Shown here piece after piece: positions 1-59,640 of a stretch of 59,640 nucleotides of DNA (within the stretch, counting starts at the first letter, position 1; the number at the start of each line of letters is the position of its first letter). This DNA comes from Deltaproteobacteria bacterium. Its GTDB lineage: Bacteria > JAEEML01. A model generated the notes under the pieces. The model was not told the DNA's origin. It saw nothing but the letters and a program-made list of their open reading frames with translations, and searched no databases. The stretch is taken from contig JAEEML010000144.1 in assembly GCA_016283195.1 (NCBI GenBank), positions 1 through 59,640 of the forward strand, in the 5' to 3' direction. The position numbers were made by a program, and so were the translations under genes.

Positions 1-2
1 AC

Positions 3-284
3 CTCCTGGCCGAGCTCAATTTCCAATATAAAAGGCCCAATGGCCTAAATCCGGAAAATGGCCTCCATGATCAGCCTTTTGCCTTTACCGCTGCTTTAAT
101 GCCCACTCTCTCCATGGGCTATGGCAGCTATGCCCGCCCGCAACTGCGCCTGGTATATGCTCTTACGGTGCTTAACGATGCCGCTATGCGCACTTATGCC
201 GCCCTCGATGCCCGGCGCGATCGCCGCGTGCAACACTGGCTCGGAATAAATTGCGAATGGTGGTTTAACAGTTCAAGGCACTAA
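3..284 (+). CDS. C-terminal part of a LamB/maltoporin-like carbohydrate porin (5' end outside window)
   Basis: Frame open from the window edge; RPQLRLVY and terminal G-x-N-C-E-W-W-F resemble the LamB-family C-terminus; directly upstream of an alpha-amylase. Confidence 0.65.
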   Translation, partial: LLAELNFQYKRPNGLNPENGLHDQPFAFTAALMPTLSMGYGSYARPQLRLVYALTVLNDAAMRTYAALDARRDRRVQHWLGINCEWWFNSSRH

Positions 285-295
285 GGAGGATCAAA

Positions 296-2347
296 ATGAA
301 AGCCAAATATTTTAATATTTTTGCCATGTTATTACTCTTAAGCCAGATGGCTTGCGTAACTCCCAAAGAAGTTGGCGGCGACCCGCACCTCACAAATAAT
401 GTGGTGGATTGGCGCGATGAAATTATTTACCAAGTGCTTATCGACCGCTTTGCCGACGGCGATTACAGCAATAATTATAATGTGGATACCGAAAACGATG
501 CCGGCTACCACGGCGGCGATTGGCAGGGGCTCATCGACAAACTTGATTACATTGCCGAGCTGGGCGTCACCACTCTCTGGATTTCGCCTGTGGTGAAAAA
601 TGTGGAAGAAGATGCCGGTTTTGCCAGTTACCACGGCTATTGGACACAAGATTTTGAAGCCACCAACCCGCACTTCGGCGACTTTACCATGCTGCGCAAA
701 ATGGTGGATGCCGCCCATGCCAAGGGCTTCAAAGTGGTGCTCGATATCGTGGTCAACCATGTGGGCCAGGCTTTTTATTATGACATCAATAAAAACGGCC
801 AGCCCGATGATTACTTCATCGGCCAGGGCTCACAAATTGGCCCCATCGGGCAAAACGATCCGGCCAGTGAGTTTTTGCGCATTCAGGAATGGGATCCCGA
901 TTTCAATATCGACGGCATTCAGGCTTGGACTTCCCTCGGCCCCTCCGGCGAAGCGCCGGCTATTTTTGTCAACTATCCGGCCATTAACCGCGTGCCGCCG
1001 CAGCCCTATCCCTTTGATCAGGACTGGGCCTATAACCGCAAAGGCCGTGTTACCGTGTGGACCACACCGGAAGTTTGCGGCTGCGAATCCTGGGGCTGCC
1101 CCTGGGACAACGAATGTCTGCGCAAACAAGAAACTCTGGGTGATTTCCCAGGCGGCTTAAAAGATATCAACACCAAAGATAAAACCGTGCGTGAAACTTT
1201 AATCGGCATTTTCTCCCGCTGGATCGATATCGGCGATTTCGACGGCTTCCGCATCGACACCTTAAAACATGTGGAGCACGATTATTTCTCTAATCCGGAA
1301 AACGGCTTTTGCCCGAACATCCGCAAACATGCCAAAGAGTTTGGCAAAGACAATTTCTTTATGTTTGGCGAAGCTTTCGACGGCAACGACAACCTTTTGG
1401 GCTCTTATACCCAGGGCGAAGGCGTGGACAGCGTCTTTTACTTTTCACAATATTATACGGTGTTTAGAGGTGCCATGCTGGGTAACGGCGACCGCACCTG
1501 CGAGATTGCCCGCCTGCACTGCCGGCGTAAAGGCTGCAGCAGTGACCCCTGCGGCGGCGGCGATGATTTTACTCAGCCAGTTTATAACAATGTTGGCAAA
1601 ACCAATGGCCCAACCAGCGAAGACGGCCAACTCTTAAACTCTCAGCAACTGGTAGTAAACTTTATTGAAAACCACGATGTGGGCCGCCTGGCTTTCTTTA
1701 TGGGTGCCGGCTGGAGCGATGATCTCAGAATGCAAGTTATCAAACAGGCTCTTGCCTACCTCATGTTTACCGAGGGCATCCCCTGCCTCTATTACGGCGT
1801 GGAACAAGGCTTCACCGGCGGTAACGACCCGGCCAACCGCGAGACCATGTGGCTGGATCGCAACTACACCACTCAGGAATTTAAAGACGGCCATTATCAA
1901 AGCGTCATGAAGAGCTATGACAGCACCGGCGACGGCATGAATGACACAGTCTGGCAGCCTTATGACACTAAAAACCCCTACTTTACCTGGATTAAGCAGC
2001 TAACTGCCATCAGAAAAGCCCATCTTGAGCTCTCACGCGGCGATTTTAATACCACTTACAGCACCACCGGCAGTAGCGGCAAAGACCACGGCATTTACGC
2101 TTTTGAGCGCACTTATGCCGGCAAAACCGCCGTTGCTGTCTTTAACTTTGATATGAATCAGGTAAGTGAAACCAGCGACGGCACCCAAAGTATGGCTGTC
2201 ACCGCCACTCCGGGCACCACCTTTACCGATGCTCTCGATAGTAGCTACACCGCCACTGTCACCTCCGGCGGCTGCCCGGCCAAAGCCGGCCAGGGCTGCT
2301 TAAATGTTTCTGTCCCATCCCGCGGCGTGCGTCTCCTGCTTTACTAA
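296..2347 (+). CDS. GH13 alpha-amylase family lipoprotein
   Basis: Lipobox-like QMAC; motifs YHGYW, DIVVNH, GFRIDTLKH (nucleophile), GEAF (acid/base), FIENHD; SD GGAGG. Confidence 0.92.
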   Translation: MKAKYFNIFAMLLLLSQMACVTPKEVGGDPHLTNNVVDWRDEIIYQVLIDRFADGDYSNNYNVDTENDAGYHGGDWQGLIDKLDYIAELGVTTLWISPVVKNVEEDAGFASYHGYWTQDFEATNPHFGDFTMLRKMVDAAHAKGFKVVLDIVVNHVGQAFYYDINKNGQPDDYFIGQGSQIGPIGQNDPASEFLRIQEWDPDFNIDGIQAWTSLGPSGEAPAIFVNYPAINRVPPQPYPFDQDWAYNRKGRVTVWTTPEVCGCESWGCPWDNECLRKQETLGDFPGGLKDINTKDKTVRETLIGIFSRWIDIGDFDGFRIDTLKHVEHDYFSNPENGFCPNIRKHAKEFGKDNFFMFGEAFDGNDNLLGSYTQGEGVDSVFYFSQYYTVFRGAMLGNGDRTCEIARLHCRRKGCSSDPCGGGDDFTQPVYNNVGKTNGPTSEDGQLLNSQQLVVNFIENHDVGRLAFFMGAGWSDDLRMQVIKQALAYLMFTEGIPCLYYGVEQGFTGGNDPANRETMWLDRNYTTQEFKDGHYQSVMKSYDSTGDGMNDTVWQPYDTKNPYFTWIKQLTAIRKAHLELSRGDFNTTYSTTGSSGKDHGIYAFERTYAGKTAVAVFNFDMNQVSETSDGTQSMAVTATPGTTFTDALDSSYTATVTSGGCPAKAGQGCLNVSVPSRGVRLLLY

Positions 2348-2387
2348 ACCTTAAGCTGTTAGGCCAAGATATACTCAAAGTTAGTTA

Positions 2388-2468
2388 GCTCCTCTGCCTG
2401 CGGCGCCCTCACCAAGGCCGTCAGAGCCAATTCTTACCGCGCGCTCCTCTGCCTGCGGCGCCCTCACC
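2388..2468. repeat. Perfect 26-nt direct repeat GCTCCTCTGCCTGCGGCGCCCTCACC (2388-2413, 2443-2468)
   Basis: Read directly; 29-nt spacer. Confidence 0.85.
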
Positions 2469-2525
2469 CCACAAGTCGTGGAAATTTGGCAGCTCGCCCT
2501 CTCCATTTTCACAAATAGAGAGGGC
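2443..2525 (-). repeat. REP-like palindromic element, related to 59408-59482
   Basis: GCCTGCGGCGCCCTCACCCC plus hairpin GCCCTCTCCATTT...AAATAGAGAGGGC matches the reverse complement of the 59.4 kb element. Confidence 0.7.
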
Positions 2526-2579
2526 TCATCTATTTGAATTTACATGCTTTCTATAAACAACTACCGAGTCAGAGCCCGG

Positions 2580-2652
2580 GCCGGGGCGGCAGCCCCGGCT
2601 AAGCCAGAGGCGGCTACCCAGATCCGGTCTCAAGTGTGGCCTCTGGCTTTTA
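2580..2652 (+). other. Two GC-rich hairpins (terminator or structured RNA)
   Basis: 8-bp stem GCCGGGGC/GCCCCGGC with GGCA loop; 11-bp stem AAGCCAGAGGC/GCCTCTGGCTT running into a T-tract; between convergent genes. Confidence 0.5.
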
Positions 2653-2872
2653 AGACAAAACAGGAGAGATATATTTTGTAACATGCCATAAATTCCAATA
2701 TGAGCCAGACACCAAAAATCCGCGCGGGGCACCCAAAACTCAGATCTTAAAATTTATTTTATCTTAAAAAACATGGAGTTAATTTTTGGGAGGAGAGCAT
2801 GTGGCAAAAACAGGAAAGCAGGATCTTCCTAGGCTTTATCATCAGAACTCACGCGCACCGCTACAATTACTT

Positions 2873-3739
2873 TTAATCACCATGGTTCTTTTTCCATATA
2901 CGGCTTTGCAACGTTGAGGGATACGAATCACCGGCTAAAAAATACCAAGCGTAGCTACTTAAAAAACTGTCATCACCGAAAGCATCATTTAGCCACTCCA
3001 GCGGACCGCGCAAAATGCCATCAACTTTCATGCGAAAATCGGATTTCACTTTAAATTTGCGCACATAATTAAGGCAGGCGTCATCGTTATATTCTCGCGT
3101 GAAATTGCAAGTGATTTTAGAAACATAAGAATTTTTCTCCCAAGGTAGCAAATATATTTTGGTCCTTATGAGGGTAACATCTTTTTCTCCTCCATCTTTA
3201 AGAGGCAATTTGTGGTGTTCTTTTATTAAAGTTAAAATAAAGGCACTTGTTCCAAGTAGATCTTTTTCTTTCTTCAAAGTATATTGGCTATACTTACCTG
3301 TTGATAGCTGATATTCTGCCTCCCTGCGAAGGTTGCCTTCATTAAGTTCTCCATTCCATCTATGCATAAACTTGCTATTATCCTTCTCATGATCAGGAAT
3401 ATCAAACATAACAGAATCAATAGTTTCGCTTCCAGGATTGACGGAAATCACATCACTTATCTTACTTTTACCATGCCAGTCAATAAATTGATAAGGCGCC
3501 ATATTTTCTCGAAAATAGTGATTATATGTTTCATCGATATATATATAAGTGTCCCCATATAGCGGGAAAGCGTAATCCCAGCCATCAGGCACCGGCACCA
3601 TATAATAACTATAATTTAAGAAATAATTAAGCAGATGTGATGAAGAAGTTACCGGCACTTCTCCTGGCTCAGGAGCAGGTGTAGAGCATGCAGGAGCTAT
3701 GAGAGATAAAATTAGGCATATTTTAAATAAAGACTTCAT
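2873..3739 (-). CDS. Lipoprotein of unknown function, putative orphan immunity protein; paralogue of 4058-4987
   Basis: Lipobox-like APAC; shares YNDDACLNYxRKFK and PGE(V/I)P(V/I) with 4058-4987. Confidence 0.7.
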   Translation of the reverse strand: MKSLFKICLILSLIAPACSTPAPEPGEVPVTSSSHLLNYFLNYSYYMVPVPDGWDYAFPLYGDTYIYIDETYNHYFRENMAPYQFIDWHGKSKISDVISVNPGSETIDSVMFDIPDHEKDNSKFMHRWNGELNEGNLRREAEYQLSTGKYSQYTLKKEKDLLGTSAFILTLIKEHHKLPLKDGGEKDVTLIRTKIYLLPWEKNSYVSKITCNFTREYNDDACLNYVRKFKVKSDFRMKVDGILRGPLEWLNDAFGDDSFLSSYAWYFLAGDSYPSTLQSRIWKKNHGD

Positions 3740-3769
3740 AATTCACTACCTTTTTGTTTTTTTATGGCT

Positions 3770-3952
3770 TCAGTATTCATACTGAGCCCCCTTAGGATAA
3801 GGCACGGTAATACTTACGCCTCCCCATTCAGCACCTTTTACATAGTGGGAAATTGCTATTTCGCCAACTTCCGCCTCATCTTCAGAGCAGGCAGGCAGCA
3901 GTAATAGAGCCCCAAAGAGCAAAGCAAAGGCGGATAGTAATTTAGCTTTCAT
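3770..3952 (-). pseudogene. Truncated third paralogue of the lipoprotein family (N-terminus only)
   Basis: LPAC lipobox; GEIAISHY...VPYPKGAQYEY aligns with GEIPIASY...IPFPAKAHYEC; stops after 60 aa. Confidence 0.65.
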
Positions 3953-4057
3953 TGTGCACCTTCTTGAACAGTATTCAAATTATCCTTAAACTCCTTATGT
4001 AATACCATTCCTTCAGTCAGAATGTTTGCTTCACCGGCCCCCTGCTGGTTTAGCGCA
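3949..4057 (-). pseudogene. Remnant homologous to part of the 4984-6333 protein
   Basis: NILTEGMVLHKEFKDN vs NLLTEGMALHKEVKEN, also visible at DNA level (about 3985-4027 vs 5400-5443); ATGA overlap with the next lipoprotein start. Confidence 0.65.
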
Positions 4058-4987
4058 CTACTGCTGCTTAGAATTGGGATATGTATACAAATAACACTCC
4101 TCGCCCATATCGCCATCCACAACGTTTTTGGCATATCTCTGAAGATGTTTAACCAAAGCTGATTCAGAGCGAATTGTTTGGATAAAAAACGCGTGATTAA
4201 ATGCTTCCCAATAAACCTGGAAATCAGATACTAATTTAAATTTCCTGGCATAATTCAGGCAGGCGTCATCATTATATTTTCTGGTAGTAAGACAGGTTAT
4301 TACCACTGTACCGGTGTTCATCTTATTGACAGCTGGTATATAGATAGAAGTCTCTTTAAGGGTAGTTTCTTCTGTTGAGCCATCATCGAGGAGTACCGGA
4401 TATGAATCTTTTATCAAAGTGCCAACATAGGCATCATTACCCAGCCAAGTGGTTTTTTTATACTCAAAACGGTCATATTCTCCTTGCGCTATGCGATAAT
4501 CGGCTGAGGCTCGAATCTTCTTTTCAAAAAAGCGCTTTTCTCCAATTTTTTCTTTTTCTGAGTAATCAAAATCTTTACCTAATTTAAATTCATGTACATA
4601 GTCATTTGGTGGCTCAATAGTTCTATTAATAGCAATAGCATCTATATGAGGAGGCAGATACTGTCCGTTCTTAGTTAATGACTTTTGGATGGCCCATTCA
4701 CGAGTAAGTGGGTGTTTATTGCCTTCCAACAGAAAAGCATAGTCAAAAGGTGGTATTTTTTCTGTTAAAAAGGCGGTTCTTTCAATTGGAAAAGTTTGCT
4801 CATAACGGCACTCATAGTGGGCTTTGGCTGGAAAGGGAATGAGTAAATTTGTTCTAGTACTTTCAAAAGCTCGGTGATAGCTAGCTATAGGTATTTCCCC
4901 AGGCCCATCGGGAATATCTTCGTTGCCACAAGAGGTTAAAACAAGCAACATACCAATAATTAAAGCATAACGGCCTATTGATTTCAT
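4058..4987 (-). CDS. Lipoprotein of unknown function, putative cognate immunity protein
   Basis: Lipobox LTSC; 4-nt ATGA overlap with the upstream gene; paralogue of 2873-3739. Confidence 0.7.
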   Translation of the reverse strand: MKSIGRYALIIGMLLVLTSCGNEDIPDGPGEIPIASYHRAFESTRTNLLIPFPAKAHYECRYEQTFPIERTAFLTEKIPPFDYAFLLEGNKHPLTREWAIQKSLTKNGQYLPPHIDAIAINRTIEPPNDYVHEFKLGKDFDYSEKEKIGEKRFFEKKIRASADYRIAQGEYDRFEYKKTTWLGNDAYVGTLIKDSYPVLLDDGSTEETTLKETSIYIPAVNKMNTGTVVITCLTTRKYNDDACLNYARKFKLVSDFQVYWEAFNHAFFIQTIRSESALVKHLQRYAKNVVDGDMGEECYLYTYPNSKQQ

Positions 4988-6333
4988 ACTATATCACCGT
5001 AGCCAACTTGGGCTTTTTTTGCCTCCAGAGCATTTAACAAATCACCAAGTGTTTGTTCGATTATTTCATCAGAATGGTAGCCATCAGGAATATATTTTTG
5101 CACTATCTCAGAGAGAGCTGGCATTAATATCGCTTTAAGTTCTTCTTTATTTTCAATAGGTATTTTATCAAGAGGATTTAACTTTTCTAACTTGGAAAGA
5201 ATAACTTCTTCCACCCCTATAGTTATGATTTTGGCCGTATTCTCTTGGGTGCTCAATTCGTTACTTCCTGCGCGAGATATAGCTTCAGCAGTTTTTATAG
5301 CCACAGAAGATATGGGCAGCAAAAGCTCTGGTAAAGCAGCTGCTATGCCAACTCCAGTGGCCATGCCGCCCATAATGTTATAAATCATATTCCAGTTTTC
5401 TTTAACCTCTTTGTGTAAAGCCATTCCTTCAGTGAGAAGATTTTTATCACGAAGTAACACCCCAAATTCTAAGGCCTTTTTCTGCAAAGAATGAGGGTAT
5501 TCTTCTATCCAAAGTTTTGGATCGTTTGTCGCAATAGTATTTACACCAGCATTTTTATACCCAGCTCCATATGCTTGGCTAAAGCTTTTAGCATGTTCTA
5601 AGCGTTTGTTTTCAGCAGGCGAAAGCTCGTTTTTCTTGCCAAGATCAGCTATATCCGCATTGGCTTTATCTAAAAGTTCTTGCGCTGTGTGGCGGCAAAG
5701 CGCCTTTGAAGCGCCCATTGCCAGTTCTTTGGCAAATTTCTGTGACAAGTTATTAATTTTTTTCTTTTCGACTGGAGTTTTTTGCTGATAACCTTTTTTT
5801 TGCTGAAAGGCATGCTGCAGTAAAAAAGTAAGATCTTCTATGGTGCAGTCTTTAAACTGTTTATAAAAACCTATTTCATTGTATTTGACTGCTTGCGTTA
5901 TGATGCCGCCTATTTGCGATGGCCTTTCTAGTTTACTTACCAACTCTTCTGCCACCTTGGCAACATCAGAATGCAGGAGTTCTTGCTGATGTTGGGTTAT
6001 TAGAGTAGCTTCTATCTTATTATCTGCATTGTTGTCCTTGTTGTTAAAAATTTTTTTGAACATGGAGCGCAGAGAATTTTCCGAATCTGACTTAATACCG
6101 CAATTAAGACTGGTTTGGCACTGTTTGTCATTGCCAATAAGCAGATTATTTGGCGTTTCATTTATTATCAACATATCTATGGAATCAGGTTGGCGACATG
6201 CTGGGGTACTCTTCTGGCAATTTGGAGAGGCCTTCGTTTGCTTGTTGTCTGTTTTCAGAAAATTGTCTTGTTCAATATTGCAAAATGGAGAATAGCCATT
6301 TGTACTTGGTGATTGTCCAATAGAATTATTCAT
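4984..6333 (-). CDS. Hypothetical helical protein, candidate effector/toxin
   Basis: 449-aa AT-rich ORF with GAGG SD; S/N/P/Q-rich N-terminus, no signal peptide; Gly/Ala-rich hydrophobic segment IMGGMATGVGIAAALPELLLPI. Toxin role inferred from context only. Confidence 0.6.
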   Translation of the reverse strand: MNNSIGQSPSTNGYSPFCNIEQDNFLKTDNKQTKASPNCQKSTPACRQPDSIDMLIINETPNNLLIGNDKQCQTSLNCGIKSDSENSLRSMFKKIFNNKDNNADNKIEATLITQHQQELLHSDVAKVAEELVSKLERPSQIGGIITQAVKYNEIGFYKQFKDCTIEDLTFLLQHAFQQKKGYQQKTPVEKKKINNLSQKFAKELAMGASKALCRHTAQELLDKANADIADLGKKNELSPAENKRLEHAKSFSQAYGAGYKNAGVNTIATNDPKLWIEEYPHSLQKKALEFGVLLRDKNLLTEGMALHKEVKENWNMIYNIMGGMATGVGIAAALPELLLPISSVAIKTAEAISRAGSNELSTQENTAKIITIGVEEVILSKLEKLNPLDKIPIENKEELKAILMPALSEIVQKYIPDGYHSDEIIEQTLGDLLNALEAKKAQVGYGDIV

Positions 6334-6392
6334 CTTGATACCTCAATTTTATCATGTGGTTGTAATAGCACAGGTTCACATAAATAAGCTGA

Positions 6393-7895
6393 TTACATAT
6401 TCCGGCGCCAGATTTTCACCACATAATATGGGGCAATATGTCTATATGCCGTTCCACTACCAGTAGAAGTGACAGTAACAGAACCACTCGGTTTGGCAGA
6501 CATAGTAAAGTTATAAAGCTTGTAACCAGAACCGGAGTTTCGGCTCCATTCTATATTGCCTGCTTCTGTCGAAAAAACACCTGTTGTGCCACTGGGTGTA
6601 GTATTTTGATCAGAACGCCCTACAAGTCCACCAAAGGTACCTTTAATTTGATTGCCGCTAAATGTAGCCGTATGTGTATGTGAAGGCAGATTGGCTTCTG
6701 ACAAAGTAATGTTATTGGTTCCGCCCTCTTTTCGAACGGCACTATATTCAGTAATGCCATTAATTTGTCCAACCAAAGTTGCGCCCTGAGCAATTTCAAT
6801 CCAATTGCCACCAAACTTAGTGTTTGGGTGGTCATTTGTTACTGAAATATATACACTGCCAACCGGATAGATAAGGTCAACCAGAGCGGCTTTTAGCTTT
6901 TTCTGATCCAGCTTGGCCACATCGATAGCTGCATCATCGGCAATATCGATGTTTTTTATAGTTCCATCTGTTATTTTAGCAGAAGTAATAGAATTATCGG
7001 CTATTTGAAATGTAGGAATAGCCCCACTGGCTATGTTTACCGCCTGAATACAGCCTTTACATTCCAAAGCATAGGCTATGGTGGCTTTATCGGCTAAAGT
7101 GGCCGTGTCGGCTTTGGTGGCCGTGTCGGCTAAAGTAGCTTTATCGGCTAAAGTGGCCGTGTCAGCTAAAGTAGCCCTATCTGCTATAATAGCTTTGGTT
7201 GCTGTGTCAGCTAAAGTAGCTTTATCGGCTGTCGTAGCTTTATCGGCTATCGTAGCTTTATCGGCCTTAAGTGCGCTATCGGCTGTAGTAGCTTTATCGG
7301 CCTTAAGTGCGCTATCGGCTGTAGTAGCTTTATCTGCTGTAGTAGCCTTATCGGCTTCCAAGGCCTTATCAGCTGTAGTAGCCTTATCAGCTGTAGTAGC
7401 CTTATCGGCTGTGGTAGCTTTATCGGCTGTGGTAGCTTTATCGGCTGTGGTAGCTTCATCGGCCTTAAGTGCGCTATCGGCACTGGTGGCGTGCCCGGCT
7501 TCCACAGCTTCATCGGCCAGCTCGGCTTTGGCAGCCACAATAGCATACGGCATTGCTCTTATAGCTATGCGCGGTTTTAATACTTCTTCACCAATTTTAA
7601 TGCCCAAATAAAGCTCTTTAGCGCTAGCAATTTTATCGACATCTATGCCATCTATCGTGATTGCATAAAATCCATTCTTTACTGTTACTACATCGCGCTT
7701 ACCACAAAGCGCTTCGGCATTATCATCACTGCCTGAATAAATTGTGGCCTCGATAGTGCGATCAACATCGTTAATAGGCTGTCCGTTTTGCATAATGCGG
7801 CCCTGATGGGTAAAAGAGAGCGGAACTCCGGCATAGGCCGGCGCTGCTATCCCAATAAGAGATACAATAACAGCTAAAAAACATACCTTATTCAT
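6393..7895 (-). CDS. Secreted phage-tail-fibre-like protein (fibre 1)
   Basis: Signal peptide ending AYA; N-domain VPLSFTHQG...PYAIVA; ADKATT repeats; C-terminal IYPVGSVYIS...PYYVVKIWRR typical of phage baseplate/tail-fibre tip domains. Confidence 0.8.
   Translation of the reverse strand: MNKVCFLAVIVSLIGIAAPAYAGVPLSFTHQGRIMQNGQPINDVDRTIEATIYSGSDDNAEALCGKRDVVTVKNGFYAITIDGIDVDKIASAKELYLGIKIGEEVLKPRIAIRAMPYAIVAAKAELADEAVEAGHATSADSALKADEATTADKATTADKATTADKATTADKATTADKALEADKATTADKATTADSALKADKATTADSALKADKATIADKATTADKATLADTATKAIIADRATLADTATLADKATLADTATKADTATLADKATIAYALECKGCIQAVNIASGAIPTFQIADNSITSAKITDGTIKNIDIADDAAIDVAKLDQKKLKAALVDLIYPVGSVYISVTNDHPNTKFGGNWIEIAQGATLVGQINGITEYSAVRKEGGTNNITLSEANLPSHTHTATFSGNQIKGTFGGLVGRSDQNTTPSGTTGVFSTEAGNIEWSRNSGSGYKLYNFTMSAKPSGSVTVTSTGSGTAYRHIAPYYVVKIWRRNM
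7075..7485 (-). repeat. 18-nt coding tandem repeat array (ADKATT/ADSALK/ADTATL)
   Basis: Repeated units such as GCTTTATCGGCTGTGGTA, roughly 20 or more. Confidence 0.92.
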
Positions 7896-7916
7896 AAAAA
7901 ACCTCCTTATGGTTTA

Positions 7917-8603
7917 TTAATTCCAAGAGCCGTTACTTATAGTAACCGTGAGACCGTTGCTACCTTCCATAATGCCTGTGCCAACACCTTCAACCACTTC
8001 AACAGCAATATCACCAGCAGCATTCTCAAAACGTCCGCCCATTGGCGTAAGTACATAAGCGGAACTGCCGCGGGCGGTTTGGGCAAATACCGTGGTAAAC
8101 GAGGAGACAAATGGCTGAGATAACGGAATATAACTGCGTGATCTAAGTAATTCATTTATAGTCAACTGGTAGGTTGAGCCGCTTTTTAAGAGATTATTGG
8201 TTTTTATTAAAAGTTTATCTTCCAGTACTTCAACCGAGAGCGGCACGCTTTCGTTCTGAGTGCGTTTTAAACTAACAGCGCTGGAGGCATCTTCGGCCGA
8301 AAGCGGGGCGCTAAAACGCACCGTAATAAGCTGCGTAGTCAGCGGCACATTTTGGGCACCGTCAAAGGGCTCCACTGCGGTCACACAAAAATCAGCATAT
8401 TTGCGGCAAAAATTATTCTCGCAGCGATTACATACCCCCGGGCAATCAGAGGGAACTTTGCAAAGCCGCCCCTCCGGGCATACCCCATTGGGACATGTCT
8501 CTTCCGGTGCTTCTCCGCTATATGTCGGTGGGGTACTGCATGAAACACAGGTTAACGAAAAAACGAAAACAAAGGCACAAAAGCCATAGCGCGTGGTGCT
8601 CAT
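7917..8603 (-). CDS. Cys-rich lipoprotein with Ig-like (Big_5-type) domain and C-terminal GSW tail; partner of fibre 1
   Basis: Lipobox-like VSC; Cys cluster; VTAVEPFDGAQNVPL...ITVRFSAPL...YQLTI Big_5-like pattern; ends TISNGSWN. Confidence 0.72.
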   Translation of the reverse strand: MSTTRYGFCAFVFVFSLTCVSCSTPPTYSGEAPEETCPNGVCPEGRLCKVPSDCPGVCNRCENNFCRKYADFCVTAVEPFDGAQNVPLTTQLITVRFSAPLSAEDASSAVSLKRTQNESVPLSVEVLEDKLLIKTNNLLKSGSTYQLTINELLRSRSYIPLSQPFVSSFTTVFAQTARGSSAYVLTPMGGRFENAAGDIAVEVVEGVGTGIMEGSNGLTVTISNGSWN

Positions 8604-8639
8604 CTCGTCCTCCTTTGGTGCATTGGAAAACTGCGGCGG

Positions 8640-8669
8640 AGTATATAGCTCTGGATTTTAAATTGTCAA
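8640..8669 (-). promoter_or_regulatory. Sigma70-like promoter of fibre module 1
   Basis: Minus strand TTGACA-N18-TATACT (or N16-TATATA). Confidence 0.6.
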
Positions 8670-8722
8670 GATATTTTTTATATAGGTAGCTTTACTGATT
8701 ATTTGATTGAATTTCTTAATTT

Positions 8723-9532
8723 TTATTCAGCTTTGGCTTCGGCGGCGGCCGGCTTTTCTTCTTTTTTGGCTTCCGGCGGCAAAGGAGCAACTTCGCCCTT
8801 TAAAAGGGCCAGTTCGCTGACAGAGTTGTAATAGCGCTTTTGCCAATCGGCCAATTTATCTTCGGCGAGTTCCGCTTTGCCTTTGGCAATAATATCGGCC
8901 TGGCGATAATCTTCAATACGCCGTTCCATGCGCGAAAGGGAGCGCTTCAAAGCAGTGCGCTCTTCGGCAAGTTCTTTATTTTTAGCTTTGATAGCCTTTA
9001 ATTCTTCTTCAAGAGCGGCAATGCGCCCCTCAAGAGCCGGGTCTTTAGCCGCTTTTGCCGGCGCCGGTTCTTTGGCAACCACTTCATCTTGAAGGGCTTT
9101 TTCTGCTTTTTTGGCTACTTTGCCGGCTGTTGCTTTAACATTTTCGAGTTCGCTCTTTAGCTCTTCGCGCTCAGTTCTAAGCTGCTCCAGCGAAGCATAA
9201 ACTTTGTTAAATTCATTATTGCGAATATCAAATTCTTCTTTTTGTTTATTAAGAGCTTTTTGTAAATCGGCGATTTCTTGTTTTATTTCGTCGTTTTTAC
9301 GGCGCGATTTAGACAGCTTTTCGCGATATTCCTGAATATTGCCGCTGTTACTCCGGCTGTCTTCTTGCACTTTTTGCAAATTGCTTTTGAGCTCTTTTAT
9401 TTGATCATTAAGAACATCCTGTTTGGCTTTTAGCTCATAAGTTATTTTGTTTTTGCCATTTAAGATAATGGTCAGCACCACTACTACTATACTGGCTAGT
9501 GCAACTAATCCCCACACTGCTTCTACTGGCAT
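8723..9532 (-). CDS. Membrane-anchored coiled-coil protein
   Basis: N-terminal TM helix followed by long E/K/L heptad-rich sequence. Confidence 0.7.
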   Translation of the reverse strand: MPVEAVWGLVALASIVVVVLTIILNGKNKITYELKAKQDVLNDQIKELKSNLQKVQEDSRSNSGNIQEYREKLSKSRRKNDEIKQEIADLQKALNKQKEEFDIRNNEFNKVYASLEQLRTEREELKSELENVKATAGKVAKKAEKALQDEVVAKEPAPAKAAKDPALEGRIAALEEELKAIKAKNKELAEERTALKRSLSRMERRIEDYRQADIIAKGKAELAEDKLADWQKRYYNSVSELALLKGEVAPLPPEAKKEEKPAAAEAKAE

Positions 9533-9584
9533 GATTCACCTCTTTTAAAAATAGGATTTACCAAAAGAGCCGTTAAGAGCCGGC

Positions 9585-10097
9585 TCACCGCTCATCAGGT
9601 ACAATAACAATATAGCGCTCATCACCATCGCCTGTCGAGTGGGTAGATACACCGGGATACTCTTTTAAGGCCATGTGCACAATACGCCGCTCACCGGCCG
9701 GCATGGGTTTTAACTCAATAGTATGGCCGGTATCTATAGCTTTATTAGCCATTCTGATAGCCATTTGCGTGACAATATCACGCCGCCGTTCGGTATAATC
9801 ATCAACATCTACCAGCACTTCCGGTGCTGCGCCGTGGAAATGTTTTTGCAGCATTAAAGTTAAAAGCATTTGCATAGCATGCAAAGTATCGCCATGGCGG
9901 CCAATCAAGAGGCTTTCATCGTTTCCTTTAAGAGAAATAAGCGGCACACCATCGCGTTCGCTCACAGTTATGGTTATGTCGGCCCCCATTAAATTAAGCA
10001 ATTTACCAATGAGTTCACGGGCCACATTCACGGTCTCTTCCGGCGTAGGCGCCGCCACAGCTGCTGTTTCCTCTTTTTTGGTTTCGATGTCACTCAT
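9585..10097 (-). CDS. khpB: KhpB/Jag/EloR RNA-binding protein (KH + R3H)
   Basis: LLIGRHGDTLHA KH motif; ERRIVH R3H motif; downstream of yidC. Confidence 0.88.
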   Translation of the reverse strand: MSDIETKKEETAAVAAPTPEETVNVARELIGKLLNLMGADITITVSERDGVPLISLKGNDESLLIGRHGDTLHAMQMLLTLMLQKHFHGAAPEVLVDVDDYTERRRDIVTQMAIRMANKAIDTGHTIELKPMPAGERRIVHMALKEYPGVSTHSTGDGDERYIVIVPDER

Positions 10098-10116
10098 AAT
10101 AATACCTCCACTAGGG

Positions 10117-11841
10117 TTAAGATGCTTTATAAGTTTTGTTGATATAAAGCTGGTGCAAAATACTCAAGATGGAATTAACCAGTGTATAGAGCACCAGAGC
10201 ACTGGGCAAAGCAAACATAATAAGGGTTAAAAACACCGGCATAGTGTACATCATCACCTTCATTTGCTGATTTTGCTGGCTGTTATTGCTGGGCGACATA
10301 AATTTTTGTTGCAAAAAGGTCATCAGCCCGAGAGCAATGGCCAAAAAAGGTATCGGCTCTTTGAGAGAAAGGTCGCTAATCCAGAGGAATGGCTGCTGAT
10401 AGAGCTCAACTGCCGAACCGATAGCCCGGTAAAGTGCCACATAAATGGGCATTTGCAAGAGCATAGGCAGGCAGCCGGTCATCAGCGGATTAAAATGCTC
10501 CTCTTGATAGAGTTTCATCATCTCCCGCGTTTGGGCTTCCTGATCGTTGGCATAGCGCTTTTTAATTTCTTCCAGCTTGGGTTGCAATTTTTGCATGGCC
10601 CGCATAGAGAGCATATTTTTATGATTAACCGGAGTTAATATGAGTTTTACTACCAGAGTAAGCAAAATAATAGCGAGGCCGTAGCTGCCGGTCCAGTCAT
10701 GGAAAATCCCCATCAGCCAGAGCATGGGCTTAGCTAAAAAGGCCAGAGGTATGCCCCAGAGCACATAATCAACCGATTCTTCGAGAGCCATATCAGCCAT
10801 ATCAAAGGATTTTTGCATTTTGGGGCCGATAAAAGCACGGTAATTAATGGTGGTACTGGCACCCGGCGCTATATTGCGGCTATCCATAATATAAGATATT
10901 TCCGCATAAGCCTCGTTTGTCTTCTTATGTAAGTGACAAACACCGTGGGGCAAAGGAAAATCCGGGCTGGGGCCAACAGCCGCCAGGAAATATTGCCGAT
11001 CGGCGCCGACCCAGCGAATATTACCCTGATATTCTTCGTCTTTTTCCACTTTTTTGGCTGGCTTTGCCTCCAAATCTTTATCAAGAAGGCACTTTAAAGT
11101 GAGCACATCAATAGCTGGAGCCATAAAAGTGCTCTCATGGAGGCTCTCAAAGCCTTCCACTGTCACCTCGGGAATAATGGGCAGAACAACTCGCGAACGG
11201 TTGGTAATTTTTGCTTCCACATCAACGATATAGCTATCTTTGTGCTTATAGCGCAAATCAACTGCCAGCTGTTTTGTCTCGCTGTGCAAAATTATTTCAT
11301 CGCTACTCTTAGCCAGCACTTTATAGCCTTTGGGCATTTCGATATACTCGCCCAAAGTAAGGCGGAGCTGCTCATTCGGCACCATGGAAACCGGCTGCCC
11401 GGCCACCTCTTTTATATCCCCCTGAGCTTTGTCTTTAGGCAGCTCCTCACCAAGGCGCATGGTAAAATCTTTTAAATTCCAGGTAGTAAAGGTGGCATTC
11501 TTATTGGAAATGGCAATATCGCCGGCCGCGGTTGAGAAGGGATAAAACTCTTCTATAAAAGGTTTGGCGGCTATAGCAGCTGAAGCTGCGGCTGGGCTAT
11601 CGCTCGCGCCATCGGTTACGCTGTCGGTTGAACCATCGCTCCGCGCATCAGCGCTTTGCAAAGCGAGCGCCGGGATAAAAGAGGGCGCCACGGCCTTGGC
11701 GGAAAGTGTCTCCGTAGCGGCATCGAGAACAGCTGCCGGCTCCGCTTCTGGGGCGGGGAAAAGAGCTTTCCAGCCCACCCAAATTGCTAAAATAATAATA
11801 GTAGTAAGAAGGATGCGACCTTCCTGATGTTGTTCATTCAT
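10117..11841 (-). CDS. yidC: Membrane protein insertase YidC
   Basis: [39 protein letters not shown]; synteny. Confidence 0.96.
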
Positions 11842-12101
11842 GGTACGGGATCATAGCCTCCGGGATGAAAGGGATGGCATTTTAAAATACGCTTTAAGCC
11901 GAGGAAAAAGCCGCGCACAAAACCATAGCGTCTAATAGCTTCATAAGTATATTGCGAACAAGTGGGGCGAAAGCGACAAACTGGCGGTTTTAAAGGAGAA
12001 ATATAGCGTCTGTAAAAAGTAATAAGGAGCAGCGCCAGCCTAGCCGGCAGGGAGATAAGGAGAGTTATAAGGCTCTTATTTTCCTTTTCTTCCATGCTCA
12101 C
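11838..12101 (-). CDS. yidD: Membrane protein insertion efficiency factor YidD
   Basis: [10 protein letters not shown]...[14 protein letters not shown]. Confidence 0.95.
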
Positions 12102-12472
12102 TCTCTTTGTCTGCCGCTCGCCATGAGGCCAGCCTTTTTAAAAAGGCGCTCGCTATCTTTAGCCAAATCAACAAAAGTGGCTTTAAGAGAAGCCGGTTTG
12201 GCAATAAGCACAATATCGGCCTCTTTTGTGGCCAAAGCTCTAAGTTCCCGCCCCAAATGTCTAAGCCGGCGGCGCAATAAATTGCGCTCATGCGCCAGGT
12301 GGGAAACCCGCTTACTCACAGTAAGGCCGACCCTAAGGCCCTGCCCACTTGCCGTTTCGTAAACATAAAGCACCACATAGCGACCGGGATAACGCTTTCC
12401 CTCAGCTTGCGCAGTAAGAAACTCTACCCGCTTAATCAAACGGGCAGTGCGGGGAAAACAGGCTCTTGTCAT
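12098..12472 (-). CDS. rnpA: RNase P protein component
   Basis: [10 protein letters not shown]...[10 protein letters not shown]; synteny. Confidence 0.9.
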
Positions 12473-12524
12473 GCTCTTAGCGGTGCAAAGTAACCCCAGC
12501 GGTTACCGCATAGAAAGCGGAGAC

Positions 12525-12674
12525 TTACTTGGTGTAAATGGTAGCAGCCAGATTTTTGCGACCTTTGGCCCGGCGGCGACGAATAACATTGCGCCCACCG
12601 GCGGTAGCCATACGAGCTCTAAAGCCTAATCTGTTAATGCGGCGGCGATTATGAGGTTGAAATGTCCGTTTCAT
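12525..12674 (-). CDS. rpmH: 50S ribosomal protein L34 (absent from ORF track)
   Basis: Manual translation [49 protein letters not shown]. Confidence 0.97.
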
Positions 12675-12748
12675 TTTATCTCTCCATTCAGGCTAAATTA
12701 AAACGTTACATAAGCCATTGGCCAACATGGAGGCCAACTGGTGGCGCT

Positions 12749-12776
12749 ATGTTACGCAATAATAGCCTTTTGTCAA
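12749..12776 (-). promoter_or_regulatory. Sigma70-like promoter of the rpmH operon
   Basis: Minus strand TTGACA-N16-TAACAT. Confidence 0.55.
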
Positions 12777-12824
12777 TATATATTTAGTTTTTTGTGGCCA
12801 AAGAAATGGTTTTAAAGCTCTTTA

Positions 12825-14162
12825 TCAGGCGCCGAGCCGTTTCCAGAGCGCCTTGGCCAATTCGCGAGCTTTAGCATGAGCCTCAACTTCGTCGATAGTG
12901 GTTAACTGGCCATCTTTTAAAAGCACTTTACCGTTTACAATGGTATGCTTAGCGGTGGTATAACGCACGCCGAAGAGGAAATGGCCGAGGAAGTTATTTA
13001 CGGTAATGGGCGTTGGGGCCAAATAATCAAAAACGGCGATATCGGCTACCGCTCCCGGAGTAAGTTCACCGAGAGTAACGCCAAAAAGTTTGCTGCTAAA
13101 ATCAATATTACCATCAAAGAGCAAAGTGCCGCTCTCTATAAAGCCCACGCCGGGATCTTTGGTCACCAGCCGTTGCAACATGGAGACAGTGGTGGCTTCC
13201 TGGCGGATATCGCCGCTCATACCGTCGCTACCCAGACCCACGCGCACTCCATGCTCCAGCATTTGAATGATGCGGGCGGCACCAACGGCATTATTCATAT
13301 TGGATTGGGGATTGTGCACCACAAAAGATTTAGTCTCGGCAAGCAGTTCAATCTCTTCATGATCGACATGAATACAATGGGCACAAATGGTCTTGGATCC
13401 CAGCATACCAAAATCGGCCAGGCGGCGCAAAACGCGCTTATTGTAATGGGTTAAATTATAATCCTGGTCGGCTTGGCCTTCGGCGCAGTGCACATGGTAA
13501 CCGATACCCACATCACTGCCGGCTTCGGCGCATTGTTCCAAGCTGCTGTCGCTCAAAGTAAAAGCGGCATGGAGGCCAAAAAGCCCCTGCATCATAGTGG
13601 GGGTTGTCTCACGGCAATGTTTGGCAAAAGCCACATTTTCATTAATACCCTCTTTCATTATGTCGAGGCCGTCGCGGTCGGAAACTTCATAACAGGTAGC
13701 GAGGCGCAGCGGCACCTTTTCCGCCGCTTTGGCAATAGTAAAAAGCGAGCCGGTGACGGCATGGGGGCTGGCATGGTGATCCAGCATGGTGGTGGCGCCG
13801 GCACGCACCGCTTGAATCATCGGGAGTAGTGCCGAGTAATATATATCATCTTGGTTCAACCCTTTATCTAGCTTCCACCAGAGATTTTCCAAAATATCGG
13901 TAAAAGTTTTGGGAGTGGGGCCGAGCGGGGCCATACCCCGGGCAAATGTGCTGTAAAGGTGCATGTGGGAGTTGATGAGGCCGGGCATAACAAGGCGCCC
14001 TTCCGCATCCAGTTCTTCATCGGCTTTACCTTGCCAGGAGCCGCTTGGGCCAACAGCCAAAATTTTGCCCTCGCTGATAATTACCTCGCCGTTTTCAATA
14101 ATCTGGGGATTTTTGCCCATTGTGGCCACAACACCGTTTTTCAGCCGAATAACCTCACTCAT
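12825..14162 (-). CDS. ssnA: SsnA-like metal-dependent amidohydrolase
   Basis: MPGLINSHMHLYS, LENLWWKLD, DHHASP, HVHCAEG, HNPQSNMNN, GLGSDG. Confidence 0.85.
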   Translation of the reverse strand: MSEVIRLKNGVVATMGKNPQIIENGEVIISEGKILAVGPSGSWQGKADEELDAEGRLVMPGLINSHMHLYSTFARGMAPLGPTPKTFTDILENLWWKLDKGLNQDDIYYSALLPMIQAVRAGATTMLDHHASPHAVTGSLFTIAKAAEKVPLRLATCYEVSDRDGLDIMKEGINENVAFAKHCRETTPTMMQGLFGLHAAFTLSDSSLEQCAEAGSDVGIGYHVHCAEGQADQDYNLTHYNKRVLRRLADFGMLGSKTICAHCIHVDHEEIELLAETKSFVVHNPQSNMNNAVGAARIIQMLEHGVRVGLGSDGMSGDIRQEATTVSMLQRLVTKDPGVGFIESGTLLFDGNIDFSSKLFGVTLGELTPGAVADIAVFDYLAPTPITVNNFLGHFLFGVRYTTAKHTIVNGKVLLKDGQLTTIDEVEAHAKARELAKALWKRLGA

Positions 14163-14298
14163 ACACACTTCTCCGTTGTTATTGGCTCTCGCTATTGAGA
14201 GCGGGAAGTATCATAATGGATTCATTATAAAAGTGAAGAGCTTATTCTTGTATTTTATATATTATTGCCGGAAAAGCCGGAGAGGGAGGATTTTTTAA

Positions 14299-14790
14299 TT
14301 ACTTTTTCGCTGAGGCTTTTTTAGCGGGAGCTTTCTTTACTTCTTTTTTGGCCGGAGCGGCTTTCTTGGCCGGAGCGGCAGGAGCTTTTTTAACTTCTTC
14401 TTTTTTGGCGGGGGCCGCTTTTTTTGCCGGAGCAGCCTTCTTTACTTCCTCTTTTTTGGCCGGAGCGGCTTTCTTGGCCGGAGCGGCAGGAACTTTTTTA
14501 ACTTCTTCTTTTTTAGCGGGGGCAGCCTTTTTCGCCGGGGCCTTCTTTGCTGCTTCTTTTTTAGGATCTTCTTTCTTTATTTCAACCATGTCTTCCAAGC
14601 GGGCTTGGAGGCCGATTTGAATCATAAGAGCCAATTCTTCTGGCGCGGATATATCATCCTCTTTGGCAAAATCTTCAATCATAATGAGTAGTTCTTCAGG
14701 CATTTCAATGCTTAAAGTAACAAATTTGCTCTCTTTAATTGCTGCGCTTTGTTTACTACTCTTACTACTTGATTTTTTTGCTGTGGCCAT
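14299..14790 (-). CDS. Histone H1/AlgP-like PAKK-repeat protein with N-terminal ribbon-helix-helix-like segment
   Basis: KKAAPAKKEEV repeats; VTLSIEMPEELL...FAKEDDIS pattern resembles CopG/RHH. Confidence 0.65.
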   Translation of the reverse strand: MATAKKSSSKSSKQSAAIKESKFVTLSIEMPEELLIMIEDFAKEDDISAPEELALMIQIGLQARLEDMVEIKKEDPKKEAAKKAPAKKAAPAKKEEVKKVPAAPAKKAAPAKKEEVKKAAPAKKAAPAKKEEVKKAPAAPAKKAAPAKKEVKKAPAKKASAKK

Positions 14791-14984
14791 ATTTTGACTC
14801 CTTTAGCCATAAAGACTTGCCGGCACCTAACCCACCATGGTGGCCGCCCAGGCAAGAAACATAAGCAAAATTTTAACAAAGTATTGGTATAAGTGCAATA
14901 GAAAAGGGGCGCTAATTTTTGATTTTTTTAAAAATAACGATTAGCAGATTTTAGCGGAAGCTTTTAAGAGCGAGAAAAGTATAA

Positions 14985-16352
14985 TTACTTGATATTCTGA
15001 GCGCCGTATTTAGCCATAGCGCCGAAGAGTTGATACATCTCCTCACGCGGATAGTGGTTGGCATACATACTGACATTGGTTTGAATGGTACCCACCTGAT
15101 TCATACCGAGAGCCGAACGGAATTGGTTGGCCGGGGAGTTGGGGTTGAAATCAGTCTTTTCGGTGTAGCTGACATTTAAGAAGTTTTTCAGATAATTTTG
15201 GTTGATTTTGGTGCCGAAAGCTTTGGGATCGGTCAGGTTGATATTGCCATCGAGGCTCTCGTAATCATCTTCGATATCTTCAAAATCAGCATAGCGGATA
15301 TATTTCACGCTGGGGGAGACGGTGTAAGAGAAATCGCCCTTGCGGTTAAGGAAGAAGACATTGTTATCAACTTTAACTTTTTTGGTTTTGTCGTTGCCCT
15401 TACTCATATCAACAGCGGACATGACGGTGAGGCCAAAGATGTTGTGGTGGAAGTTGCAGCTGAAGTCTGATTCGCAGCGCACGCCGTAGCCCATATCGCC
15501 AAGGTCATTCAGGCGGCTCCAAGTGAAGAGGACGGTGTTGTTGGCTACTTCCAGATTGGCAGCGTGCACTTTGGGCGCACCCTTTTTGGCCCAGGGATCA
15601 ACAAAGGCGCCAAAGACACTGATGGCCTGCATACGGATGTTCATAAAGACATTGTTTTTAACAGTGAAGGTGCCCTTGGGGAAAGAGCTTTGGACACCAA
15701 AGTTGTCGCCGTTGGCAAAGAGGCAGTTCTGCACAGTGAAGTTGCCTTCGCCGCCGGTGCCGTCAACGTGGAGGAGGGCCCGCTCACGTGAGGAGAATTG
15801 GGCTTCCTGAGTGGGGTTGTCGATGGTGTTGCCCTTGGCGGGGCCGGTGGGAACCAGCATACCGAGAGCAAAGCCTTCCGGTTTACCTTTATTGGGGTGA
15901 TAGGTATTGGAAAAAGCCTCGTCGATGGTGAGCCCGTCAACCACCACGTTGTAGCCTTTCTTGCCGCTAAGTTTGTAGGCGAGAATACCGCGGCCGGTGC
16001 CTTGGTCGGGGTTATTGGCGTTCATGGGTTGCAAAACGGTGGGGTTCTTAATAGGGTCGCGGGAGCTGAAATCATTGGTATAACCACCGATAATGTTAAC
16101 CGGCTCATTGACCTCAAACCAACCCTGCTTGGCTTTGCCCTGATAAATGCCGCCGGCTACGTGAATTGTGTCACCGGCCTTGGCTTCGGCAATGGCTTTG
16201 AAAAGGTTTTTGTAAGGTGCGGCTTTGGTGCCGGCGTTGTCGCCTTTGTTTTTGCCTGTTTCAATAGAAACATAAATGTCGGCAGCCTGAGCAGTGGTGG
16301 CGCCCATCATAATGATGGCCAGAGCGGTTAGAAACGAGTGAGACTTTTTCAT
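14985..16352 (-). CDS. Secreted DUF1565/right-handed beta-helix protein
   Basis: Signal peptide ending AQA; IYVS...GTKAAPYKNL..AI...GDTIHVAGGIY; NNVF/NNTV beta-helix repeats; start placed at ATG after AAGGAGG. Confidence 0.75.
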   Translation of the reverse strand: MKKSHSFLTALAIIMMGATTAQAADIYVSIETGKNKGDNAGTKAAPYKNLFKAIAEAKAGDTIHVAGGIYQGKAKQGWFEVNEPVNIIGGYTNDFSSRDPIKNPTVLQPMNANNPDQGTGRGILAYKLSGKKGYNVVVDGLTIDEAFSNTYHPNKGKPEGFALGMLVPTGPAKGNTIDNPTQEAQFSSRERALLHVDGTGGEGNFTVQNCLFANGDNFGVQSSFPKGTFTVKNNVFMNIRMQAISVFGAFVDPWAKKGAPKVHAANLEVANNTVLFTWSRLNDLGDMGYGVRCESDFSCNFHHNIFGLTVMSAVDMSKGNDKTKKVKVDNNVFFLNRKGDFSYTVSPSVKYIRYADFEDIEDDYESLDGNINLTDPKAFGTKINQNYLKNFLNVSYTEKTDFNPNSPANQFRSALGMNQVGTIQTNVSMYANHYPREEMYQLFGAMAKYGAQNIK

Positions 16353-16482
16353 TAGGGAGACCTCCTTAATAGATGCTTTACCATAAAGCATGCGGGTGAG
16401 GATTATGCACAAACTGCCTCTAAATGCAATAGACTTATGCAAGCCGCCATATTCGGGGAAAGTCCACTCTATAAACGCTCTT

Positions 16483-17838
16483 TCAGCCTAAAAGATACTC
16501 CCAGAGCGGCCCCTTTTTGCCCCGTTTTTCGCGGAGACGGCGCATGACAGCGCTATGATCTTCATCGGGGAAAATCCAGGGGCGCCCGCTCTTTTTGGCG
16601 AGTTCCTTGCAGTAATCCAAATCTATAGGTATTTGATAATACTTAGGAATAATCAAAGGATCATCTTCTTTGATATAGCCTTCTTTGATAGCCAGCCTTT
16701 GGAGCGGCGTATGTGGATAGATGCGCATCCCAAAAAAGGGGAAGAAAGCGGTGCGCGGCAAAAGGCGGGAGTGCTCCATGGTTTCGGCAACAGTCGCCGC
16801 TGTTTCCCCCGGCCCGCCCAAAATAAGAAAATGAGCCTGGTAAATATCGGCCTCGGCGGCTATTTGCGAAGTTTTCAGCACATCGGCAAAGGTAAAATCC
16901 TTGCCATAACTTTTGAGCACGCTATCGGAAAGCGACTCGGTGCCCCACTCAATATGTGTGAGTCCGGCCGCTTTTAAGAGCTGCAAAAGCTCCAAGGTGA
17001 TATTTTCCGGTGCAAAATAACCGCCCCAGCGCAGCTTTAGCCTTTTATTTACAATAGCCTCCCCGAGCTCCCAAACATAATCCGGCAAAAGTGTAAAAAG
17101 CGAATCGGTAAAAAAGACATAATCATAACCATGGGCAACGAGATAGGTTAGGCTCTCCACCACGCGTTCCACTGGCATAGAGCGCACAGTGCGCCCTTCT
17201 ATAACCGGATAAGTGCAATAAATACAATGTTTTGAGCAACCGCGCCTGGTTTGCAGATTCACCATGCCGCCCTTTAACCAATACCAGGGCATGAGCTCTT
17301 CATCGTATATGGGGCAGTAGGGCAACGCGCTCATGGGAGTAAAAGGATTGGTTTTTATTTCTCCGGCCGCCTCATAATACAAAAGGCCGGAAACACCAGC
17401 AAGACTTTGGCCGCCGGCCAGCGCCGCGATTAAATCCGGCAGTGATTTTTCGCCTTCGCCGCGCAGGCCGAAATCAAGGCCAAGACGCCTGAAGAGCTCC
17501 GGCCCAAAGATGGAAAAGCCGGCTCCGCCGCCGATAATTTTGGCCTGTGGCAAAACTTCGCGGGTAGCGCTTATAAGCTCGCGGTATGCTTCAACAAAAG
17601 CTTCGGGATTTAGCGAATTGGCACCGTCGATATTTCTAAAAGAGATAGAGACAAAATCGGGAGCAAAAGCGGCCAAAGCTGCCCGGTAAGCCGCATTATC
17701 CAGCTTATTCAAATCAAGTGATAAAAGCTCGGCTTGCGGCAAACGGGCTTTAAGAGCTGCCGAGAGATAGGCGAGAGCCAGGGGATAAACGGGATATGGG
17801 TCAATGAGCCTGTTGGCCGATACCAAAACAATTTTCAC
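16483..17838 (-). CDS. B12-binding radical SAM protein (lipid-biosynthesis-associated type)
   Basis: PYPVYPLA N-terminus, SFRNID, RGCSKHCIYC CxxxCxxC motif. Confidence 0.85.
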   Translation of the reverse strand: MKIVLVSANRLIDPYPVYPLALAYLSAALKARLPQAELLSLDLNKLDNAAYRAALAAFAPDFVSISFRNIDGANSLNPEAFVEAYRELISATREVLPQAKIIGGGAGFSIFGPELFRRLGLDFGLRGEGEKSLPDLIAALAGGQSLAGVSGLLYYEAAGEIKTNPFTPMSALPYCPIYDEELMPWYWLKGGMVNLQTRRGCSKHCIYCTYPVIEGRTVRSMPVERVVESLTYLVAHGYDYVFFTDSLFTLLPDYVWELGEAIVNKRLKLRWGGYFAPENITLELLQLLKAAGLTHIEWGTESLSDSVLKSYGKDFTFADVLKTSQIAAEADIYQAHFLILGGPGETAATVAETMEHSRLLPRTAFFPFFGMRIYPHTPLQRLAIKEGYIKEDDPLIIPKYYQIPIDLDYCKELAKKSGRPWIFPDEDHSAVMRRLREKRGKKGPLWEYLLG

Positions 17839-17846
17839 TATTTCTC

Positions 17847-18935
17847 CTAATGCTGCCCCCAGCCTCTAAAGCGGATAAAGCGGGCAAATCTATCAATAAA
17901 AAGATTAATGGGCTGCAATTCGAAAAGTGCCGGCGACTCATGGCGGGCAATATAGCAGGTGGTAATGTTTTCATAAAAAAGATTTGTGAGTTCCGGCGGA
18001 AAGCTTATCTCGGCCGGCGCAAATTCCTCACCGCGGCGCTCGGCCCCTATGGCATTAAGCAAAAGCTGCATAAAAACGGCTTTTAAATATTCAAAAGCAA
18101 GAGAGGATATTTGCGTAGCGCCAAGAGCTATTTTCATTATAGCAAAATCTTCAGTAAATTCAGGGGAATATTCATCAAATTCGGCACTTTGCAATACCAT
18201 TTTTCCCCCCTCAGCATCTATTTCCAAATCCGGCAGGGAGAGGTCAAACAAACTGCCCAAAGGGTAACCGATGTAGGAATTTATGGCATCAAGAGCCTCG
18301 GCGCCGTTGCTATAATGCTGAGCTACGGCCCCGTAACCGACAGAGCGCACCACACTATCTGTCCATTTACCGAGTTTCAGTTCCAATTTGGCACTTATTG
18401 TCAAATAGGCATTTTTTACTGCCGGCTCGGCCCAGCGTTTTTGTAAGTATTCGTATTTATGCGCCAGCTCCGGATTATCCGCATTTAGAGCGCTATTTTT
18501 AGAAAGGCGTTCCACACCGCCATCCACCTCTTTATTATATATAGCCTCTTTTAAGCGCTTGCTGTTTTGGCTCTCGGCGGCAGCTTCCAGCTTTTGCTGC
18601 ACCAGCGCCGCTCTATCAAGAGTAGCTTCGGCTTTTTCCGCCGCTTTAAGGAGCTTTTCTTTGGGGGAGCGCATGGCGGCAATGGAGCTCTCTTCGCGGG
18701 CCAGGCGCTGTGCTTTTAAACGCTCAGCCTTTTCGGCGGCCGCTTTTTCCGCTAAAAGGCGGGCTTTTTCTTTGGCTGAAAGGGGCTTTTCCGCCACTTC
18801 TTCCCGGCGAATCGGCGCTTCACGCGCAAGAACACTGCGCCCCCCGGAATGCTGGCGCTCCTCCACCCGCTCTTTGGCTTCTTCCAATTTCTTTTTGGCC
18901 GCTTTACGCCGTTCTTCCAGGGATAAGATTTCCAC
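17847..18935 (-). CDS. Hypothetical protein with charged helical N-terminus
   Basis: 362-aa ORF tightly packed in the operon. Confidence 0.65.
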   Translation of the reverse strand: MEILSLEERRKAAKKKLEEAKERVEERQHSGGRSVLAREAPIRREEVAEKPLSAKEKARLLAEKAAAEKAERLKAQRLAREESSIAAMRSPKEKLLKAAEKAEATLDRAALVQQKLEAAAESQNSKRLKEAIYNKEVDGGVERLSKNSALNADNPELAHKYEYLQKRWAEPAVKNAYLTISAKLELKLGKWTDSVVRSVGYGAVAQHYSNGAEALDAINSYIGYPLGSLFDLSLPDLEIDAEGGKMVLQSAEFDEYSPEFTEDFAIMKIALGATQISSLAFEYLKAVFMQLLLNAIGAERRGEEFAPAEISFPPELTNLFYENITTCYIARHESPALFELQPINLFIDRFARFIRFRGWGQH

Positions 18936-18938
18936 AAA

Positions 18939-20972
18939 TTACTCCAAAGTGGCTAAAAACTGCCCCAGAGCATTAACTACTTCGTCGGCCGAAGCCGGGG
19001 CATTCATATCGGTAATATCTAATAATTCCAAGGGAATAGGATCCAAAAAACGCGAAGGAGTGCGCTTTTGCTCCTTGCCTCTTATGAGGCGCTTATCGGC
19101 TCTCGTCATAATGAGCTCATCTTTAGCCCGCGTAATACCCACATAGCAAAGGCGCCGCTCTTCGGCTATATCGGTAATTATGGCATCGGTGGCGTGCGGG
19201 GAGAGCGTGCGCTCATGAGGCAAAAGCCCCTCTTCCAGCCCCATCAATATAACATGACGAAATTCCAGCCCTTTAGCTCCGTGAAGCGTGGAGAGAGTAA
19301 CCCGCTCACCGCTCTCTTTTTCTTCACCCACTTCCACATCCATTAAGGAGACGCGATTAATAAATTCCTCCAATAGCGGCTGATTTACCTCGCGCATATA
19401 AGCTTGCAAACTTTCCAAAAAGCCGAGGACATTACCCCAACGGGCCTCAAAGGCCTTGCCGCTGCCGCCGGCTGTGGCCGTTTGAATATCTTCATAGAGG
19501 CCGATGGCTTTGATATATTCTTCCATCACCTCATCTAACTTGCGATTTTTATGCAGAAATTCATCTGTAAAATGCTTTATGAGGCTAAGAAAATCACTAA
19601 TCGGTTTCAGCGCTCTATCTTTATCGCCTAAAATTTCCGGCGCTTTTTCCACTGCCTCTATCAGGAGCTTATGCTCGCTTTCGGCCCAAGCCGAGAGCTT
19701 ATTCAGCGTCACTGCCCCAATACCGCGGGCCGGATAATTGATAACCCGCCTAAGGCTTATTTCTTCACCGTAATGGGTGATGAGTTTTAAATAGGCCAAA
19801 AGGTCTTTAACCTCTTTTTTATCAAAAAAGGAAGTGCCGCCGATAATTCTATAGGGCACTCTTAAAGACCTTAGCTCTAATTCCAGGGGGCGGGCTGTCA
19901 AATTGGAGCGGTAGAGCACAGCAATATCACTTGGGCGATAACCATCGCGAACAATTAAGGAATCAATGTGCTCGGCTACCCAGCGGCATTCGCAGTCACC
20001 GTCGCGCTGGATGACAAGGCGCACTTTGGGGCCGGCATCGCGCACGGGAATCATGGCTTTGGGGTGGCGATCTTTATTTACCGCTATCACTTTGTTGGCC
20101 ACTGCCAAAATGTGGCCATGGGAGCGATAATTGCGCATGAGATAAATTATTTTCGCCCCAGGGAAATCATCGGAAAAATTAAGAATATTCTGCACCTTAG
20201 CTCCGCGCCAGCCATAGATGGCTTGGTCGTCGTCGCCAACGACACAGACATTTTTATGCTCGCCGGCAATGGCTTTTAAAAGGCGCATTTGCGCTGTATT
20301 GGTATCCTGATATTCATCGACAAGCACATATTGAAAGCGCTCGGCCCAGCGGCGGCGGCAATTTTCATCCGCTTCCATCATCATCGTGGGTTTTACTACC
20401 AGATCGTCAAAATCATAAGCCGAAAAGGCGGTCATTTGCTCCAAATAAAGGGGATAAAGCTCTATGGCCGCCGCTTCATATTCATCGCTACTAGGGGTTA
20501 TTTCCAAATCCTTAGGCAGAATAAAGTCGTTTTTATAGCCGCTGATACGCGTTAAAACCGCTTCCAAATCCAGTGAGCGCTCAAGTTGATAACGGCGCAC
20601 AATCTCTTTTAAGCAAGAGAGCTGGTCGCTACTGCCGTAAACGGTAAAAGGGCGGGCATTTTCCGCCAGTTTGGCTTCGGCTTTGAGCATTAAAAGACCA
20701 AGACTGTGAAAGGTGCTCATAGTCACCCGGCTCGCTTTGCGCCCCACCATACTTTTAAGGCGGTGCTTCATCTCATTGGCCGCTTTATTGGTAAAAGTCA
20801 CCGCCAGAATATTTTGCGGAGCTATACCGTTATCAATCATCTCGGCAATGCGGTGCGTGATAACCCGCGTCTTACCGCTCCCGGCCCCGGCCAGCACCAA
20901 AAGCGGGCCGTGAATAGTGGTAACGGCATCAGCCTGTTCCGGATTTAAATTATTAAGCCAACGTGATGCCAT
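18939..20972 (-). CDS. UvrD/Rep/PcrA superfamily 1 DNA helicase
   Basis: AGAGSGKT, VDEYQDTN, VGDDDQAIYGWRGA, STLHGAKGLEF, EERRLCYVGITRA. Confidence 0.95.
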   Translation of the reverse strand: MASRWLNNLNPEQADAVTTIHGPLLVLAGAGSGKTRVITHRIAEMIDNGIAPQNILAVTFTNKAANEMKHRLKSMVGRKASRVTMSTFHSLGLLMLKAEAKLAENARPFTVYGSSDQLSCLKEIVRRYQLERSLDLEAVLTRISGYKNDFILPKDLEITPSSDEYEAAAIELYPLYLEQMTAFSAYDFDDLVVKPTMMMEADENCRRRWAERFQYVLVDEYQDTNTAQMRLLKAIAGEHKNVCVVGDDDQAIYGWRGAKVQNILNFSDDFPGAKIIYLMRNYRSHGHILAVANKVIAVNKDRHPKAMIPVRDAGPKVRLVIQRDGDCECRWVAEHIDSLIVRDGYRPSDIAVLYRSNLTARPLELELRSLRVPYRIIGGTSFFDKKEVKDLLAYLKLITHYGEEISLRRVINYPARGIGAVTLNKLSAWAESEHKLLIEAVEKAPEILGDKDRALKPISDFLSLIKHFTDEFLHKNRKLDEVMEEYIKAIGLYEDIQTATAGGSGKAFEARWGNVLGFLESLQAYMREVNQPLLEEFINRVSLMDVEVGEEKESGERVTLSTLHGAKGLEFRHVILMGLEEGLLPHERTLSPHATDAIITDIAEERRLCYVGITRAKDELIMTRADKRLIRGKEQKRTPSRFLDPIPLELLDITDMNAPASADEVVNALGQFLATLE

Positions 20973-20981
20973 AATGCGCCC

Positions 20982-21869
20982 TTAGCGCCCTTCTGCTTGG
21001 GCCTCGGTCGCCGCATCTAAAATATTGCCCCTAATTTCGGAGCCGGTATTTAAAAGAGCCAGATCTTTAATAGCGCTGATAGAAAGTTGCGGTTCTCCGC
21101 GAAAAGTGCCGACGACAAAACGGCCGCTTAGCTCGGCTCCAGCGCCCCAAGAGAGAGGCAAAACCGGCTCCAGCATGGCATTCCAAATAATGAGATCCAT
21201 CGCACTCGTGCCATCGCTCACTGTAAAGCGCCAGGGCCTACTGGTGTGCGCTCCGGGCTGTTGCACACTTAAAACCTGCACTTTTAATTTAACAGCCCCG
21301 CGAATACCCTCTTCTCTTATTTGCTGCAAACTCTTTTGCGGCAGCTCCTGCTCTTTGATAACAAGAGTATCCGCATCTTTCATCACCAAATAATAATCGC
21401 CGTAAGCATCGCTCTGCACCGTACCGGCTACTGTCACCACATCGCCAAGGCGCGGCACTTTGTCATGTAAAACCAAATCGCGAGCCATATTTTTATGGGC
21501 TTTAACAGCTATGGAGCCGCTCTCATCGTCTATAAAAAGGGTAATTTCGCCCACCCCGTCGGCCCGCTGAATAATCCGGGCATCACGCACCAAAGTGCCG
21601 GAAATTTCCACATAAGCCGCATTCATGGTGCCGCCGATTTCTTCTATTTTTATCGGCTGCGGGCGGGAAAAAAGGGCCGCCAAATAAAGCATGGGTATGC
21701 CTATTAAGGCGAGAGCCAAACAGGCTACCCGCACATAAAGAAGAGGCACAACCTTGTCTTTAGCTTTTTTCGGCCCATCATTGTTTATAATGAGCTCGGT
21801 GGCGGTTTTTTCCAGCACTTCGGTTTTGGTATTTTCGCCGAAAATCTCGGTTTTACTCACTTCATCCAT
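20982..21869 (-). CDS. Membrane-anchored tandem OB-fold protein
   Basis: TM helix then IDDESGSIAV and VSDGTSAMDL OB-like strands. Confidence 0.6.
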   Translation of the reverse strand: MDEVSKTEIFGENTKTEVLEKTATELIINNDGPKKAKDKVVPLLYVRVACLALALIGIPMLYLAALFSRPQPIKIEEIGGTMNAAYVEISGTLVRDARIIQRADGVGEITLFIDDESGSIAVKAHKNMARDLVLHDKVPRLGDVVTVAGTVQSDAYGDYYLVMKDADTLVIKEQELPQKSLQQIREEGIRGAVKLKVQVLSVQQPGAHTSRPWRFTVSDGTSAMDLIIWNAMLEPVLPLSWGAGAELSGRFVVGTFRGEPQLSISAIKDLALLNTGSEIRGNILDAATEAQAEGR

Positions 21870-22416
21870 TATTAACCCATTTATTATAAGCCTTTACCGC
21901 CATCATGGCTATGGCTTCCGGCAAATACGCTCCGCTGTCTATTACCATATTGTAACCGCTTGTATCGGCCAAATCCAGGCTGTAGAGCTTCAAAAAACGC
22001 TCGCGCTCTAGCTGCTCGCGCTCTTCCATAAGCCTAGCCGCCTGCAGGATATTTTGCTCATCGCGCTGCGAACAGCGACGAGCTCTTTCGTTTACATCGG
22101 TGTTTAAAAAGAGCGTAAAAGCCTTAATGTGCTCGCGCTGGGCCAAGAGACCGGCCAGGCGCCCTTCCAAAATAATACCTCCGCAACGAGCCAGTTCCAC
22201 TTGGCGCAAATCAAGTTGCTGATCAATCTGCGGATGGCCGGCGACATAAGCGCCAAAGTCGCCCAAAGACATCTGGTACTCGGCAGCCATCTGGCGAAAG
22301 ATAGAGCCGGTATTGACATAATCAAGGCCGGTTTGCGCGGCAATCAGCCTGGCGGCGGTAGTTGTGCCGCTGCCCGGCGGTCCACTGATGGTAATGGCTG
22401 GCTTTTTTTCTTCCAT
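21862..22416 (-). CDS. cmk: Cytidylate kinase, archaeal type
   Basis: ITISGPPGSGTTT, GSIFRQMA, ILEGRLAG; about 180 aa. Confidence 0.82.
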   Translation of the reverse strand: MEEKKPAITISGPPGSGTTTAARLIAAQTGLDYVNTGSIFRQMAAEYQMSLGDFGAYVAGHPQIDQQLDLRQVELARCGGIILEGRLAGLLAQREHIKAFTLFLNTDVNERARRCSQRDEQNILQAARLMEEREQLERERFLKLYSLDLADTSGYNMVIDSGAYLPEAIAMMAVKAYNKWVNNG

Positions 22417-22425
22417 AACGCACCT

Positions 22426-22905
22426 TTATCCTTTTTTGTTCATTAAATACATGGTGGGGGTAAAACCCATGCGCCGCCAAAAAGGGTTGCTTTCTTCATT
22501 AAAAATGGAGGCCCTAAGCTCCACATAGTTAATCCCCCGCGCTTTAAACCAACTGTTTACATGAGCATATAAAAGCCGGCCCACACCGTGGCGGCGGTGG
22601 GCGGAAGTAACCATAAAATCAACTATTTCGCCAAAATAAGCCACTTTAAAAAGCGGCTCGGCGCGGCCAATAGTAGCTAAAGCGTAGCCTATTATCCTGC
22701 CGGCTTCTTCAGCCACCAGCACCAGCGCATTATCATTATTATTTATATGGCGCCGCACTATCTGGCTATAATGGTAAGGCGCGTTCTCACCGCGAGCAAA
22801 ATCGGTATCAAGAGCGGCGTGCATATCAATGAGTTCCACCCAAAGATCGGTCACGGCCGCCACATCGGCAATAGTGGCCGGCCTTATTGTCACCAAAGCG
22901 GACAT
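22426..22905 (-). CDS. GNAT acetyltransferase
   Basis: HRRHGVGRLL acetyl-CoA motif; N..S..FWRRMGF. Confidence 0.88.
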   Translation of the reverse strand: MSALVTIRPATIADVAAVTDLWVELIDMHAALDTDFARGENAPYHYSQIVRRHINNNDNALVLVAEEAGRIIGYALATIGRAEPLFKVAYFGEIVDFMVTSAHRRHGVGRLLYAHVNSWFKARGINYVELRASIFNEESNPFWRRMGFTPTMYLMNKKG

Positions 22906-23972
22906 TAATTCTCCCTTAAACCGCGGCGCCGGCAGCGGGGTGGGGTTTTATTTAAGCCGCTTTTGCCAAAGGCGATGGGCAAGCTGGCCTCCGCCGTGAG
23001 TTCAAAAGATGAACGTTCACCGCGCTCCAGGCGGCAAAGAGCGGCAGCGCCCACCATAGCCGCATTGTCGGTGCAAAGTATGCGCTCCGGCAAATGGACA
23101 AAAACATTCCTCTCGGCGCCGGCCATAGCCATTTTTTCCCTAAGGCGCGAATTGGCCGATACACCGCCGCCCAAAACCAGGCCGGGAAGTTTTTCGCGCT
23201 TTAGGGCTTTCATGCTTTTTTCTACTAAAGTATCCACCACCGCTTCAATAAAAGAGGCGGCAAAATCAGCCAGATGGGCCGGGCTTTTTATAGGCCTGGC
23301 ACTAAGTTCGTTGCAAGCTGCCGTTTTGAGGCCGGAAAAGCTCATATCAAGCTGCGATTTACCGCTACGCATAGGCCGCGGAAAGGCAATGGCTTTAGGA
23401 TCTCCTCCCTTGGCCGCCCGCTCCAAAGCCACACCGCCGGGGAAGCCAAGGCCCAAAATTTTCGACACTTTGTCAAAAGCTTCGCCGGCAGCATCATCGC
23501 GGGTGCTGCCTAAAAAGGAATATTGGCCAAAATCATCCACTCGCAAGAGCAGTGTATGGCCGCCGCTGACAATAAGAGCCGCATGCGGATAAGGCGGCGG
23601 TTCTTTAGCCAGAAGACTGGCACTTAGGTGGCCTTCTATATGATGAATGCCAATCCAGGGCAGACCGGTAACGGCAGCAATGCCCTTTACAGCCTGCAGC
23701 CCCACCAAAAGCGAACCTATAAGCCCCGGGCCGTAAGTAACAGCCAGAGCATCAAGGTCGGAAAAGCTCACCATAGCTACGCGCATAGCTTCATCTATAG
23801 TGGGAATAATGCGGGCGATATGCTCTCTGGAAGCGAGCTCCGGCACCACTCCGCCATAAGGGCGATGAATACTGTCCTGACTATGGATAATGTTGGATAA
23901 AATATGGCGCTCGCCGTCCAAAACCGCGGCCGAAGTATCATCACATGACGATTCTATTGCTAAAAGCTTCAC
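22905..23972 (-). CDS. tsaD: tRNA t6A biosynthesis protein TsaD
   Basis: IESSCDDT, GGVVPELASREH, HHIEGH, DDAAGEAFDK, CTDNAAM. Confidence 0.96.
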   Translation of the reverse strand: MKLLAIESSCDDTSAAVLDGERHILSNIIHSQDSIHRPYGGVVPELASREHIARIIPTIDEAMRVAMVSFSDLDALAVTYGPGLIGSLLVGLQAVKGIAAVTGLPWIGIHHIEGHLSASLLAKEPPPYPHAALIVSGGHTLLLRVDDFGQYSFLGSTRDDAAGEAFDKVSKILGLGFPGGVALERAAKGGDPKAIAFPRPMRSGKSQLDMSFSGLKTAACNELSARPIKSPAHLADFAASFIEAVVDTLVEKSMKALKREKLPGLVLGGGVSANSRLREKMAMAGAERNVFVHLPERILCTDNAAMVGAAALCRLERGERSSFELTAEASLPIAFGKSGLNKTPPRCRRRGLREN

Positions 23973-24062
23973 TCAAAAGCCTCATTTTGCCTGATTTTTC
24001 AAAGGAAACCGGCAAAAACTCCATGATAAATAAATGCAAACTATTTAATAACTGCCGGCAAC

Positions 24063-24992
24063 TCAGTTGGCTGCCACAATGTAACCGCCGTCAAGCAGCT
24101 GGATTATAAGCTCACAAACAGCCAGGTCACTCGCCGGCGAGTGATCCAGCACTTCCACAAATTGGCTGTGATTATGCACCAGTTGCAAAACATCCAGTTG
24201 TTCGGGCGATAACTTATTCAGCGGCGGCTCAAGCGGAACCGGTATTTCCAAAAAGGCGTTTTCATCCGGCAGCTTAGCGCTAAGGCGGCCTATTTCGTCC
24301 ATTTGGCGCATAGCTTCCAATAAAAGCCCTTCACTACTGCTTTGAATGCGCCGCGCCTCTTCTATTTGCACCTCACACGGAATAAACTCAAATTGCCCCT
24401 TGGTCCAGCGCATGATGCGGTAAAAGCTCTTGGCGCCGGAAACGGTATTTTTACCATCAATAATGGCATCCCCAACCATGCCGCTATCCAGGAGAATCTC
24501 CCCATCATGACCGGCACTTTCAATATGCAATTTGCCACTCTTTTTTAAATTAAAAAGCAGTTGCAAAACATCCACCACCGGCACTTGATCAATAGCTCCG
24601 CTCATGGTGCTGCTGGAAGCTTGGCGATTATCGGAAGCTTTTTGGGCCATTTGCTCTCGCACAATGGCGGCATCAGGAAGCTTTTCATCGGCGCTGGCGG
24701 TATCAAGACGCAAAATAGAGCTACCTATCAAAAGTGTATCACCAACCGTGAGTTTGACCGGCTCTTCCTGGCGTTCGCCGTTGACAAAAGTGCCGTTGGT
24801 GGAACCCATATCGCGCACTTGCCAATCATCACCAGCGCCGTAAATAAGGGCATGGTGGCGGGAAGAGAGGCTGTCATCCAGAATTATAGATTGCTCTAAA
24901 CCACGGCCAATGGATATTTCGCCGCTTTCGGGCAAGGGGTAAAGAGCTCCCTGATACGGGCCGGCGATAAAACGGAGGATTAAATTACTCAT
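24063..24992 (-). CDS. FHA + DUF4388 domain protein
   Basis: IGRG, SRHHA, DMGSTNGTFVNG; MSGAIDQVPVVDVLQLL...WTKGQFEF. Confidence 0.85.
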   Translation of the reverse strand: MSNLILRFIAGPYQGALYPLPESGEISIGRGLEQSIILDDSLSSRHHALIYGAGDDWQVRDMGSTNGTFVNGERQEEPVKLTVGDTLLIGSSILRLDTASADEKLPDAAIVREQMAQKASDNRQASSSTMSGAIDQVPVVDVLQLLFNLKKSGKLHIESAGHDGEILLDSGMVGDAIIDGKNTVSGAKSFYRIMRWTKGQFEFIPCEVQIEEARRIQSSSEGLLLEAMRQMDEIGRLSAKLPDENAFLEIPVPLEPPLNKLSPEQLDVLQLVHNHSQFVEVLDHSPASDLAVCELIIQLLDGGYIVAAN

Positions 24993-25134
24993 GGCAACTC
25001 CATGGCCTCTTAATGAAGGCACCGGCGCATAATAGCAAACTCTTTCTTCCTTGTCTTGTAAAAGGTAATAAAAAAATGTATTACCGCTTTTACGCCGGAC
25101 AGCTTTGCCGGAAGAGATAAAATAAGGAGGCTTT

Positions 25135-25860
25135 ATGCGTTTAGACGGCCGGGAAAACAACCAAATTCGTCCCCTATCAATAGAAACCAATTACGTTATG
25201 CACCCTGAAGGCTCGGTTCTCATATCCATGGGCAATACCAAGGTTTTGGTAAATGCCACCGTGGAAAACCGGGTACCGCAATGGCTTTTGGGCCAGGGCA
25301 AGGGCTGGATAACCGCCGAATACAGTATGCTGCCCCGCGCGACAGCCCAAAGAACCCAGCGTGAGCGGGTTGGCGGCAAGCCCAACAGCCGCTCTTTGGA
25401 AATTTCGCGCCTCATCGGCCGCAGCGTCCGCACCATGGTTGACCTAACAGCTCTGGGCGAGCGCACTATTACCATTGATTGCGATGTCATCCAAGCCGAC
25501 GGCGGCACGCGCACTACTTCTATAAACGGCGCCTCTCTGGCTTTGGAAATAGCTCTTAACAAGCTGGTAGAGAGCGGTCAGCTCAAAAAGAGCCCGCTTA
25601 TCGGCCGGGTGGCCGCTATTTCCATCGGGGTAGCCGACGGAAATAGCATTGTTGACTTAAATTACGACGAAGATTCTCACGCCGAAGTCGATATGAACGT
25701 GGTGATGGACGAGCACGGCAATTTTATTGAAATTCAAGGCACCGCCGAGCGCAATCCCTTCTCCAAAGAGCGCCTAGATGAGCTTTTGGGCCTGGCTAAA
25801 GGCGCTATAGACGATATTTTTAAAGAGCTAAGCGTTAAACGCGCCGAGGCTATAAAATAA
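25135..25860 (+). CDS. rph: Ribonuclease PH
   Basis: [34 protein letters not shown]. Confidence 0.96.
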
Positions 25861-25862
25861 TT

Positions 25863-26471
25863 ATGCCGAAAATAGTTCTTGCCACATCAAATGCTCATAA
25901 GTTAGCTGAATTTCAGGTTATTCTGGCTCCGCTCGGGCTGGAGCTTGTGAGCCTTTCTGCCTTTCCGCCCATAAACATCATTGAAGACGGCGCCACTTTT
26001 GCCGAAAATTCTTACAAAAAAGCGGCGGCCGTTTTTAAAGCTACCGGCCTCCCCTCTCTGGCCGATGATTCCGGTCTGGCCGTCAATGCTCTGGATGGCG
26101 CTCCGGGGATTCACTCGGCCCGTTTTTCCGGTGTTTCCGGCCCGGACAAAGATAGAGCCAACCGCGAAAAGCTTTTAAAAGAGCTCAAAAATGTGCCTCT
26201 GGAAAAGCGGGGCGCAGCCTTCCACTGCGCTATTACTCTCATTGAAGAAAACGGCTCCGTGCATACTTTTAACGGCATTTCCCCGGGGCATATTGCCTTT
26301 AGCGAGCGCGGCGAAAACGGTTTTGGTTATGACAGCCTCTTTATCCCCGAGGGCTATAGCGAAAGCTTTGCCGAACTTAGCCCGGAAATAAAAAACAGCT
26401 TAAGCCACCGCGGGCGGGCAGCCCAAAAGTTAATAGCTTATTTAAAAGAGCAAAAGTTGGCTAAGGCTTAG
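25863..26471 (+). CDS. rdgB: dITP/XTP pyrophosphatase
   Basis: ATSNAHK, ADDSGL, GFGYD, SHRGRA; follows rph. Confidence 0.95.
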   Translation: MPKIVLATSNAHKLAEFQVILAPLGLELVSLSAFPPINIIEDGATFAENSYKKAAAVFKATGLPSLADDSGLAVNALDGAPGIHSARFSGVSGPDKDRANREKLLKELKNVPLEKRGAAFHCAITLIEENGSVHTFNGISPGHIAFSERGENGFGYDSLFIPEGYSESFAELSPEIKNSLSHRGRAAQKLIAYLKEQKLAKA

Positions 26472-26494
26472 TGGCACTAAAATAAGCGCTTAAA

Positions 26495-27643
26495 TTAATC
26501 CACAATAATCTTGGGCGCAAAGGGCGCAAAGCGGGTCACCACCTCGTAATTAATGGTGTTACACCAGGCGGCTATTTGCTCGGCACTGATGCTTTCCTCG
26601 CCCTGGCGGCCCATTATCACCACTTCGTCTTCCAGCTTTACATCGGGAATATCGGTAATATCCACCATCGTGAGATTCATAGCCACGCGGCCGCGCACCG
26701 GAGCGCGCCGGCCGTTAATGAGCACATAGCCAATGCCGGAATTGTGGCGCTCAAAGCCATCAAAATAACCGATAGGCAAAATGGCCAGCTTAGTGGGCCT
26801 TGAAGTGCGGTAAGTACAGCCGTAGCTGATATATGAATCAGCAGGGATCTCTTTAATATGCGCCACCTTGGTATGGATGCTCATCACCGGCTCCAAACGG
26901 ATGGATACGCCGCTATCGTGGCAGGAGAGGAGTGTCTCCCGCGAGGGCCAAAGGCCATAGAGGGCTATGCCGGCGCGCACTAAATCCATGCGCGTCTCGG
27001 GGAAGAGCATAATGGCCGCGCTGCAAGCCGTGTGATGCACGGGCACCTTAAAGCCCAGCTCTTTTTCCAGCTTGCCCACCAGTTCATTATAATTGGCCAG
27101 TTGCTGCATGGCGTAGCTGTGGTCGGTGGTGTCTTCTATATTGGCATAATGCGAATAGATCCCCTTTAGCTCAAGATGCGGATTCTCAGCAATAAAGCGT
27201 CCCAAAGGTATTAGCTCACCTGGCATGGCGCCAAGGCGGTTGGTGCCTGTCTCCACTTTGATGTGGAGAGCGGCTTTTTTACCCACTTTAGCAGCGGCGG
27301 CAGCAGCCCAGGTGGCATATTCGATACCGGAGCAGTTAAGCTCAGCGCCGTTTTCTATAGCCCACTCCATATCGCTCTTTTGCACATAGCCTACAATAAT
27401 AATAGGCTGCTTATGGCCGGCTTCTCTAAGGCGGGCCACATCATCGGCGCAGTGCACCACAAAAGCATCAACATAAGGGCTTATTATGGAAGCTACTTCC
27501 AAAATACCGTGGCCATAGGCATTGGATTTGATAACTCCGGCCAGTTTACGCTCCGGACCGACCAGTTTTCTGAGCTCGGTAATATTATTTAAAAGGGCTT
27601 TTTTGCTGATACCCACATAAACAAGGTCGGATTTATTGTACAT
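26495..27643 (-). CDS. alr: Alanine racemase
   Basis: VIKSNAYGHG PLP lysine; VRAGIALYG; IGYFDG. Confidence 0.93.
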   Translation of the reverse strand: MYNKSDLVYVGISKKALLNNITELRKLVGPERKLAGVIKSNAYGHGILEVASIISPYVDAFVVHCADDVARLREAGHKQPIIIVGYVQKSDMEWAIENGAELNCSGIEYATWAAAAAAKVGKKAALHIKVETGTNRLGAMPGELIPLGRFIAENPHLELKGIYSHYANIEDTTDHSYAMQQLANYNELVGKLEKELGFKVPVHHTACSAAIMLFPETRMDLVRAGIALYGLWPSRETLLSCHDSGVSIRLEPVMSIHTKVAHIKEIPADSYISYGCTYRTSRPTKLAILPIGYFDGFERHNSGIGYVLINGRRAPVRGRVAMNLTMVDITDIPDVKLEDEVVIMGRQGEESISAEQIAAWCNTINYEVVTRFAPFAPKIIVD

Positions 27644-27644
27644 T

Positions 27645-28727
27645 TTATGCTTCCCTCGGCGCTTTTTTATGGCGCTTTTCATAAATAAGAAAGAAGGAGA
27701 CCATAGCTACGCCCAAAACGGCGGTAAAAAGTGTTAATAACTCGTTTAGCCCCAAAGAGGCCGGAAAAATATTAGAGAGGTATAATGTCTCGGCAAAAGG
27801 CGTACCGGCAGCGATAATATGCTTTTCTCTAAAGGGCCAGATAGTCCAGAGCGAGCCCACCATAAGGCCGCTCAAAAAGCCCATAGTCTCATCGCTAAAA
27901 TGTTTTAAAAGAAAATTTAAAAAGCGGGAAAAAGCCAAAAGGCCAATAAGGCAGCCCAGGCCAAAGACCAGAATTATGGGAATATTATAGCTGGAAAGAG
28001 CATTTAAAATATCAAAATAGAGCCCCATGGCCAGGAGCAGAAAAGAGCCGGAAATTCCCGGCAAAATCATAGCCGAAATGGCAATAGCTCCGGCGGCCAG
28101 GTAAAGGGCATAGCGTAAAAGCGAGCTCTCTTTATTGCCTATAGCGGCCAGTTTATTCTCTATTTCCGCACTCTTTGCGGCATCACCGCCAGCTATGGCC
28201 TGCGCTCTCTCGGCTTTTAGCACTTTAATAGCCGCTTTTTGCTCGGCGCTATTTATTTTGCTCTCTTTGGACATTAAAAAATCGCTGCCGGCGCCAACAC
28301 CTATACCCACAAAAGCCATAATAAAAACAGCAACTTTACGGCGTTTTATCAATTGCCACGGCACTATTACCGAGGCCAAAACCAGGCCAAAGAAAAAGCC
28401 GTATGTCGGGTCATGGAAAGCAGTCAAAAGGATGGTCATCACTTTGGCGAGCGCCAAAATGGCCACCCCGGCACCAATAGCCAGGAGCAATAAGAAAGGT
28501 ACATCAAGGCGTTTTAATTCGGCTATAGCAGCGGCGCGGCGCGCCTTATCCCGGCTTACTATCCCTAAAATCTTTTGGAGTGCAGAGACATTTATTTGGC
28601 TTATATCGTTTAAGAGGCGTTCATAAATGCCCAAAATAAGGGCCATCGTGCCGCCGGAGACACCGGGGATGATATTAGCCAGCCCTACAGCCACACCTTT
28701 GAAAAATGTGAAGAGCCGCTCTTTCAT
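27645..28727 (-). CDS. DUF368 membrane protein (undecaprenyl-phosphate translocase family)
   Basis: Duplicated PGVSGG / PGISGS motifs. Confidence 0.9.
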   Translation of the reverse strand: MKERLFTFFKGVAVGLANIIPGVSGGTMALILGIYERLLNDISQINVSALQKILGIVSRDKARRAAAIAELKRLDVPFLLLLAIGAGVAILALAKVMTILLTAFHDPTYGFFFGLVLASVIVPWQLIKRRKVAVFIMAFVGIGVGAGSDFLMSKESKINSAEQKAAIKVLKAERAQAIAGGDAAKSAEIENKLAAIGNKESSLLRYALYLAAGAIAISAMILPGISGSFLLLAMGLYFDILNALSSYNIPIILVFGLGCLIGLLAFSRFLNFLLKHFSDETMGFLSGLMVGSLWTIWPFREKHIIAAGTPFAETLYLSNIFPASLGLNELLTLFTAVLGVAMVSFFLIYEKRHKKAPREA

Positions 28728-28762
28728 GAAATTACCGGAAGGATAGCCTAAACAGCAAGAAA

Positions 28763-28996
28763 TTATTCAAGAATTTCCAGCATGGCACGGTTTTCTGTTT
28801 TGTTGGAAACAGCTTTTAAAATTGTGCGCATGGCTTTGGCTGTGCGCCCTCTTTTGCCAATAACCTTGCCCAGATCGCCACTGGCTACTTTTAATTCAAA
28901 AACTGTGCCGCCGTGTTCACCGTTACGCACACCAACGTGCACATCGTCCGGCGAATCCACCAGCGAACGAGCCATAAATTCAACTAGTTGTTTCAT
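28763..28996 (-). CDS. khpA: KH-domain RNA-binding protein KhpA
   Basis: DLGKVIGKRGRTAKAMR; downstream of rpsP. Confidence 0.92.
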   Translation of the reverse strand: MKQLVEFMARSLVDSPDDVHVGVRNGEHGGTVFELKVASGDLGKVIGKRGRTAKAMRTILKAVSNKTENRAMLEILE

Positions 28997-29059
28997 AACC
29001 GACTTCTCCTTATTCTTGTTTGGCCGCCCATAGCGGCAGAAAAAGTGAGCAAGCGGTTA

Positions 29060-29308
29060 TTATTTGGCCTCTTTTTTGGCTTTGGCAATGAGGTTGGCCA
29101 CAGTGGTGCTGGGAGTAGCTCCGACTTTGAGCCATTTTTCCAGCAATTCGCCCTTTAAAGAGAGCTCATTGCCTTTGTCTTGGGGATTATAAGTGCCGAT
29201 GCGCTCCAAAAAGCTGCCATCGCGCGCTACGCGGGAATCAGTGGCAACTATACGATAAAATGGATGTTTTTTGGAACCGCCTCTGGTCAAACGAATTTTA
29301 ACCGCCAT
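29060..29308 (-). CDS. rpsP: 30S ribosomal protein S16
   Basis: [21 protein letters not shown]...RDG...GTYNP. Confidence 0.97.
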
Positions 29309-29484
29309 ATTCTTTTCCTTTTCCTTAAAAATCTCCCGCATTTTAAAAGCGGGATAAGTAATCCTATATAAACCGGCGAGCTACCAGCTCGCGTGCGGAG
29401 GCCTTATAGCAAAAGTAAAATTTTTTTTCAACTATTTTTGTTGCTTTTGCCGTTTAAGCATGAATTTTTCGCTCAAAAGTCATC

Positions 29485-29718
29485 TCAGGAAACTTTGTTA
29501 TCGCTAGCGGCATCGCCAAGATTCTCATCAGCGCCAAGTTCCAAACAAACTCCGTCACTGCAATATAGACCTTCCTTACAATTATGCATGACATCACAAT
29601 CTTCACCCAATTGCCTATTAGCTACTTCAGGCGCCGGAGCAGGTCCATAGCAGGCAGCCAAAAAAGCAATGGGTGCACCAAGTATCAAAGCGGCTACTTT
29701 TTGTTTAAAATACTTCAT
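29485..29718 (-). CDS. Small Cys-rich lipoprotein
   Basis: Lipobox LAAC; LGEDC....NCKEGLYC..GVC module resembles those in 45949-46584. Confidence 0.65.
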   Translation of the reverse strand: MKYFKQKVAALILGAPIAFLAACYGPAPAPEVANRQLGEDCDVMHNCKEGLYCSDGVCLELGADENLGDAASDNKVS

Positions 29719-29953
29719 ATTAACCTCTCTAGCACGGCAGATTATTCTCTTAGGCCCGCTCTGTTAAGCATTTTACTAAATCGTTTTTATCTGTCAACCG
29801 CATAATCGGCGCCGAAAGCCCGGCCAAGATTCAGCGCAAAAATAAAGTAAAGCTCATATTTCCATTATATAAGAGTTGCGAAAAGCGCGCTGATAGCATA
29901 TCATTCGGCCCGCAAGCCGGAAGCTATTTCCAAGTGTTTGCGTAGGAGCAGCC

Positions 29954-31210
29954 ATGAGCGATAAAATACGAAAGCTAAAAGACGATGCGGCAACCTTAAC
30001 AGCCAAAGGCAAATTCGACAAAGCCATTGAGTTATATAACGAAATTTTGGCCGCCGAGCCCGACGATCTGCAAACTCTTTTAAGAGCCGGTGATGCTTAC
30101 CGCCGTCTGGGCAAAGATACCGAAGCGGTGGAAGCTTATGAAAAGGTGGCCAGAGGTTACGGTAACGACGGCCTCCTCTTAAAAGCTATTGCCGTTTGCA
30201 AAATGATTTTGGAAATCGATGAAGCACACAGCTCCACCCAAGCGCTGCTCGCCGATCTTTATGCCAAGAAGAGCGGCGGCAGAGCCAAACTTAATCTGGT
30301 ACTTGATACCAGTGCCATAGCTGCCGAGAGCCCAGCTCCTTCCGCCGGAGAAGGCGCTGCCCAGGAGAAAGACCTGCCGGTTATCCCGCTCTTTTCCGAT
30401 CTCAGCAAAAACGCCTTTATCCAGCTCATGGAACAAATGACCATGCACACTGTGGCCCCCGGCGCCTATATTATTCGCGAGGGCGAAGTTGGGCACAGCT
30501 TCTTTATTATCTCCCAAGGACGGGTGAAAGTGAGCAAACTCACCGAGTCCGGCGAACAGATGGTTTTGGCTCATTTGGAAGATAATGCCTTTTTCGGCGA
30601 AATGGCTCTTTTAAGCAACTCCCCGCGCAATGCTTCCATCATTGCCGAAGAAGAGACAACCGTCTTTGAAGTTTCCAAAGAAGTGCTGGATAAAGTTTGC
30701 GAAAATTATGTTTCCGTGCGCCATGTGCTCATAAAATTTTATAAACAGCGGCTCCTTTCCAATCTGTTAGCCGTTTCGCCGGTCTTCCGCCCGCTCTCTC
30801 CGGCACAGCGCAAAGATTTAATTGAAAAATTCAAATCGCGCGAGGTACCGGAAGGCACGGTTTTATTGCAACAAGGCGACAAGGGCGACGGCCTCTACCT
30901 CATTCTCTCCGGCGAAGTAAAAGTGGAATGTCAGACAGAGAAGGGCCTTCTTTTACTCAATAAGTTAAAAGATAACGATGTCTTTGGCGAAATTTCTCTC
31001 TTAACCCAGGAGCCGGTTTCCGCCACCATCACCACCACCAAAAATTCCATTATTTTGCGCCTGCCGCGTAAATCATTCACCGAAGTGGCTATGTCTATCC
31101 CGCAGCTTTTGATTCATGTTTCCGAGCTGGCTGAGGAGCGGCGCCGCATTAATGATGCCGTACTGCGCGGGGAAATGGTTTACCGCGACGACGGGCTGGT
31201 GGTTGTCTGA
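29954..31210 (+). CDS. TPR + tandem cyclic-nucleotide-binding domain protein
   Basis: N-terminal TPRs; FFGEMALL..PRNAS and VFGEISLL cNMP motifs. Confidence 0.88.
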   Translation: MSDKIRKLKDDAATLTAKGKFDKAIELYNEILAAEPDDLQTLLRAGDAYRRLGKDTEAVEAYEKVARGYGNDGLLLKAIAVCKMILEIDEAHSSTQALLADLYAKKSGGRAKLNLVLDTSAIAAESPAPSAGEGAAQEKDLPVIPLFSDLSKNAFIQLMEQMTMHTVAPGAYIIREGEVGHSFFIISQGRVKVSKLTESGEQMVLAHLEDNAFFGEMALLSNSPRNASIIAEEETTVFEVSKEVLDKVCENYVSVRHVLIKFYKQRLLSNLLAVSPVFRPLSPAQRKDLIEKFKSREVPEGTVLLQQGDKGDGLYLILSGEVKVECQTEKGLLLLNKLKDNDVFGEISLLTQEPVSATITTTKNSIILRLPRKSFTEVAMSIPQLLIHVSELAEERRRINDAVLRGEMVYRDDGLVVV

Positions 31211-31214
31211 TTCC

Positions 31215-33023
31215 ATGAAATTGCCCACAAAAGCATACGAATTTAATCACATTTTTATTTTGGATATGCTGGAAGAGGCCGGGCGTATAACCCCGGAACA
31301 GCGGCGCCATGTGGAAGTTTACGCTCTCCAGCAACGGGCCCGCCTTTTAAAGGAGATGTTTGGCTCGGCTCAGGCAGCCAGTGAGGCTCGTTACCAAATC
31401 TCGCCGCTTGAACTTTTAGCCTCCTTTAACCTGGCAGATCATAACGAAGTGCCGATTAATGAGGAGTATTTGGCCCGCCTTTTGGCTAAGACTGCCGGTC
31501 TGCCTTTTTTGCGCATTGATCCGCTAAAACTCGACAGCGCTCTTATCACCGGCACTTTTTCACGCCCTTTTGCCACCCGCAATACCATTCTGCCTCTTTC
31601 CCGCAGTGATGATGGCATAACTTTGGCACTGGAAAACCCTTTTGACCAGGAGCTAAAGGAGCATCTCACCCGCCTTTTGGGCACCAATTTGCATTATGTG
31701 GTGGCGCCCAAAAGCGATATTATAAAATCCATCGCCGAGGTTTACGGCTTTAAACATTCGGTGCAGGCAGCGGCAAAAGATCAGGATTTTCATGATGATG
31801 CCGGCCAGATGGTGCAAAATTTCGAGCAGCTCATCAACCTTAAGCAAGCCGAGCAAATAGAAGCCAACGACAAGCACATTGTCAATGCCGTTGATTTTAT
31901 GCTCAATTATGCCTACGATCAGCGGGCTTCGGATATTCACATTGAGCCCAGGCGCGGGGATTCGCAAATCCGCCTTAGAATTGACGGCGTATTGCACGAT
32001 ACGCAAAAATTTCCCAAAAGTGTGCACCCCGCTTTTGTTTCGCGCATAAAAAACATGGCCCGCCTGGATATAGCCGAAAAAAGGCGGCCGCAGGATGGGC
32101 GCATTAAAACCAAGATGGGCAACCGCGAAACTGAGCTGCGCGTTTCCACCATGCCGGTGGCTTTTGGCGAAAAGGTGGTTATCCGCATTTTTGACCCGGA
32201 TGTTCTCGTAAAGGGGCTGCCTGATCTCGGTTTTTACCCCGAAGAGCTCAGTACTTTTAACGATTGGATTCAAAATCCCAACGGCATTATCCTCATCACC
32301 GGCCCTACGGGGAGCGGCAAAACCACCACTCTTTACACCACTTTAAATCACCTTTCGAGCCCCGATATCAATGTGATAACAGTGGAAGACCCCATTGAAA
32401 TGGTGGTGGACAGCTTTAATCAGGTGGCCGTGCAAACTAAAATCGGTGTTACTTTTGCCGCCGCTCTGCGCACTATTTTGCGCCAGGATCCCGATATCAT
32501 TATGATTGGCGAAATCCGCGACAAAGAGACAGCCGAGATGGCTATTCAAGCCGCCTTAACCGGCCATTTAGTCTTTTCCACCCTGCACACCAACGACACG
32601 GCCGGTGCCGTCTCGCGCCTTTTGGAACTGGGGATAGAACCATTTTTATTAAAAAGCACTTTAAGGGGTATTATGGCTCAGCGCCTCTTGCGCAAAATCT
32701 GCCCCAATTGCCGCGAAGAGATTTTTTTAAGTGAAGATCAGGCGGAAACACTGGGCCTTGAAAGTTCTCAGCCCATTAAAGTTTCTCACGGCGCCGGCTG
32801 CAGCGCCTGCCGCTTTACCGGTTTTAAAGGGCGCATCAGCGTTTTTGAGCTCATGACTATTTCTGCCCCCATTCAGCTGCTCATTAAAGAGGGCGCCGAT
32901 GCTAGACGCATTGAAGAAACAGCAACAAATTTGGGTATGCGCCATTTGCGCGATGCGGCGGTGCAAAAATTACTGGACGGTGAAACCTCTTTTGAAGAGG
33001 TCATTCGGGTGATGGGGCTTTAG
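31215..33023 (+). CDS. GspE/PilB-family secretion/pilus assembly ATPase
   Basis: ASDIHIEP, GPTGSGKTTT, TVEDPIE, LRQDPDIIMIGEIRD, Zn-binding CPNC/CSAC. Confidence 0.93.
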   Translation: MKLPTKAYEFNHIFILDMLEEAGRITPEQRRHVEVYALQQRARLLKEMFGSAQAASEARYQISPLELLASFNLADHNEVPINEEYLARLLAKTAGLPFLRIDPLKLDSALITGTFSRPFATRNTILPLSRSDDGITLALENPFDQELKEHLTRLLGTNLHYVVAPKSDIIKSIAEVYGFKHSVQAAAKDQDFHDDAGQMVQNFEQLINLKQAEQIEANDKHIVNAVDFMLNYAYDQRASDIHIEPRRGDSQIRLRIDGVLHDTQKFPKSVHPAFVSRIKNMARLDIAEKRRPQDGRIKTKMGNRETELRVSTMPVAFGEKVVIRIFDPDVLVKGLPDLGFYPEELSTFNDWIQNPNGIILITGPTGSGKTTTLYTTLNHLSSPDINVITVEDPIEMVVDSFNQVAVQTKIGVTFAAALRTILRQDPDIIMIGEIRDKETAEMAIQAALTGHLVFSTLHTNDTAGAVSRLLELGIEPFLLKSTLRGIMAQRLLRKICPNCREEIFLSEDQAETLGLESSQPIKVSHGAGCSACRFTGFKGRISVFELMTISAPIQLLIKEGADARRIEETATNLGMRHLRDAAVQKLLDGETSFEEVIRVMGL

Positions 33024-33045
33024 GCCTTTTAGGCACCACCCCGGC

Positions 33046-33975
33046 TCACAGAGAGTCCTTAAGACAACGTACAGAAAATCCGCCACCTCTATTGGTAACA
33101 GGCACAAAAGCACCGCCAGAAACGAGAACCAGGCTGTACATATAGTAAGTATCGCCCTGCTCCGTAGCAGACCAGAAGTAAGCACCGTAACCGAAATTAT
33201 GAAAAACGTCATCGGTGCCCCAAAGACCTGCCGGCAAAGCACCAAAAGCTGTGCTGTTAGTAACCAGATCTTGGTAATCATGTATCCACTCCGAATCTTT
33301 AGCTACTAAAGCGAGGAAAGCCGGATTTGGTTTTTCATTATTATCATTGGTTCCAACTACACTCAAAAGGCTCTCAAATTCTGCTTTACTTGGTAAATGC
33401 CAGCCAGCTGGGCATACTTTCAAGGCATCTTCCAATGAATAAATACAACCATATTTTTCTACAAAATCGGTATCAGCATCAGTATTAGCATAACAGGTAA
33501 GCGACGCACCTTCACGGCCAAAAGTGCCAGCCATATTTTTGGCCGACCATATCTGATCACCAATAGTGACAGTTTCTAAAGCCAATGTATCACAGTTTTT
33601 TCCGGAAAAACCGGCCTGGCAGTGTGAACATGTGCCATCCTCTTGTTTGGGAATACCACCACCATTTACACATGTTGGCGTTTTATCGCAATTCGGGCCC
33701 CAATAATTAGCCGTACATTTTGAGCAGGTTCCATCCTCTTGAATACCATCTTTGCAAATGCCATTTACACAAGTGCAAGGCTTGCACTCCGGCCCAAAAT
33801 AACCACTTTTACAATAAGCCAGCTGTTCAGATGTCCCGTCTTTGTTATTTTGGCCGTCTTTACTATTTTGGCCATCTTTACCATTCTGCTCTTGTGGCCC
33901 CTGTTCTCCGGCGCCTCCACAGGCAGCAAAGAGTAAACATAAGGCTATACCACTAACCATTCCTAATTTTTGCAT
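33046..33975 (-). CDS. FISUMP (Fib_succ_major) lipoprotein with EGF-like repeats
   Basis: FAAC lipobox; degenerate collagen-like GQNxKD repeats; EGF Cys pattern; IGDQIWSAKN, CPAGWHLPS, FWSAT, FSVRCLKD. Confidence 0.9.
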   Translation of the reverse strand: MQKLGMVSGIALCLLFAACGGAGEQGPQEQNGKDGQNSKDGQNNKDGTSEQLAYCKSGYFGPECKPCTCVNGICKDGIQEDGTCSKCTANYWGPNCDKTPTCVNGGGIPKQEDGTCSHCQAGFSGKNCDTLALETVTIGDQIWSAKNMAGTFGREGASLTCYANTDADTDFVEKYGCIYSLEDALKVCPAGWHLPSKAEFESLLSVVGTNDNNEKPNPAFLALVAKDSEWIHDYQDLVTNSTAFGALPAGLWGTDDVFHNFGYGAYFWSATEQGDTYYMYSLVLVSGGAFVPVTNRGGGFSVRCLKDSL

Positions 33976-34046
33976 AAAAAATCCTCCGCGTATAGGCACA
34001 TAAAACACCAATTTTGGTGCCTTGTTCTTTCTTTTATATCGCTGCG

Positions 34047-34096
34047 AATATCTAGTAATTACAGCATGTTTTTCCTGTCAGCTTGTAAAAATAGAG
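34047..34096. repeat. Degenerate copy of the 59383-59433 sequence (REP-like flank)
   Basis: AATATCTAGTAATTACAGCATGTT vs AATATTTAATAATTACAGCATGTT (22/24), followed in both by TTGTAAAAAT-like sequence. Confidence 0.55.
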
Positions 34097-34258
34097 TGCA
34101 CTGACCCCATTTTTCTGGAGAGCACTTAATAGCACTATTTTTCTCCAAATTCAACAGTGGACAACAAGTTGAGCTTTTTATGAGAAGTCATAGTTAGCAT
34201 GCACTTTCTTACGCACCAGGAAAATAAAAAACCAGCCAAGCGCGCTTTAGGCTTTAAG

Positions 34259-34286
34259 TTGACAAATACTCAATTCTCAGTAGAGT
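34259..34286 (+). promoter_or_regulatory. Sigma70-like promoter of the asd-like to truA operon
   Basis: TTGACA-N16-TAGAGT. Confidence 0.55.
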
Positions 34287-34325
34287 CTCTGTGGCCATAA
34301 TTGCGGCCTTTTTAAGGAGTTTGTC

Positions 34326-35342
34326 ATGCCGGGATGGCGTATTGGTATAGATAACGGTAAAAGCCTGATAGCCGAAGAGCTCATCGGCCTCCTTATGGAG
34401 CGCGGTTTTCCTTACAAAGAAATTGCACTTTACGGCGAAAGCGCTGAGCTTGGCGAAGCAGTTGAAGTGGAAGAACATGAGTTTCCCATAACTCTGCGCG
34501 CCGGCGGCCTGGATAATCCGCCGGATATTCTCTTTGTCACTAACGAAGCCCCAGATGATGCGGAAGCGATTCCGGCAAAACTCACTATTTCAGCCAAAGA
34601 AATGCTGAATAATCATGTAGCGTTAGTTGTGCCTGAGGTTAATAGCGCCGAAATTGCTCACGGCCTTCACCACGGGCTGATTGCCGTGCCCTCACCGGCA
34701 GCCATTGCCGTCGCCATTGCCCTTAATCCACTGGCCGAGGTTTACCCGGTAAAGCGCCTTAATGTAACCACAATTGAGCCGATATCCTCCTGGGGCCGGG
34801 CCGGTATGGACATATTCACCACCCAGATACACCGCCTTTTAAATGGGGCCCCGCCGGATGAAGAAGCCGGATTTTTAGGTGATTTAGCCTTTAATTTCAT
34901 GCCTTTTGTCGGCTCAATGCTGGGTGATAATCCGGTGGGCAGCGTAGCTGTCAGCGAGCTCTTATTGGAGCGAGAACTGGCCGCCCTCTTCCCGCCTATG
35001 GCCATCAGCACCTTCCGTTGCAACGCCCCAATTTTTTATGGCCTTGGCGCTGTTGTAAATGTTGAATTTGAAACAGAATTTTCTCTCGCAAAAGTCAGAG
35101 ATCTGCTCAAAGAGAGCCCAGGCATTATGCTGATAGATGAATCTCTGCGCGAGCCGGTGGCCCTCCGCGAGGTGGTGGGTAGTGATGCCACAATGGTGGG
35201 GCGCCTGCGCCAAGATCAAAAAGACAAAAAACACCTTACTATGTGGGTGGCGCTCGATAATTTGCGTAAAGGAGCCGCAACGTCTATGGTGGAAATAGCC
35301 GAGATGGTCATTCGCGACCATGCCGATTACTTTAGCGCTTAA
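34326..35342 (+). CDS. Aspartate-semialdehyde dehydrogenase-like (Usg-like) protein, probably inactive
   Basis: LVVPEVN, LAFN, VGRLR, WVALDNLRKGAA; NPNC replaced by VPSP and GH by GL. Confidence 0.8.
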   Translation: MPGWRIGIDNGKSLIAEELIGLLMERGFPYKEIALYGESAELGEAVEVEEHEFPITLRAGGLDNPPDILFVTNEAPDDAEAIPAKLTISAKEMLNNHVALVVPEVNSAEIAHGLHHGLIAVPSPAAIAVAIALNPLAEVYPVKRLNVTTIEPISSWGRAGMDIFTTQIHRLLNGAPPDEEAGFLGDLAFNFMPFVGSMLGDNPVGSVAVSELLLERELAALFPPMAISTFRCNAPIFYGLGAVVNVEFETEFSLAKVRDLLKESPGIMLIDESLREPVALREVVGSDATMVGRLRQDQKDKKHLTMWVALDNLRKGAATSMVEIAEMVIRDHADYFSA

Positions 35343-35354
35343 AAGGAAAAACTA

Positions 35355-36650
35355 ATGTCTTTACTGGTTTTTTTAGCTTTAACACTGCTGCTTTTACCCG
35401 GGGCCGGTGCGGTTTCTACCAATGATACCAGCCAGGCTTACGGCGGTAGCGGCATCAATTTTTTATTAACCGGAGACTTGGCCGATAAAGCTTTCGACTG
35501 CGACCCGGCCGAAGACGCTTCTTGCTATGCCCTAAATGCCGCAGCTTGCAAAAGCTCGGCACAAAGCATTGATTTAACGGCTAATTTTGTTTCTTCGGTT
35601 ATTACTTGCGATGATTCCAGCCAGCGCAAAATATGGCTCAGCAGCGATGCTTCATGTCAAGACACTTCATCTACCGAATATATTACCACCAGCCACACTT
35701 TAAATGAGTCCGATACCGCTAGCGGTATTTATTTGCTTTGCGGCAGCACCATTGATTACTACCCCAACAGCAATTTAAAAGAGGAGGCTTTTACCAGCAG
35801 GGTGCTCTTTGAAAAAGCCGGTGAAAACGACAGCTGTTCGGCCGGAATAGATCAAATTCTCTATCTCTGCTACGCCATCGGCCCGGTTGCCGGCGGCAGC
35901 ACCAGCACCAATACCGTTTTCGGCTGGCACAAATTTAAGATTGATACCAAAGCTCCTTCTGCGCCGCAAGTTAGCGTTAAAGAAGGCGACAGCAAGGTAA
36001 CTATTGAATATTCCACTGCCGATTCCGATATTGCTCTCGCCACCGTTTATTACCGCGAAGCGGCTGACAGCAATAGCGATAATTGCCTTAATTGGGATAA
36101 TCCTAAAAGTGCCACCAATAAGAGCGACAGCCAAAGCGCCTCTATTACCGTAAACGGCATAGAAAACGGCAAAAAATATCAATATTGCCTCATTATGACC
36201 GACGATCTGGGCAATATGTCCGAGCCCAGTGCTGTCGGCACTTTTAGCTCGGTTGACGAATGTGATTTTTGGGAATGCGCACCGGAAGATCTGGGCAAAG
36301 GCGGCTTTTGTTTTGTGGCTACAGCAGCTTATGGCCCGGGTGATCCGGTTTTGGAAGTACTGCGCCGTTTCCGCGATACTGTGCTCATGGAAAGTAATCC
36401 CGGGCGTTTTTTCATTCATACTTATTATCGCCTTAGCCCACCTATAGCGGCCGTAATTGCCCAAAGTCCCTGGCTTAGAGCTTTAACCAGAGTGCTGCTC
36501 ACTCCGCTGGAATGGACAGCCCGCTCGATAATGGCCGTAAAAGGCCACAAAGCTGGTTTCTCCTTGGCCTTGGCCGCTCTGGCCATTTTCGTCGGCGCTA
36601 TGCTGACTCTTTTGCTTTCCTCCAAAAGGAGGAGCCTCTATGAAAAATAA
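35355..36650 (+). CDS. Secreted Cys-rich FN3-like protein with CFI-box-CTERM domain
   Basis: Signal peptide; DTKAPSAP FN3-like start; CFVATAAYG...LRRFRD..L....GRFFI..YYRLSPP.A; C-terminal TM. Confidence 0.82.
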   Translation: MSLLVFLALTLLLLPGAGAVSTNDTSQAYGGSGINFLLTGDLADKAFDCDPAEDASCYALNAAACKSSAQSIDLTANFVSSVITCDDSSQRKIWLSSDASCQDTSSTEYITTSHTLNESDTASGIYLLCGSTIDYYPNSNLKEEAFTSRVLFEKAGENDSCSAGIDQILYLCYAIGPVAGGSTSTNTVFGWHKFKIDTKAPSAPQVSVKEGDSKVTIEYSTADSDIALATVYYREAADSNSDNCLNWDNPKSATNKSDSQSASITVNGIENGKKYQYCLIMTDDLGNMSEPSAVGTFSSVDECDFWECAPEDLGKGGFCFVATAAYGPGDPVLEVLRRFRDTVLMESNPGRFFIHTYYRLSPPIAAVIAQSPWLRALTRVLLTPLEWTARSIMAVKGHKAGFSLALAALAIFVGAMLTLLLSSKRRSLYEK

Positions 36651-37455
36651 ATTCTTTATATTTCCGCTACTTATTTTGTTAACCTCCCAAACTTTGGCCC
36701 GGGCCGATGAAGATTTTATTCTCGAAGAGCGCGGGGTAAAATTGGCCGGTACCGAAAAAAAGGTCGATCTTGATATTGATGAGCGTCCGCGCTGGGGTCT
36801 CGGCCTGAAAATCGGCCCCTTTGAGCCCAAATTTTCCATTGCTCATGATTATTACGACGCTTACTTCGGTTCGCGCGGCAAAGAGCCCTTTTATGCCCTG
36901 GAGGGGCGCTTCTTCTTTTACCGCAACACTGTTATCCAGCTGATTTTACATGCCCAAATCGGTTACTGGCAGACCTATGGCAAAAGTCAGCGCTGCACCC
37001 TAAACGGCGAAGCGGCCTCTTGCAATGCCGCCGGCGCCGTTAAAAGCAGCGGCAGCTCGCCAACTTCGCTCAACCTCTTGCCCGGCGAGCTGGGAGTGGA
37101 AATTAAACTTAATCTTTTTAAAGATCGCTTCCATGTACCTTTGGTGCCTTATATCCGCGGCTCGGTTATGTACACCATGTGGTGGGTTTATGCCGATGGC
37201 CTGGCCAAATCGGCAGATAGCGAGCGCGGCAAAGGTATCGGCGGCGTTTTTGGCCTCATCGGCAACGTCGGTATTGCCCTTAATTTAGACTGGATAGACC
37301 GTTCCACCGCCAGAGAGGCCATGCGCTCGGTAGGCTTAAAAGATACTTACCTCTATTTTGAATACAGCGGCAAAACCAACAAAAACTTTAAAAATACCGG
37401 CACTTTTGACTTTTCCGGTCACTATTGGACCATCGGCCTTTCGGTCGATTTTTAA
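36640..37455 (+). CDS. Outer-membrane beta-barrel, MXAN_2562-like
   Basis: Signal peptide, amphipathic strands, PLVPY, LDWID...G...TYLYFEY, terminal F. Confidence 0.7.
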   Translation: MKNKFFIFPLLILLTSQTLARADEDFILEERGVKLAGTEKKVDLDIDERPRWGLGLKIGPFEPKFSIAHDYYDAYFGSRGKEPFYALEGRFFFYRNTVIQLILHAQIGYWQTYGKSQRCTLNGEAASCNAAGAVKSSGSSPTSLNLLPGELGVEIKLNLFKDRFHVPLVPYIRGSVMYTMWWVYADGLAKSADSERGKGIGGVFGLIGNVGIALNLDWIDRSTAREAMRSVGLKDTYLYFEYSGKTNKNFKNTGTFDFSGHYWTIGLSVDF

Positions 37456-37461
37456 GGGCCC

Positions 37462-38220
37462 ATGCGCAACATACGCCTCATCATCGAATACGACGGCTCA
37501 GCTTATTACGGCTGGCAATGTCAAAAAGACGGCCCCTCTATCCAGGCAGCTATTTTAAAAGCCATAAAAGAACTCACCCATGAAGAAGTGCGTTTAAGAG
37601 CGGCCGGCCGCACCGATGCTGGAGTGCATGCCTATGGGCAGGTAGCAAATTTTTTTACCGCATCATCAATACCGGGCGAAAAATTCGCCCTGGCCTTAAA
37701 TCAGCGTCTCCCGGAAGATATTGCCATTCGTTCTTCCACTGAAATGCCGCCCTCTTTTGATGCCAAGCATGATAGTAAAGGCAAAAAGTACCTTTACCGC
37801 ATTTATAACGCCGCCATTCCCTCCCCGCTGGAGCGCAAGAGATCATATTTCATTCGCGGGCGAGAGCTCGATGTTATAGCTATGCAAAAGGCGGCCACCT
37901 ATCTCATAGGTGAGCATAATTTTGAATCTTTTCGTTCGGTACATTGCGACGCTCCGCATGCTTTTAGAAATATTTTTTCCATAGATATTACCGAGACTCC
38001 TTTTTTAAGCCCCATTAAAGGGAAAATTGTCGAGATAGCGGTTAAGGGCAATGCCTTTTGCCGCCACATGGTGCGCATTATTTCCGGCACCCTGATTGAA
38101 GTGGGGCGCCACCGTTATCCGCCGGAACAAATGGCCGCCATTTTGGCCGCCGAAAAGCGCAGCGCAGCCGGTATCACCGCCGAACCGCAGGGGCTCTATT
38201 TGTGTGAGGTGTACTATTGA
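37462..38220 (+). CDS. truA: tRNA pseudouridine(38-40) synthase
   Basis: EYDGSAYYGWQ, AGRTDAGVHA, F.RHMVRII.G. Confidence 0.96.
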   Translation: MRNIRLIIEYDGSAYYGWQCQKDGPSIQAAILKAIKELTHEEVRLRAAGRTDAGVHAYGQVANFFTASSIPGEKFALALNQRLPEDIAIRSSTEMPPSFDAKHDSKGKKYLYRIYNAAIPSPLERKRSYFIRGRELDVIAMQKAATYLIGEHNFESFRSVHCDAPHAFRNIFSIDITETPFLSPIKGKIVEIAVKGNAFCRHMVRIISGTLIEVGRHRYPPEQMAAILAAEKRSAAGITAEPQGLYLCEVYY

Positions 38221-39353
38221 TTAACAAAATATTTCGCTATATCGGTAGCCTCATCACCATACTCATTATCGCTTTAATCATAAGCGCCCTTATTACTCGC
38301 CATTTACTTAATTTTATTGCAATTTTAGTTCCTGATATTTCCTTTGGCCGCCTCTTTGTCGAGCAAACGACCGTGAGCTTCACCTACTTAGCTATAGTAG
38401 TGCTTGAGCTCTATTTTTTTAGAGGCAAACTGGTGCCTAAAGAGTATGTCAAAAGCTCTCTCCCCATTATCACCATAGCTTTTTTGAGCGAGTGGGGCTT
38501 CTCCTGGTATCTTTTGCGCGATACAGAGGCCGAATTTGAAATACACCGCGTCTTTGCTCATATTGTTAGCCTGCTACTGGCCCTCATTTTGAGTGCTCTT
38601 ACCACTAAAGAGGGGCGAAGAGTTGTGCGCGGCAGTTGCCAAATATTGATTTTCGGCCTCTCCGGAGCCGTTATATTGCCTATTGTTTTTGTGCTCTGGC
38701 CCTTTTCGCCGCACGGCCGCCTCTTTTATTATGTTTGCCGCAAAATTTGGGCTCCTTTTACTTCTAAACTAACAGGCATCAAAGTGGAAACCACCGGCCG
38801 GGAACTGGTTAATTTTAATGAGCCGGCTATTTTAGTGGCCACACACTCCAGCATTCTTGATATTTACGCTTTGCAATTTGCCGTGCCGCGCTCTCTGCCC
38901 ATGCTCTCTAAAAAGAGCATCTTTTATGTGCCAGTATTTGGGCAACTGGCGGCACTGGCCGGCTGCATTTTTATCGATCGCAGCCGCCATGAAAAGGCCA
39001 TGCAAAAACTCGATAATTCATTAAAAAAGCTGGTAAAACGCAAAGAATGGCTGGCTATTTTCGCCGAGGGTACGCGAAGCCCGGAAGGCTATATGCGTCA
39101 TCTCAAAAAAGGCGCTTTTGTCATGGCTATCAAAGCCGGTATTCCCATTGTGCCGATAGCTATTATCGGTAGCGGCAACGCCTTGCCGGCCGGCTCTTAT
39201 ATTGTAAATTCCGGTCTTATAAGTTGCCGCTTTGGAGCGCCAATTTCCACTACCGGCCTGACAATGGCCGATCGCGACACTTTGCGGCAAAAGACCGAAG
39301 AGGCGCTTTTAGCCCTCAGCGGCTTTAAAATGCTCGAAGAAAAGCTAAGCTAA
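38217..39353 (+). CDS. PlsC-family acyltransferase with extra N-terminal TM region
   Basis: HSSILD, FIDR, FAEGTRS, KKGAF. Confidence 0.87.
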   Translation: MINKIFRYIGSLITILIIALIISALITRHLLNFIAILVPDISFGRLFVEQTTVSFTYLAIVVLELYFFRGKLVPKEYVKSSLPIITIAFLSEWGFSWYLLRDTEAEFEIHRVFAHIVSLLLALILSALTTKEGRRVVRGSCQILIFGLSGAVILPIVFVLWPFSPHGRLFYYVCRKIWAPFTSKLTGIKVETTGRELVNFNEPAILVATHSSILDIYALQFAVPRSLPMLSKKSIFYVPVFGQLAALAGCIFIDRSRHEKAMQKLDNSLKKLVKRKEWLAIFAEGTRSPEGYMRHLKKGAFVMAIKAGIPIVPIAIIGSGNALPAGSYIVNSGLISCRFGAPISTTGLTMADRDTLRQKTEEALLALSGFKMLEEKLS

Positions 39354-39357
39354 AAGC

Positions 39358-40317
39358 TCACTTTTGATATTCTTTATACCAGCTTATAAAGCGCGCTATG
39401 CCCTCTTCAAGTGAAGTCTTTGGCTGATAGCCGATGAGCTTTTGGGCGCGGGAAATATCGGCCCAGGTGGCGAGGACATCGCCGGCCTGCAAGGGCAAAA
39501 ATTCTTTCTCGGCCTCTTTGCCCAGGCCGCGCTCAATGAGCTCAATTAAGTGCATGAGCTCCTCGGTGTGGTTATTACCTAAATTAAGCACCTGATAAGT
39601 TGGCAAATTGGGCGTAAAAAGAGCGCCGAAAATACCGCTCACGATATCATCTATATAAGTGAAATCGCGGCGCATTTTGCCGTAATTAAATACTTTTATC
39701 GGCTTGCCGAGACGAATGGCGTCGGCAAAGAGCCAATAAGCCATATCCGGCCGCCCCCAAGGGCCGTAAACGGTAAAAAACCTCAGGCCGATAGTGGAAA
39801 AGCCGTAAAGATGACTATAACTATAGGCCATAAGCTCATTGGCCTTTTTGGTAGCCGCATAGAGGCTCACCGGGTTATCTACCGGATCTTCCTCAGAAAA
39901 TGGCTGCTTGGTATTGCCGCCGTAAACGCTGGAGGAGCTGGCGTAAACCAGGCGTTTTACTTCATTATGGCGGCAAAGCTCCAAAATATTCAAAAAGCCT
40001 TCTAGGTTGCTTTTTTGGTAGGCAAAGGGATTTTGCAAACTGTAACGCACCCCGGCCTGCGCCGCCAGATGACAAACGAGATCCGGCTTATAACGGCTAA
40101 AGAGTTCGCTAAGTTCGGCAAAATTGCAGAGGTCAAGTTTATAGCCACAAAAGCCCTTTAATTCCATGAGGTTATTATGACGTGCCTCTTTAAGGGAAAC
40201 CGCATAATAATCGTTAAAATTGTCTATGCCAATAACTTCATAGCCGGCTGCCAAGAGAGCTTTGGCCACATGAAAACCGATAAAACCGGCCGAGCCGGTT
40301 ACTAAAACAGGAGCCAC
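39358..40317 (-). CDS. UDP-glucuronate 4-epimerase family SDR
   Basis: TGSAGFIG, LAAQAGVRYS, YAATK, YGPWGRPDMA. Confidence 0.92.
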   Translation of the reverse strand: MAPVLVTGSAGFIGFHVAKALLAAGYEVIGIDNFNDYYAVSLKEARHNNLMELKGFCGYKLDLCNFAELSELFSRYKPDLVCHLAAQAGVRYSLQNPFAYQKSNLEGFLNILELCRHNEVKRLVYASSSSVYGGNTKQPFSEEDPVDNPVSLYAATKKANELMAYSYSHLYGFSTIGLRFFTVYGPWGRPDMAYWLFADAIRLGKPIKVFNYGKMRRDFTYIDDIVSGIFGALFTPNLPTYQVLNLGNNHTEELMHLIELIERGLGKEAEKEFLPLQAGDVLATWADISRAQKLIGYQPKTSLEEGIARFISWYKEYQK

Positions 40318-40336
40318 CTAACACCTCCAATCGGGC

Positions 40337-41275
40337 TTAAAAAGCCGCACTCTCCGCCGCTTTGGCCTTCCTAGCCGCCTGGCTGTTTTCTCTTAACTTT
40401 TTGAGTTCGGCCTGTAAATTGGTTTCGCTCAAGGTAACTTCATCTATCTCGGCCTGTACCTTACGCATCAGCTCAAATTCCTGCTCCATGGTGGCCAGAG
40501 CTTTAGCTGTTTGCGCTTCTGAGGCTTCCGGATTATCGCCATCAATTAAAGTGGCTTCAAGGCGGGTGGCCTTGGTACGAATGCTCTCAATCGCCTGCTG
40601 GAAGGTGGTTATTTTGCTTCTTAGGCGCTTTTCTTCCAAAAGCAGCTCATGGCTCTCCGCGATACGCTGCTCCAAAAGCTCCAAAGAAGCACTAAGCTGG
40701 TTTCTCACCATTTGGTCGGCTGTTGTTTTCAGCTGATTAATCACCGCCTCTTTTTCGCGGCCTAAAAGGGTGGGATTCTCTTCTTCTATATATTCTTCCA
40801 ATTTAATTAAATAGTTGGTTATTTTATTTATTTCGCTGACATTATGCTCAATTATGGCAATGAGCTGTGTGCCGTCGTAAGGCAGTGCTTTAACGGCTTT
40901 GGTGGCGTAGTCGGCTTGCTTTTCCACTGCTTTAAAGAGCTCATCCGGCGGCAGTTCACCGCTTATGGCCCTAATTCTGGCCACCCTTTCGGCCTCGCGG
41001 GCAGCTTTTTTCTCCTTTTGCCTAAGGAGCTTCTCGCCCTCTTCAAGAAGCACTTTGTTTTCATCTTTCCACATGAAAAAACGCACTGTTCTAAAGAGGC
41101 GTATCAGCCCCCAAAAACCGCAGGCATACAAAACACCCGGCCAAAGAAAGACTCCGATAGCGGTCAGAGAGACAAAAGCCAAAGATAAATTAATAAGCGA
41201 ACGGCGACGACTTTTATATTCATTATAAGTGCGCTCGGCCTTAGGAATCTCTTGGGGTGGTTTTAATAAGCTCAT
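40337..41275 (-). CDS. Two-TM plus coiled-coil hypothetical protein
   Basis: Hydrophobic hairpin then long heptad-rich region. Confidence 0.65.
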   Translation of the reverse strand: MSLLKPPQEIPKAERTYNEYKSRRRSLINLSLAFVSLTAIGVFLWPGVLYACGFWGLIRLFRTVRFFMWKDENKVLLEEGEKLLRQKEKKAAREAERVARIRAISGELPPDELFKAVEKQADYATKAVKALPYDGTQLIAIIEHNVSEINKITNYLIKLEEYIEEENPTLLGREKEAVINQLKTTADQMVRNQLSASLELLEQRIAESHELLLEEKRLRSKITTFQQAIESIRTKATRLEATLIDGDNPEASEAQTAKALATMEQEFELMRKVQAEIDEVTLSETNLQAELKKLRENSQAARKAKAAESAAF

Positions 41276-41396
41276 AATAACCTCATAGCAAAACAAAACT
41301 CAAAACCCCTTATAATTGGTACGCAAAAAAATTGAAAGATACTCTCTAAATGCTAGAGTGCATCTCGGCCTCCCGGGGAGGGCAGAGGAGTTAGAG

Positions 41397-42410
41397 TTGA
41401 AAAAGGTTATCATCTTACTATTATTTATGATTATCGCCGTTACCGCCGGCGGTTGGTACACTATCATCAATTATCTTTCCGGCCCCGGTAAAAACGAAAA
41501 ACCGGCCTATATCACCATAAAAAACGGTATGTCGATGAACAGCGCGGCCGAAGCTCTGGCCCGCGAAGGGATAATCGACCACCCCACTTGGTTTTACTAT
41601 TACGCCCGGGCCACCAAGCAAACCACGCTAAAAGCCGGCGAATATGAGATTCCCCCGCATGCCACCCCGGAACAAGTCTTAAAAATACTCTTAAGCGGCC
41701 AGGTAGTGCAGCTTTCCGTAACCATTCCAGAGGGACTTAACTCCTTTGAAATATTTAAGATTATCGAAGATGCCGGTTTAGGAAACGCCAGGGATTTGCA
41801 AAAAGAGTGCGAGAGCAAAGCTTTTATTGCCGCCATGGAACTCCCCGGCCCTACTTGCGAGGGTTATCTCTTCCCGGAGACTTATCGTTTTGCTCGCCAT
41901 TTGCCGGCCAAAACCCTCTTAAGCGGCATGATGAACCTCTTTAAAAAGAATTTTACCAAGGAAATAGAGAGCGCCGGAGCCAAGGTGGGCCTCTCGCCGC
42001 GAGAAATTGTTACTTTAGCCTCCATCATCCAGAAAGAAACCGGCATAGACAGCGAAATGCCGCATATTTCCAGCGTCTTTCATAATCGCCTGGCCAAAAA
42101 TATGCGCCTGGAAACCGATCCGACGGTAATTTATGCCGAAATTCTCGACACCGGCCGTTTTGACGGCGATATTTCTTATAGCGATTTGCGCCGCGAACAC
42201 CCTTATAATACTTATAAAAACACCGGCTTACCGCCGGGCCCCATTGCCAGCCCCGGAAAAAAAGCCCTGGATGCCGCTGTGCATCCCGATAACGGGCGCG
42301 ACCTCTTTTTTGTGGCCACCGGCGACGGCGGGCATGAATTTTGCCCCACTTATGATTGCCATTTAAAGGCTACAGAGCGCTATTTGCGTAAACTCAGAGG
42401 CAAAAAATGA
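41397..42410 (+). CDS. mltG: Endolytic transglycosylase MltG
   Basis: EGYLFPETY, LASIIQKET, DPTVIY, YNTY...GLPPGPI; TTG start after GAGGAG. Confidence 0.94.
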   Translation: MKKVIILLLFMIIAVTAGGWYTIINYLSGPGKNEKPAYITIKNGMSMNSAAEALAREGIIDHPTWFYYYARATKQTTLKAGEYEIPPHATPEQVLKILLSGQVVQLSVTIPEGLNSFEIFKIIEDAGLGNARDLQKECESKAFIAAMELPGPTCEGYLFPETYRFARHLPAKTLLSGMMNLFKKNFTKEIESAGAKVGLSPREIVTLASIIQKETGIDSEMPHISSVFHNRLAKNMRLETDPTVIYAEILDTGRFDGDISYSDLRREHPYNTYKNTGLPPGPIASPGKKALDAAVHPDNGRDLFFVATGDGGHEFCPTYDCHLKATERYLRKLRGKK

Positions 42411-43351
42411 GTGCCCCTGACGGACTCGCTACCGAACTTACCGCTGAGCTTGCCGCTTATTATGATTATCTCACCATTGAGCGCAACAGATCCCCGCGCA
42501 CAGTTGAGAGCTATGAGAGCGATTTAAAACAATTTTTAGAATTTTTAGCCGCGCAAAATGAGCCTAGTCTTAAAGGGCTTAACCAGCGCCTGGTGCGTAA
42601 GTATTTAATTGCCCGCGATAAAGCGGGAGACGGGCCGGCAACGCGCAATCGCAAACTCACCAGCATCCGCTCTTTTCTCCATTATCTTTACCGCCGCGGT
42701 AAAATTAAAGACGATTTCAGCGACCTCTTACAAAGCGCCAAAATGCCCAAAAGATTGCCGCGCAACATCAGCGAAGATGAGGCACAAAATCTTTTGGAAG
42801 AGCCGGAAGTGCCCAAAAAAATTCACGATTCATTAGAGCCATGGCGTCTTCAGAGAGACCACATTATCGCTACTTTGCTCTATGCCACGGGCATCCGGGT
42901 CAGCGAATTAACCGGGCTCACTTTGGGGAGCCTTTCCATTGCCGGGCGCATGATTAAAGTAATGGGCAAAGGCCGCAAAGAGCGCATTGTACCCTTGCCG
43001 GAAGCCATTTTGGGTGATCTGGAATACTATTTACAAAAAGTGCGCCCGACTCTGCTTGGCGGCAAAGAGAGCCAGGCGCTCTTTCCCGGGCCGGACGGCA
43101 GGCCGCTCACCCGCCAAAGCGTAAATTTGCGCCTCGCCGCTCTGGGGCAGGGAAACGGCCTTATGAAACACATTACTCCCCACATGTTGCGCCATAGTTA
43201 TGCCACCCATCTTTTGGCTCATCATGCCGACTTGCGCTCTATTCAGTTGCTTTTGGGCCACACCGGTTTAGGTGCCACCCAGCGCTACACCGCTTTAAGT
43301 TTGCAAGAATTGCAAGATACTTATTTAAAAGCCCACCCGCACGGCAAGTAA
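42407..43351 (+). CDS. XerC/XerD-family tyrosine recombinase
   Basis: ATGIRVSEL, GKGRKER, PHMLRHSYATHLL, LLGH, TQRYT; catalytic set intact. Confidence 0.93.
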   Translation: MSAPDGLATELTAELAAYYDYLTIERNRSPRTVESYESDLKQFLEFLAAQNEPSLKGLNQRLVRKYLIARDKAGDGPATRNRKLTSIRSFLHYLYRRGKIKDDFSDLLQSAKMPKRLPRNISEDEAQNLLEEPEVPKKIHDSLEPWRLQRDHIIATLLYATGIRVSELTGLTLGSLSIAGRMIKVMGKGRKERIVPLPEAILGDLEYYLQKVRPTLLGGKESQALFPGPDGRPLTRQSVNLRLAALGQGNGLMKHITPHMLRHSYATHLLAHHADLRSIQLLLGHTGLGATQRYTALSLQELQDTYLKAHPHGK

Positions 43352-43454
43352 TCACCGCGGGCCGGCGGCAAAAGTCATTGACAGAGAGAGAGAGGATTGG
43401 TAGCAAGATATTTGGCTTTTTTTAGCCTTTGTGCCTCTTTATAAAGGTTTGGTT

Positions 43455-45794
43455 ATGGCCAGCGAACTGGAAATGATGGAAGATGAGCCGACTCCGGTTG
43501 ATGCCGGAACGGATCCCAATATTCAAGCGGAAACGGTTGATGAAGATGATGGCGCTCCCGGCGAGCACACCATGATTGATACCGGCCTTTTGGCCGAATT
43601 TATGGCCGCTCATCCGGAAGATGAGCTGGCAAAGAAAGCCGCCGGAGCCGCGAATGCCGCCGCTTCACCGTTTGCCGAAGATGAAGAACCGGCCGAGGGC
43701 AAGACTTCTATAGCCTCTCTCGATGATATTCAGGCAGCTGCCGAAGAGGCCAATACCCAAAGGACCGCCCCGCCGGAGCCGGTAAAAGCCCGGCCTAAAG
43801 ATCAGCATGAGCACCGCCGCCGGCAAGGAGCGCCGGAAAAAGCCGGGCTCAAGCCCAAGCATCACGCTCTTAAAAACAAGCCGCTACAAGAAGAGCAACC
43901 AGGTACGCTCGATTTCAATACTTTAAATTCGCCGGTGGAAAAAGCTGTAAAGCCGTTTCTGGAAGATCTGCCGCGCAAAGAAGTCAAACAAGCGCCTATT
44001 GATCAAAAAATTCCCACTGCCAGTGTAAAAGCCCCTATTACTTCCGCTCCGGTGGAAGAGATGGAGGATATGTGGGACAACATTGACGACCAGGATATGG
44101 TGGAATGGAGCTCCAGATCGGCCGAGCATCAAGCTCCGGTAATAGAGCCCCAGGCCGAAGCCGCCCAAATAGCTGCTGGCGCTATGGCTGCCGCTGCTCC
44201 GGCCGCAAGCGATAATGTTCCGCGCCTCATTTGCCTAGCCGGCGAATTACATGGCCAGATTTTTCCTTTAAGCGACAAAGAGGTGGTGGTTGGGCGCCAT
44301 GATGATTGCTCAATTATTTTGCGCGATACTTCCATGTCGCGCCACCATGCCATTATTGCGCGGCACGAAGGTGTCTATGTTGTTACCGATCAAAAAAGCA
44401 GCAACGGCACTTTTGTCAACGGACAGCGCATAGAAAAAGCTCGCTTAAGAAGCGGCGATGAAGTTGTTTTCGGCAATGTGGCTTTTAGATTTTTAGAAGC
44501 CGGTGATACCGTAAACAGCGCCGCTCCGCTGGCCGTAAAACCGGGACAAAAGGCGCCGAAAGCCGCACAGCCGACAACTACCGGCCGTCTGCCCAAACGT
44601 TTTTTGGCCGCTGCCGCCGGTGTCACTGTTCTCATGGCTATATTTATGGGCATTATTATCAATAAATTGCGCACACCGGTAAACGATCAGATAGATGCTG
44701 CGCAAATAAGAGCTATTTTTGAAGGCGGCGTCTCGGCTTTTAGAGGCCGCAAATGGAACGAAAGCCTAAACCGCTTTACTGCCCTTTCGCAATTTGAACC
44801 CGGTAGCCAGCTGATAAAGCGCTATATCGAGCGCATAAAACAGGAAACCGAAGTAGAGCAACGCCTAAACTCCATTCAAGATATAATAAGCAAAAAGCGC
44901 TTTGTAGATGCTGTTGTTCTGCTGGAAAAGGTGCCAGAAGAAACCGTTTACAAAGCCGAGGTGAGCGGCCTCAAAGGGCAGATTGAAAACGAAGCGCAAA
45001 AAGAGATAAACAAAGTCCAAGAAGTAATTGACGGCGATGCGGCTGCCGATGCTGTGCCGATGATCGAGGCCTTGCGCCAAACGCTGCCCACTTCTTTCCA
45101 TGGCCAGCTGGATAATTTACTAGCCGCCATAAATCAAAAACAGGAAGAGCTTAAAGAAAAGGAAGCCAGCGAAGCACGCCAGGCCAGTCAGCAGCGCTAT
45201 GCCAGTATCCGCAAAAAAACCGATTCCACAGCTAACCAGGCCATTAACCTCTTTAAAGAGCGGAAAATAGCCGCTGCCCTCAAGCTGCTGGAAGCTAACG
45301 GCGCCCCCAATCAATCAGCCCAGGCCGAGCTCGTTTCTTTATATAATAAGATTACAAAATTCGATGAAGCTTACCAAAGCGCCCGCCAGGAATGGCAATT
45401 CAAAAATGTAGAAGCAGCTATTCCCATGCTCCGCAAAGCTCTCACTTTGGAGAGCAAAATTGCTTCCGGTAAATCTCCTCAGGCTGCTGAACTCAGGCAG
45501 TGGCAAGCCGATATGCTCTTCATAAAAGGTATGCGCTCTTATAGCGCCAAACAGTACCCGCTGGCTTTCCAAAATTTCCAGGAAGCGGTGAACCTCTACC
45601 CCGGCCACACTCAAAGCCAGAACAAGCTAAAGGAAATATCGGATATGGCCGATGAAATGTACCGCAAAGCTTACATTATGAAAGGCACCGATCCCACCCA
45701 GTGCAAAGCTCTTTTGAATCAGGTTTTGCGCATGGTTTCTTCCGGTAATCCGCTTTATAGCAAAGCCCGCGACCTGCTCTCCACCCTGCCGTAA
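43455..45794 (+). CDS. FHA-domain membrane protein with acidic disordered N-terminus and C-terminal TPR-like helices
   Basis: VGRH, SRHHA, SSNGTFVNG; one TM; TPR-like C-terminus. Confidence 0.82.
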   Translation: MASELEMMEDEPTPVDAGTDPNIQAETVDEDDGAPGEHTMIDTGLLAEFMAAHPEDELAKKAAGAANAAASPFAEDEEPAEGKTSIASLDDIQAAAEEANTQRTAPPEPVKARPKDQHEHRRRQGAPEKAGLKPKHHALKNKPLQEEQPGTLDFNTLNSPVEKAVKPFLEDLPRKEVKQAPIDQKIPTASVKAPITSAPVEEMEDMWDNIDDQDMVEWSSRSAEHQAPVIEPQAEAAQIAAGAMAAAAPAASDNVPRLICLAGELHGQIFPLSDKEVVVGRHDDCSIILRDTSMSRHHAIIARHEGVYVVTDQKSSNGTFVNGQRIEKARLRSGDEVVFGNVAFRFLEAGDTVNSAAPLAVKPGQKAPKAAQPTTTGRLPKRFLAAAAGVTVLMAIFMGIIINKLRTPVNDQIDAAQIRAIFEGGVSAFRGRKWNESLNRFTALSQFEPGSQLIKRYIERIKQETEVEQRLNSIQDIISKKRFVDAVVLLEKVPEETVYKAEVSGLKGQIENEAQKEINKVQEVIDGDAAADAVPMIEALRQTLPTSFHGQLDNLLAAINQKQEELKEKEASEARQASQQRYASIRKKTDSTANQAINLFKERKIAAALKLLEANGAPNQSAQAELVSLYNKITKFDEAYQSARQEWQFKNVEAAIPMLRKALTLESKIASGKSPQAAELRQWQADMLFIKGMRSYSAKQYPLAFQNFQEAVNLYPGHTQSQNKLKEISDMADEMYRKAYIMKGTDPTQCKALLNQVLRMVSSGNPLYSKARDLLSTLP

Positions 45795-45848
45795 AAGCTT
45801 TAAGTGGCGTATTTTTAAAAGAAACTTCCTCTTTATATGTCTTTTTAG

Positions 45849-45875
45849 TTGACTCAAAAAAAAAAAAAATAGACT
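45849..45875 (+). promoter_or_regulatory. Sigma70-like promoter with poly(A)14 spacer
   Basis: TTGACT-C(A)14-TAGACT, 15-nt spacer, upstream of fibre module 2. Confidence 0.65.
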
Positions 45876-45948
45876 AATTTATGTTAGATTGTATCAAAAC
45901 GTCTAACACTGGCATATTTAAGCCTTTAAACAGGCCGAGGAGGGCAAA

Positions 45949-46584
45949 ATGAGGCGGACAATCTTAGTAATGGGTGTCTTACTCTTACCGCTTTTGTTGA
46001 GCAGCTGTTCCAATAAACCGGAACAGAATGTGCCGCGCACCAGAGGCGTTAACGAAGCATGTGATGACACAAAAAACCTCTGTGTGGACGGGCTATATTG
46101 CGACAACGGCAAATGCCGCGAATTGTGCAACGAAAACGCCCCCTGCGGCAGTAATGAAAAATGCATTGATAATCGCTGTGTGCCTTGGAGCAATCCAGGT
46201 AGCAATACCGATATTCCAGGTAGTAACACCGATGAGCCTGGCAGCAATACCGATCTTCCCGGCACACAATCACTGGGCGATAATTGCGATGCGCAAAACA
46301 AATGCGCTTCTGGCCTCTCCTGCCTTAGCGGCACCTGTCACAAAAATTGTCAAAATAGCTCAGAATGCCAGACAGGCGAAGAGTGTAGAAATAGTGTTTG
46401 TCAGTTGCCACAAATAGCCGGGGAGACAAACAAAGTGGCTCTGCCGGCCGGCGGCGGACTCACCAACATTGCCGGAAAAACCCAAGGCTCGCGCTACAAA
46501 GTGGAAATACTGGGCGGCGCCATGTCCGGGGCGGCCAAGGGAACTCAAAACTCTGTACAAATCAACGAAGGCTCTTGGAAATAG
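45949..46584 (+). CDS. Cys-rich lipoprotein with C-terminal GSW tail; partner of fibre 2
   Basis: Lipobox LSSC; four 4-Cys modules; ends QINEGSWK. Confidence 0.75.
   Translation: MRRTILVMGVLLLPLLLSSCSNKPEQNVPRTRGVNEACDDTKNLCVDGLYCDNGKCRELCNENAPCGSNEKCIDNRCVPWSNPGSNTDIPGSNTDEPGSNTDLPGTQSLGDNCDAQNKCASGLSCLSGTCHKNCQNSSECQTGEECRNSVCQLPQIAGETNKVALPAGGGLTNIAGKTQGSRYKVEILGGAMSGAAKGTQNSVQINEGSWK
46195..46257 (+). repeat. Three 21-nt coding repeats (PGSNTDx)
   Basis: CCAGGTAGCAATACCGATATT / CCAGGTAGTAACACCGATGAG / CCTGGCAGCAATACCGATCTT. Confidence 0.85.
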
Positions 46585-46602
46585 AGCATAAAGGAGCAAA
46601 CT

Positions 46603-48171
46603 ATGAGAAAGAGCATTTTAAGAGGACTTATGGCTTTTGCCCTGCTGGCGGGCAGCACAACTATGGCAAAGGCCGATGTGGCAAATGTACCGCTCTCTTT
46701 TACTCATCACGGCCTTATTTGGGACGGTGATGAGCTGGCTAGCGGCAACATCAGCATCACCGCCACCATTTATGATGGGGAGGGCAATGCCATCAAAACG
46801 GTTACTAAAGAAGTTACCGTGGAAAATGGCTTTTATAACCTCACCATAGACGAATTAAGCCTTGATGCCATTTTAGCCGCCAAAGACAAATTGGAGCTGG
46901 GCCTAAAAATCGGCGATGATGAAATGGCCGCCCATATTCCCATTTCTTCGGTGCCTTTTGCCATAAGAGCGGCTCATGCCGATAGCGCCTCGACAGCTGC
47001 AAACCTGAGCTGTGACCACTGTGTGACAGAGGATTTGCTCTCAGGAGATATCAATTTAAAACTGGCCAATAGCGGTAACTCTTCCGGAGAAATGGTTATC
47101 CCCAATGGCTCAATCAACAACGAAAAAATTGATTTTAATTATGCCGCTTCCAATGCCAAAGGCGGCCCGGCGACAGAGCTTGCAGCTGAAGTTGTTACCA
47201 CAAACACCATCAAAGAGCTGGCAGTTACCTCCACTAAACTCGCTAACGGCGCCGTTACCAAAGACAAACTAGGCGACAGCTCCGTCGATAGCGCCAAAAT
47301 TTCCGATGGGACAGTTGAACTGGCTGATTTGCATGTGGACTCGGTCAATAGCGCTAAAATTGTCGATGGCTCTATCACTGCCGATGATTTGGGAGCAGAT
47401 TCAGTAATAACAGCCAAAATACTGGATAAAAATGTTACCAATGCCAAATTGGCGGACAATGCTGTAACCACCGACAAAATAGCCAACGGCACCATCACTA
47501 ATGATGATATTAAAAATGGTACCATCGGTTACGGTAAAGTTGTGGCCTCAGAATTTTTAAACAAAATGTATCCTGTGGGCTCTATATATATCAGCACTGC
47601 TCTCAAGACAGCCGCGGAAGTTGCCAGTGCCCTGGGCGGCGGTACATGGGAAGCTTATGCGGCCGGGCGCGTTTTAGTTGGCGTTGGTACAAGCGACCAA
47701 AGTTTCACAATAGGCACCAATTCCGGATCCAGCACAACCAGTTACACACCGGTTGGAACAGTTGGAGGCCACACACTTACTGTAGCTGAGATACCGTCTC
47801 ACAATCACTCATTTACAGGCTCAGCGGCAACAATTACCGTAAAAGGCGGAGATCACACCCATGGTCCAGGTACCCTAACGGGAAAATATTATGGTCGCGA
47901 TAATGATAATAGTGGCGAAACTGTATTTGGTGCTCAAATGGATAACTATAGCGCTTATGATACCTGGGCAAAAGATGGCTCTGTGGTGATCAACGGTGGC
48001 AAGACAGCCGCTTCCGGTAGCCTAACATTGACAGGTTCTTATACTCCAGCTGGGTCTATCGGAAATAAAGGTGGCGGCGGCTCACACAATCACAGTTTCA
48101 CCGGCACCAGCGCCAAAATCAGCACCTTGCAACCTTACATTGTTGTTTATATGTGGCGGCGCAAAGCATAA
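46603..48171 (+). CDS. Secreted phage-tail-fibre-like protein (fibre 2)
   Basis: Signal peptide; VPLSFTHHG...VPFAIRA; 10-aa VTxxKIADGA-like repeats; MYPVGSIYIS...LQPYIVVYMWRR tip. Confidence 0.82.
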   Translation: MRKSILRGLMAFALLAGSTTMAKADVANVPLSFTHHGLIWDGDELASGNISITATIYDGEGNAIKTVTKEVTVENGFYNLTIDELSLDAILAAKDKLELGLKIGDDEMAAHIPISSVPFAIRAAHADSASTAANLSCDHCVTEDLLSGDINLKLANSGNSSGEMVIPNGSINNEKIDFNYAASNAKGGPATELAAEVVTTNTIKELAVTSTKLANGAVTKDKLGDSSVDSAKISDGTVELADLHVDSVNSAKIVDGSITADDLGADSVITAKILDKNVTNAKLADNAVTTDKIANGTITNDDIKNGTIGYGKVVASEFLNKMYPVGSIYISTALKTAAEVASALGGGTWEAYAAGRVLVGVGTSDQSFTIGTNSGSSTTSYTPVGTVGGHTLTVAEIPSHNHSFTGSAATITVKGGDHTHGPGTLTGKYYGRDNDNSGETVFGAQMDNYSAYDTWAKDGSVVINGGKTAASGSLTLTGSYTPAGSIGNKGGGGSHNHSFTGTSAKISTLQPYIVVYMWRRKA

Positions 48172-48252
48172 GCCAAGCTTATTTCCTTTTTTAATCTCTT
48201 AAAAGAAACTTTACCTTAGATATTCTCCACAGTAAGTAGCGGAGTGCCTGCT

Positions 48253-49587
48253 TTAGTCCAGCTTGGGTTCGTTATTCAGCATGAGTACAGGTTGGCCGGT
48301 GGCTTCCAAAACATCGCGCCAGAGAGAGCTCTCCGGGCTCACGCAGTTGCGCTTAGAAACGGAAACTGCCGTTGGAATATGCACAATTTTATTATTCACC
48401 TGAGCAATCAGGCATTTGGTGCGCCCGCTCATGGCGGCATGCACGGCGTTGGTGCCGAGCCGGGCGCAGTAAATGGCATCACTGGGGCTCGCCGGAATAG
48501 CTCTTATGATATAGCTGGGGTCGATATAGCGCAGGCCGATATCAATATTTTTTTCGGCAAAATAAGCCTGAATACCAGCCTTTAAAAAGGTGCCGATATC
48601 GCCTAATTTTTTATTGCCGGAAGCATCGCAGCCGAGAGAGGCTTTAAGGTGCTCCTGCCCTGCCCCTTCGGCCACCAGCACCACAGCGTGGTTATTGGCC
48701 AAAACCCGTTTTTCGAGAGCGGCGTAAAAGCCGTTATCGCCATATAGGTCAAAGGGCACTTCGGGAATGAGCACAAAATCGACATCGCTGCTGGCAAGTG
48801 CCGTATTAACAGCAATAAAGCCCGATTCGCGGCCCATAACTTTTACCAAACTGATGCCGCGAATGGCGCCTCTCGCCTCCACATTGGCGCAGGTGATAAC
48901 TTTGCTGGCCTCGGCTACCGCCGTTTCAAAACCAAAAGAGCGCTGAATAAAGGAGAGGTCGTTGTCGATGGTCTTGGGAATGCCCACCACTGCCACTTTG
49001 AGCTTTCTGGCCTCTATTTCTTCGGCAATAGCCAGCGCTCCCCGCTGCGTACCGTCGCCGCCGATAGCGAAGAGCATGGAAATACCAAGGCGCTCAATAG
49101 CATCGACAATCTCCGGCACGCGGTTGCCACCGCGCGAGGAGCCCAAAATAGTGCCGCCCAAAGTGTGAATATTATCCACTATTTCCGGATTAAGCTCCAT
49201 GGTTGGAATGGCATATTCCGGCAAAAAGCCGCGATAACCGTAACGAATACCGGTGATGCGCCTTACGCCGTATTGATTCCAAAGGCACATAACAATAGCT
49301 CTTATAACGGCATTCAGGCCCGGGCAGAGGCCACCGCAGGTAACAATGGCGGCATGGACTTTTGAGGGATCAAAATAGATATATTCCCGCGGGCCGGCCT
49401 TTTCCAAAAGGTCTTCACGGCGGTAGCTTTTAGGAGCGTCCGGAGCACCGTAATGGTCGGGAATAATCAAATCGGCATCTGTAACATAATTGGCAATTAA
49501 GTCATCGGCAACTTTGGATAATTTAATTGGTGAGGGTATCTTGGCCGCCCCCAGAGTGGAAATAGTAAAATCTTGCTGTTCGGTCAT
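48253..49587 (-). CDS. pfkA: ATP-dependent 6-phosphofructokinase
   Basis: TCGGLCPGLN, GGDGT, PKTIDND, MGRESG. Confidence 0.92.
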   Translation of the reverse strand: MTEQQDFTISTLGAAKIPSPIKLSKVADDLIANYVTDADLIIPDHYGAPDAPKSYRREDLLEKAGPREYIYFDPSKVHAAIVTCGGLCPGLNAVIRAIVMCLWNQYGVRRITGIRYGYRGFLPEYAIPTMELNPEIVDNIHTLGGTILGSSRGGNRVPEIVDAIERLGISMLFAIGGDGTQRGALAIAEEIEARKLKVAVVGIPKTIDNDLSFIQRSFGFETAVAEASKVITCANVEARGAIRGISLVKVMGRESGFIAVNTALASSDVDFVLIPEVPFDLYGDNGFYAALEKRVLANNHAVVLVAEGAGQEHLKASLGCDASGNKKLGDIGTFLKAGIQAYFAEKNIDIGLRYIDPSYIIRAIPASPSDAIYCARLGTNAVHAAMSGRTKCLIAQVNNKIVHIPTAVSVSKRNCVSPESSLWRDVLEATGQPVLMLNNEPKLD

Positions 49588-49750
49588 AAATATGTAGCTC
49601 CCTGTTATTGCCGGCTCGGCAATATGATTCATTGTCTCTATAGATCGGCGGAAGCTATTCTTCAATATCTTTGGCCAGCTTCTTTATTAAGCACCTTTTG
49701 AGTGTTGTCAGTTTTTTATAGCTTTACTAGAGTAGTGAGGCGGAGGCCCG

Positions 49751-50665
49751 ATGGACAAAAGGCAATTTGGCAGCAAATATCAACTCATAAAGCACTATAT
49801 GACTTTGGCGTTCAAAATTGAGTACGGCGATTTGGGGGGGCAATTTCGCTCGCACTTAAAGGGCAGCGGCCTGGAGTTAAAAGAGGTGCGCCCGCTGGAG
49901 AGCGGCGAAGATGCCAGACGCATCGACTGGAAAACCACAGCCCGCACCGGCCGCCCCCATGTGCGCCTTTTCCACGCCGAAAGAGCTTTAAGACTTATGC
50001 TGCTTATTGATAACAACGGTTCATTAGCTCTTAATTACGGGCGCGAGCGCTCCTTAAAAGCCGAATTAGCTCTGATGGCGGCCTTTGTCCTGGGCTGGGC
50101 TGCTCTCAAAAACGGCGATAATGTCGGCTGGTTTTTTAATGCTGCCAAACCTTTCTTTGGCCCTTTTAGCCACAGCGAAGCCGCCTTTTGGCAAGGGATA
50201 GGCCGCGCCGAAGAAATACTTTTGCGCCCGGAGGCCGACCTAAATTATCTGCCTTTGCCGGATTTTTTATCAGCCGCTGCAAAGGCCGCCAACCGCGAGA
50301 CCACTATGGTTATCATTTCTGATTTTTTGGCCATAAGTGACAATAACTATGATAAATGGCTTAAAACCCTCAAAACTATCGCTCTAAAAAAAGAGCTTTT
50401 GGCCCTTTCCGTCACCGACCCTTTAGAAAAAAGCCTGCCGGACCGCGGCCTTCTCTGGTTAAAAAATCCCTCTACCGGCCATGAAGTGCTTTTCGACAGC
50501 TCCTCCGGCGAATTGCAAAAAGAATATGCCGCCAGAGCCAGGCGGCGCGAAGTCCATCTGGAGCGGCTCTTCAAGGAGGCCGGAGTACCTTATCAAAATC
50601 TTTCTGCCGCCCAGGACCCGGCGGCTGTTATCATGAATCTCCTGAGATTGAAAGCCGGGCATTAA
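49751..50665 (+). CDS. DUF58 domain protein
   Basis: GSGLE...VRP...GEDARRIDWKTTAR; IISDF. Confidence 0.87.
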   Translation: MDKRQFGSKYQLIKHYMTLAFKIEYGDLGGQFRSHLKGSGLELKEVRPLESGEDARRIDWKTTARTGRPHVRLFHAERALRLMLLIDNNGSLALNYGRERSLKAELALMAAFVLGWAALKNGDNVGWFFNAAKPFFGPFSHSEAAFWQGIGRAEEILLRPEADLNYLPLPDFLSAAAKAANRETTMVIISDFLAISDNNYDKWLKTLKTIALKKELLALSVTDPLEKSLPDRGLLWLKNPSTGHEVLFDSSSGELQKEYAARARRREVHLERLFKEAGVPYQNLSAAQDPAAVIMNLLRLKAGH

Positions 50666-51495
50666 TGAAATTTAAAAGAGGTTTTTTAGCTAATATCTTG
50701 GTGCTTTTTATTTTTTCCTGCACAGGCGGAGAAAAAGGAAAAAGAGAGCTGGCGCCTCCAACTTTTTGCAATAATTTTATCACCTTGGGGCCATCAATCA
50801 CCGAGCTGGTCATCGCTCTTAAAGCCGAAAATCGTCTTTTGGCCGTTTCCCGCTATGACGACCGACCGGAGGTAGCCGAAAAACCGCGTGTAGGCGGCAT
50901 TTTAGACCCGGAGATAGAACGCATTGCCGCCCTTAATCCTGCTTGCCTCTTTTATATTCCCTCCGGCGCGGCTCTGGAAATGCGCCTGAATCCACTAAGA
51001 AACAGCAATAAAACCAAAGTGCTCCCTATTGATATTCCCAATATTAAGGCTATTCCCAAAGCTCTGAATGAGCTGGGGCAGCTCTTGCATCTTGAAGATA
51101 AGGCCACAGAATTACAACATAATTTTGAGCTCAAAGAAAAAGAGGTTGATAATCTGGCATTACAAAAAGGGGCCAAACTCCGCGCCGTTACCGTCTATGG
51201 CCTGGCGCCTTTGGTAGTGGCCGGGCGGGGCAGCATGGGCCATGAGCTCATGACTCTTGTCGGCTTTGAAAATCCGGTAAAAAAAGAAAATTATCCGGTA
51301 ATTGATGAAGAATATTTTCTCTCTTTGGCGCCGGATATTGTGTTTGATATGAGTCACCAGGAGGGCGGCGCACGCTTAAAACGCCTCATTGGCCCCAAAA
51401 CGCGTCTTATAATTCTAAATGATGAGGAACTGCGTCACCCTGCGCTGAATAGCCTCGCTGTTTGGCAAAAACGCCTAAAAGAACTGGGCTTTTGA
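50665..51495 (+). CDS. BtuF-like periplasmic binding lipoprotein
   Basis: IFSC lipobox; PSITELV.AL, VGG...PEIERIAALNP. Confidence 0.8.
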   Translation: MKFKRGFLANILVLFIFSCTGGEKGKRELAPPTFCNNFITLGPSITELVIALKAENRLLAVSRYDDRPEVAEKPRVGGILDPEIERIAALNPACLFYIPSGAALEMRLNPLRNSNKTKVLPIDIPNIKAIPKALNELGQLLHLEDKATELQHNFELKEKEVDNLALQKGAKLRAVTVYGLAPLVVAGRGSMGHELMTLVGFENPVKKENYPVIDEEYFLSLAPDIVFDMSHQEGGARLKRLIGPKTRLIILNDEELRHPALNSLAVWQKRLKELGF

Positions 51496-51502
51496 GGAAA
51501 AA

Positions 51503-51880
51503 TTATTTTGCTTTAAATTCCAGATGTTGCCCCACAGAGAGCCCCAGCTCGGCCACCCGGCCGGCCCAAAGCTCCAGAGTGGCCACCGCCTTAAATGTGC
51601 CGGCATAGGGGTAAAAGGGGCGAAAATTTTGCACAATTTTCAAAATATTGCCAGCTTCGTCCAAAAAAACGGCATCTATGGCATAGAACATAAAAAAATT
51701 ATGAATCGCATTACAGGGATAGAGTAAAAGGCCGCTTTTGGCCACTTCCGGCGGGCGGCCGATGAGCCCGCGCGCCCTTGTTAGCCAGCTTGAGGCGTTA
51801 AAACAGGTGGGCAAAAGCACTTCGCCGGCCCGACTGATAGCGATTAAAGCGCCCATTTGGCTCACATCTTTAAGACTCAT
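51503..51880 (-). CDS. DUF192 domain protein
   Basis: RARGLIGR, PCNAIHNFFMFYAIDAVFLD, LEL.AG. Confidence 0.85.
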   Translation of the reverse strand: MSLKDVSQMGALIAISRAGEVLLPTCFNASSWLTRARGLIGRPPEVAKSGLLLYPCNAIHNFFMFYAIDAVFLDEAGNILKIVQNFRPFYPYAGTFKAVATLELWAGRVAELGLSVGQHLEFKAK

Positions 51881-53069
51881 CGGTAATTCCTTGGGCCCAG
51901 TTTTTGGCCAAAACCGAAAGAGCTTCCCGCTCATTAAGATCTGGATTTTCCCAGACTTTTTCTAAAAGATAGCGGCGGAGCTCACCCAGCGCCGGGCCGG
52001 CTTTTAAAGCGCATAATTCCATTAAATCATTACTTTTTATAGCCAAATTTTTGTCATTATAGAGCGGCTCGCTTTGGTAGCGCTCTGCCAATGTCCGGAG
52101 GCTTTCCGGCCCGCGAAAAAGCGCTAAATAATCGGGTATTAAAGAGTAATTTTGGGCTATAAATTCCCGCTCGGTGGCTATACCCTGCGGCGGCGCGGCG
52201 CGTAAAATATGCCAAAGAGCTATTAAATGATTGCGCTCTTTAGCCGGCAAAACCAGGCGCTCCGCTAAAGATTTTGGCTCCTGCGGCAAATAGCTAAAAA
52301 GATGGCCAAGGCGCAGGGTGCGCTCCAAGGGAAGCCCGGCCAGACCATTTAGGCACTCCTCCCAAGCGGAAATAGCCGTAAGCTCCGGCCAAAGGAGCTC
52401 AATAAGCCCTATTTTTTTAAATAAATTTAGGGCCTTTGTCGCCTGTGGAGCCGTTAAAACAAGGCAAAATTCCTGGGCAGTGCGCTCTTTGCTGAGCCCG
52501 GCGGTTAAGGGCGCCAGTTTTTGCATGGCTTTATATGTTTCCGGCACAATTTCAAAACCCAGCTTAGCCATAAAACGGGCGGCGCGCAAAATCCGCAAAG
52601 CATCTTCCTTAAAGCGCTCTTCCGCCTGACCAACTGTGCGAATCAGCTGCGCTTTTAAATCCGGCTGCCCGCCGAACGGGTCGCAAAGCGGCCCGGATGG
52701 CAACTTATAAGCTATGGCATTTATTGTAAAATCACGCCGTGCCAGGTCGTCTTCAATCTTGCTGATAAAATTCACTGCCTCCGGGCGGCGCCCATCTTTA
52801 TAAGCGCCGTCGGCCCGCAAGGTGGTTATCTCATATTGGCCGCCGGGCATAATAATGGTCACTGTGCCGTGCTTGATGCCTGTTGGAATAACTTTTTCAA
52901 ATATTTCTACTACTTTTGCCGGCTTAGCCGTGGTTGCCAAATCGTAATCATGGGCCGGGATAGCCATGAGCCTATCGCGCAGAGCACCGCCCACCAGGTA
53001 ACACTCCTCACCGGCCAGAGCCAGCTTTTGGGCAATAGTACGTAAATCGGCCGGTAAAGTTAAATCCAT
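51870..53069 (-). CDS. cca: tRNA nucleotidyltransferase (CCA-adding family)
   Basis: VGGALRD, DYDLAT, DLARRDFTINA, EDALRILRAARF. Confidence 0.9.
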   Translation of the reverse strand: MDLTLPADLRTIAQKLALAGEECYLVGGALRDRLMAIPAHDYDLATTAKPAKVVEIFEKVIPTGIKHGTVTIIMPGGQYEITTLRADGAYKDGRRPEAVNFISKIEDDLARRDFTINAIAYKLPSGPLCDPFGGQPDLKAQLIRTVGQAEERFKEDALRILRAARFMAKLGFEIVPETYKAMQKLAPLTAGLSKERTAQEFCLVLTAPQATKALNLFKKIGLIELLWPELTAISAWEECLNGLAGLPLERTLRLGHLFSYLPQEPKSLAERLVLPAKERNHLIALWHILRAAPPQGIATEREFIAQNYSLIPDYLALFRGPESLRTLAERYQSEPLYNDKNLAIKSNDLMELCALKAGPALGELRRYLLEKVWENPDLNEREALSVLAKNWAQGITDES

Positions 53070-53078
53070 AAATACTCG

Positions 53079-54899
53079 CTATTCCGCTTTTACGGCATTT
53101 AATTTGTTTTCCAGCTCTTCCCAGCGGGCATAGAGGGCATCCACCACCTTTTGCGCTTCCTCCACCTTGGCGGCGGCGGCCGTGAGTTTAGCGGCACTAG
53201 TGCTGATAGCCGGGTCATTAAGCTCTTCATTACAGCGGCTGAGTTCGGCTTCAGCGGCTTCTATCTTGCCCTCAAGAGCCCGGTATTCGAGTTCTTCGCT
53301 ATAGGTTAGAGCTTTTTTATTAACCTTTTTGCTTTGGGCCGGAGCCGCCTGGGCCTTCTTGGGCGCCTCATTTTGCTCGCGCATCCAAGCCATATATTGG
53401 GCAAAATCGGCACAAATAATAGCACTACCCCGATTATTCAGGCCAATAATAAGGTCGCAAATATTTTCCAAAAGAGCCCGGTCGTGGGTAACAATCAGCG
53501 CCGCCCCGGGGAAAGAGGCCAGGCTTTCTTCCAAAATGTCGATAGTAGCAATATCGAGGTCATTAGTGGGCTCATCGAGGAGCATGAGGTCGGCTTCGCG
53601 CAGCATCAGGCGGGCAATAAGCACCCGCGCCTGTTCACCGCCGGAGAGGTTATCAAGGCGCATCTCCAGTTGCTCCGGCCTAAACAAAAAGCGCTCGGCC
53701 CAACCGGCCACATGGATGGGTTTTCCCTGATAAATAACGCTGTCTCCGCTTTCGGTTAAAGCCTTTTTTAGCGAAAGTTTTTTATCCAGCTGTTCACGTT
53801 TTTGGTCAAAATAGACTATTTTTAAATTATCGGCCTTAACTATTTCGCCGCCCGTGGCGCTGAGTTCTCCGGCCAAAACTTTAAGCAGCGAGGATTTACC
53901 GCTGCCGTTGGGGCCGACAAGGCCGATGATGAGACCATTTTGAATCACAAAACTTAAATCTTTAAAAAGATCCCGCTCGCCTCTATTAAGCGCTAAATCG
54001 CGGGCCACCACAAGGCGCTTGGTTTTGCGTCCGCTGGCTGTAAAAGTGAGCTCAAGTTTAGTATTTTGACCAAGATTTTTCAGCGCTTTTAGCTCTTCCA
54101 GCATAGCTTTGGCGTTATTTACTCTGGCCGCGGCTTTGGTGCTTCTGGCCGGGGCGCCGTGATGCAGCCATTCGTTTTCCCGGCGAGCTTTACTGGCCAG
54201 GCCGCTTTGGTACTGGGCCTGCGCTTTGAAAAAAGCCTCTTTTTGGGCCAGAAACTCCCGGTAGTTGCCTTTAGCGGTAAAGTAGCCGGCCGGATAGTGG
54301 TAATCTATTTCCCAAATAACGTTGGCCACATTTTGCAAAAAGGCCCGATCATGGGTGATAGTGATTACCGCCAGCGGCGCAGAGGCCACAAAAGACTCCA
54401 GCCAGAGAATACTCTCTAAATCAAGATGGTTGGTGGGCTCATCCAAAAGGAGAATATCGGGGCTAATAACCAGGGCCGCCGCCAAAGAGAGGCGGCGCTG
54501 CCAGCCGCCGGAGAGAGTTTCGGCTAAAACATCGCGCTTATTAAAGCCTAAAAGCGCCGCTGTTTTGGCAATAGCTGCCTCTTTTTGCGCTTCGTCGGTG
54601 GGTAATTTGGCAAAAGCTGCATCAAATGAAGCAGCTAAAATATCATAGACACTTTGGCCGGGGGCAAAATCTGGGCGCTGCGGCACATAAGCGAGGCGCG
54701 CGCCCTGTTTTAAGGCTATTTCGCCTTCGTCATGGCTCTCCAGGCCGGCCATAATTTTTAATAAAGTGCTTTTACCGCTGCCGTTGGGGCCGATGAGGCC
54801 AATTTTATCGCCACTATTTACATGAAGCGTGAGATCGTGAAAGAGATCGCGCGCGCCGTAAGCTTTGCCGATATTCATAATACTTAATAAAGTGGCCAT
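53079..54899 (-). CDS. uup: ABC-F ATPase, Uup-like
   Basis: Two ABC domains (GPNGSGKS, LSGG, LDEPTN), no TM, C-terminal coiled coil ending YARWEELE. Confidence 0.88.
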   Translation of the reverse strand: MATLLSIMNIGKAYGARDLFHDLTLHVNSGDKIGLIGPNGSGKSTLLKIMAGLESHDEGEIALKQGARLAYVPQRPDFAPGQSVYDILAASFDAAFAKLPTDEAQKEAAIAKTAALLGFNKRDVLAETLSGGWQRRLSLAAALVISPDILLLDEPTNHLDLESILWLESFVASAPLAVITITHDRAFLQNVANVIWEIDYHYPAGYFTAKGNYREFLAQKEAFFKAQAQYQSGLASKARRENEWLHHGAPARSTKAAARVNNAKAMLEELKALKNLGQNTKLELTFTASGRKTKRLVVARDLALNRGERDLFKDLSFVIQNGLIIGLVGPNGSGKSSLLKVLAGELSATGGEIVKADNLKIVYFDQKREQLDKKLSLKKALTESGDSVIYQGKPIHVAGWAERFLFRPEQLEMRLDNLSGGEQARVLIARLMLREADLMLLDEPTNDLDIATIDILEESLASFPGAALIVTHDRALLENICDLIIGLNNRGSAIICADFAQYMAWMREQNEAPKKAQAAPAQSKKVNKKALTYSEELEYRALEGKIEAAEAELSRCNEELNDPAISTSAAKLTAAAAKVEEAQKVVDALYARWEELENKLNAVKAE

Positions 54900-55037
54900 C
54901 TATTCTCCTCCCAAGCCGGGATTTTGCCGACTCTTTATGGCAGAAAAAGATGATTTTGGAAAGAGCCAGTCTACGGTAAAAGCTGCAGATTTTCAACCAA
55001 GGAATAGCGCCCGCCGCAGGCGGGCGGATCGCGCTGA

Positions 55038-55126
55038 TTTTTCAAAATTTTACAGGGTACCCTGTATATTAGGTATTGAAAATACCTAAACCATTTTTCC
55101 GTGCCTATTGGCACAAGGAGTGCAGT
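55038..55126 (+). repeat. FISUMP leader repeat, copy 1 (89 nt, three dyads plus SD)
   Basis: TACAGGGTACCCTGTA; TAGGTATT-GAA-AATACCTA; GTGCC-N4-GGCAC; AAGGAG; two differences from copies 2 and 3. Confidence 0.95.
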
Positions 55127-56068
55127 ATGAAAAAGTGTAAAGTCTTAGTTTCAGCAATGTTAACTCTCGCCCTCACGGCCTGCGGCGGTGCCGGTGAACA
55201 AGGGCCGGAAGGCAAGCAAGGCCCGCAAGGACTCAAAGGTGATGCCGGGAGCGACGGCCAACCGGGCAGCGATGGTGAAGGCTGTTATGTAGTGAAAAAA
55301 GATGCCGACCACGGCATTGTTATTTGCCCGGCCGATGGCTCATCATACGTTATCTACAGCCCGGAAAACTTGCCCAAAGCCAATGGTTTACCTAATGGCA
55401 ACGGCGGCTATCTTTACTGCAATGCCGGTTATTTTGGAGAAAGTTGCACCGCCTGCACCTGTGAGCGCGGCACTTGCAACGATGGCCTAAACGGAAGTGG
55501 TGAATGTTCTTGCTCCAGAGGTTACACCGGCAAAGATTGTTCCGTACTTGCCCTTGGTTACATGGCCGACACCAACGGCACCGCTTACAAAACAACCATA
55601 ATCGGCGAACAAATCTGGATGGCTGAAAATATGGCCAGCGATACAGCAACCGACGGCAGCTCAATCACTTGCTATGCCAATACCGACGCTGATCCGGATT
55701 TTGTGGAACATTATGGCTGCCTCTATAATTGGGAAGATGCCATGAAAGTTTGCCCTAAGGGCTGGCATTTACCAACACAGACCAATTTTGATGGCTTGCT
55801 AAATATTGCCGGCGATAACGCCCAAAACAAAACAGATAATCTGCGTTCCGCAACTTGGCTAAATGGCAATGACAGTCTTGGCTTTAATGCTCTTCCTGCC
55901 GGAGACAAGCTCAGTACCAATTACCTTCATTTTGGTACCGGTGCTCGCTTTTGGTCAGCCACAGGCAATACTACCCTCGCCTTCTACTTGGGGCTCGGTC
56001 CTAACAATGCTTATATGGACAGAACCGGCGTGGAAGCTGCTTTCTCCGTGCGCTGCATAAAAGACTAA
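55127..56068 (+). CDS. Collagen-EGF-FISUMP lipoprotein, array member 1
   Basis: LTAC lipobox; Gly-X-Y repeats; EGF; IGEQIWMAEN, CPKGWHLP, FWSAT, FSVRCIKD. Confidence 0.92.
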   Translation: MKKCKVLVSAMLTLALTACGGAGEQGPEGKQGPQGLKGDAGSDGQPGSDGEGCYVVKKDADHGIVICPADGSSYVIYSPENLPKANGLPNGNGGYLYCNAGYFGESCTACTCERGTCNDGLNGSGECSCSRGYTGKDCSVLALGYMADTNGTAYKTTIIGEQIWMAENMASDTATDGSSITCYANTDADPDFVEHYGCLYNWEDAMKVCPKGWHLPTQTNFDGLLNIAGDNAQNKTDNLRSATWLNGNDSLGFNALPAGDKLSTNYLHFGTGARFWSATGNTTLAFYLGLGPNNAYMDRTGVEAAFSVRCIKD

Positions 56069-56084
56069 ATGCGCGTCTCTCTCA

Positions 56085-57335
56085 TTAATCAAGCAGACTT
56101 TTATCCAGCAAAAAGTTAATAATTCCAATTTGTTCTATGCCGTTTTCATCCCGCCGGAGTTTTATATTGTCGCGCGTGATAATGAGCTTTTTAAAACTAT
56201 CACCAATAATATTCAAAGGTCTTTTTTCCTGCCGGCTCTTGGCCTCCGTCTCTAAATAGAGCGCTGACTGAATATAATATTTTTGGCTCCCTTTACTGGC
56301 GATGAAGTCAATCTCCAGCTGCTTTTTGATAGTTTTGCCATTAGCCCCTTTGTCAAAAGTCTCTATAACTCCAACATCCACCGAAAAGCCGCGCGCTAAA
56401 AGTTCATTATATATAATATTTTCCATGAGATGGCTTTCTTCCGTCTGGCGAAAGTTAAGCCGGGCATTACGCAAACCAACATCTGCCAAATAATATTTGG
56501 CCGTGGCAGCTATATATCTCTTGCCCTTAATATCATAGCGCGACGCCTTTGAAAGCATGAAGGCATCCTCAAAGTAGCCGATATAATTCTTGATGGTGTG
56601 ATCGCTAATAGTCTTTTGTTTAACACTCTTAAAAGTTTTTGAAAGTTTTAGGGGATTAGTAAGCGAACCAACAGCAGATGACAAAATATCCAATAATTCA
56701 TCAAGTTCTACACTGTTGCGCACTTTGTGACGCTCAAGAATATCGGCCACATATACCTCTTTAAAGAGATTTTTGAGATACGCCGCTTTTTCTTCAACCT
56801 CAGTCAGGCTAAGGACATAGGGCATACCTCCGTAATTCAGATAATCATCGAAAGCTTCATCCTTAGAACCGGAATATACCGAAGAATATTCTGCAAAACT
56901 AAGGGGATAAACCCTTATCTCATCGCCCCTTCCACGAAACTCGGTGATAATATCGGAGGAGAGGAACTTGGAATTACTGCCGCTTACATAAACATCAACA
57001 TTCGCCAGATGCAAAAAGCCGTTAAGCGCCTCTTCAAAATTTTGTATAAATTGAATTTCATCGAGGAGCAAAAAATAATCGGAGGAATCTTTAAGCAAAC
57101 TGCTTACATGATTATAAAGGCTCTCGGCTGAGCGCAATGGTTTATTCCGAATATCATCAAGAGCTATTCTGATTATGTGGTCGGCCGCTATGCCGCTTTC
57201 CAGCAAATAGTTATAAAAAATGGTGTTCAAAAGATAGGACTTACCGCAGCGCCGTATGCCGGTTATAATTTTGATCAGCCCATTTTTTTGTTTACGAATA
57301 AGCTTTTGAAGATATATGTCACGCTTAATCTGCAT
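56085..57335 (-). CDS. AAA_14/DUF4143-type ATP-binding protein
   Basis: GIRRCGKS Walker A, LLDEIQ Walker B, SGSNS, KYYLADVGLRN, EIDF.....YYIQ. Confidence 0.9.
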   Translation of the reverse strand: MQIKRDIYLQKLIRKQKNGLIKIITGIRRCGKSYLLNTIFYNYLLESGIAADHIIRIALDDIRNKPLRSAESLYNHVSSLLKDSSDYFLLLDEIQFIQNFEEALNGFLHLANVDVYVSGSNSKFLSSDIITEFRGRGDEIRVYPLSFAEYSSVYSGSKDEAFDDYLNYGGMPYVLSLTEVEEKAAYLKNLFKEVYVADILERHKVRNSVELDELLDILSSAVGSLTNPLKLSKTFKSVKQKTISDHTIKNYIGYFEDAFMLSKASRYDIKGKRYIAATAKYYLADVGLRNARLNFRQTEESHLMENIIYNELLARGFSVDVGVIETFDKGANGKTIKKQLEIDFIASKGSQKYYIQSALYLETEAKSRQEKRPLNIIGDSFKKLIITRDNIKLRRDENGIEQIGIINFLLDKSLLD

Positions 57336-57346
57336 TTACTCTTCCC

Positions 57347-57456
57347 ATTGCGAATATTGGTGGAAATCCACCTTTTTTCGCAATAACTATAGTATTTCGG
57401 AGCAGAGGACAATCATTTATTGCGAATTTTGGTAAAAAAACACCTTTTTTCGCGAT
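57347..57456. promoter_or_regulatory. Pair of 38-nt palindromic direct repeats upstream of the AAA ATPase (57347-57384, 57419-57456)
   Basis: ATTGCGAA...GGT...ACC...TTCGC(A/G)AT; 32/38 identical; 34-nt gap contains TATAGT. Confidence 0.7.
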
Positions 57457-57522
57457 TACCATTTTCAAAAGATCCGCGCGGTTTAGAGGAGAAATTGCCG
57501 CCGCAAGCGGCGATCGCGCCAG

Positions 57523-57611
57523 TTTTTCAAAATTTTACAGGGTACCCTGTATATTAGGTATTGAAAATACCTAAACCATTTTTCCGTGCCCATTGGCACA
57601 AGGAGCGCAGT
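57523..57611 (+). repeat. FISUMP leader repeat, copy 2
   Basis: Identical to copy 3 over 89 nt. Confidence 0.95.
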
Positions 57612-58592
57612 ATGAAAAAGTGTAAAGTCTTAGTCTCAGTAGTGTTAACTCTAGCCCTAGCTGCCTGCGGCAGCGCCGGTGAGCAGGGGCCAGCTGGCCC
57701 AGAGGGCAAGCAAGGCCCGCAAGGACTCAAAGGCGATGCCGGCAGCGACGGCCAGCCGGGCAGCGATGGCGAAGGCTGCTATGTGGTGAAAAAAGATGCC
57801 GATCACGGCATAGTTATCTGTCCGGCAGATGGCTCTTCGTATGTCATCTATAGCCCGGAAAACTTGCCTAAATCCAATGGTTTACCTAATGGCCAGGGCG
57901 GCTATCTTTACTGCAATGCCGGCTACTTTGGAGAAAATTGCGCTGCTTGCACCTGTGAGCACGGCACTTGCAACGACGGCCTAAATGGAAGTGGTGAATG
58001 CACCTGTGCAGCCGGATATATCGGCAAAAACTGCGACATAGAAAACCTTCTAAAGTACAACAGCAAAATATATAAAGTGGTGCAAATTGGCGAGCAAATC
58101 TGGATGGCCGAAAATATGGCTACTGATACAGCCACAGATGGCAGCGCTGTGACTTGCTATGCCAATACCAACGCCGACCCGGTTTTTGTGGAAAATTACG
58201 GCTGCTTATATACTTGGGCTGATGCTATGAAGATTTGTCCCACCGGTTGGCGTTTACCGGAAAAAAGCGACTTCGATGACTTATTAACCTATGTGGAAAA
58301 TAATCGCACTAGCAGTAGCAACTTCTTGGCCCTTATAGCTAAAAGCACTGCTTGGACTGGGCACCAAAACCAAGGTGGTGATGACTTTGCTTTTTCTGCG
58401 CTACCAGCCGGTCGCAGGGGCGTCGATGGCAATTACAGCCTTTTTGGCACACTCACCGGTTTCTGGTCGGCTACATATAATGCTATCGGCACCGCCAACA
58501 CCCTGAGCATCAGTAGCAATAATAGCCCTACCGCCATTACAGGCACGACCGACAAAAGTCTCGCCTATTCCGTCCGCTGCGTGAAACAATAA
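57612..58592 (+). CDS. Collagen-EGF-FISUMP lipoprotein, array member 2
   Basis: N-terminal half nearly identical to member 1; divergent FISUMP C-terminus ending YSVRCVKQ. Confidence 0.92.
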   Translation: MKKCKVLVSVVLTLALAACGSAGEQGPAGPEGKQGPQGLKGDAGSDGQPGSDGEGCYVVKKDADHGIVICPADGSSYVIYSPENLPKSNGLPNGQGGYLYCNAGYFGENCAACTCEHGTCNDGLNGSGECTCAAGYIGKNCDIENLLKYNSKIYKVVQIGEQIWMAENMATDTATDGSAVTCYANTNADPVFVENYGCLYTWADAMKICPTGWRLPEKSDFDDLLTYVENNRTSSSNFLALIAKSTAWTGHQNQGGDDFAFSALPAGRRGVDGNYSLFGTLTGFWSATYNAIGTANTLSISSNNSPTAITGTTDKSLAYSVRCVKQ

Positions 58593-58610
58593 CCGAATAG
58601 AGCCCAAAAA

Positions 58611-58988
58611 CTATGGGCGAAATACCTCTACTGGCAAATCAGGTATCAACTTATAATGCTTATTGTTAGCGGTACAAAGCCTTTGGCCATACTGCACACA
58701 AGTCGCAGCAATCAGGGCATCGCCCATCTCCAGTGAATTCACCAGGAAAAAGCTTTCGACATAACTCAGCGCTTTTGCAGAAATTATCTCGTTCAGTTGA
58801 ATTATTTCAACATCAAGTTTTTTAAGCATTTTCTTAAAAATAGCCAGTTCCTGCTTATTTTTCATACCCTGCACAAGTTCCATATAGGTAACGGCGGAAA
58901 TACTAAAAGGAGCCTCAGCAAGAACTTTGCTCCTAGCATTTTCATTACCACGCAAAAACCAGATAAGCACATCAGTATCAAATATCAA
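58611..58988 (-). CDS. vapC: VapC-family PIN toxin
   Basis: IFDTDVLI, TYMEL, DALIAAT, TANNKHY. Confidence 0.9.
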   Translation of the reverse strand: MIFDTDVLIWFLRGNENARSKVLAEAPFSISAVTYMELVQGMKNKQELAIFKKMLKKLDVEIIQLNEIISAKALSYVESFFLVNSLEMGDALIAATCVQYGQRLCTANNKHYKLIPDLPVEVFRP

Positions 58989-59235
58989 AATGGCGCCCCC
59001 GACGCAGTGTTCGCGCGTATTCTTCTACATTTTCCGCTTCATTATGACTTTTCCAAAGTCCAAATGCCTCTTCTGTGTCGTCATCTGTATATTTTTTTAC
59101 TTTACTTTCAACTGGTGCTGCCCGGCGAAATGAATCAAGAAATGTAATAATAACTTCTTTTCCATTAAAAGAAGGAGGCAAAAAATCATCAGCCACAATA
59201 TTGCCGCCATTTACATATCCTTTTACTGCCAACAT
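58978..59235 (-). CDS. Putative antitoxin of the VapC toxin
   Basis: Small ORF overlapping the vapC start; AFGLWK...YARTLRRGR C-terminus; GGAGG SD. Confidence 0.78.
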   Translation of the reverse strand: MLAVKGYVNGGNIVADDFLPPSFNGKEVIITFLDSFRRAAPVESKVKKYTDDDTEEAFGLWKSHNEAENVEEYARTLRRGRHFDI

Positions 59236-59407
59236 TTTCGCACCTCCCACTCTACTCACTATAGCACACCTAGCCATATTGCGCTAGCGGCTCGGGGGCA
59301 AGGTAAAGACTCCGGCAATTTTACATCAATTTCCGCAAATTCGGCAGCCACGATGCCCTCCTCTTTTCTCCTTCACCCCACAAATATTTAATAATTACAG
59401 CATGTTC

Positions 59408-59482
59408 CCCCTCTCCATTTGTAAAAAATGGAGAGGGGTGCCGCGAAGCGGCGGGGTGAGGGCCGCCGCAGGCGGCTCGCGC
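59408..59482 (+). repeat. REP-like palindromic element
   Basis: 13-bp stem CCCCTCTCCATTT/AAATGGAGAGGGG, GCCGC-GAA-GCGGC hairpin, GGGGTGAGGG, CGCCGCAGGCGG. Confidence 0.75.
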
Positions 59483-59485
59483 CTA

Positions 59486-59574
59486 TTTTTCAAAATTTTA
59501 CAGGGTACCCTGTATATTAGGTATTGAAAATACCTAAACCATTTTTCCGTGCCCATTGGCACAAGGAGCGCAGT
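59486..59574 (+). repeat. FISUMP leader repeat, copy 3
   Basis: Same 89-nt leader. Confidence 0.95.
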
Positions 59575-59640
59575 ATGAAGAAGTGTAAAGTTTTAGTCTC
59601 AGTAGTGTTAACTCTCGCCCTCACGGCCTGCGGCGGCGCC
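59575..59640 (+). CDS. Array member 3, 5' end only (runs off window)
   Basis: MKKCKVLVSVVLTLALTACGGA. Confidence 0.88.
   Translation, partial: MKKCKVLVSVVLTLALTACGGA

Follow-up and report, generated by a model that had tools for sequence, protein, structure and literature searches.

A lipoprotein with a conserved tail as a candidate envelope anchor for MAT-like fibres in a deltaproteobacterium

Introduction

How is a secreted fibre built of phage-like parts fastened to the cell that makes it? The question is raised by two gene pairs in a 59 640-nucleotide stretch of deltaproteobacterial DNA (the window, meaning that whole stretch), each consisting of a gene for a small lipoprotein followed by a gene for a secreted fibre. 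Bdellovibrio is known to use chimeric phage-like fibres as adhesins for prey recognition, and the mosaic adhesive trimer (MAT) family of B. bacteriovorus comprises 21 paralogues (Caulton et al., 2024; PMC10769870). That paper, in its available part, describes the attachment of the constant MAT N-domain to the cell as unknown, and among publications naming the MAT family none is, by title, about N-domain anchoring.

Results

The four open reading frames (ORFs) of the two window modules are listed in Table 1; in both modules the lipoprotein gene precedes the fibre gene, and the common architecture noted in the original prediction was thus borne out. As had also been read there, the lipoproteins have unlike middles and a common C-terminal tail of ~50 residues, and both fibres carry a signal peptide, a VPLSFTH[QH]G motif (residue 24 in fibA, residue 29 in fibB), a CxxC, YPVGS and a ...WRR end. 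The fibres match end to end (BLASTP E 1e-32, 29% identity).

Table 1. Features of the two modules and of one further gene in the window.
Feature	Positions	Strand	Residues	Remarks
fibA	6393–7895	(-)		500 aa; secreted fibre
fibA tip	6402–6881	(-)	339–498	Gp10_C; Pfam E 1.8e-19
fibA CxxC	7050–7061	(-)	279	CKGC
fibA stalk	7074–7471	(-)		18-nt repeat array giving about 22 Ala/Thr/Asp/Lys hexapeptides
fibA N-domain	7521–7832	(-)
lipA–fibA gap	7896–7916	(-)		21 nt; AAGGAGG upstream of the fibA ATG
lipA	7917–8603	(-)		228 aa; probable lipoprotein (ORF, Pfam, lipJ homology)
lipA tail	7920–8084	(-)	174–228	Divergent tail-family member; terminus GSWN
lipA Big_5	8091–8384	(-)	74–171	Ig-like domain; Pfam
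lipA head				Signal peptide with non-canonical lipobox LTCVSC, then Cys-rich head
Integrase-family gene	42407–43351			XerC/D-type two-domain layout
lipB	45949–46584	(+)		211 aa; lipoprotein
lipB knots			31–84, 102–155	Two; disulfide-rich
lipB linker	46194–46259	(+)		PGSNTD; 21-nt x3 repeat
lipB tail	46417–46581	(+)	157–211	pLDDT <50 folded alone
lipB docking strand	46462–46533	(+)	172–195	TNIAGKTQGSRYKVEILGGAMSGA; predicted, from interface list of complex model
lipB–fibB gap	46585–46602	(+)		18 nt; AAGGAG inside
fibB	46603–48171	(+)		522 aa; secreted fibre
fibB N-domain	46675–46950	(+)	25–116	Ig-like beta-sandwich
fibB signature strand	46687–46728	(+)	29–42	Predicted docking site (model)
fibB CxxC	47011–47022	(+)	137	CDHC
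fibB tip	47557–48162	(+)	319–520	Gp10_C; Pfam E 2.8e-21

The lipoboxes were called by eye: that of lipB (LSSC, Cys20) fits [LVI][ASTVI][GAS]C and that of lipA (CVSC) lies outside the canonical pattern. Every one of the 18 aligned family members retains Cys20. A loose lipobox pattern was matched by 11 of 15 database members, a count that includes P0024, where the matched FLSC (residue 8) is unlikely to be the true lipobox and the relevant Cys is more likely that of CGC at about residue 19.

The tail of lipA is divergent and its direct match to lipB is weak (BLASTP E 0.055). When an HMM of the tail was built without lipA and run against 24 772 ORFs, lipA was the only extra match (E 0.016, marginal); its membership is carried further by lipJ, a solid tail member to which lipA is homologous over the full length (E 2e-36) with the tails aligned to the end. 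The lipA middle passes PF13205 (Big_5; cut-off 23.6 bits) with a score of 46.9. Across otherwise unlike lipoproteins the tail is the only conserved part. In the lipB monomer model the knots were confident and the tail was disordered; a fold search with the knots gave a best E of 0.6, and a lipoprotein query of the ESM Atlas returned nothing at 0.9 or above.

The fibB N-domain was modelled with an AF2 pLDDT of at least 89 over residues 31–110 (ten-residue blocks). No specific relative was found by Foldseek (best E 8e-3) or VIA (best Z 7.4, r.m.s.d. 3.0, 84 aligned), the domain resembled unnamed ESM Atlas clusters at 0.92–0.93 and, as modelled, its fold is a generic Ig-like sandwich. The stalks match phage tail-fibre PHROGs, and both tips belong to PF21939 (Gp10_C; 71.5 bits for fibA and 77.3 for fibB, gathering cut-off 27), the family of the C-terminal domain of T4 gp10, whose chain 2fkk_A (PDB entry 2fkk) is matched by the fibB tip with E 2.6e-5. 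In T4 this domain is part of the baseplate, whereas the window fibres carry it at the end of a cellular, Sec-exported protein whose gene has no phage genes around it. Seven Gp10_C matches were found in the genome, all above the cut-off; six lie on N-domain ORFs and the seventh (C34) is cut by the contig start.

Genome-wide, 19 N-domain ORFs and ten tail-bearing lipoprotein ORFs were counted. Nine of the ten tail ORFs lie directly upstream of an N-domain ORF on the same strand, lipJ (contig C79) being an orphan. Seven of these pairs have gaps of 18–21 nt, the other two having 3 or 31 nt between the genes, and every one of the nine gaps holds a GGAG-core ribosome-binding site (AAGGAG in six). 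Adjacency of the two genes is thus more than chance and they form a conserved unit, as had been predicted; the count of two modules was an understatement, because the genome holds nine such pairs. Since ten of the 19 N-domain fibres are without a lipoprotein, the tail is not a universal requirement. In each pair the constant parts adjoin, conservation being seen in the tails and N-domains and variation in the lipoprotein middles and fibre tips; in an alignment of the fibre paralogues the C-terminal parts are unlike. Lipoprotein middles do not follow the kind of tip: Gp10_C tips occur with lipA (Big_5) as well as with lipB (knots), whereas lipD and lipE go with other tips. Tail identities correlate with N-domain identities (Mantel r 0.82), which is what co-duplication alone would give.

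The signal peptide, constant N-domain and variable stalk and tip, repeated over 19 ORFs, amount to a MAT-style chimeric build. The likeness extends to family size (19 paralogues here, 21 in B. bacteriovorus) and, as far as the accessible part of the MAT paper describes it, to a stalk, exchangeable phage-like tips and a constant N-domain for which there is no homologue of solved structure; S74 domains were not found on these fibres, which therefore resemble the non-S74 MAT class. The curated profile NF053851 (Bdello_MAT_N) matched fibA at 15.7 bits (E 0.0098), below its cut-off of 60; among 16 matches in the own genome (7–15.3 bits) none exceeded that cut-off, most falling in the profile stretch about 84–159 and three in 2–72. 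The N-domain profile matched the widespread VPxxINYQG-type proteins in other bacterial phyla (genomes G011, G039 and others) with E values of 1e-19 to 1e-5, with matches in 26 of 26 genomes of the phylum of G011 and up to 39 per genome, and the VPxxINYQG-type ORFs so matched also match NF053851 (1.7e-7 to 4e-3). On these profile matches the N-domain is placed, via intermediates only, as a distant relative of the VPxxINYQG fibre base, including the Bdellovibrio MAT N-domain, and the suggestion that the whole system was undescribed fails for its fibre half.

VPxxINYQG fibres differ from the fibres studied here in being without an upstream tail lipoprotein, the tail not having been found in G011 or G039. 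A general upstream partner motif for them, GGG..S..Y.L..S.GQ, was seen at four of 17 fibre genes in these two genomes and was dropped when none of 33 upstream ORFs (same strand, 1.5-kb flank; 44 further N-domain ORFs) carried it.

The tail was found in none of 400 diverse genomes and in none of 251 genomes from the phylum to which the FISUMP-rich genome G289 belongs, its absence thus applying to the 651 genomes searched. Thirteen non-identical tail relatives are present in public protein sets, where they are known as protein sequences alone. Two tail-profile matches in genome contigs were judged spurious (half-tail, not C-terminal, no N-domain nearby), and in metagenome contigs the tail profile matched only contigs of this genome. 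Besides the own paralogues, word-index searches returned one outside protein with lipB, none with the fibB N-domain and four with A2. The tail partner family seems confined to a little-sampled lineage. Near-identical short contigs (150–460 nt, none spanning both genes) occur in animal-gut metagenome runs, and the genome holds 116 FISUMP-domain matches. These features came with no sign of a predatory lifestyle, which leaves the proposed role in prey recognition unsupported; the source bacterium, unlike Bdellovibrio, is not known as a predator.

The surroundings of the modules were scanned with 26 flanking proteins against PHROGs and 11 against Pfam. At E values of 1e-5 or lower, none of the 26 matched a PHROGs family of capsid, portal, tail-tube, sheath or baseplate proteins; the sole head-and-packaging row was an ABC transporter P-loop against a small-terminase family (27 bits), and a tail-associated lysin row was a coiled-coil match (25 bits). 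The neighbours include YidC, Jag/KhpB, PFK, an FHA protein and DUF58. The modules do not lie in a prophage, and the earlier statement that no phage structural genes are nearby was confirmed.

A complex of three fibB N-domains and three lipB tails, with the trimer state assumed, was modelled from shallow alignments (19 and 18 rows). This cognate combination, which had been proposed as a check, gave ipSAE values of 0.75, 0.77 and 0.73, and the best of three controls reached 0.00. According to the tool's quoted calibration, 116 of 157 solved complexes attain the mark, as do two of 215 mismatched pairs; because the input consisted of own alignments and multiple copies, this calibration is only approximate here. 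The partner pLDDT was 41–43, and at least 43% of contacts were common to runs. In the models the tail strand RYKVEILGG pairs antiparallel with the fibre strand THHGLIWD, the register being given by the lowest-error residue pairs 38:186, 39:185, 40:184 and 41:183 (fibB:lipB). Docking of the tail on the fibre N-domain is thus predicted, as originally suggested, through the central strand rather than the GSW end; the latter (lipB 196–211), which contains the invariant G..W of the tail, lies outside the confident interface. Across the nine pairs, residue pair 40:184 is W-K in five, R-E in two, Y-E in one and M-A in one, a covariation that amounts to about three independent changes. Position 40 is K (seven) or R (two) in nine lipoprotein-less fibres, a tally that leaves out C68b, which is sited in a lipoprotein operon.

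Discussion

We regard it as an even call that these lipoproteins anchor MAT-like adhesin fibres to the envelope. Each module would then be a two-gene operon for a cell-envelope adhesin. The first gene would supply a lipid-anchored N-terminus, a variable head (knots or Big_5), a flexible low-complexity linker and the constant tail of ~50 residues, and the second a Sec-exported fibre in which a constant Ig-like N-domain is followed by a stalk that varies and a tip that can be swapped, the tip being of T4 gp10 type in both window copies. In each fibre protomer the N-terminal signature strand FTHHGLIW would receive, as an added antiparallel edge, the central strand RYKVxILGG of the tail, which is unfolded alone; this strand addition would tie the fibre base to the lipid-anchored protein while the tip is left free for its target, probably a surface glycan. 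We infer that the fibre is trimeric, that the system is located at the outer membrane and cell surface and that it acts as an adhesin. A bolder form of this proposal, possible rather than probable in our view, treats the tail as a new, portable 'fibre dock': a short peptide, ordered only once bound, whose strand addition would secure MAT-type fibres to a lipid-anchored stalk, with the residue pair 40:184 (W-K, R-E, Y-E, M-A) acting as a small specificity code that assigns each of nine fibres in one cell to its own stalk.

The same synteny and predicted contact would also fit a lipoprotein that is a transient helper, a periplasmic or outer-membrane chaperone or a pilotin-like protein that holds the N-domain during trimerization or export and then releases it. 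A tail that folds only on binding would suit a chaperone, and ten fibres manage without a dedicated lipoprotein. A lipid anchor, rigid knots and a flexible linker nevertheless look more like a stalk or spacer, and the short gaps, each with a ribosome-binding site, point to production of both proteins in stoichiometric amounts. The phage fibre chaperones known to us act on tips, and the variable part of the lipoprotein, unlike these, does not track the tip. We consider a transient role unlikely, if a serious alternative.

It is distinctly unlikely that there is no binding between lipoprotein and fibre and that they are separate co-transcribed and co-duplicated envelope proteins, for example two adhesins, the strand pairing being an artefact of modelling. 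Structure models often put Gly-rich peptides on the edges of sandwiches, the partner pLDDT is low, the Mantel correlation is as expected from co-duplication, and lipA has an Ig-like Big_5 domain of its own; all three controls, however, scored 0.00 against 0.75, and the one part shared by these dissimilar lipoproteins is the tail.

The tail might instead be a C-terminal sorting or secretion signal, like the CTDs of the type IX secretion system (T9SS), that sends the lipoprotein to the surface and has nothing to do with the fibre. Its C-terminal site and its resemblance to the last strands of Ig-like domains, together with weak profile matches to Ig_7, PKD and fn3 repeat proteins, are compatible with such a function. 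A sorting signal should, however, mark many cargo types, whereas this tail was found genome-wide on ten small lipoproteins, nine of them beside fibres, and on no other protein type; it had no Pfam match to Por_Secre_tail (PF18962) at E up to 1. A search for SprA_N gave no match anywhere and is uninformative because its controls failed too. We hold a sorting function to be very improbable.

That the modules are prophage or tailocin remnants, a fibre gene with an accessory gene, is scarcely credible, since the T4 gp10-type tip, the stalk matches and the integrase-family gene that would speak for it are set against 26 flanking proteins free of phage structural matches, cellular neighbours, Sec signal peptides on the fibres, the XerC/D-type layout of the integrase and IMG/VR viral contigs in which no tail relative was found.

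With the lipoprotein as anchor, the pairs suggest, through the modelled contact, how phage-tail-fibre-like adhesins are fastened to the cell: the candidate is a dedicated lipoprotein of the same operon, in which the conserved tail is the part predicted to engage the N-domain signature strand. The available part of the MAT paper describes no dedicated lipoprotein partner for MATs (PMC10769870). If the fibre-dock reading is true, the tail lipoprotein would be the first envelope anchor to be identified for MAT-type chimeric fibres and would offer a handle for finding that of Bdellovibrio. A large fibre family in an animal-gut bacterium without signs of predation also widens the likely roles of such adhesins.

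A lipid-anchored protein that grips a surface filament by strand addition, as proposed here, has parallels in type V pili of Bacteroidia (with Mfa2/FimB anchors) and in chaperone–usher pili, where a strand is added to, or complements, an Ig-like domain by donor-strand complementation. We know of no sequence or family relation between these proteins and the tail lipoproteins; their filaments are pilin polymers rather than trimeric phage-like fibres, and strand exchange in these pili comes after proteolysis. Among phage structures, the lateral fibre pb1 of T5 is, in the part of its description available, alike in having an N-terminal anchoring domain, a coiled coil, a fibre and a sugar-binding tip (PMC12750041). 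It differs in that pb1 clamps under the phage collar, whereas here a cellular lipoprotein would replace the virion.

Two lipoprotein–fibre modules and their genes

The source assembly (3.22 Mb, 190 contigs, 47.8% GC) carries two modules in the window (contig C3), each consisting of a lipoprotein gene (lipA, lipB) and a fibre gene (fibA, fibB), and all four genes were found where predicted. The fibres align end to end (BLASTP, 29% identity, E = 1e-32) and share a signal peptide, the N-terminal motif VPLSFTH[QH]G, a CxxC and a phage-type YPVGS...WRR tip, as originally described. The tip was assigned to Pfam Gp10_C (71.5 and 77.3 bits for fibA and fibB against a cut-off of 27), and T4 gp10 (2fkk_A) was found to be a relative of the Gp10_C fibre tip (E = 2.6e-5). 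The lipoproteins are scarcely similar (BLASTP, E = 0.055) and differ in the middle, which holds a Big_5 domain in lipA (46.9 bits) and two disulfide-rich knots plus a PGSNTD linker in lipB. Despite this weak direct match, the C-terminal tail of about 50 residues ending in GSW is judged from sequence comparison to be genuinely common to both, as predicted, because lipA is homologous over its full length to lipJ, another tail lipoprotein of the genome (E = 2e-36; tails aligned through the final residue), and because a tail HMM made without lipA recovered lipA as its sole additional match (marginal E = 0.016, 24,772 ORFs).

The fibA stalk is encoded by an array in which an 18-nt unit recurs about 22 times, specifying hexapeptides of A, T, D and K (for example ADKATT), and a long spurious ORF occupies the strand opposite these repeats. 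A gene on the lipA strand, located between lipA and a Jag/KhpB gene, encodes a membrane-anchored protein with matches of coiled-coil type only.

Positions of the features in the window
Feature	Position	Strand	Length	Remark
fibA	6393-7895	minus	500 aa	fibre
fibA stalk repeats	7074-7471			18-nt units
Spurious ORF	7078-7611	plus		
lipA	7917-8603	minus	228 aa	lipoprotein
Coiled-coil protein	8723-9532	minus	269 aa	
FISUMP match	33055-33579	minus		TIGR02145
lipB	45949-46584	plus	211 aa	lipoprotein
fibB	46603-48171	plus	522 aa	fibre
FISUMP match	55577-56065	plus		TIGR02145
FISUMP match	58065-58589	plus		TIGR02145

Tail and N-domain genes across the genome

The profile of the fibre N-domain matched 19 ORFs of the genome and that of the tail ten, all of the latter encoding small, Cys-rich lipoproteins that terminate in the tail. 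Nine of the ten tail genes lie immediately 5' of an N-domain gene on the same strand, the orphan being lipJ on contig C79. The two-gene module is a real unit, but it occurs as nine pairs rather than the two first reported. Seven pairs have 18-21 nt between the genes and the other two 3 or 31 nt, and each gap contains a ribosome-binding site with a GGAG core (9/9; AAGGAG in 6/9). Ten of the 19 N-domain genes have no adjoining tail lipoprotein, one of them being the second fibre of the lipoprotein operon on contig C68. What stays constant across the family is the tail and the N-domain. The middle of the lipoprotein may hold a Big_5 domain, between one and four knots or neither, the fibre tip may be Gp10_C or of another type, and the type of middle does not track the tip.

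The C68 operon (38995-40905) consists of a single tail lipoprotein gene and, behind it, two tandem N-domain fibre genes (39572-40486, and from 40498 up to the end of the contig). Overlapping fragments of a further tail lipoprotein, lipG (lipobox LTGC), are encoded at the end of contig C109 and the start of C88, which shows that these two contigs adjoin and that lipG is whole.

Kinship of the fibre N-domain

Neither the tail nor the N-domain had a significant-scoring match in Pfam or NCBIfam. NF053851, the NCBIfam model for the N-domain of Bdellovibrio mosaic adhesive trimer (MAT) fibres, scored 15.7 bits on fibA against a cut-off of 60, and 7-15.3 bits at 16 places in the genome, mostly over profile stretch 84-159 or thereabouts and in three cases within 2-72. 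The N-domain profile also found VPxxINYQG-type proteins in 6/40 unrelated genomes, and these match NF053851 at 1.7e-7 to 4e-3. Because such intermediates match both profiles, the N-domain is placed by sequence in one broad superfamily with the MAT base, below the curated threshold of NF053851 itself. The fibB N-domain was modelled with AF2 as a confident Ig-like sandwich followed by a helix (pLDDT at least 89 per ten-residue block, residues 31-110). No specific relative was found in the PDB (best Foldseek E = 8e-3; best VIA Z = 7.4, rmsd 3.0, 84 residues aligned); likewise, the MAT N-domain is described in its publication (PMC10769870) as without structural homologue. Of the two halves of the suggested undescribed system, the fibre is a variant within a known kind, and the lipoprotein partner with its tail is an unnamed family.

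In the small phylum that comprises genomes G011 and G044-G068, INYQG-type N-domain genes occur in 26/26 genomes, with up to 39 in one 4-Mb genome, a very large expansion for small genomes. An outside protein of 443 residues with this N-domain (P0042) carries a precomputed label PF06841 (T4 gp19-type tail tube family) and would be an odd fusion of fibre base and tube-like domain.

Predicted docking and proposed mechanism

Modelled as a monomer, lipB has confident knots (pLDDT 78-92), and its linker and entire tail are below 50. A predicted complex that combined three copies of the fibB N-domain (residues 25-140; 19-row alignment) and three of the lipB tail (residues 153-211; 18-row alignment) scored 0.75, 0.77 and 0.73, whereas the best of three controls reached 0.00, with partner pLDDT in the complex of 41-43 and at least 43% of contacts common to the runs; the mark used was reached by 116/157 solved complexes and 2/215 mismatches, a calibration that applies only roughly to multi-copy jobs and custom alignments such as these. 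The confident predicted interface joins fibB 29-42, 46, 85, 90, 99-101, 103 and 106-116 with lipB 172-195, and its best pairs (fibB:lipB 38:186, 39:185, 40:184, 41:183) set RYKVEILGG antiparallel to THHGLIWD. The tail is thus predicted to dock on the N-domain as originally proposed, but its GSW end lies outside this interface.

Over the nine pairs, contact 40:184 reads W-K in five, Y-E in one, R-E in two and M-A in one, and position 40 is K in seven and R in two of nine lipoprotein-less fibres (the second C68 fibre excluded); this co-variation, from about three independent changes, gives only a hint of a contact. Tail and N-domain identities are correlated (Mantel r = 0.82, p about 6e-4), as co-duplication alone would also yield.

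The most likely mechanism, given about an even chance, is that the lipoprotein tail would add a strand to the fibre N-domain and so tether a MAT-like fibre. A lipoprotein serving as a transient helper in export or assembly is doubtful, and a pair that does not interact is unlikely; that the tail is a sorting signal is improbable.

Genomic setting

A phage remnant is scarcely credible: no structural family was matched among 26 flanking proteins (PHROGs, E up to 1e-5, coiled-coil and P-loop noise apart), in agreement with the original reading, no tail relative was found in IMG/VR, and the neighbours in the window include YidC, a Jag/KhpB-type protein, phosphofructokinase, an FHA protein, DUF58 and an XerC/D-type recombinase. 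The modules are genuine, occur many times and belong to the chromosome.

Distribution and host

No kin of the genome were present in the genome set compared. The tail was found in 0/400 diverse genomes and in 0/251 of the phylum of G289, a genome rich in the Fibrobacter succinogenes major paralogous domain (FISUMP); two tail-pattern matches in species representatives were judged spurious. When 1.84 billion representatives were searched exhaustively with the tail profile, 30 matched (E up to 1e-3), of which 15 are small proteins with a C-terminal tail, 13 of these being identical to no protein of the genome (30-94% identity); the others are long Ig-like, PKD, fn3 or other repeat proteins that match the profile partially. 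The N-domain subtype of the genome also occurs in three outside proteins (P0039-P0041).

A faintly tail-like N-terminal motif, GGG..S..[YF].L..S.GQ, is carried by the product of the preceding gene at 4/17 INYQG-type fibre genes in the unrelated genomes G011 (L042, L044) and G039 (L049, L051), and in 0/33 upstream ORFs of a wider sample.

Two FISUMP proteins (C70, 1438-3021, plus; C126, 21976-22749, minus) carry a hydrophobic stretch and a basic patch at the C-terminus and finish with ...TIGGSW or ...TISGSW, a GSW ending of another kind; they were rejected as relatives of the tail family because the tail HMM does not match them.

The genome has three secretins and 116 matches to TIGR02145 (FISUMP), three of them in the window. 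Prey recognition, once suggested as the role, found no backing in the form of anything pointing to predation; the genome is FISUMP-rich, and four studies include gut metagenome runs, goat and sheep among them, with near-identical short contigs of the module, and one of these may be the source sample.

Follow-up and report, generated by a model that had tools for sequence, protein, structure and literature searches.

The window analysed here is a stretch of 59,640 nucleotides, contig C3 of the 3.2-Mb genome G000 (names in C denote contigs of this genome). A promoter-like cassette lies within the 154 nt that separate an FHA-domain gene, which ends at 45794, from a predicted lipoprotein gene, which starts at 45949. 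Its left edge was formed by a T-rich element 5′ of the −35 box (45835–45848, forward strand), at whose first base the identity with the paralogous cassette on C82 begins. The predicted −35 box, TTGACT (45849–45854), was followed by a 15-nt spacer (45855–45869), consisting of a C (45855) and fourteen A residues (A14, 45856–45869), and by the predicted −10 box, TAGACT (45870–45875), all on the forward strand. TTGAC and TAGA were invariant in nine of nine aligned cassette copies. The spacer was delimited from the sequence, the genome-wide run counts and the paralogue alignment. A dyad, TGTTAGA-N13-TCTAACA with the core GTTAG-N15-CTAAC, was located by a genome-wide dyad scan and the cassette alignment at 45882–45908, 7 nt 3′ of the −10 box and over the predicted start site. 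The sequence also contained a Shine-Dalgarno-like GAGGAGG at 45937–45943 (forward strand). The boxes, the tract and the dyad had been described in the original prediction and were confirmed at these positions. A14 also proved to be the longest homopolymer of the window, as had been claimed, with two T8 runs as the runners-up.

The first downstream gene (45949–46584, forward strand) codes for a Cys-rich predicted lipoprotein of 211 residues, with an LLSSC lipobox-like motif (assigned by eye) and short PGSNTD-type repeats. Pfam and PHROG searches gave no match for this protein, and four strain-level homologues were found on other short contigs (P0127, P0128, P0130 and P0133). The second gene (46603–48171, forward strand) codes for a 522-residue fibre-like protein with a signal-peptide-like start, the N-terminal domain shared by its paralogues, a tail-fibre-like stalk and a Gp10_C tip; it matched Pfam Gp10_C and PHROG tail-fibre families. 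Both products are predicted to be surface proteins, the one from its lipobox-like motif and the other from its fibre-like architecture, as had been proposed. In the region upstream of the FHA-domain gene (43378–43406), TTGACA is followed by (AG)6 and, 17 nt on, by a weak TAGCAA (by eye). This is a possible second promoter with a repeat in its spacer; the paralogue search gave no further copy. A XerC/D-like tyrosine recombinase gene, probably a housekeeping one, lies between mltG and the FHA-domain gene (42407–43351), 2.5 kb upstream of the cassette.

Judging by RpoA (contig C149), the host would be a deep-branching, uncultured gut bacterium related to Myxococcota. The four closest RpoA matches shared 71–86% identity and all others at most 66%; the named neighbours (~62–65%) were Myxococcota and Deltaproteobacteria MAGs and Hyalangium, a placement at odds with assigning this RpoA to a Treponema. 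The RpoA search in GTDB gave four loci at 38–47% identity and no close genome. Public runs containing the stretch were labelled gut, sheep, bovine or plain metagenome, with one run unlabelled. The contamination estimate of the assembly was 4.18%.

Long A/T runs and promoter spacing in G000

G000 has 297 A/T runs of length 8 but 26 of length 9, 4 of 10, 2 of 11 and none of 12; beyond this gap there is one run of 13, three of 14 and one of 15. Geometric extrapolation from length 9 predicted 0.015–0.3 runs of at least 13, against five observed. All five were flanked by TTGAC just 5′ and TAG just 3′, an arrangement found in none of the six runs of 10–12 and in four of the 23,034 runs of 5–9. Lipoprotein-type genes followed each of the five. 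The A14 element is real, and its placement is non-random.

Across 1,090 upstream regions, the pattern TTGAC.-N-TA...T occurred 26 times at a spacing of 16 nt, 36 times at 17 nt and 17 times at 18 nt, over a background of ~3–5 per spacing in ten shuffles. At 15 nt there were six matches, near background, three of them from the fibre-cassette family. The organism thus uses the ordinary 16–18 nt spacing and the A14 site is one base short, which bears out the earlier statement that this spacer is shorter than those of other promoters. A consensus promoter scanner working with spacers of 16–18 nt only made no call at the A14 site. The promoter of fibre module 1 (8640–8669, reverse strand), found by promoter scan and used for comparison, is TTGACA-18 nt-TATACT; it is unrelated to the cassette, with neither tract nor dyad, and its spacer is ordinary, as originally described. 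Sequence, paralogue conservation and genome-wide spacing agree with the original view that the tract fills a −35/−10 spacer, and from this pattern we infer that TTGACT and TAGACT form a real promoter.

We consider it probable that the tract serves as a slippage-tuned expression dial on the spacer of a predicted σ70 promoter for the lipoprotein and fibre-adhesin pair. Replication slippage would add or remove one A, rotating the −35 box relative to the −10 box, so that the promoter would be low or off at A14 (15-nt spacer) and on at A15–A16. Assuming 10.1 and 10.5 bp per helical turn, the computed twist relative to a mixed 17-nt spacer was about −51° for A14, −15° for A15, +20° for A16 and +56° for A17. 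These values support the dial, as do the TTGAC and TAG flanks of all five long runs and the share of the fibre-cassette family among the 15-nt matches. By its sequence, the locus appears to have the anatomy of a promoter-spacer SSR contingency locus of the vlp/porA type, with a tract of excess length between the boxes, non-random placement and predicted surface-protein genes downstream. Operons bearing a tract would switch independently, and cells of the population would consequently differ in the set of fibre tips they display. Spacers that are interrupted or mixed would represent locked versions.

Promoter cassettes of the fibre paralogues

G000 contains 19 fibre paralogues with a common N-terminal domain and diverse C-terminal tips, and eight of them are preceded by a full cassette (−35 box, spacer, −10 box and GTTAG-N14-16-CTAAC dyad). 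Three cassettes carry pure tracts, namely A14 in C3 and in C82 (15-nt spacers) and A15 in C22 (16-nt spacer). The other five spacers are not pure and measure 16 nt in C33, C121 and C58, 17 nt in C122 and 15 nt in C47; this contrast between pure and other spacers favours the dial. The C122 spacer, A11-T-A4, extends 17 nt to TAGACC, with an alternative −10 box, TAAAAT, at 12 nt. Two observations count against the dial. C47 holds an intact 414-residue fibre gene behind a 15-nt spacer that has no long run, and C128, which encodes a lipoprotein of another family, has boxes 13 nt apart and no dyad. The boxes were also found at 16 nt without a dyad in C164, and the dyad alone in C136.

These copies modify two of the earlier claims. 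The 15-nt spacer had been described as a low or OFF state that one or two added A residues would switch ON. One added A does bring the spacer to 16 nt, the length found in most paralogues without a tract. Since C47 is intact with a fixed 15-nt spacer, however, this length may mean weak expression and not a fully silent promoter. Likewise, the picture of one default and one switchable fibre is right about the ordinary spacer of module 1 but too narrow, given 19 fibre paralogues of which three have pure tracts.

Long tracts also occur outside the fibre family. Another lipoprotein family is represented on C169 (locus L036, C169:7419) by a pure A13 in a 15-nt spacer, and on C8 (17720–17931) by a paralogue with an interrupted run and a 16-nt spacer; the two promoter regions are 88% identical, and their contrast again favours the dial. 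In front of a lipoprotein gene on C99 (L035, C99:561), the run directly follows TTGAC, with 13 nt to TAGGAT or 18 nt to TAAGTT.

The dyad GTTAG-N14-16-CTAAC occurred 13 times in G000 against 0.33 expected per spacing. Nine of the 13 lie at fibre-module starts, and the others stand in front of two lipoprotein-type genes, one gene remnant and one unrelated gene. The dyad of the original prediction is therefore present, but as a family-wide element and not one specific to this locus. Across cassettes it begins 6–8 nt after the −10 box (7 nt at C122 when measured from TAGACC), and five core pairs (of eight pairs) are invariant in nine copies. The arms do not vary, their spacing is nearly constant and they cover the predicted start site, which points to an operator; the dyad is likely an operator and possibly a 5′ hairpin. 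As a conserved RNA hairpin it did no better than as an operator. Of 500 shuffles, 28 attained the observed covariation, which was not significant, and 57 attained the percent paired; folding was modest, with z-scores from −0.45 to −2.7, and an Rfam search gave no match. A dimeric regulator binding at GTTAG-N14-16-CTAAC would likely gate the family, adding a second, non-random layer to the switching. Dyads without a tract cassette (C149:23604, C68:24895, C68:26764 and C136:637) suggest a small regulon, mostly of surface proteins. At L037 (C176:10763–10820), a collapsed cassette with an 8-nt spacer and A7 has kept its dyad, and the sequence after it appears to be what is left of a Fib_succ_major-type gene.

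Other long repeats of G000, (ACTGA)5-16, (AG)13 and (TTGC)17, adjoin surface-protein or RM genes as well, which is a further point in favour of the dial. The (ACTGA)5-16 repeats were found at eight loci (L039–L046: C2:5645, C68:3443, C70:1253, C75:23843, C81:31605, C125:2510, C126:23819 and C139:3161). They have similar flanks and in most cases lie in front of, or between, genes for lipoproteins and Fib_succ_major-type proteins, with two reaching contig ends, and form a candidate second family of repeat switches. At L022 (C68:38838–38863), a lipoprotein and two-fibre module, (AG)13 stands directly after TGGCAC-N5-TTGCA, which we take to be a match to the σ54 consensus. A close paralogue or allele of this module (C19:132–389) has (AG)4 with the same motif just upstream. 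The shorter repeat in C19 and the σ54-like motif upstream of both ruled out (AG)13 as a 25-nt −35/−10 spacer. Further repeats in gene leaders were (TTGC)17 at L049 (C31:4912), (GCAA)12 at L048 (C6:26742) and (CTTGATTG)11 at L047 (C91:5268).

Tract length in contigs and in a related species

Eight public sequencing runs were compared through per-run contigs, and the tract was bridged in two of the eight. The X1 contig spans 45705–45942 at the C3 copy with A14, no differences and no gaps at depth 3. The X5 contig, assigned to C82 by its loose left end and a G at 45948, bridges the C82 copy with A14 and no gaps at depth 2.3. Both runs belong to one study and may be the source of the assembly. The X3 and X4 contigs end at the masked stretch 45852–45881. 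Since contigs drop rare variants and the tract region is masked as a repeat, this is a weak test of length variation. No length difference at any one locus was seen in the two bridging contigs at depth 2–3, which counts against the dial; lengths differed between paralogues only (A14 and A15). The constancy of A14, also in the related species described below, is the chief evidence against the dial; it would be expected if the population rests a single step short of ‘on’, but equally if selection holds the tract at one length. The RNA run X12 covers 45650–45804 only, the end of the upstream gene, and says nothing on expression of the module.

A metagenome pattern scan for tracts of 7–19 A, with cassettes carrying other mismatches outside its scope, gave seven loci. 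Five matched G000's own contigs and one, L016, was informative; L013 was rejected as an unrelated chance match. The genes neighbouring L016 share 69% nucleotide identity with G000 (C138:4156–5118), which places L016 in a related species. There, TTGACT-C-A14-TAGACT is kept exactly while the dyad interior and the leader have diverged, a pattern that supports the dial; the identical tract length in the two species counts against it. A scan of viral contigs for the tract design gave one locus. No match to the locus was found among 30 other genomes, all of them related merely at the level of domain, and the fibre alignment retrieved no related sequence from GTDB or from viral contigs.

That the tract arose as an error of assembly or sequencing, or by neutral expansion of an A-rich spacer, is hardly credible. 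Several non-tract spacers are indeed A-rich (C33, C128), and an assembler could collapse C3 and C82, which are near-identical over 121 nt. However, A14 recurs in per-run contigs whose flanks identify the locus and in the separate assembly containing L016, and all five long tracts are placed non-randomly. The artefact reading, which had been named as a way to refute the original prediction, is thus largely refuted already: X1 reproduces A14 without a gap, although the assembly may derive from that very sample.

The site in G000 that corresponds to L016 lacks the module, and the sequence shared by C3 and C82 starts at 45835, with unrelated left flanks. This suggests that the promoter and its genes travel or are copied together, as a unit that may be mobile or lineage-specifically duplicated. 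The same boundary, and the module that the L016 species carries where G000 has none, could speak for the tract being a scar or recombination end of the moving, duplicating module. Alternatively, the tract could be the U-tail of a terminator on the reverse strand, where the dyad precedes T14. Either way, a tract that is not a promoter spacer is very unlikely. The gap from hairpin to T run would be 12 nt, and a scanner calls no terminator there; Rfam gave no match. The tracts of C169 and C99 are dyad-free, yet they lie between TTGACA and TAG, and in the paralogues without a tract the TTGAC..TAGA arrangement persists around mixed spacers.

A more serious competitor of the dial, though still an unlikely one, is a fixed structural spacer, in which A14 would have been selected as a stiff, over-twisted tract forming a deliberately weak 15-nt promoter. 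A regulator at the dyad, or an activator, would then exert the control, and slippage would have no adaptive role. The recurrence of A14 at C3, C82 and L016 and in both bridging contigs is what such a spacer would give, and the fixed 15-nt spacer of C47 and the conservation of the dyad across the fibre family point the same way. Invariant promoter tracts are also on record in the published excerpts consulted: neither the poly-T tract of M. agalactiae vpma nor the A5/A6 tract of meningococcal nspA phase-varied, and both cases weigh against the dial. In contrast, three non-tract paralogues have mixed 16-nt spacers, so the tract is not required, and C22 carries A15. In the separate lipoprotein family, C169 is pure at 15 nt whereas C8 is interrupted at 16 nt. 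Moreover, a pure 14-mer should slip regardless of its purpose.

Known promoter switches and a possible role for the fibres

The closest parallel to the dial comes from M. hyorhinis, where, in the portions of the two papers used here, every vlp gene has a poly(A) tract in its promoter and indels in the spacer switch transcription (PMC10502178, PMC2268961; Citti and Wise 1995 as cited there). This precedent favours the dial. The likeness lies in a poly(A) tract within the −35/−10 spacer, common to several members of a surface-protein family with a common promoter. The differences are that vlp switching is proven whereas at the A14 locus it is inferred, and that the pure tract is found here in only three of the eight cassette copies. 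In addition, the operon encodes a lipoprotein and a fibre, a dyad is added, and the host is Myxococcota-related with intact MutS and MutL genes, the latter counting against the dial. In Neisseria porA and fetA, the length of a promoter homopolymer tunes the expression of a surface protein. The same is described for opc in the consulted part of PMC6389960. The Neisseria tracts are G/C runs on single genes, whereas here an A tract serves a paralogous family. In N. meningitidis, according to the excerpt of PMC5084427, homopolymers of at least 8 are predominantly variable, in favour of the dial, and 95% of the weak candidates are A/T tracts, which argues against it.

With regard to the cargo, the MAT fibres of Bdellovibrio bacteriovorus, as outlined in part of PMC10769870, form a large exported family in which the N-terminal base is conserved and the phage-like tips are exchanged. 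The 19 paralogues of G000 resemble them as a multigene fibre family with a conserved N-terminal domain and variable tips, and differ in that several of them come with a lipoprotein partner. The N-terminal domain aligned with one hypothetical protein of a Bdellovibrio sp., not verified as MAT (hhalign probability 42%, E 2.6e-4), and none of the four PDB sequence matches was a MAT chain. The weak Bdellovibrio alignment suggests MAT membership without establishing it. The text of the MAT paper examined (PMC10769870; supplements aside) contained no mention of phase variation, bet-hedging, heterogeneity or subpopulations. Within titles and the beginnings of abstracts (supplements aside), we found no literature on repeat-based phase variation in predators, gut Myxococcota or Bdellovibrio-type fibres. 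Most likely, the A14 element belongs to a known class of phase-variable promoters; we found no report of one in this lineage or with such a cargo.

The Discussion of the MAT paper leaves unsettled how predators deploy many redundant fibres across prey (PMC10769870). We tentatively suggest, as a possibility against which the odds still stand, that the host is a predator or epibiont and bets on several outcomes at once in recognizing prey or surfaces. Some of its 19 MAT-like fibres would be hard-wired (16–17 nt spacers) and others would rest one A short of on and flip randomly, with the whole set gated by a regulator at GTTAG-N14-16-CTAAC. If true, phase variation would act here on the adhesin repertoire of a predator and not on the antigens of a pathogen. 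G000 offers a built-in comparison set of near-identical promoters with pure, interrupted and mixed spacers, together with a candidate operator. With this set, random versus regulated deployment of fibres becomes testable by reporters and deep reads, without culture of the organism.

Follow-up and report, generated by a model that had tools for sequence, protein, structure and literature searches.

A dispersed FISUMP lipoprotein gene family, probably recombining and interleaved with defence-type genes, in an uncultured animal-gut bacterium

The window analysed here, 59,640 nucleotides of DNA making up contig C3 in full, closes with what we read, at a probability of about 0.6, as one end of an array that belongs to a lineage-specific multigene family, with dispersed copies that recombine and interleave with defence-type genes. 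The host is an uncultured animal-gut bacterium, represented by a 3.2-Mb draft genome (a MAG of 190 contigs, contamination 4.18%). Because the window is the entire contig, the array is not extendable past it. In the proposed explanation, homologous exchange between copies is anchored by a conserved 5′ part of ~770 nt and by the last ~24 nt of each gene (SVRC[LI]KD-stop); with anchors at both gene ends, the variable lectin tip can therefore be swapped independently of the 3′ gene. The ancestral unit, deduced from Rpn scars, probably comprised a leader and FISUMP gene, a terminator hairpin and a convergent Rpn-family nuclease gene. In many copies the Rpn gene would since have been eroded or replaced by other selfish or defence-type modules, which in the window would be a PDC-S01 ATPase (unit a) and VapBC followed by an Rpn scar (unit b).

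Array layout and the conserved leader

BLAST extension placed the starts of units a, b and c at 55007, 57498 and 59463, 23–31 nt upstream of those given in a preliminary description of this DNA. The three units with a shared leader and N-terminal region reported there were recovered by repeat search as a 173-nt direct repeat of leader and N-terminal coding sequence at 55020, 57505 and 59468 (identity 100, 89 and 93%). Unit a carries a complete gene for a 313-aa lipoprotein (55127–56068, plus strand) and unit b a complete gene for a 326-aa paralogue (57612–58592, plus strand), while the gene of unit c (59575..59640, plus strand) runs into the contig end, which leaves its initial 22 codons (MKKCKVLVSVVLTLALTACGGA). 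The real start of both complete genes is the ATG of MKKC..., and the lipobox reads LTAC or LAAC. Units a and b are 81.5% identical over 773 nt (55011–55773 versus 57498–58258; BLAST), and identity drops to 47% across the final ~290 nt, in agreement with the variable FISUMP tip described earlier; the tip of unit a lies at about 55776–56047. The claim that a different opposite-strand cargo ends within about 20 nt of each FISUMP stop was likewise borne out, as the cargo converges on the FISUMP gene with 16 nt between stops in unit a (AAA_14 gene) and 18 nt in unit b (PIN gene). The repeat search found two 44-nt direct repeats of 82% identity (57347..57462, plus strand) in the interval from the cargo a start to leader b; each is itself an inverted repeat with a terminator-like hairpin at its centre. 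The terminator scan placed a stem at 57359–57372 within this region, and a copy resembling these repeats is present at C68:24125–24170. A further FISUMP gene in the window faces a housekeeping ATPase convergently, with a gap of just 22 nt.

Homology of all copies begins at a G+C-rich hairpin, which sharply delimits unit a on its 5′ side (55008..55026; stem from the terminator scan), with matching hairpins at 57497–57511 (unit b) and about 59470–59484 (unit c), all on the plus strand; 91.7% of cells are paired in this hairpin over 23 leaders. Downstream lies a sigma-70-like promoter, TTCAAA-18 nt-TATATT (55041..55070, plus strand), which scored 9/12 matches in the promoter scan and is placed identically in all three units. 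A perfect 16-nt palindrome, TACAGGGTACCCTGTA, sits inside the promoter spacer (55051–55066), and promoter and palindrome recur together at 57526–57555 (unit b) and 59489–59518 (unit c), both on the plus strand. As defined by alignment of the 23 leaders, the 5′ leader of unit a (55070..55120, plus strand) contains the hairpins TAGGTATT-GAA-AATACCTA (55070–55088) and GTGCC-TATT-GGCAC (55101–55114) and the Shine-Dalgarno sequence AAGGAG (55115–55120). Leader b, with its hairpin, promoter-like site, palindrome and 5′ leader, spans 57498..57611 and leader c 59463..59574 (both plus strand).

Over the 23 leaders one base pair covaries (A-U in 11, C-G in 11, zero mismatches); an Rfam search of the leader returned no family match. 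The median JC distance is 0.080 in the leader and 0.037 in the core, compared to a median dS of 0.57 in codons 1–52. Since a leader distance of 0.08 is far below the adjoining synonymous dS of about 0.6, the leader is, on sequence divergence, a selected promoter-like region and 5′ leader under purifying selection, and not only a recombination repeat. Promoter, operator and terminator roles are putative, assigned from consensus matches and conservation. The palindrome, whose centre shifts symmetrically from GTAC to CTAG between copies, is a probable operator, and because every copy bears its own selected expression leader, co-regulation of the family is probable.

Cargo genes and Rpn-family remnants

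The cargo of unit a (56085–57335, minus strand) encodes an AAA_14 and DUF4143 ATPase (Pfam 1.1e-30 and 4.2e-19), the PADLOC candidate defence gene PDC-S01, and matches PADLOC PDLC04787 over its full length at 1.1e-118. It is one of five paralogues with 47–52% aa identity, three of which (itself included) lie at most 400 nt from a FISUMP domain. The cargo of unit b encodes a PIN-domain, VapC-like toxin (58611–58988, minus strand) that scores above the cut-off for Pfam PIN (6.7e-12) and under the cut-offs of the NCBIfam VapC models. A putative antitoxin ORF of 99 aa in the VapB position (58978–59277, minus strand) overlaps the vapC start by 11 nt; it has no match in Pfam, NCBIfam or PADLOC, and shares 39% aa identity with the ORF upstream of a PIN gene on C138. 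Next comes a degenerate Rpn-family (PDDEXK_2) nuclease remnant (59315..59462, minus strand), recognized by blastx and nucleotide matches. Positions 59316–59366 read KEEGIVAAEFAEIDVKL, the C-terminal tail of the Rpn family (14/17 residues by blastx, E 3e-4, one subject), and the remainder is a dispersed repeat seen beside other remnants, with nucleotide-level matches on over 10 contigs.

Rpn-family nuclease genes or scars, overlooked in the preliminary description, accompany the units more constantly than any other partner, being found at C49, C138, C111, C48, C87, L050 and L045 in addition to the window. The full-length relative L050:66–1076 matches TIGR01784 at 76 bits (cut-off 52 bits) and carries tetrapeptide repeats (GMEK ×5), a feature mentioned for Rpn proteins in an excerpt of PMC10400941. 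The cargo set comprises PDC-S01, VapBC, DUF4160/DUF2442, PIN_3 with Bro-N, and Rpn-family nucleases or scars, and the family labels include PDC-S13 and DhiT-like. Downstream sequence is readable for 15 family genes, and 11 of them are followed by a gene of TA, defence-candidate or Rpn type (10 of the 11 convergent); these counts are not independent, as L047 and C48e share cargo and so do L050 and C138. The earlier view of TA cargo held in part: the cargo is recurrently TA or defence-like, with any stabilising effect on the array hypothetical, but it also takes in non-TA genes, and the FISUMP–TA/defence association is genome-wide (8/29 outside family contigs versus 2.2 expected) and not special to the window array. 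At distant FISUMP loci the association is weak, with TA/defence genes as 3/25 downstream neighbours.

Chromosomal (super)integron arrays share with this array short units and variable gene content, with TA modules included in both, and an excerpt of PMC13108822 reports that TA cassettes regulate cassette dynamics in chromosomal integrons. The superintegron analogy drawn earlier nevertheless failed. As already noted there, attC sites and an adjacent integrase are missing: no integron integrase (IntI) was found on the contig, and the 16–18 nt between stops leave no space for attC. The contig encodes a single tyrosine recombinase (42407–43351), which is XerC/D-like and lies about 12 kb from the array; the genome holds one other, on C161, and only the former was characterized. 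No reverse transcriptase (RT) was found near the array, the RTs being on other contigs. Integron cassettes are promoterless, whereas each FISUMP unit has its own promoter-like leader; the repeated FISUMP element is gene plus leader instead of a recombination site, and FISUMP arrays occur at several separate loci. An integron-like site-specific cassette system was rejected because IntI is absent from the contig and attC has no room.

A true cassette system of another kind, in which an Rpn-family PD-(D/E)XK nuclease, or else a tyrosine recombinase with the G+C hairpin or the 16-bp palindrome as its site of action, would cut unit edges and move leader–FISUMP–cargo modules between sites, we consider quite unlikely. 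It would account for edges that are sharp and shared (homology starts at one common hairpin in at least 13 copies and ends at the stop codon), for solo hairpin remnants at array ends (C48:4481–4507 and C46:2886–2919), for Rpn genes or scars beside at least eight family loci and for units occupying many unrelated chromosomal sites. The symmetric change of the palindrome centre is also consistent with it, as is an excerpt of PMC5350276 reporting that E. coli Rpn proteins promote RecA-independent recombination. However, neither target-site duplications nor terminal inverted repeats were seen, the genome has only the two tyrosine recombinases, and a palindrome inside a promoter spacer is better explained as an operator. 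Moreover, in the window and at several other loci just a scar of the Rpn gene is left, so units persist without it, and the description of Rpn proteins as toxic defence nucleases, again in the excerpt of PMC10400941, fits an Rpn gene that is just another cargo.

Dispersed copies and mosaicism

The genome contains at least five arrays of such units, the window's included. The motif of palindrome and −10 occurs 15 times in the draft genome, every time at these loci: 12 sites head subfamily genes (one copy N-terminally deleted), two stand in front of other Cys-rich lipoproteins and the last is a remnant of 83 nt. Family copies adjoin unrelated housekeeping genes (ABC-F, ispG, glyS, recA/tfoX, gidB, ispE and wzy), and C49b, L050b and L066 are truncated.

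Given the contamination and contig ends that often overlap other contigs at 87–92% identity, some 'paralogues' may be alleles from a co-binned relative. Together with the location of family copies at contig ends, these properties would suit an assembly or binning artefact, with repeats and mosaics arising from chimeric contigs of mixed strains, which we regard as very unlikely. Against it, one contig of 59.6 kb carries three units, separated by cargo that is unique; MatE-Wzy-leader-FISUMP recurs in a second metagenome assembly, on a contig whose accession prefix differs, and L049 links C62 to C87. (The extra contigs L044–L066, whose assignment to this genome is tentative, have the accession prefix of the bin contigs, except L049 and L066.) Other animal-gut runs also yielded short fragments, across 52068–58123, that showed 0 differences over stretches of up to 212 nt, and a k-mer assembler would not be misled by a conserved gene end of just 24 nt.

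Along the gene, dS rises from 0.57 through 0.66, 1.03 and 1.12 to saturation in the tip, and dN is 0.05 at the N-terminus versus 0.73 in the tip. Tandem neighbours are not mutual closest relatives, as unit a (C3a) is 87.1% identical to C138a and 86.3% to C48b versus 81.5% to its neighbour C3b, and the closest neighbour switches between gene segments. A PHI-type homoplasy test on 87 informative sites gave an observed value of 0.39 versus 0.535 permuted (0/2000 permutations as low). One segment is 100% identical between C7e and C48e, whose tips share just 48% identity. The tip of unit b (58085–58580) is 87.5% identical to that of C48e, the terminal gene of contig C48, in a match ending 12 nt before the stop; C3b and C48e have near-matching tips and different cargo. 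L047 and C48 match at 97.2% over 535 nt, from 24 nt before the FISUMP stop through DUF2442/DUF4160, despite unrelated FISUMP bodies, and such 97%-identical cargo on unrelated bodies requires relatively recent exchange. The VapBC modules of L050 and C138 are 91% identical and have different upstream neighbours. On these comparisons the copies are mosaics, with tips and cargo reassorted at a breakpoint in the gene's conserved final codons. The recombination-driven surface-protein diversification suggested earlier is therefore upheld as to mosaic similarity, homoplasy and reassortment, but not as to a leader that is merely a recombination repeat.

By their N-terminal dS of about 0.6 the copies are old, so much of the pattern could be ancient history and not an active process, and ongoing excision of units is hypothetical. 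An account confined to old tandem and dispersed duplications, with tips diverged by mutation and selection, TA/defence genes nearby through the flexible genome and no ongoing shuffling, would fit this dS, the saturated tip dS and tips that share 35–55% aa identity within the family, no closer than to unrelated FISUMP genes. The genome-wide FISUMP–TA/defence association and the convergence of the window's other FISUMP gene on a housekeeping ATPase agree with it as well. We nonetheless hold it fairly unlikely in view of the significant homoplasy signal, the nearest neighbours that switch along the gene, the identical C7e/C48e segment and the near-identical cargo joined to unrelated bodies, all of which favour recombination between copies.

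Predicted fold and likeness to known systems

The product of unit a comprises, in order, a signal peptide and lipobox, ~10 Gly-X-Y triplets, a small beta domain, an EGF-like Cys-rich module and FISUMP. Both complete genes match PF09603/TIGR02145 above curated cut-offs (Pfam, NCBIfam), while the collagen and EGF Pfam matches fall below gathering cut-offs. In an AF2 model of the unit a protein (pLDDT >92, residues 100–313), the FISUMP domain models as a C-type-lectin fold. The top VIA-align match was TvpA (Z 10.2, rmsd 3.4 over 145 residues), followed by InvE (9.6), the Lcl C-terminal domain (8.8), TaqVP (8.2), Mtd (7.6) and many CTLDs (6–7).

TvpA, Mtd and TaqVP are variable proteins of diversity-generating retroelements (DGRs), and the predicted model shares with them the C-type-lectin/FGE fold and variability concentrated in the C-terminal, putatively ligand-binding part. 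Tip diversification by a DGR would also be in line with an excerpt of PMC11661182, which reports FISUMP domains as DGR targets in 43 proteins, and with the two RT genes in the genome. Those genes, however, are on C156 and C172, both without a FISUMP domain, and no direct repeat of at least 50 nt was found in 4.7 and 5.5 kb around them. The FISUMP units have no nearby RT or template repeat, and their tips vary by whole-segment replacement, with indels and changes along the whole ~100 aa, instead of adenine-directed substitution in a short template-matched stretch, making a DGR extremely improbable.

Neisseria pilE/pilS, Borrelia vls and Treponema tprK are multigene families of surface proteins in which copies diversify by recombining with one another. 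The FISUMP family resembles them in its conserved 5′ parts and flanks, variable and putatively ligand-exposed segments and mosaic copies, and its truncated copies could act as donors. Unlike them, it has no single expression site, 12 copies bearing the promoter motif; the tip comparison found no near-identical silent donor for any tip, and the copies are old. To our knowledge, no programmed diversification mechanism has been described for the FISUMP family. As in defence islands and integration hot spots, the cargo comes from TA and defence-candidate families (PDC-S01, PDC-S13, PIN, DhiT-like and Rpn), but these genes alternate singly with one surface-protein family, bounded by its conserved gene end and leader, and are not clustered between core genes.

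By analogy, the gene products would be surface lipoproteins built like a small collectin or Legionella pneumophila Lcl, with putative trimerization and ligand binding. They share with Lcl and animal collectins the order of signal, Gly-X-Y tract and C-terminal lectin-fold domain, and the predicted model superposes on the Lcl C-terminal domain (8q4e) with an rmsd of 2.4 over 96 residues. Pfam Lcl_C and NCBIfam adhesin_Lcl gave weak matches, far under their curated cut-offs (16–19 bits versus 500), the FISUMP head being PF09603 and not PF07603. In contrast to Lcl and the collectins, the FISUMP lipoprotein has a stalk of only about 10 triplets and adds a lipobox anchor and an EGF-like module.

Repeated units and the claim of integron-like cassettes

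The array at the contig end is best read, from sequence comparison, as part of a family of recombining genes that encode collectin-like lectin lipoproteins, share a selected leader and collect Rpn, TA and defence modules in their 3' slots. In the window, which is contig C3 in full (59,640 nt), a 173-nt direct repeat occurs three times, starting at 55020, 57505 and 59468 (100, 89 and 93% identity in a repeat search), together with longer two-copy families; BLAST placed the repeat starts at 55007, 57498 and 59463. Each copy opens a unit of leader (a promoter-like and 5' UTR block), FISUMP gene and downstream cargo gene. The three units of the preliminary description were confirmed as two complete genes at 55127–56068 (unit a, C3a) and 57612–58592 (unit b, C3b), both on the forward strand and read from the ATG of MKKCKVLVS..., and a unit c gene truncated by the contig end after 22 codons. 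The MKKCKVLVS...LTAC/LAAC start represents a lipoprotein-type signal with its lipobox. The two genes scored 96.5 and 99.1 bits against PF09603 (cut-off 33.9) and 121.1 and 129 bits against TIGR02145 (cut-off 41.65). Of the collagen-EGF-FISUMP architecture described earlier, the FISUMP domain was therefore firmly assigned, and the Gly-X-Y tract of about 10 triplets and the Cys-rich EGF-like module gave Pfam matches below gathering scores only.

Opposite-strand cargo had been described as ending within about 20 nt of each FISUMP stop, and the gaps between convergent stops were found to be 16 and 18 nt. Cargo a (56085–57335) encodes an AAA_14/DUF4143 protein matching the PADLOC candidate PDC-S01 (PDLC04787; E 1.1e-118, residues 2–412 against profile positions 10–409 of 412). 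Cargo b (58611–58988) is a vapC-like gene with a Pfam PIN score of 46.5 bits (cut-off 23.6), and NCBIfam VapC equivalogs fell below cut-off (41.1 versus 80). A 99-aa ORF in the VapB position (58978–59277, reverse strand) overlaps the vapC start by 11 nt and is 39% identical to the ORF at the same position on contig C138, and it had no Pfam, NCBIfam or PADLOC match. The VapBC cargo claimed earlier thus holds for the toxin domain, with a partner ORF that lacks a family match.

Between the PDC-S01 gene start and leader b lie two 44-nt direct repeats, 82% identical (57347–57462), each consisting of an 8-bp inverted repeat (ATTGCGAA...TTCGCAAT) flanking a terminator-like hairpin. A lookalike is found at C68:24125–24170 beside another FISUMP gene. 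Elsewhere in the window, an EGF-like and FISUMP gene (33046–34011, reverse strand) converges with a type II/IV secretion ATPase gene (31116–33023, forward strand) across a 22-nt gap; tight convergent junctions are therefore not peculiar to defence cargo.

The units had been likened to integron cassettes, with TA cargo penalising deletion, a reading that was not borne out. The genome has two PF00589 matches, and the window copy (42407–43351) is XerC/XerD-like by score, with 294 and 272 bits for these two models and 97.5 bits for integrase_gron (cut-off 265). No integron integrase was found next to the array in this draft, which is incomplete in repeats. The earlier report of no adjacent integrase is consistent with these searches, the Xer-like gene being the only such match in the window. 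The 16- and 18-nt spaces are too short for an attC site of at least 55 nt, the other boundary of each unit is a promoter leader, and no Rfam match was obtained there. Integron cassettes are promoterless and read from a common Pc; here every unit has its own conserved promoter-like site, with cargo on the opposite strand.

A diversity-generating retroelement (DGR), which would rewrite the tips through a reverse transcriptase and a template repeat, was also rejected. FISUMP domains are reported as DGR targets in 43 proteins (PMC11661182). The search for a reverse transcriptase suggested for the array returned two genes, both on other contigs (C156:5230–6438 and C172:9809–11149) and both below NCBIfam cut-offs, with group II intron RT, Drt2 and Drt3a as best matches. 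No direct repeat of at least 50 nt was detected around either gene, and neither contig carries a FISUMP domain.

A collectin-like lipoprotein and a common leader

The fold of the FISUMP head was modelled with AlphaFold2 from a 59-row alignment (mean pLDDT 83.5; above 92 for residues 100–313), and model residues 141–313 were compared with 48,161 chains by VIA-align. The best match was Treponema denticola TvpA (Z 10.2, rmsd 3.4, 145 aligned), followed by InvE (9.6), PvdO (9.3), the Lcl C-terminal domain (Z 8.8, rmsd 2.4, 96 aligned), TaqVP (8.2) and Mtd (7.6). Dozens of C-type lectin domains scored Z 6–7, with more than 40 CTLD entries at Z 6–9. These matches identify the modelled head as a C-type-lectin fold of the DGR-variable-protein/FGE/invasin type over the whole domain. 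Foldseek against the PDB gave no match at E ≤ 0.001. The region that varies from copy to copy is the last ~100 residues of the lectin domain, past the CPxGWxLP motif, and the final SVRC[LI]KD is kept. In its order of parts, from lipid anchor through collagen-like tract and EGF-like module to lectin head, the protein resembles both collectins and Legionella Lcl. Assignment to the Lcl adhesin equivalog NF046116 was rejected, as the scores of 16.2 and 19.2 bits lie far under the cut-off of 500 and cover only the collagen tract.

FISUMP domains are reported from the envelope proteome of F. succinogenes (PMC4619616) and, in 'Candidatus Ornithobacterium hominis', from accessory genes that form a variable set (PMC6421346). 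In the FISUMP passages available from a limited literature search, no array with interleaved TA or defence genes is described. The family studied here presents FISUMP proteins as collectin-like lipoproteins with a hypervariable binding half in the lectin head. Few surface proteins of gut and rumen bacteria are as expanded, or as poorly understood, as FISUMP proteins.

Alignment of 23 leaders revealed a fixed order of parts: a G+C hairpin, a T-run, a promoter-like site with a palindrome, two hairpins and the Shine-Dalgarno sequence AAGGAG. All three window units share a sigma-70-like TTCAAA-18 nt-TATATT (9/12 matches) at an identical position. The promoter spacer contains a perfect 16-nt palindrome, centred on GTAC in 20 leaders and on CTAG in three. 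In the first 5' UTR hairpin, one pair is A-U in 11 sequences and C-G in another 11, with no mismatch. Rfam returned no family for 54800–59640 at E up to 1.

Leader divergence was measured among five full-length genes. The median JC distance was 0.080 for the leader and 0.037 for its promoter/palindrome/hairpin core, compared with a median dS of 0.57 (range 0.14–1.28) in the adjoining 52 codons, so that neutral sites only a few nucleotides from the non-coding leader are about 7-fold less conserved than the leader itself. This difference is better explained by purifying selection on a promoter, an operator and a 5' UTR than by homogenization of a recombination repeat, and points to the leader being a selected regulatory element with those putative roles. 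The compact common promoter and palindrome could point to a regulator of the FISUMP family.

A dispersed family with mosaic copies

The draft genome (190 contigs, 3.22 Mb, completeness 100, contamination 4.18) contains 114 PF09603 matches, and 117 domains were detected with an iterated profile built for this analysis. The leader and N-terminal block recur on C49 and C138 (twice each), C48, C111, C62, C7 (both ends), C87 and C46, with many copies at contig ends, and counting open ends gives at least five arrays. The genome holds 15 copies of the core motif TACAG-N6-CTGTA[CT]ATTAG, always at family or leader loci: 12 sites head family genes (one N-terminally deleted), one is an 83-nt leader remnant and two head other Cys-rich lipoproteins. 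Housekeeping neighbours differ by copy, with ABC-F in the window and ispG, glyS, recA/tfoX, gidB, ispE and wzy elsewhere. The leader was also found at ten further loci (L044, L045, L047, L049, L050, L057, L059, L062, L066 and L079). Most of these contigs have the bin's accession prefix, those of L049 and L066 being different; L049 bridges C62 and C87 in the order MatE-Wzy-leader-FISUMP.

Related elements were noted at other sites. The promoter/palindrome/hairpin core precedes other lipoprotein genes at C82:37318–37379, C88:17276–17321 and C109:33828–33948, with CTAG instead of GTAC at the palindrome centre; these genes encode DUF7107/EB-module proteins and an EGF and FISUMP protein. Solo elements of ~67 nt (C48:4455–4520, C46:2874–2940, C168:2226–2291, C184:523–573 and C187:2529–2593) end in the G+C hairpin and T-run of the leader without palindrome or promoter, and two mark the far ends of cargo blocks. 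Between the last FISUMP unit and glyS or ispE sits a ~400-nt element, 91% identical at its two sites (C48:3994–4398 and C7:25890–26298), which may encode a small His/Cys-rich protein.

Beyond this genome, the 561 nt of leader and N-terminal DNA had no match in 40 other genomes, where kinship was at the same-domain level only. The flanking ABC-F protein, used to scan contigs, matched 15 loci, all at 46% identity or less, which left no synteny comparison. IspG relatives reached 86, 74 and 72% identity, and named taxa at most 54%, values on which no assignment to Fibrobacter was made. In public runs, this organism or its close relatives turn up at low depth in metagenomes of animal guts. Logan contigs from such metagenomes were short and low-depth, and all their joints, with short sides (≤46 nt) at 88% likeness, are possibly paralogue-derived. 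Because such repeats break metagenome assemblies, MAGs systematically under-represent arrays of this type.

Divergence between copies increases along the gene: median dS by segment was 0.57, 0.66, 1.03 and 1.12 and was saturated in the tip, the variable C-terminal part (5 of 10 pairs not computable), and dN went from 0.03–0.05 at the N-terminus to 0.73 in the tip. The nearest relative changes between segments. At 55127–55300 the unit a gene is closest to C49a (93%) and the unit b gene to C7s (95%); at 55301–55480 their closest copies are C7e (94%) and C138a (94%). C7e and C48e are 100% identical over 55481–55620, and in the tip C48e matches the unit b gene (84%) and C7e matches nothing above 52%. 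Tandem neighbours are not mutually nearest, the two window genes being 81.5% identical compared with 87.1% for C3a/C138a and 86.3% for C3a/C48b. A PHI-type test on 87 informative sites (55007–55775, five genes) gave 0.39 against 0.535 permuted, with 0 of 2000 permutations as low, and the 42 sites of the N-terminal coding part gave the same outcome. The mosaic neighbours and this test support the earlier proposal of recombination-driven diversification of a surface protein.

Programmed variation from silent donors into a single expression site would predict near-identical donors, and none was found for any tip apart from the pairs C3b/C48e (83% aa) and L057/C7e (84% aa). Together with the twelve promoter-bearing copies, this argues against such a scheme. 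Deletion derivatives were also encountered: in C49b (C49:4478–5046) and L050b (L050:2975–3110) a short CAAGGA-like microhomology marks the direct fusion of leader and lectin core, and L066:17–583 is a collagen tract fused to the lectin C-part.

Many contig ends overlap at 87–92% identity over 1–3.5 kb (for example, C16/C9, C54/C68, C51/C107 and C49/C62, with C49:1–1509 at 87% to C62), pointing either to large duplications or to a second, related genome within the bin. With a second genome, some copy comparisons may be strain versus strain rather than paralogue versus paralogue; reassortment would still be shown, of another kind.

Exchange of tips and cargo, and the Rpn link

A TA, defence-candidate or Rpn-type gene comes next in 11 of the 15 family genes with readable downstream sequence, and 10 of these 11 are convergent, counts that are not independent because some cargo is common to several loci. 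PDC-S01 follows C3a and C49a; VapBC follows C3b and L050; Rpn follows C49b and C138a; DUF2442/DUF4160 follows C48e and L047; Bro-N (PDC-S13; PADLOC E 5.5e-129) with PIN_3 follows C48b; PIN with a small ORF follows L066; and a co-directional PIN_3 follows L057. The remaining genes precede a DIP1984-family gene (C46), a 74-aa ORF without family (L044a) or housekeeping genes (C87 and C7e). PDC-S01 and PDC-S13 are candidate defence systems only.

Cargo and tips were found to be shared independently. L047 and C48 are 97.2% identical over 535 nt, from 24 nt before the FISUMP stop through DUF2442 and DUF4160, with unrelated FISUMP bodies. The opposite case is seen in C3b and C48e, whose tips are 87.5% identical up to 12 nt ahead of the stop and whose cargo differs (VapBC versus DUF2442/DUF4160). 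The VapBC of L050 and C138 (91% over 692 nt) follows a full FISUMP gene in the former and the 83-nt leader remnant in the latter, and L066 retains a PIN gene lost from C49 beside 96.8%-identical sequence. The 5' homology always begins at the G+C hairpin. Shared cargo behind unrelated bodies and shared tips before different cargo place the breakpoint at the conserved gene end; on the sequence evidence, the ends of the genes are fixed boundaries at which tips and adjacent defence genes have been reassorted.

The gene cut at the end of C49 and the start of C138 encodes a nuclease of the Rpn family (PD-(D/E)XK), whose full-length relative, a 336-aa protein at L050:66–1076, scores 76.1 bits against TIGR01784 (cut-off 52.1) and 118 bits against PF12784. 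Rpn genes or scars lie convergently behind C49b, C138a, C48b and C87 and divergently before the leaders of L050, C111, C48b and L045. In the window, all that is left is a remnant of the 17-residue C-terminal tail at 59316–59366, with 14 of 17 residues surviving. The same 3' flank is conserved in six genes: a terminator-like hairpin, then the 3' end of Rpn. In the simplest history, the ancestral unit would have comprised the leader, the FISUMP gene, a bidirectional terminator and a convergent Rpn gene, the latter two later displaced by other modules abutting the stop codon. A dispersed short repeat (window 59315–59462; also C179, C125, C184, C164 and others, more than 10 contigs) contains a hairpin (CCCTCTCC...GGAGAGGG) and travels with Rpn remnants.

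One mechanism for the reassortment is homology-anchored cassette exchange, with tips and defence genes swapped independently and breaks supplied by Rpn, which we consider unlikely, at about one chance in five. The leader and N-terminal block would anchor the exchange on the 5' side, and the invariant ~24 nt that close the gene would anchor it on the 3' side. A population could then swap lectin tips (host, glycan or phage-receptor specificity) independently of the defence or TA gene, within and between genomes. Each unit would at first have had its Rpn nuclease, whose breaks would set off the exchange. In this way, variation of surface receptors and defence against phage would diversify as linked modules. 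RecA-independent transfer is reportedly promoted by the Rpn proteins of E. coli (PMC5350276), which are also reported as toxic defence nucleases with internal antitoxins (PMC10400941). A part for Rpn in copy exchange is something we only infer; if the link were causal, Rpn-type nucleases would gain a natural role in gene-family diversification, with receptor variation and phage defence co-organized.

The association with TA and defence genes was assessed across the genome. Of 33 PIN, PDDEXK_2 and AAA_14 genes, 11 have a FISUMP domain within 1 kb, compared with 2.5 expected (0 of 2000 random placements), and outside the family contigs the count is 8 of 29, compared with 2.2 expected (P = 0.0015), which makes the link a general one for the FISUMP genes of this organism. 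At more distant FISUMP loci on other contigs it is weak (3/25). These 25 downstream neighbours, obtained from 60 flanking ORFs by taking downstream ones only and dropping near-duplicate loci, comprised three TA/defence-like genes, three FISUMP genes, eight housekeeping or other genes and 11 without family. At C113:305–4617, a PDC-S01 paralogue lies beside a McrBC-type restriction pair and a FISUMP lipoprotein gene, forming a small defence island. At L062:1873–3246, a TIR domain is fused to a FISUMP domain and is adjoined by Transposase_31 (YhgA/Rpn-like) and PDDEXK_2 fragments.
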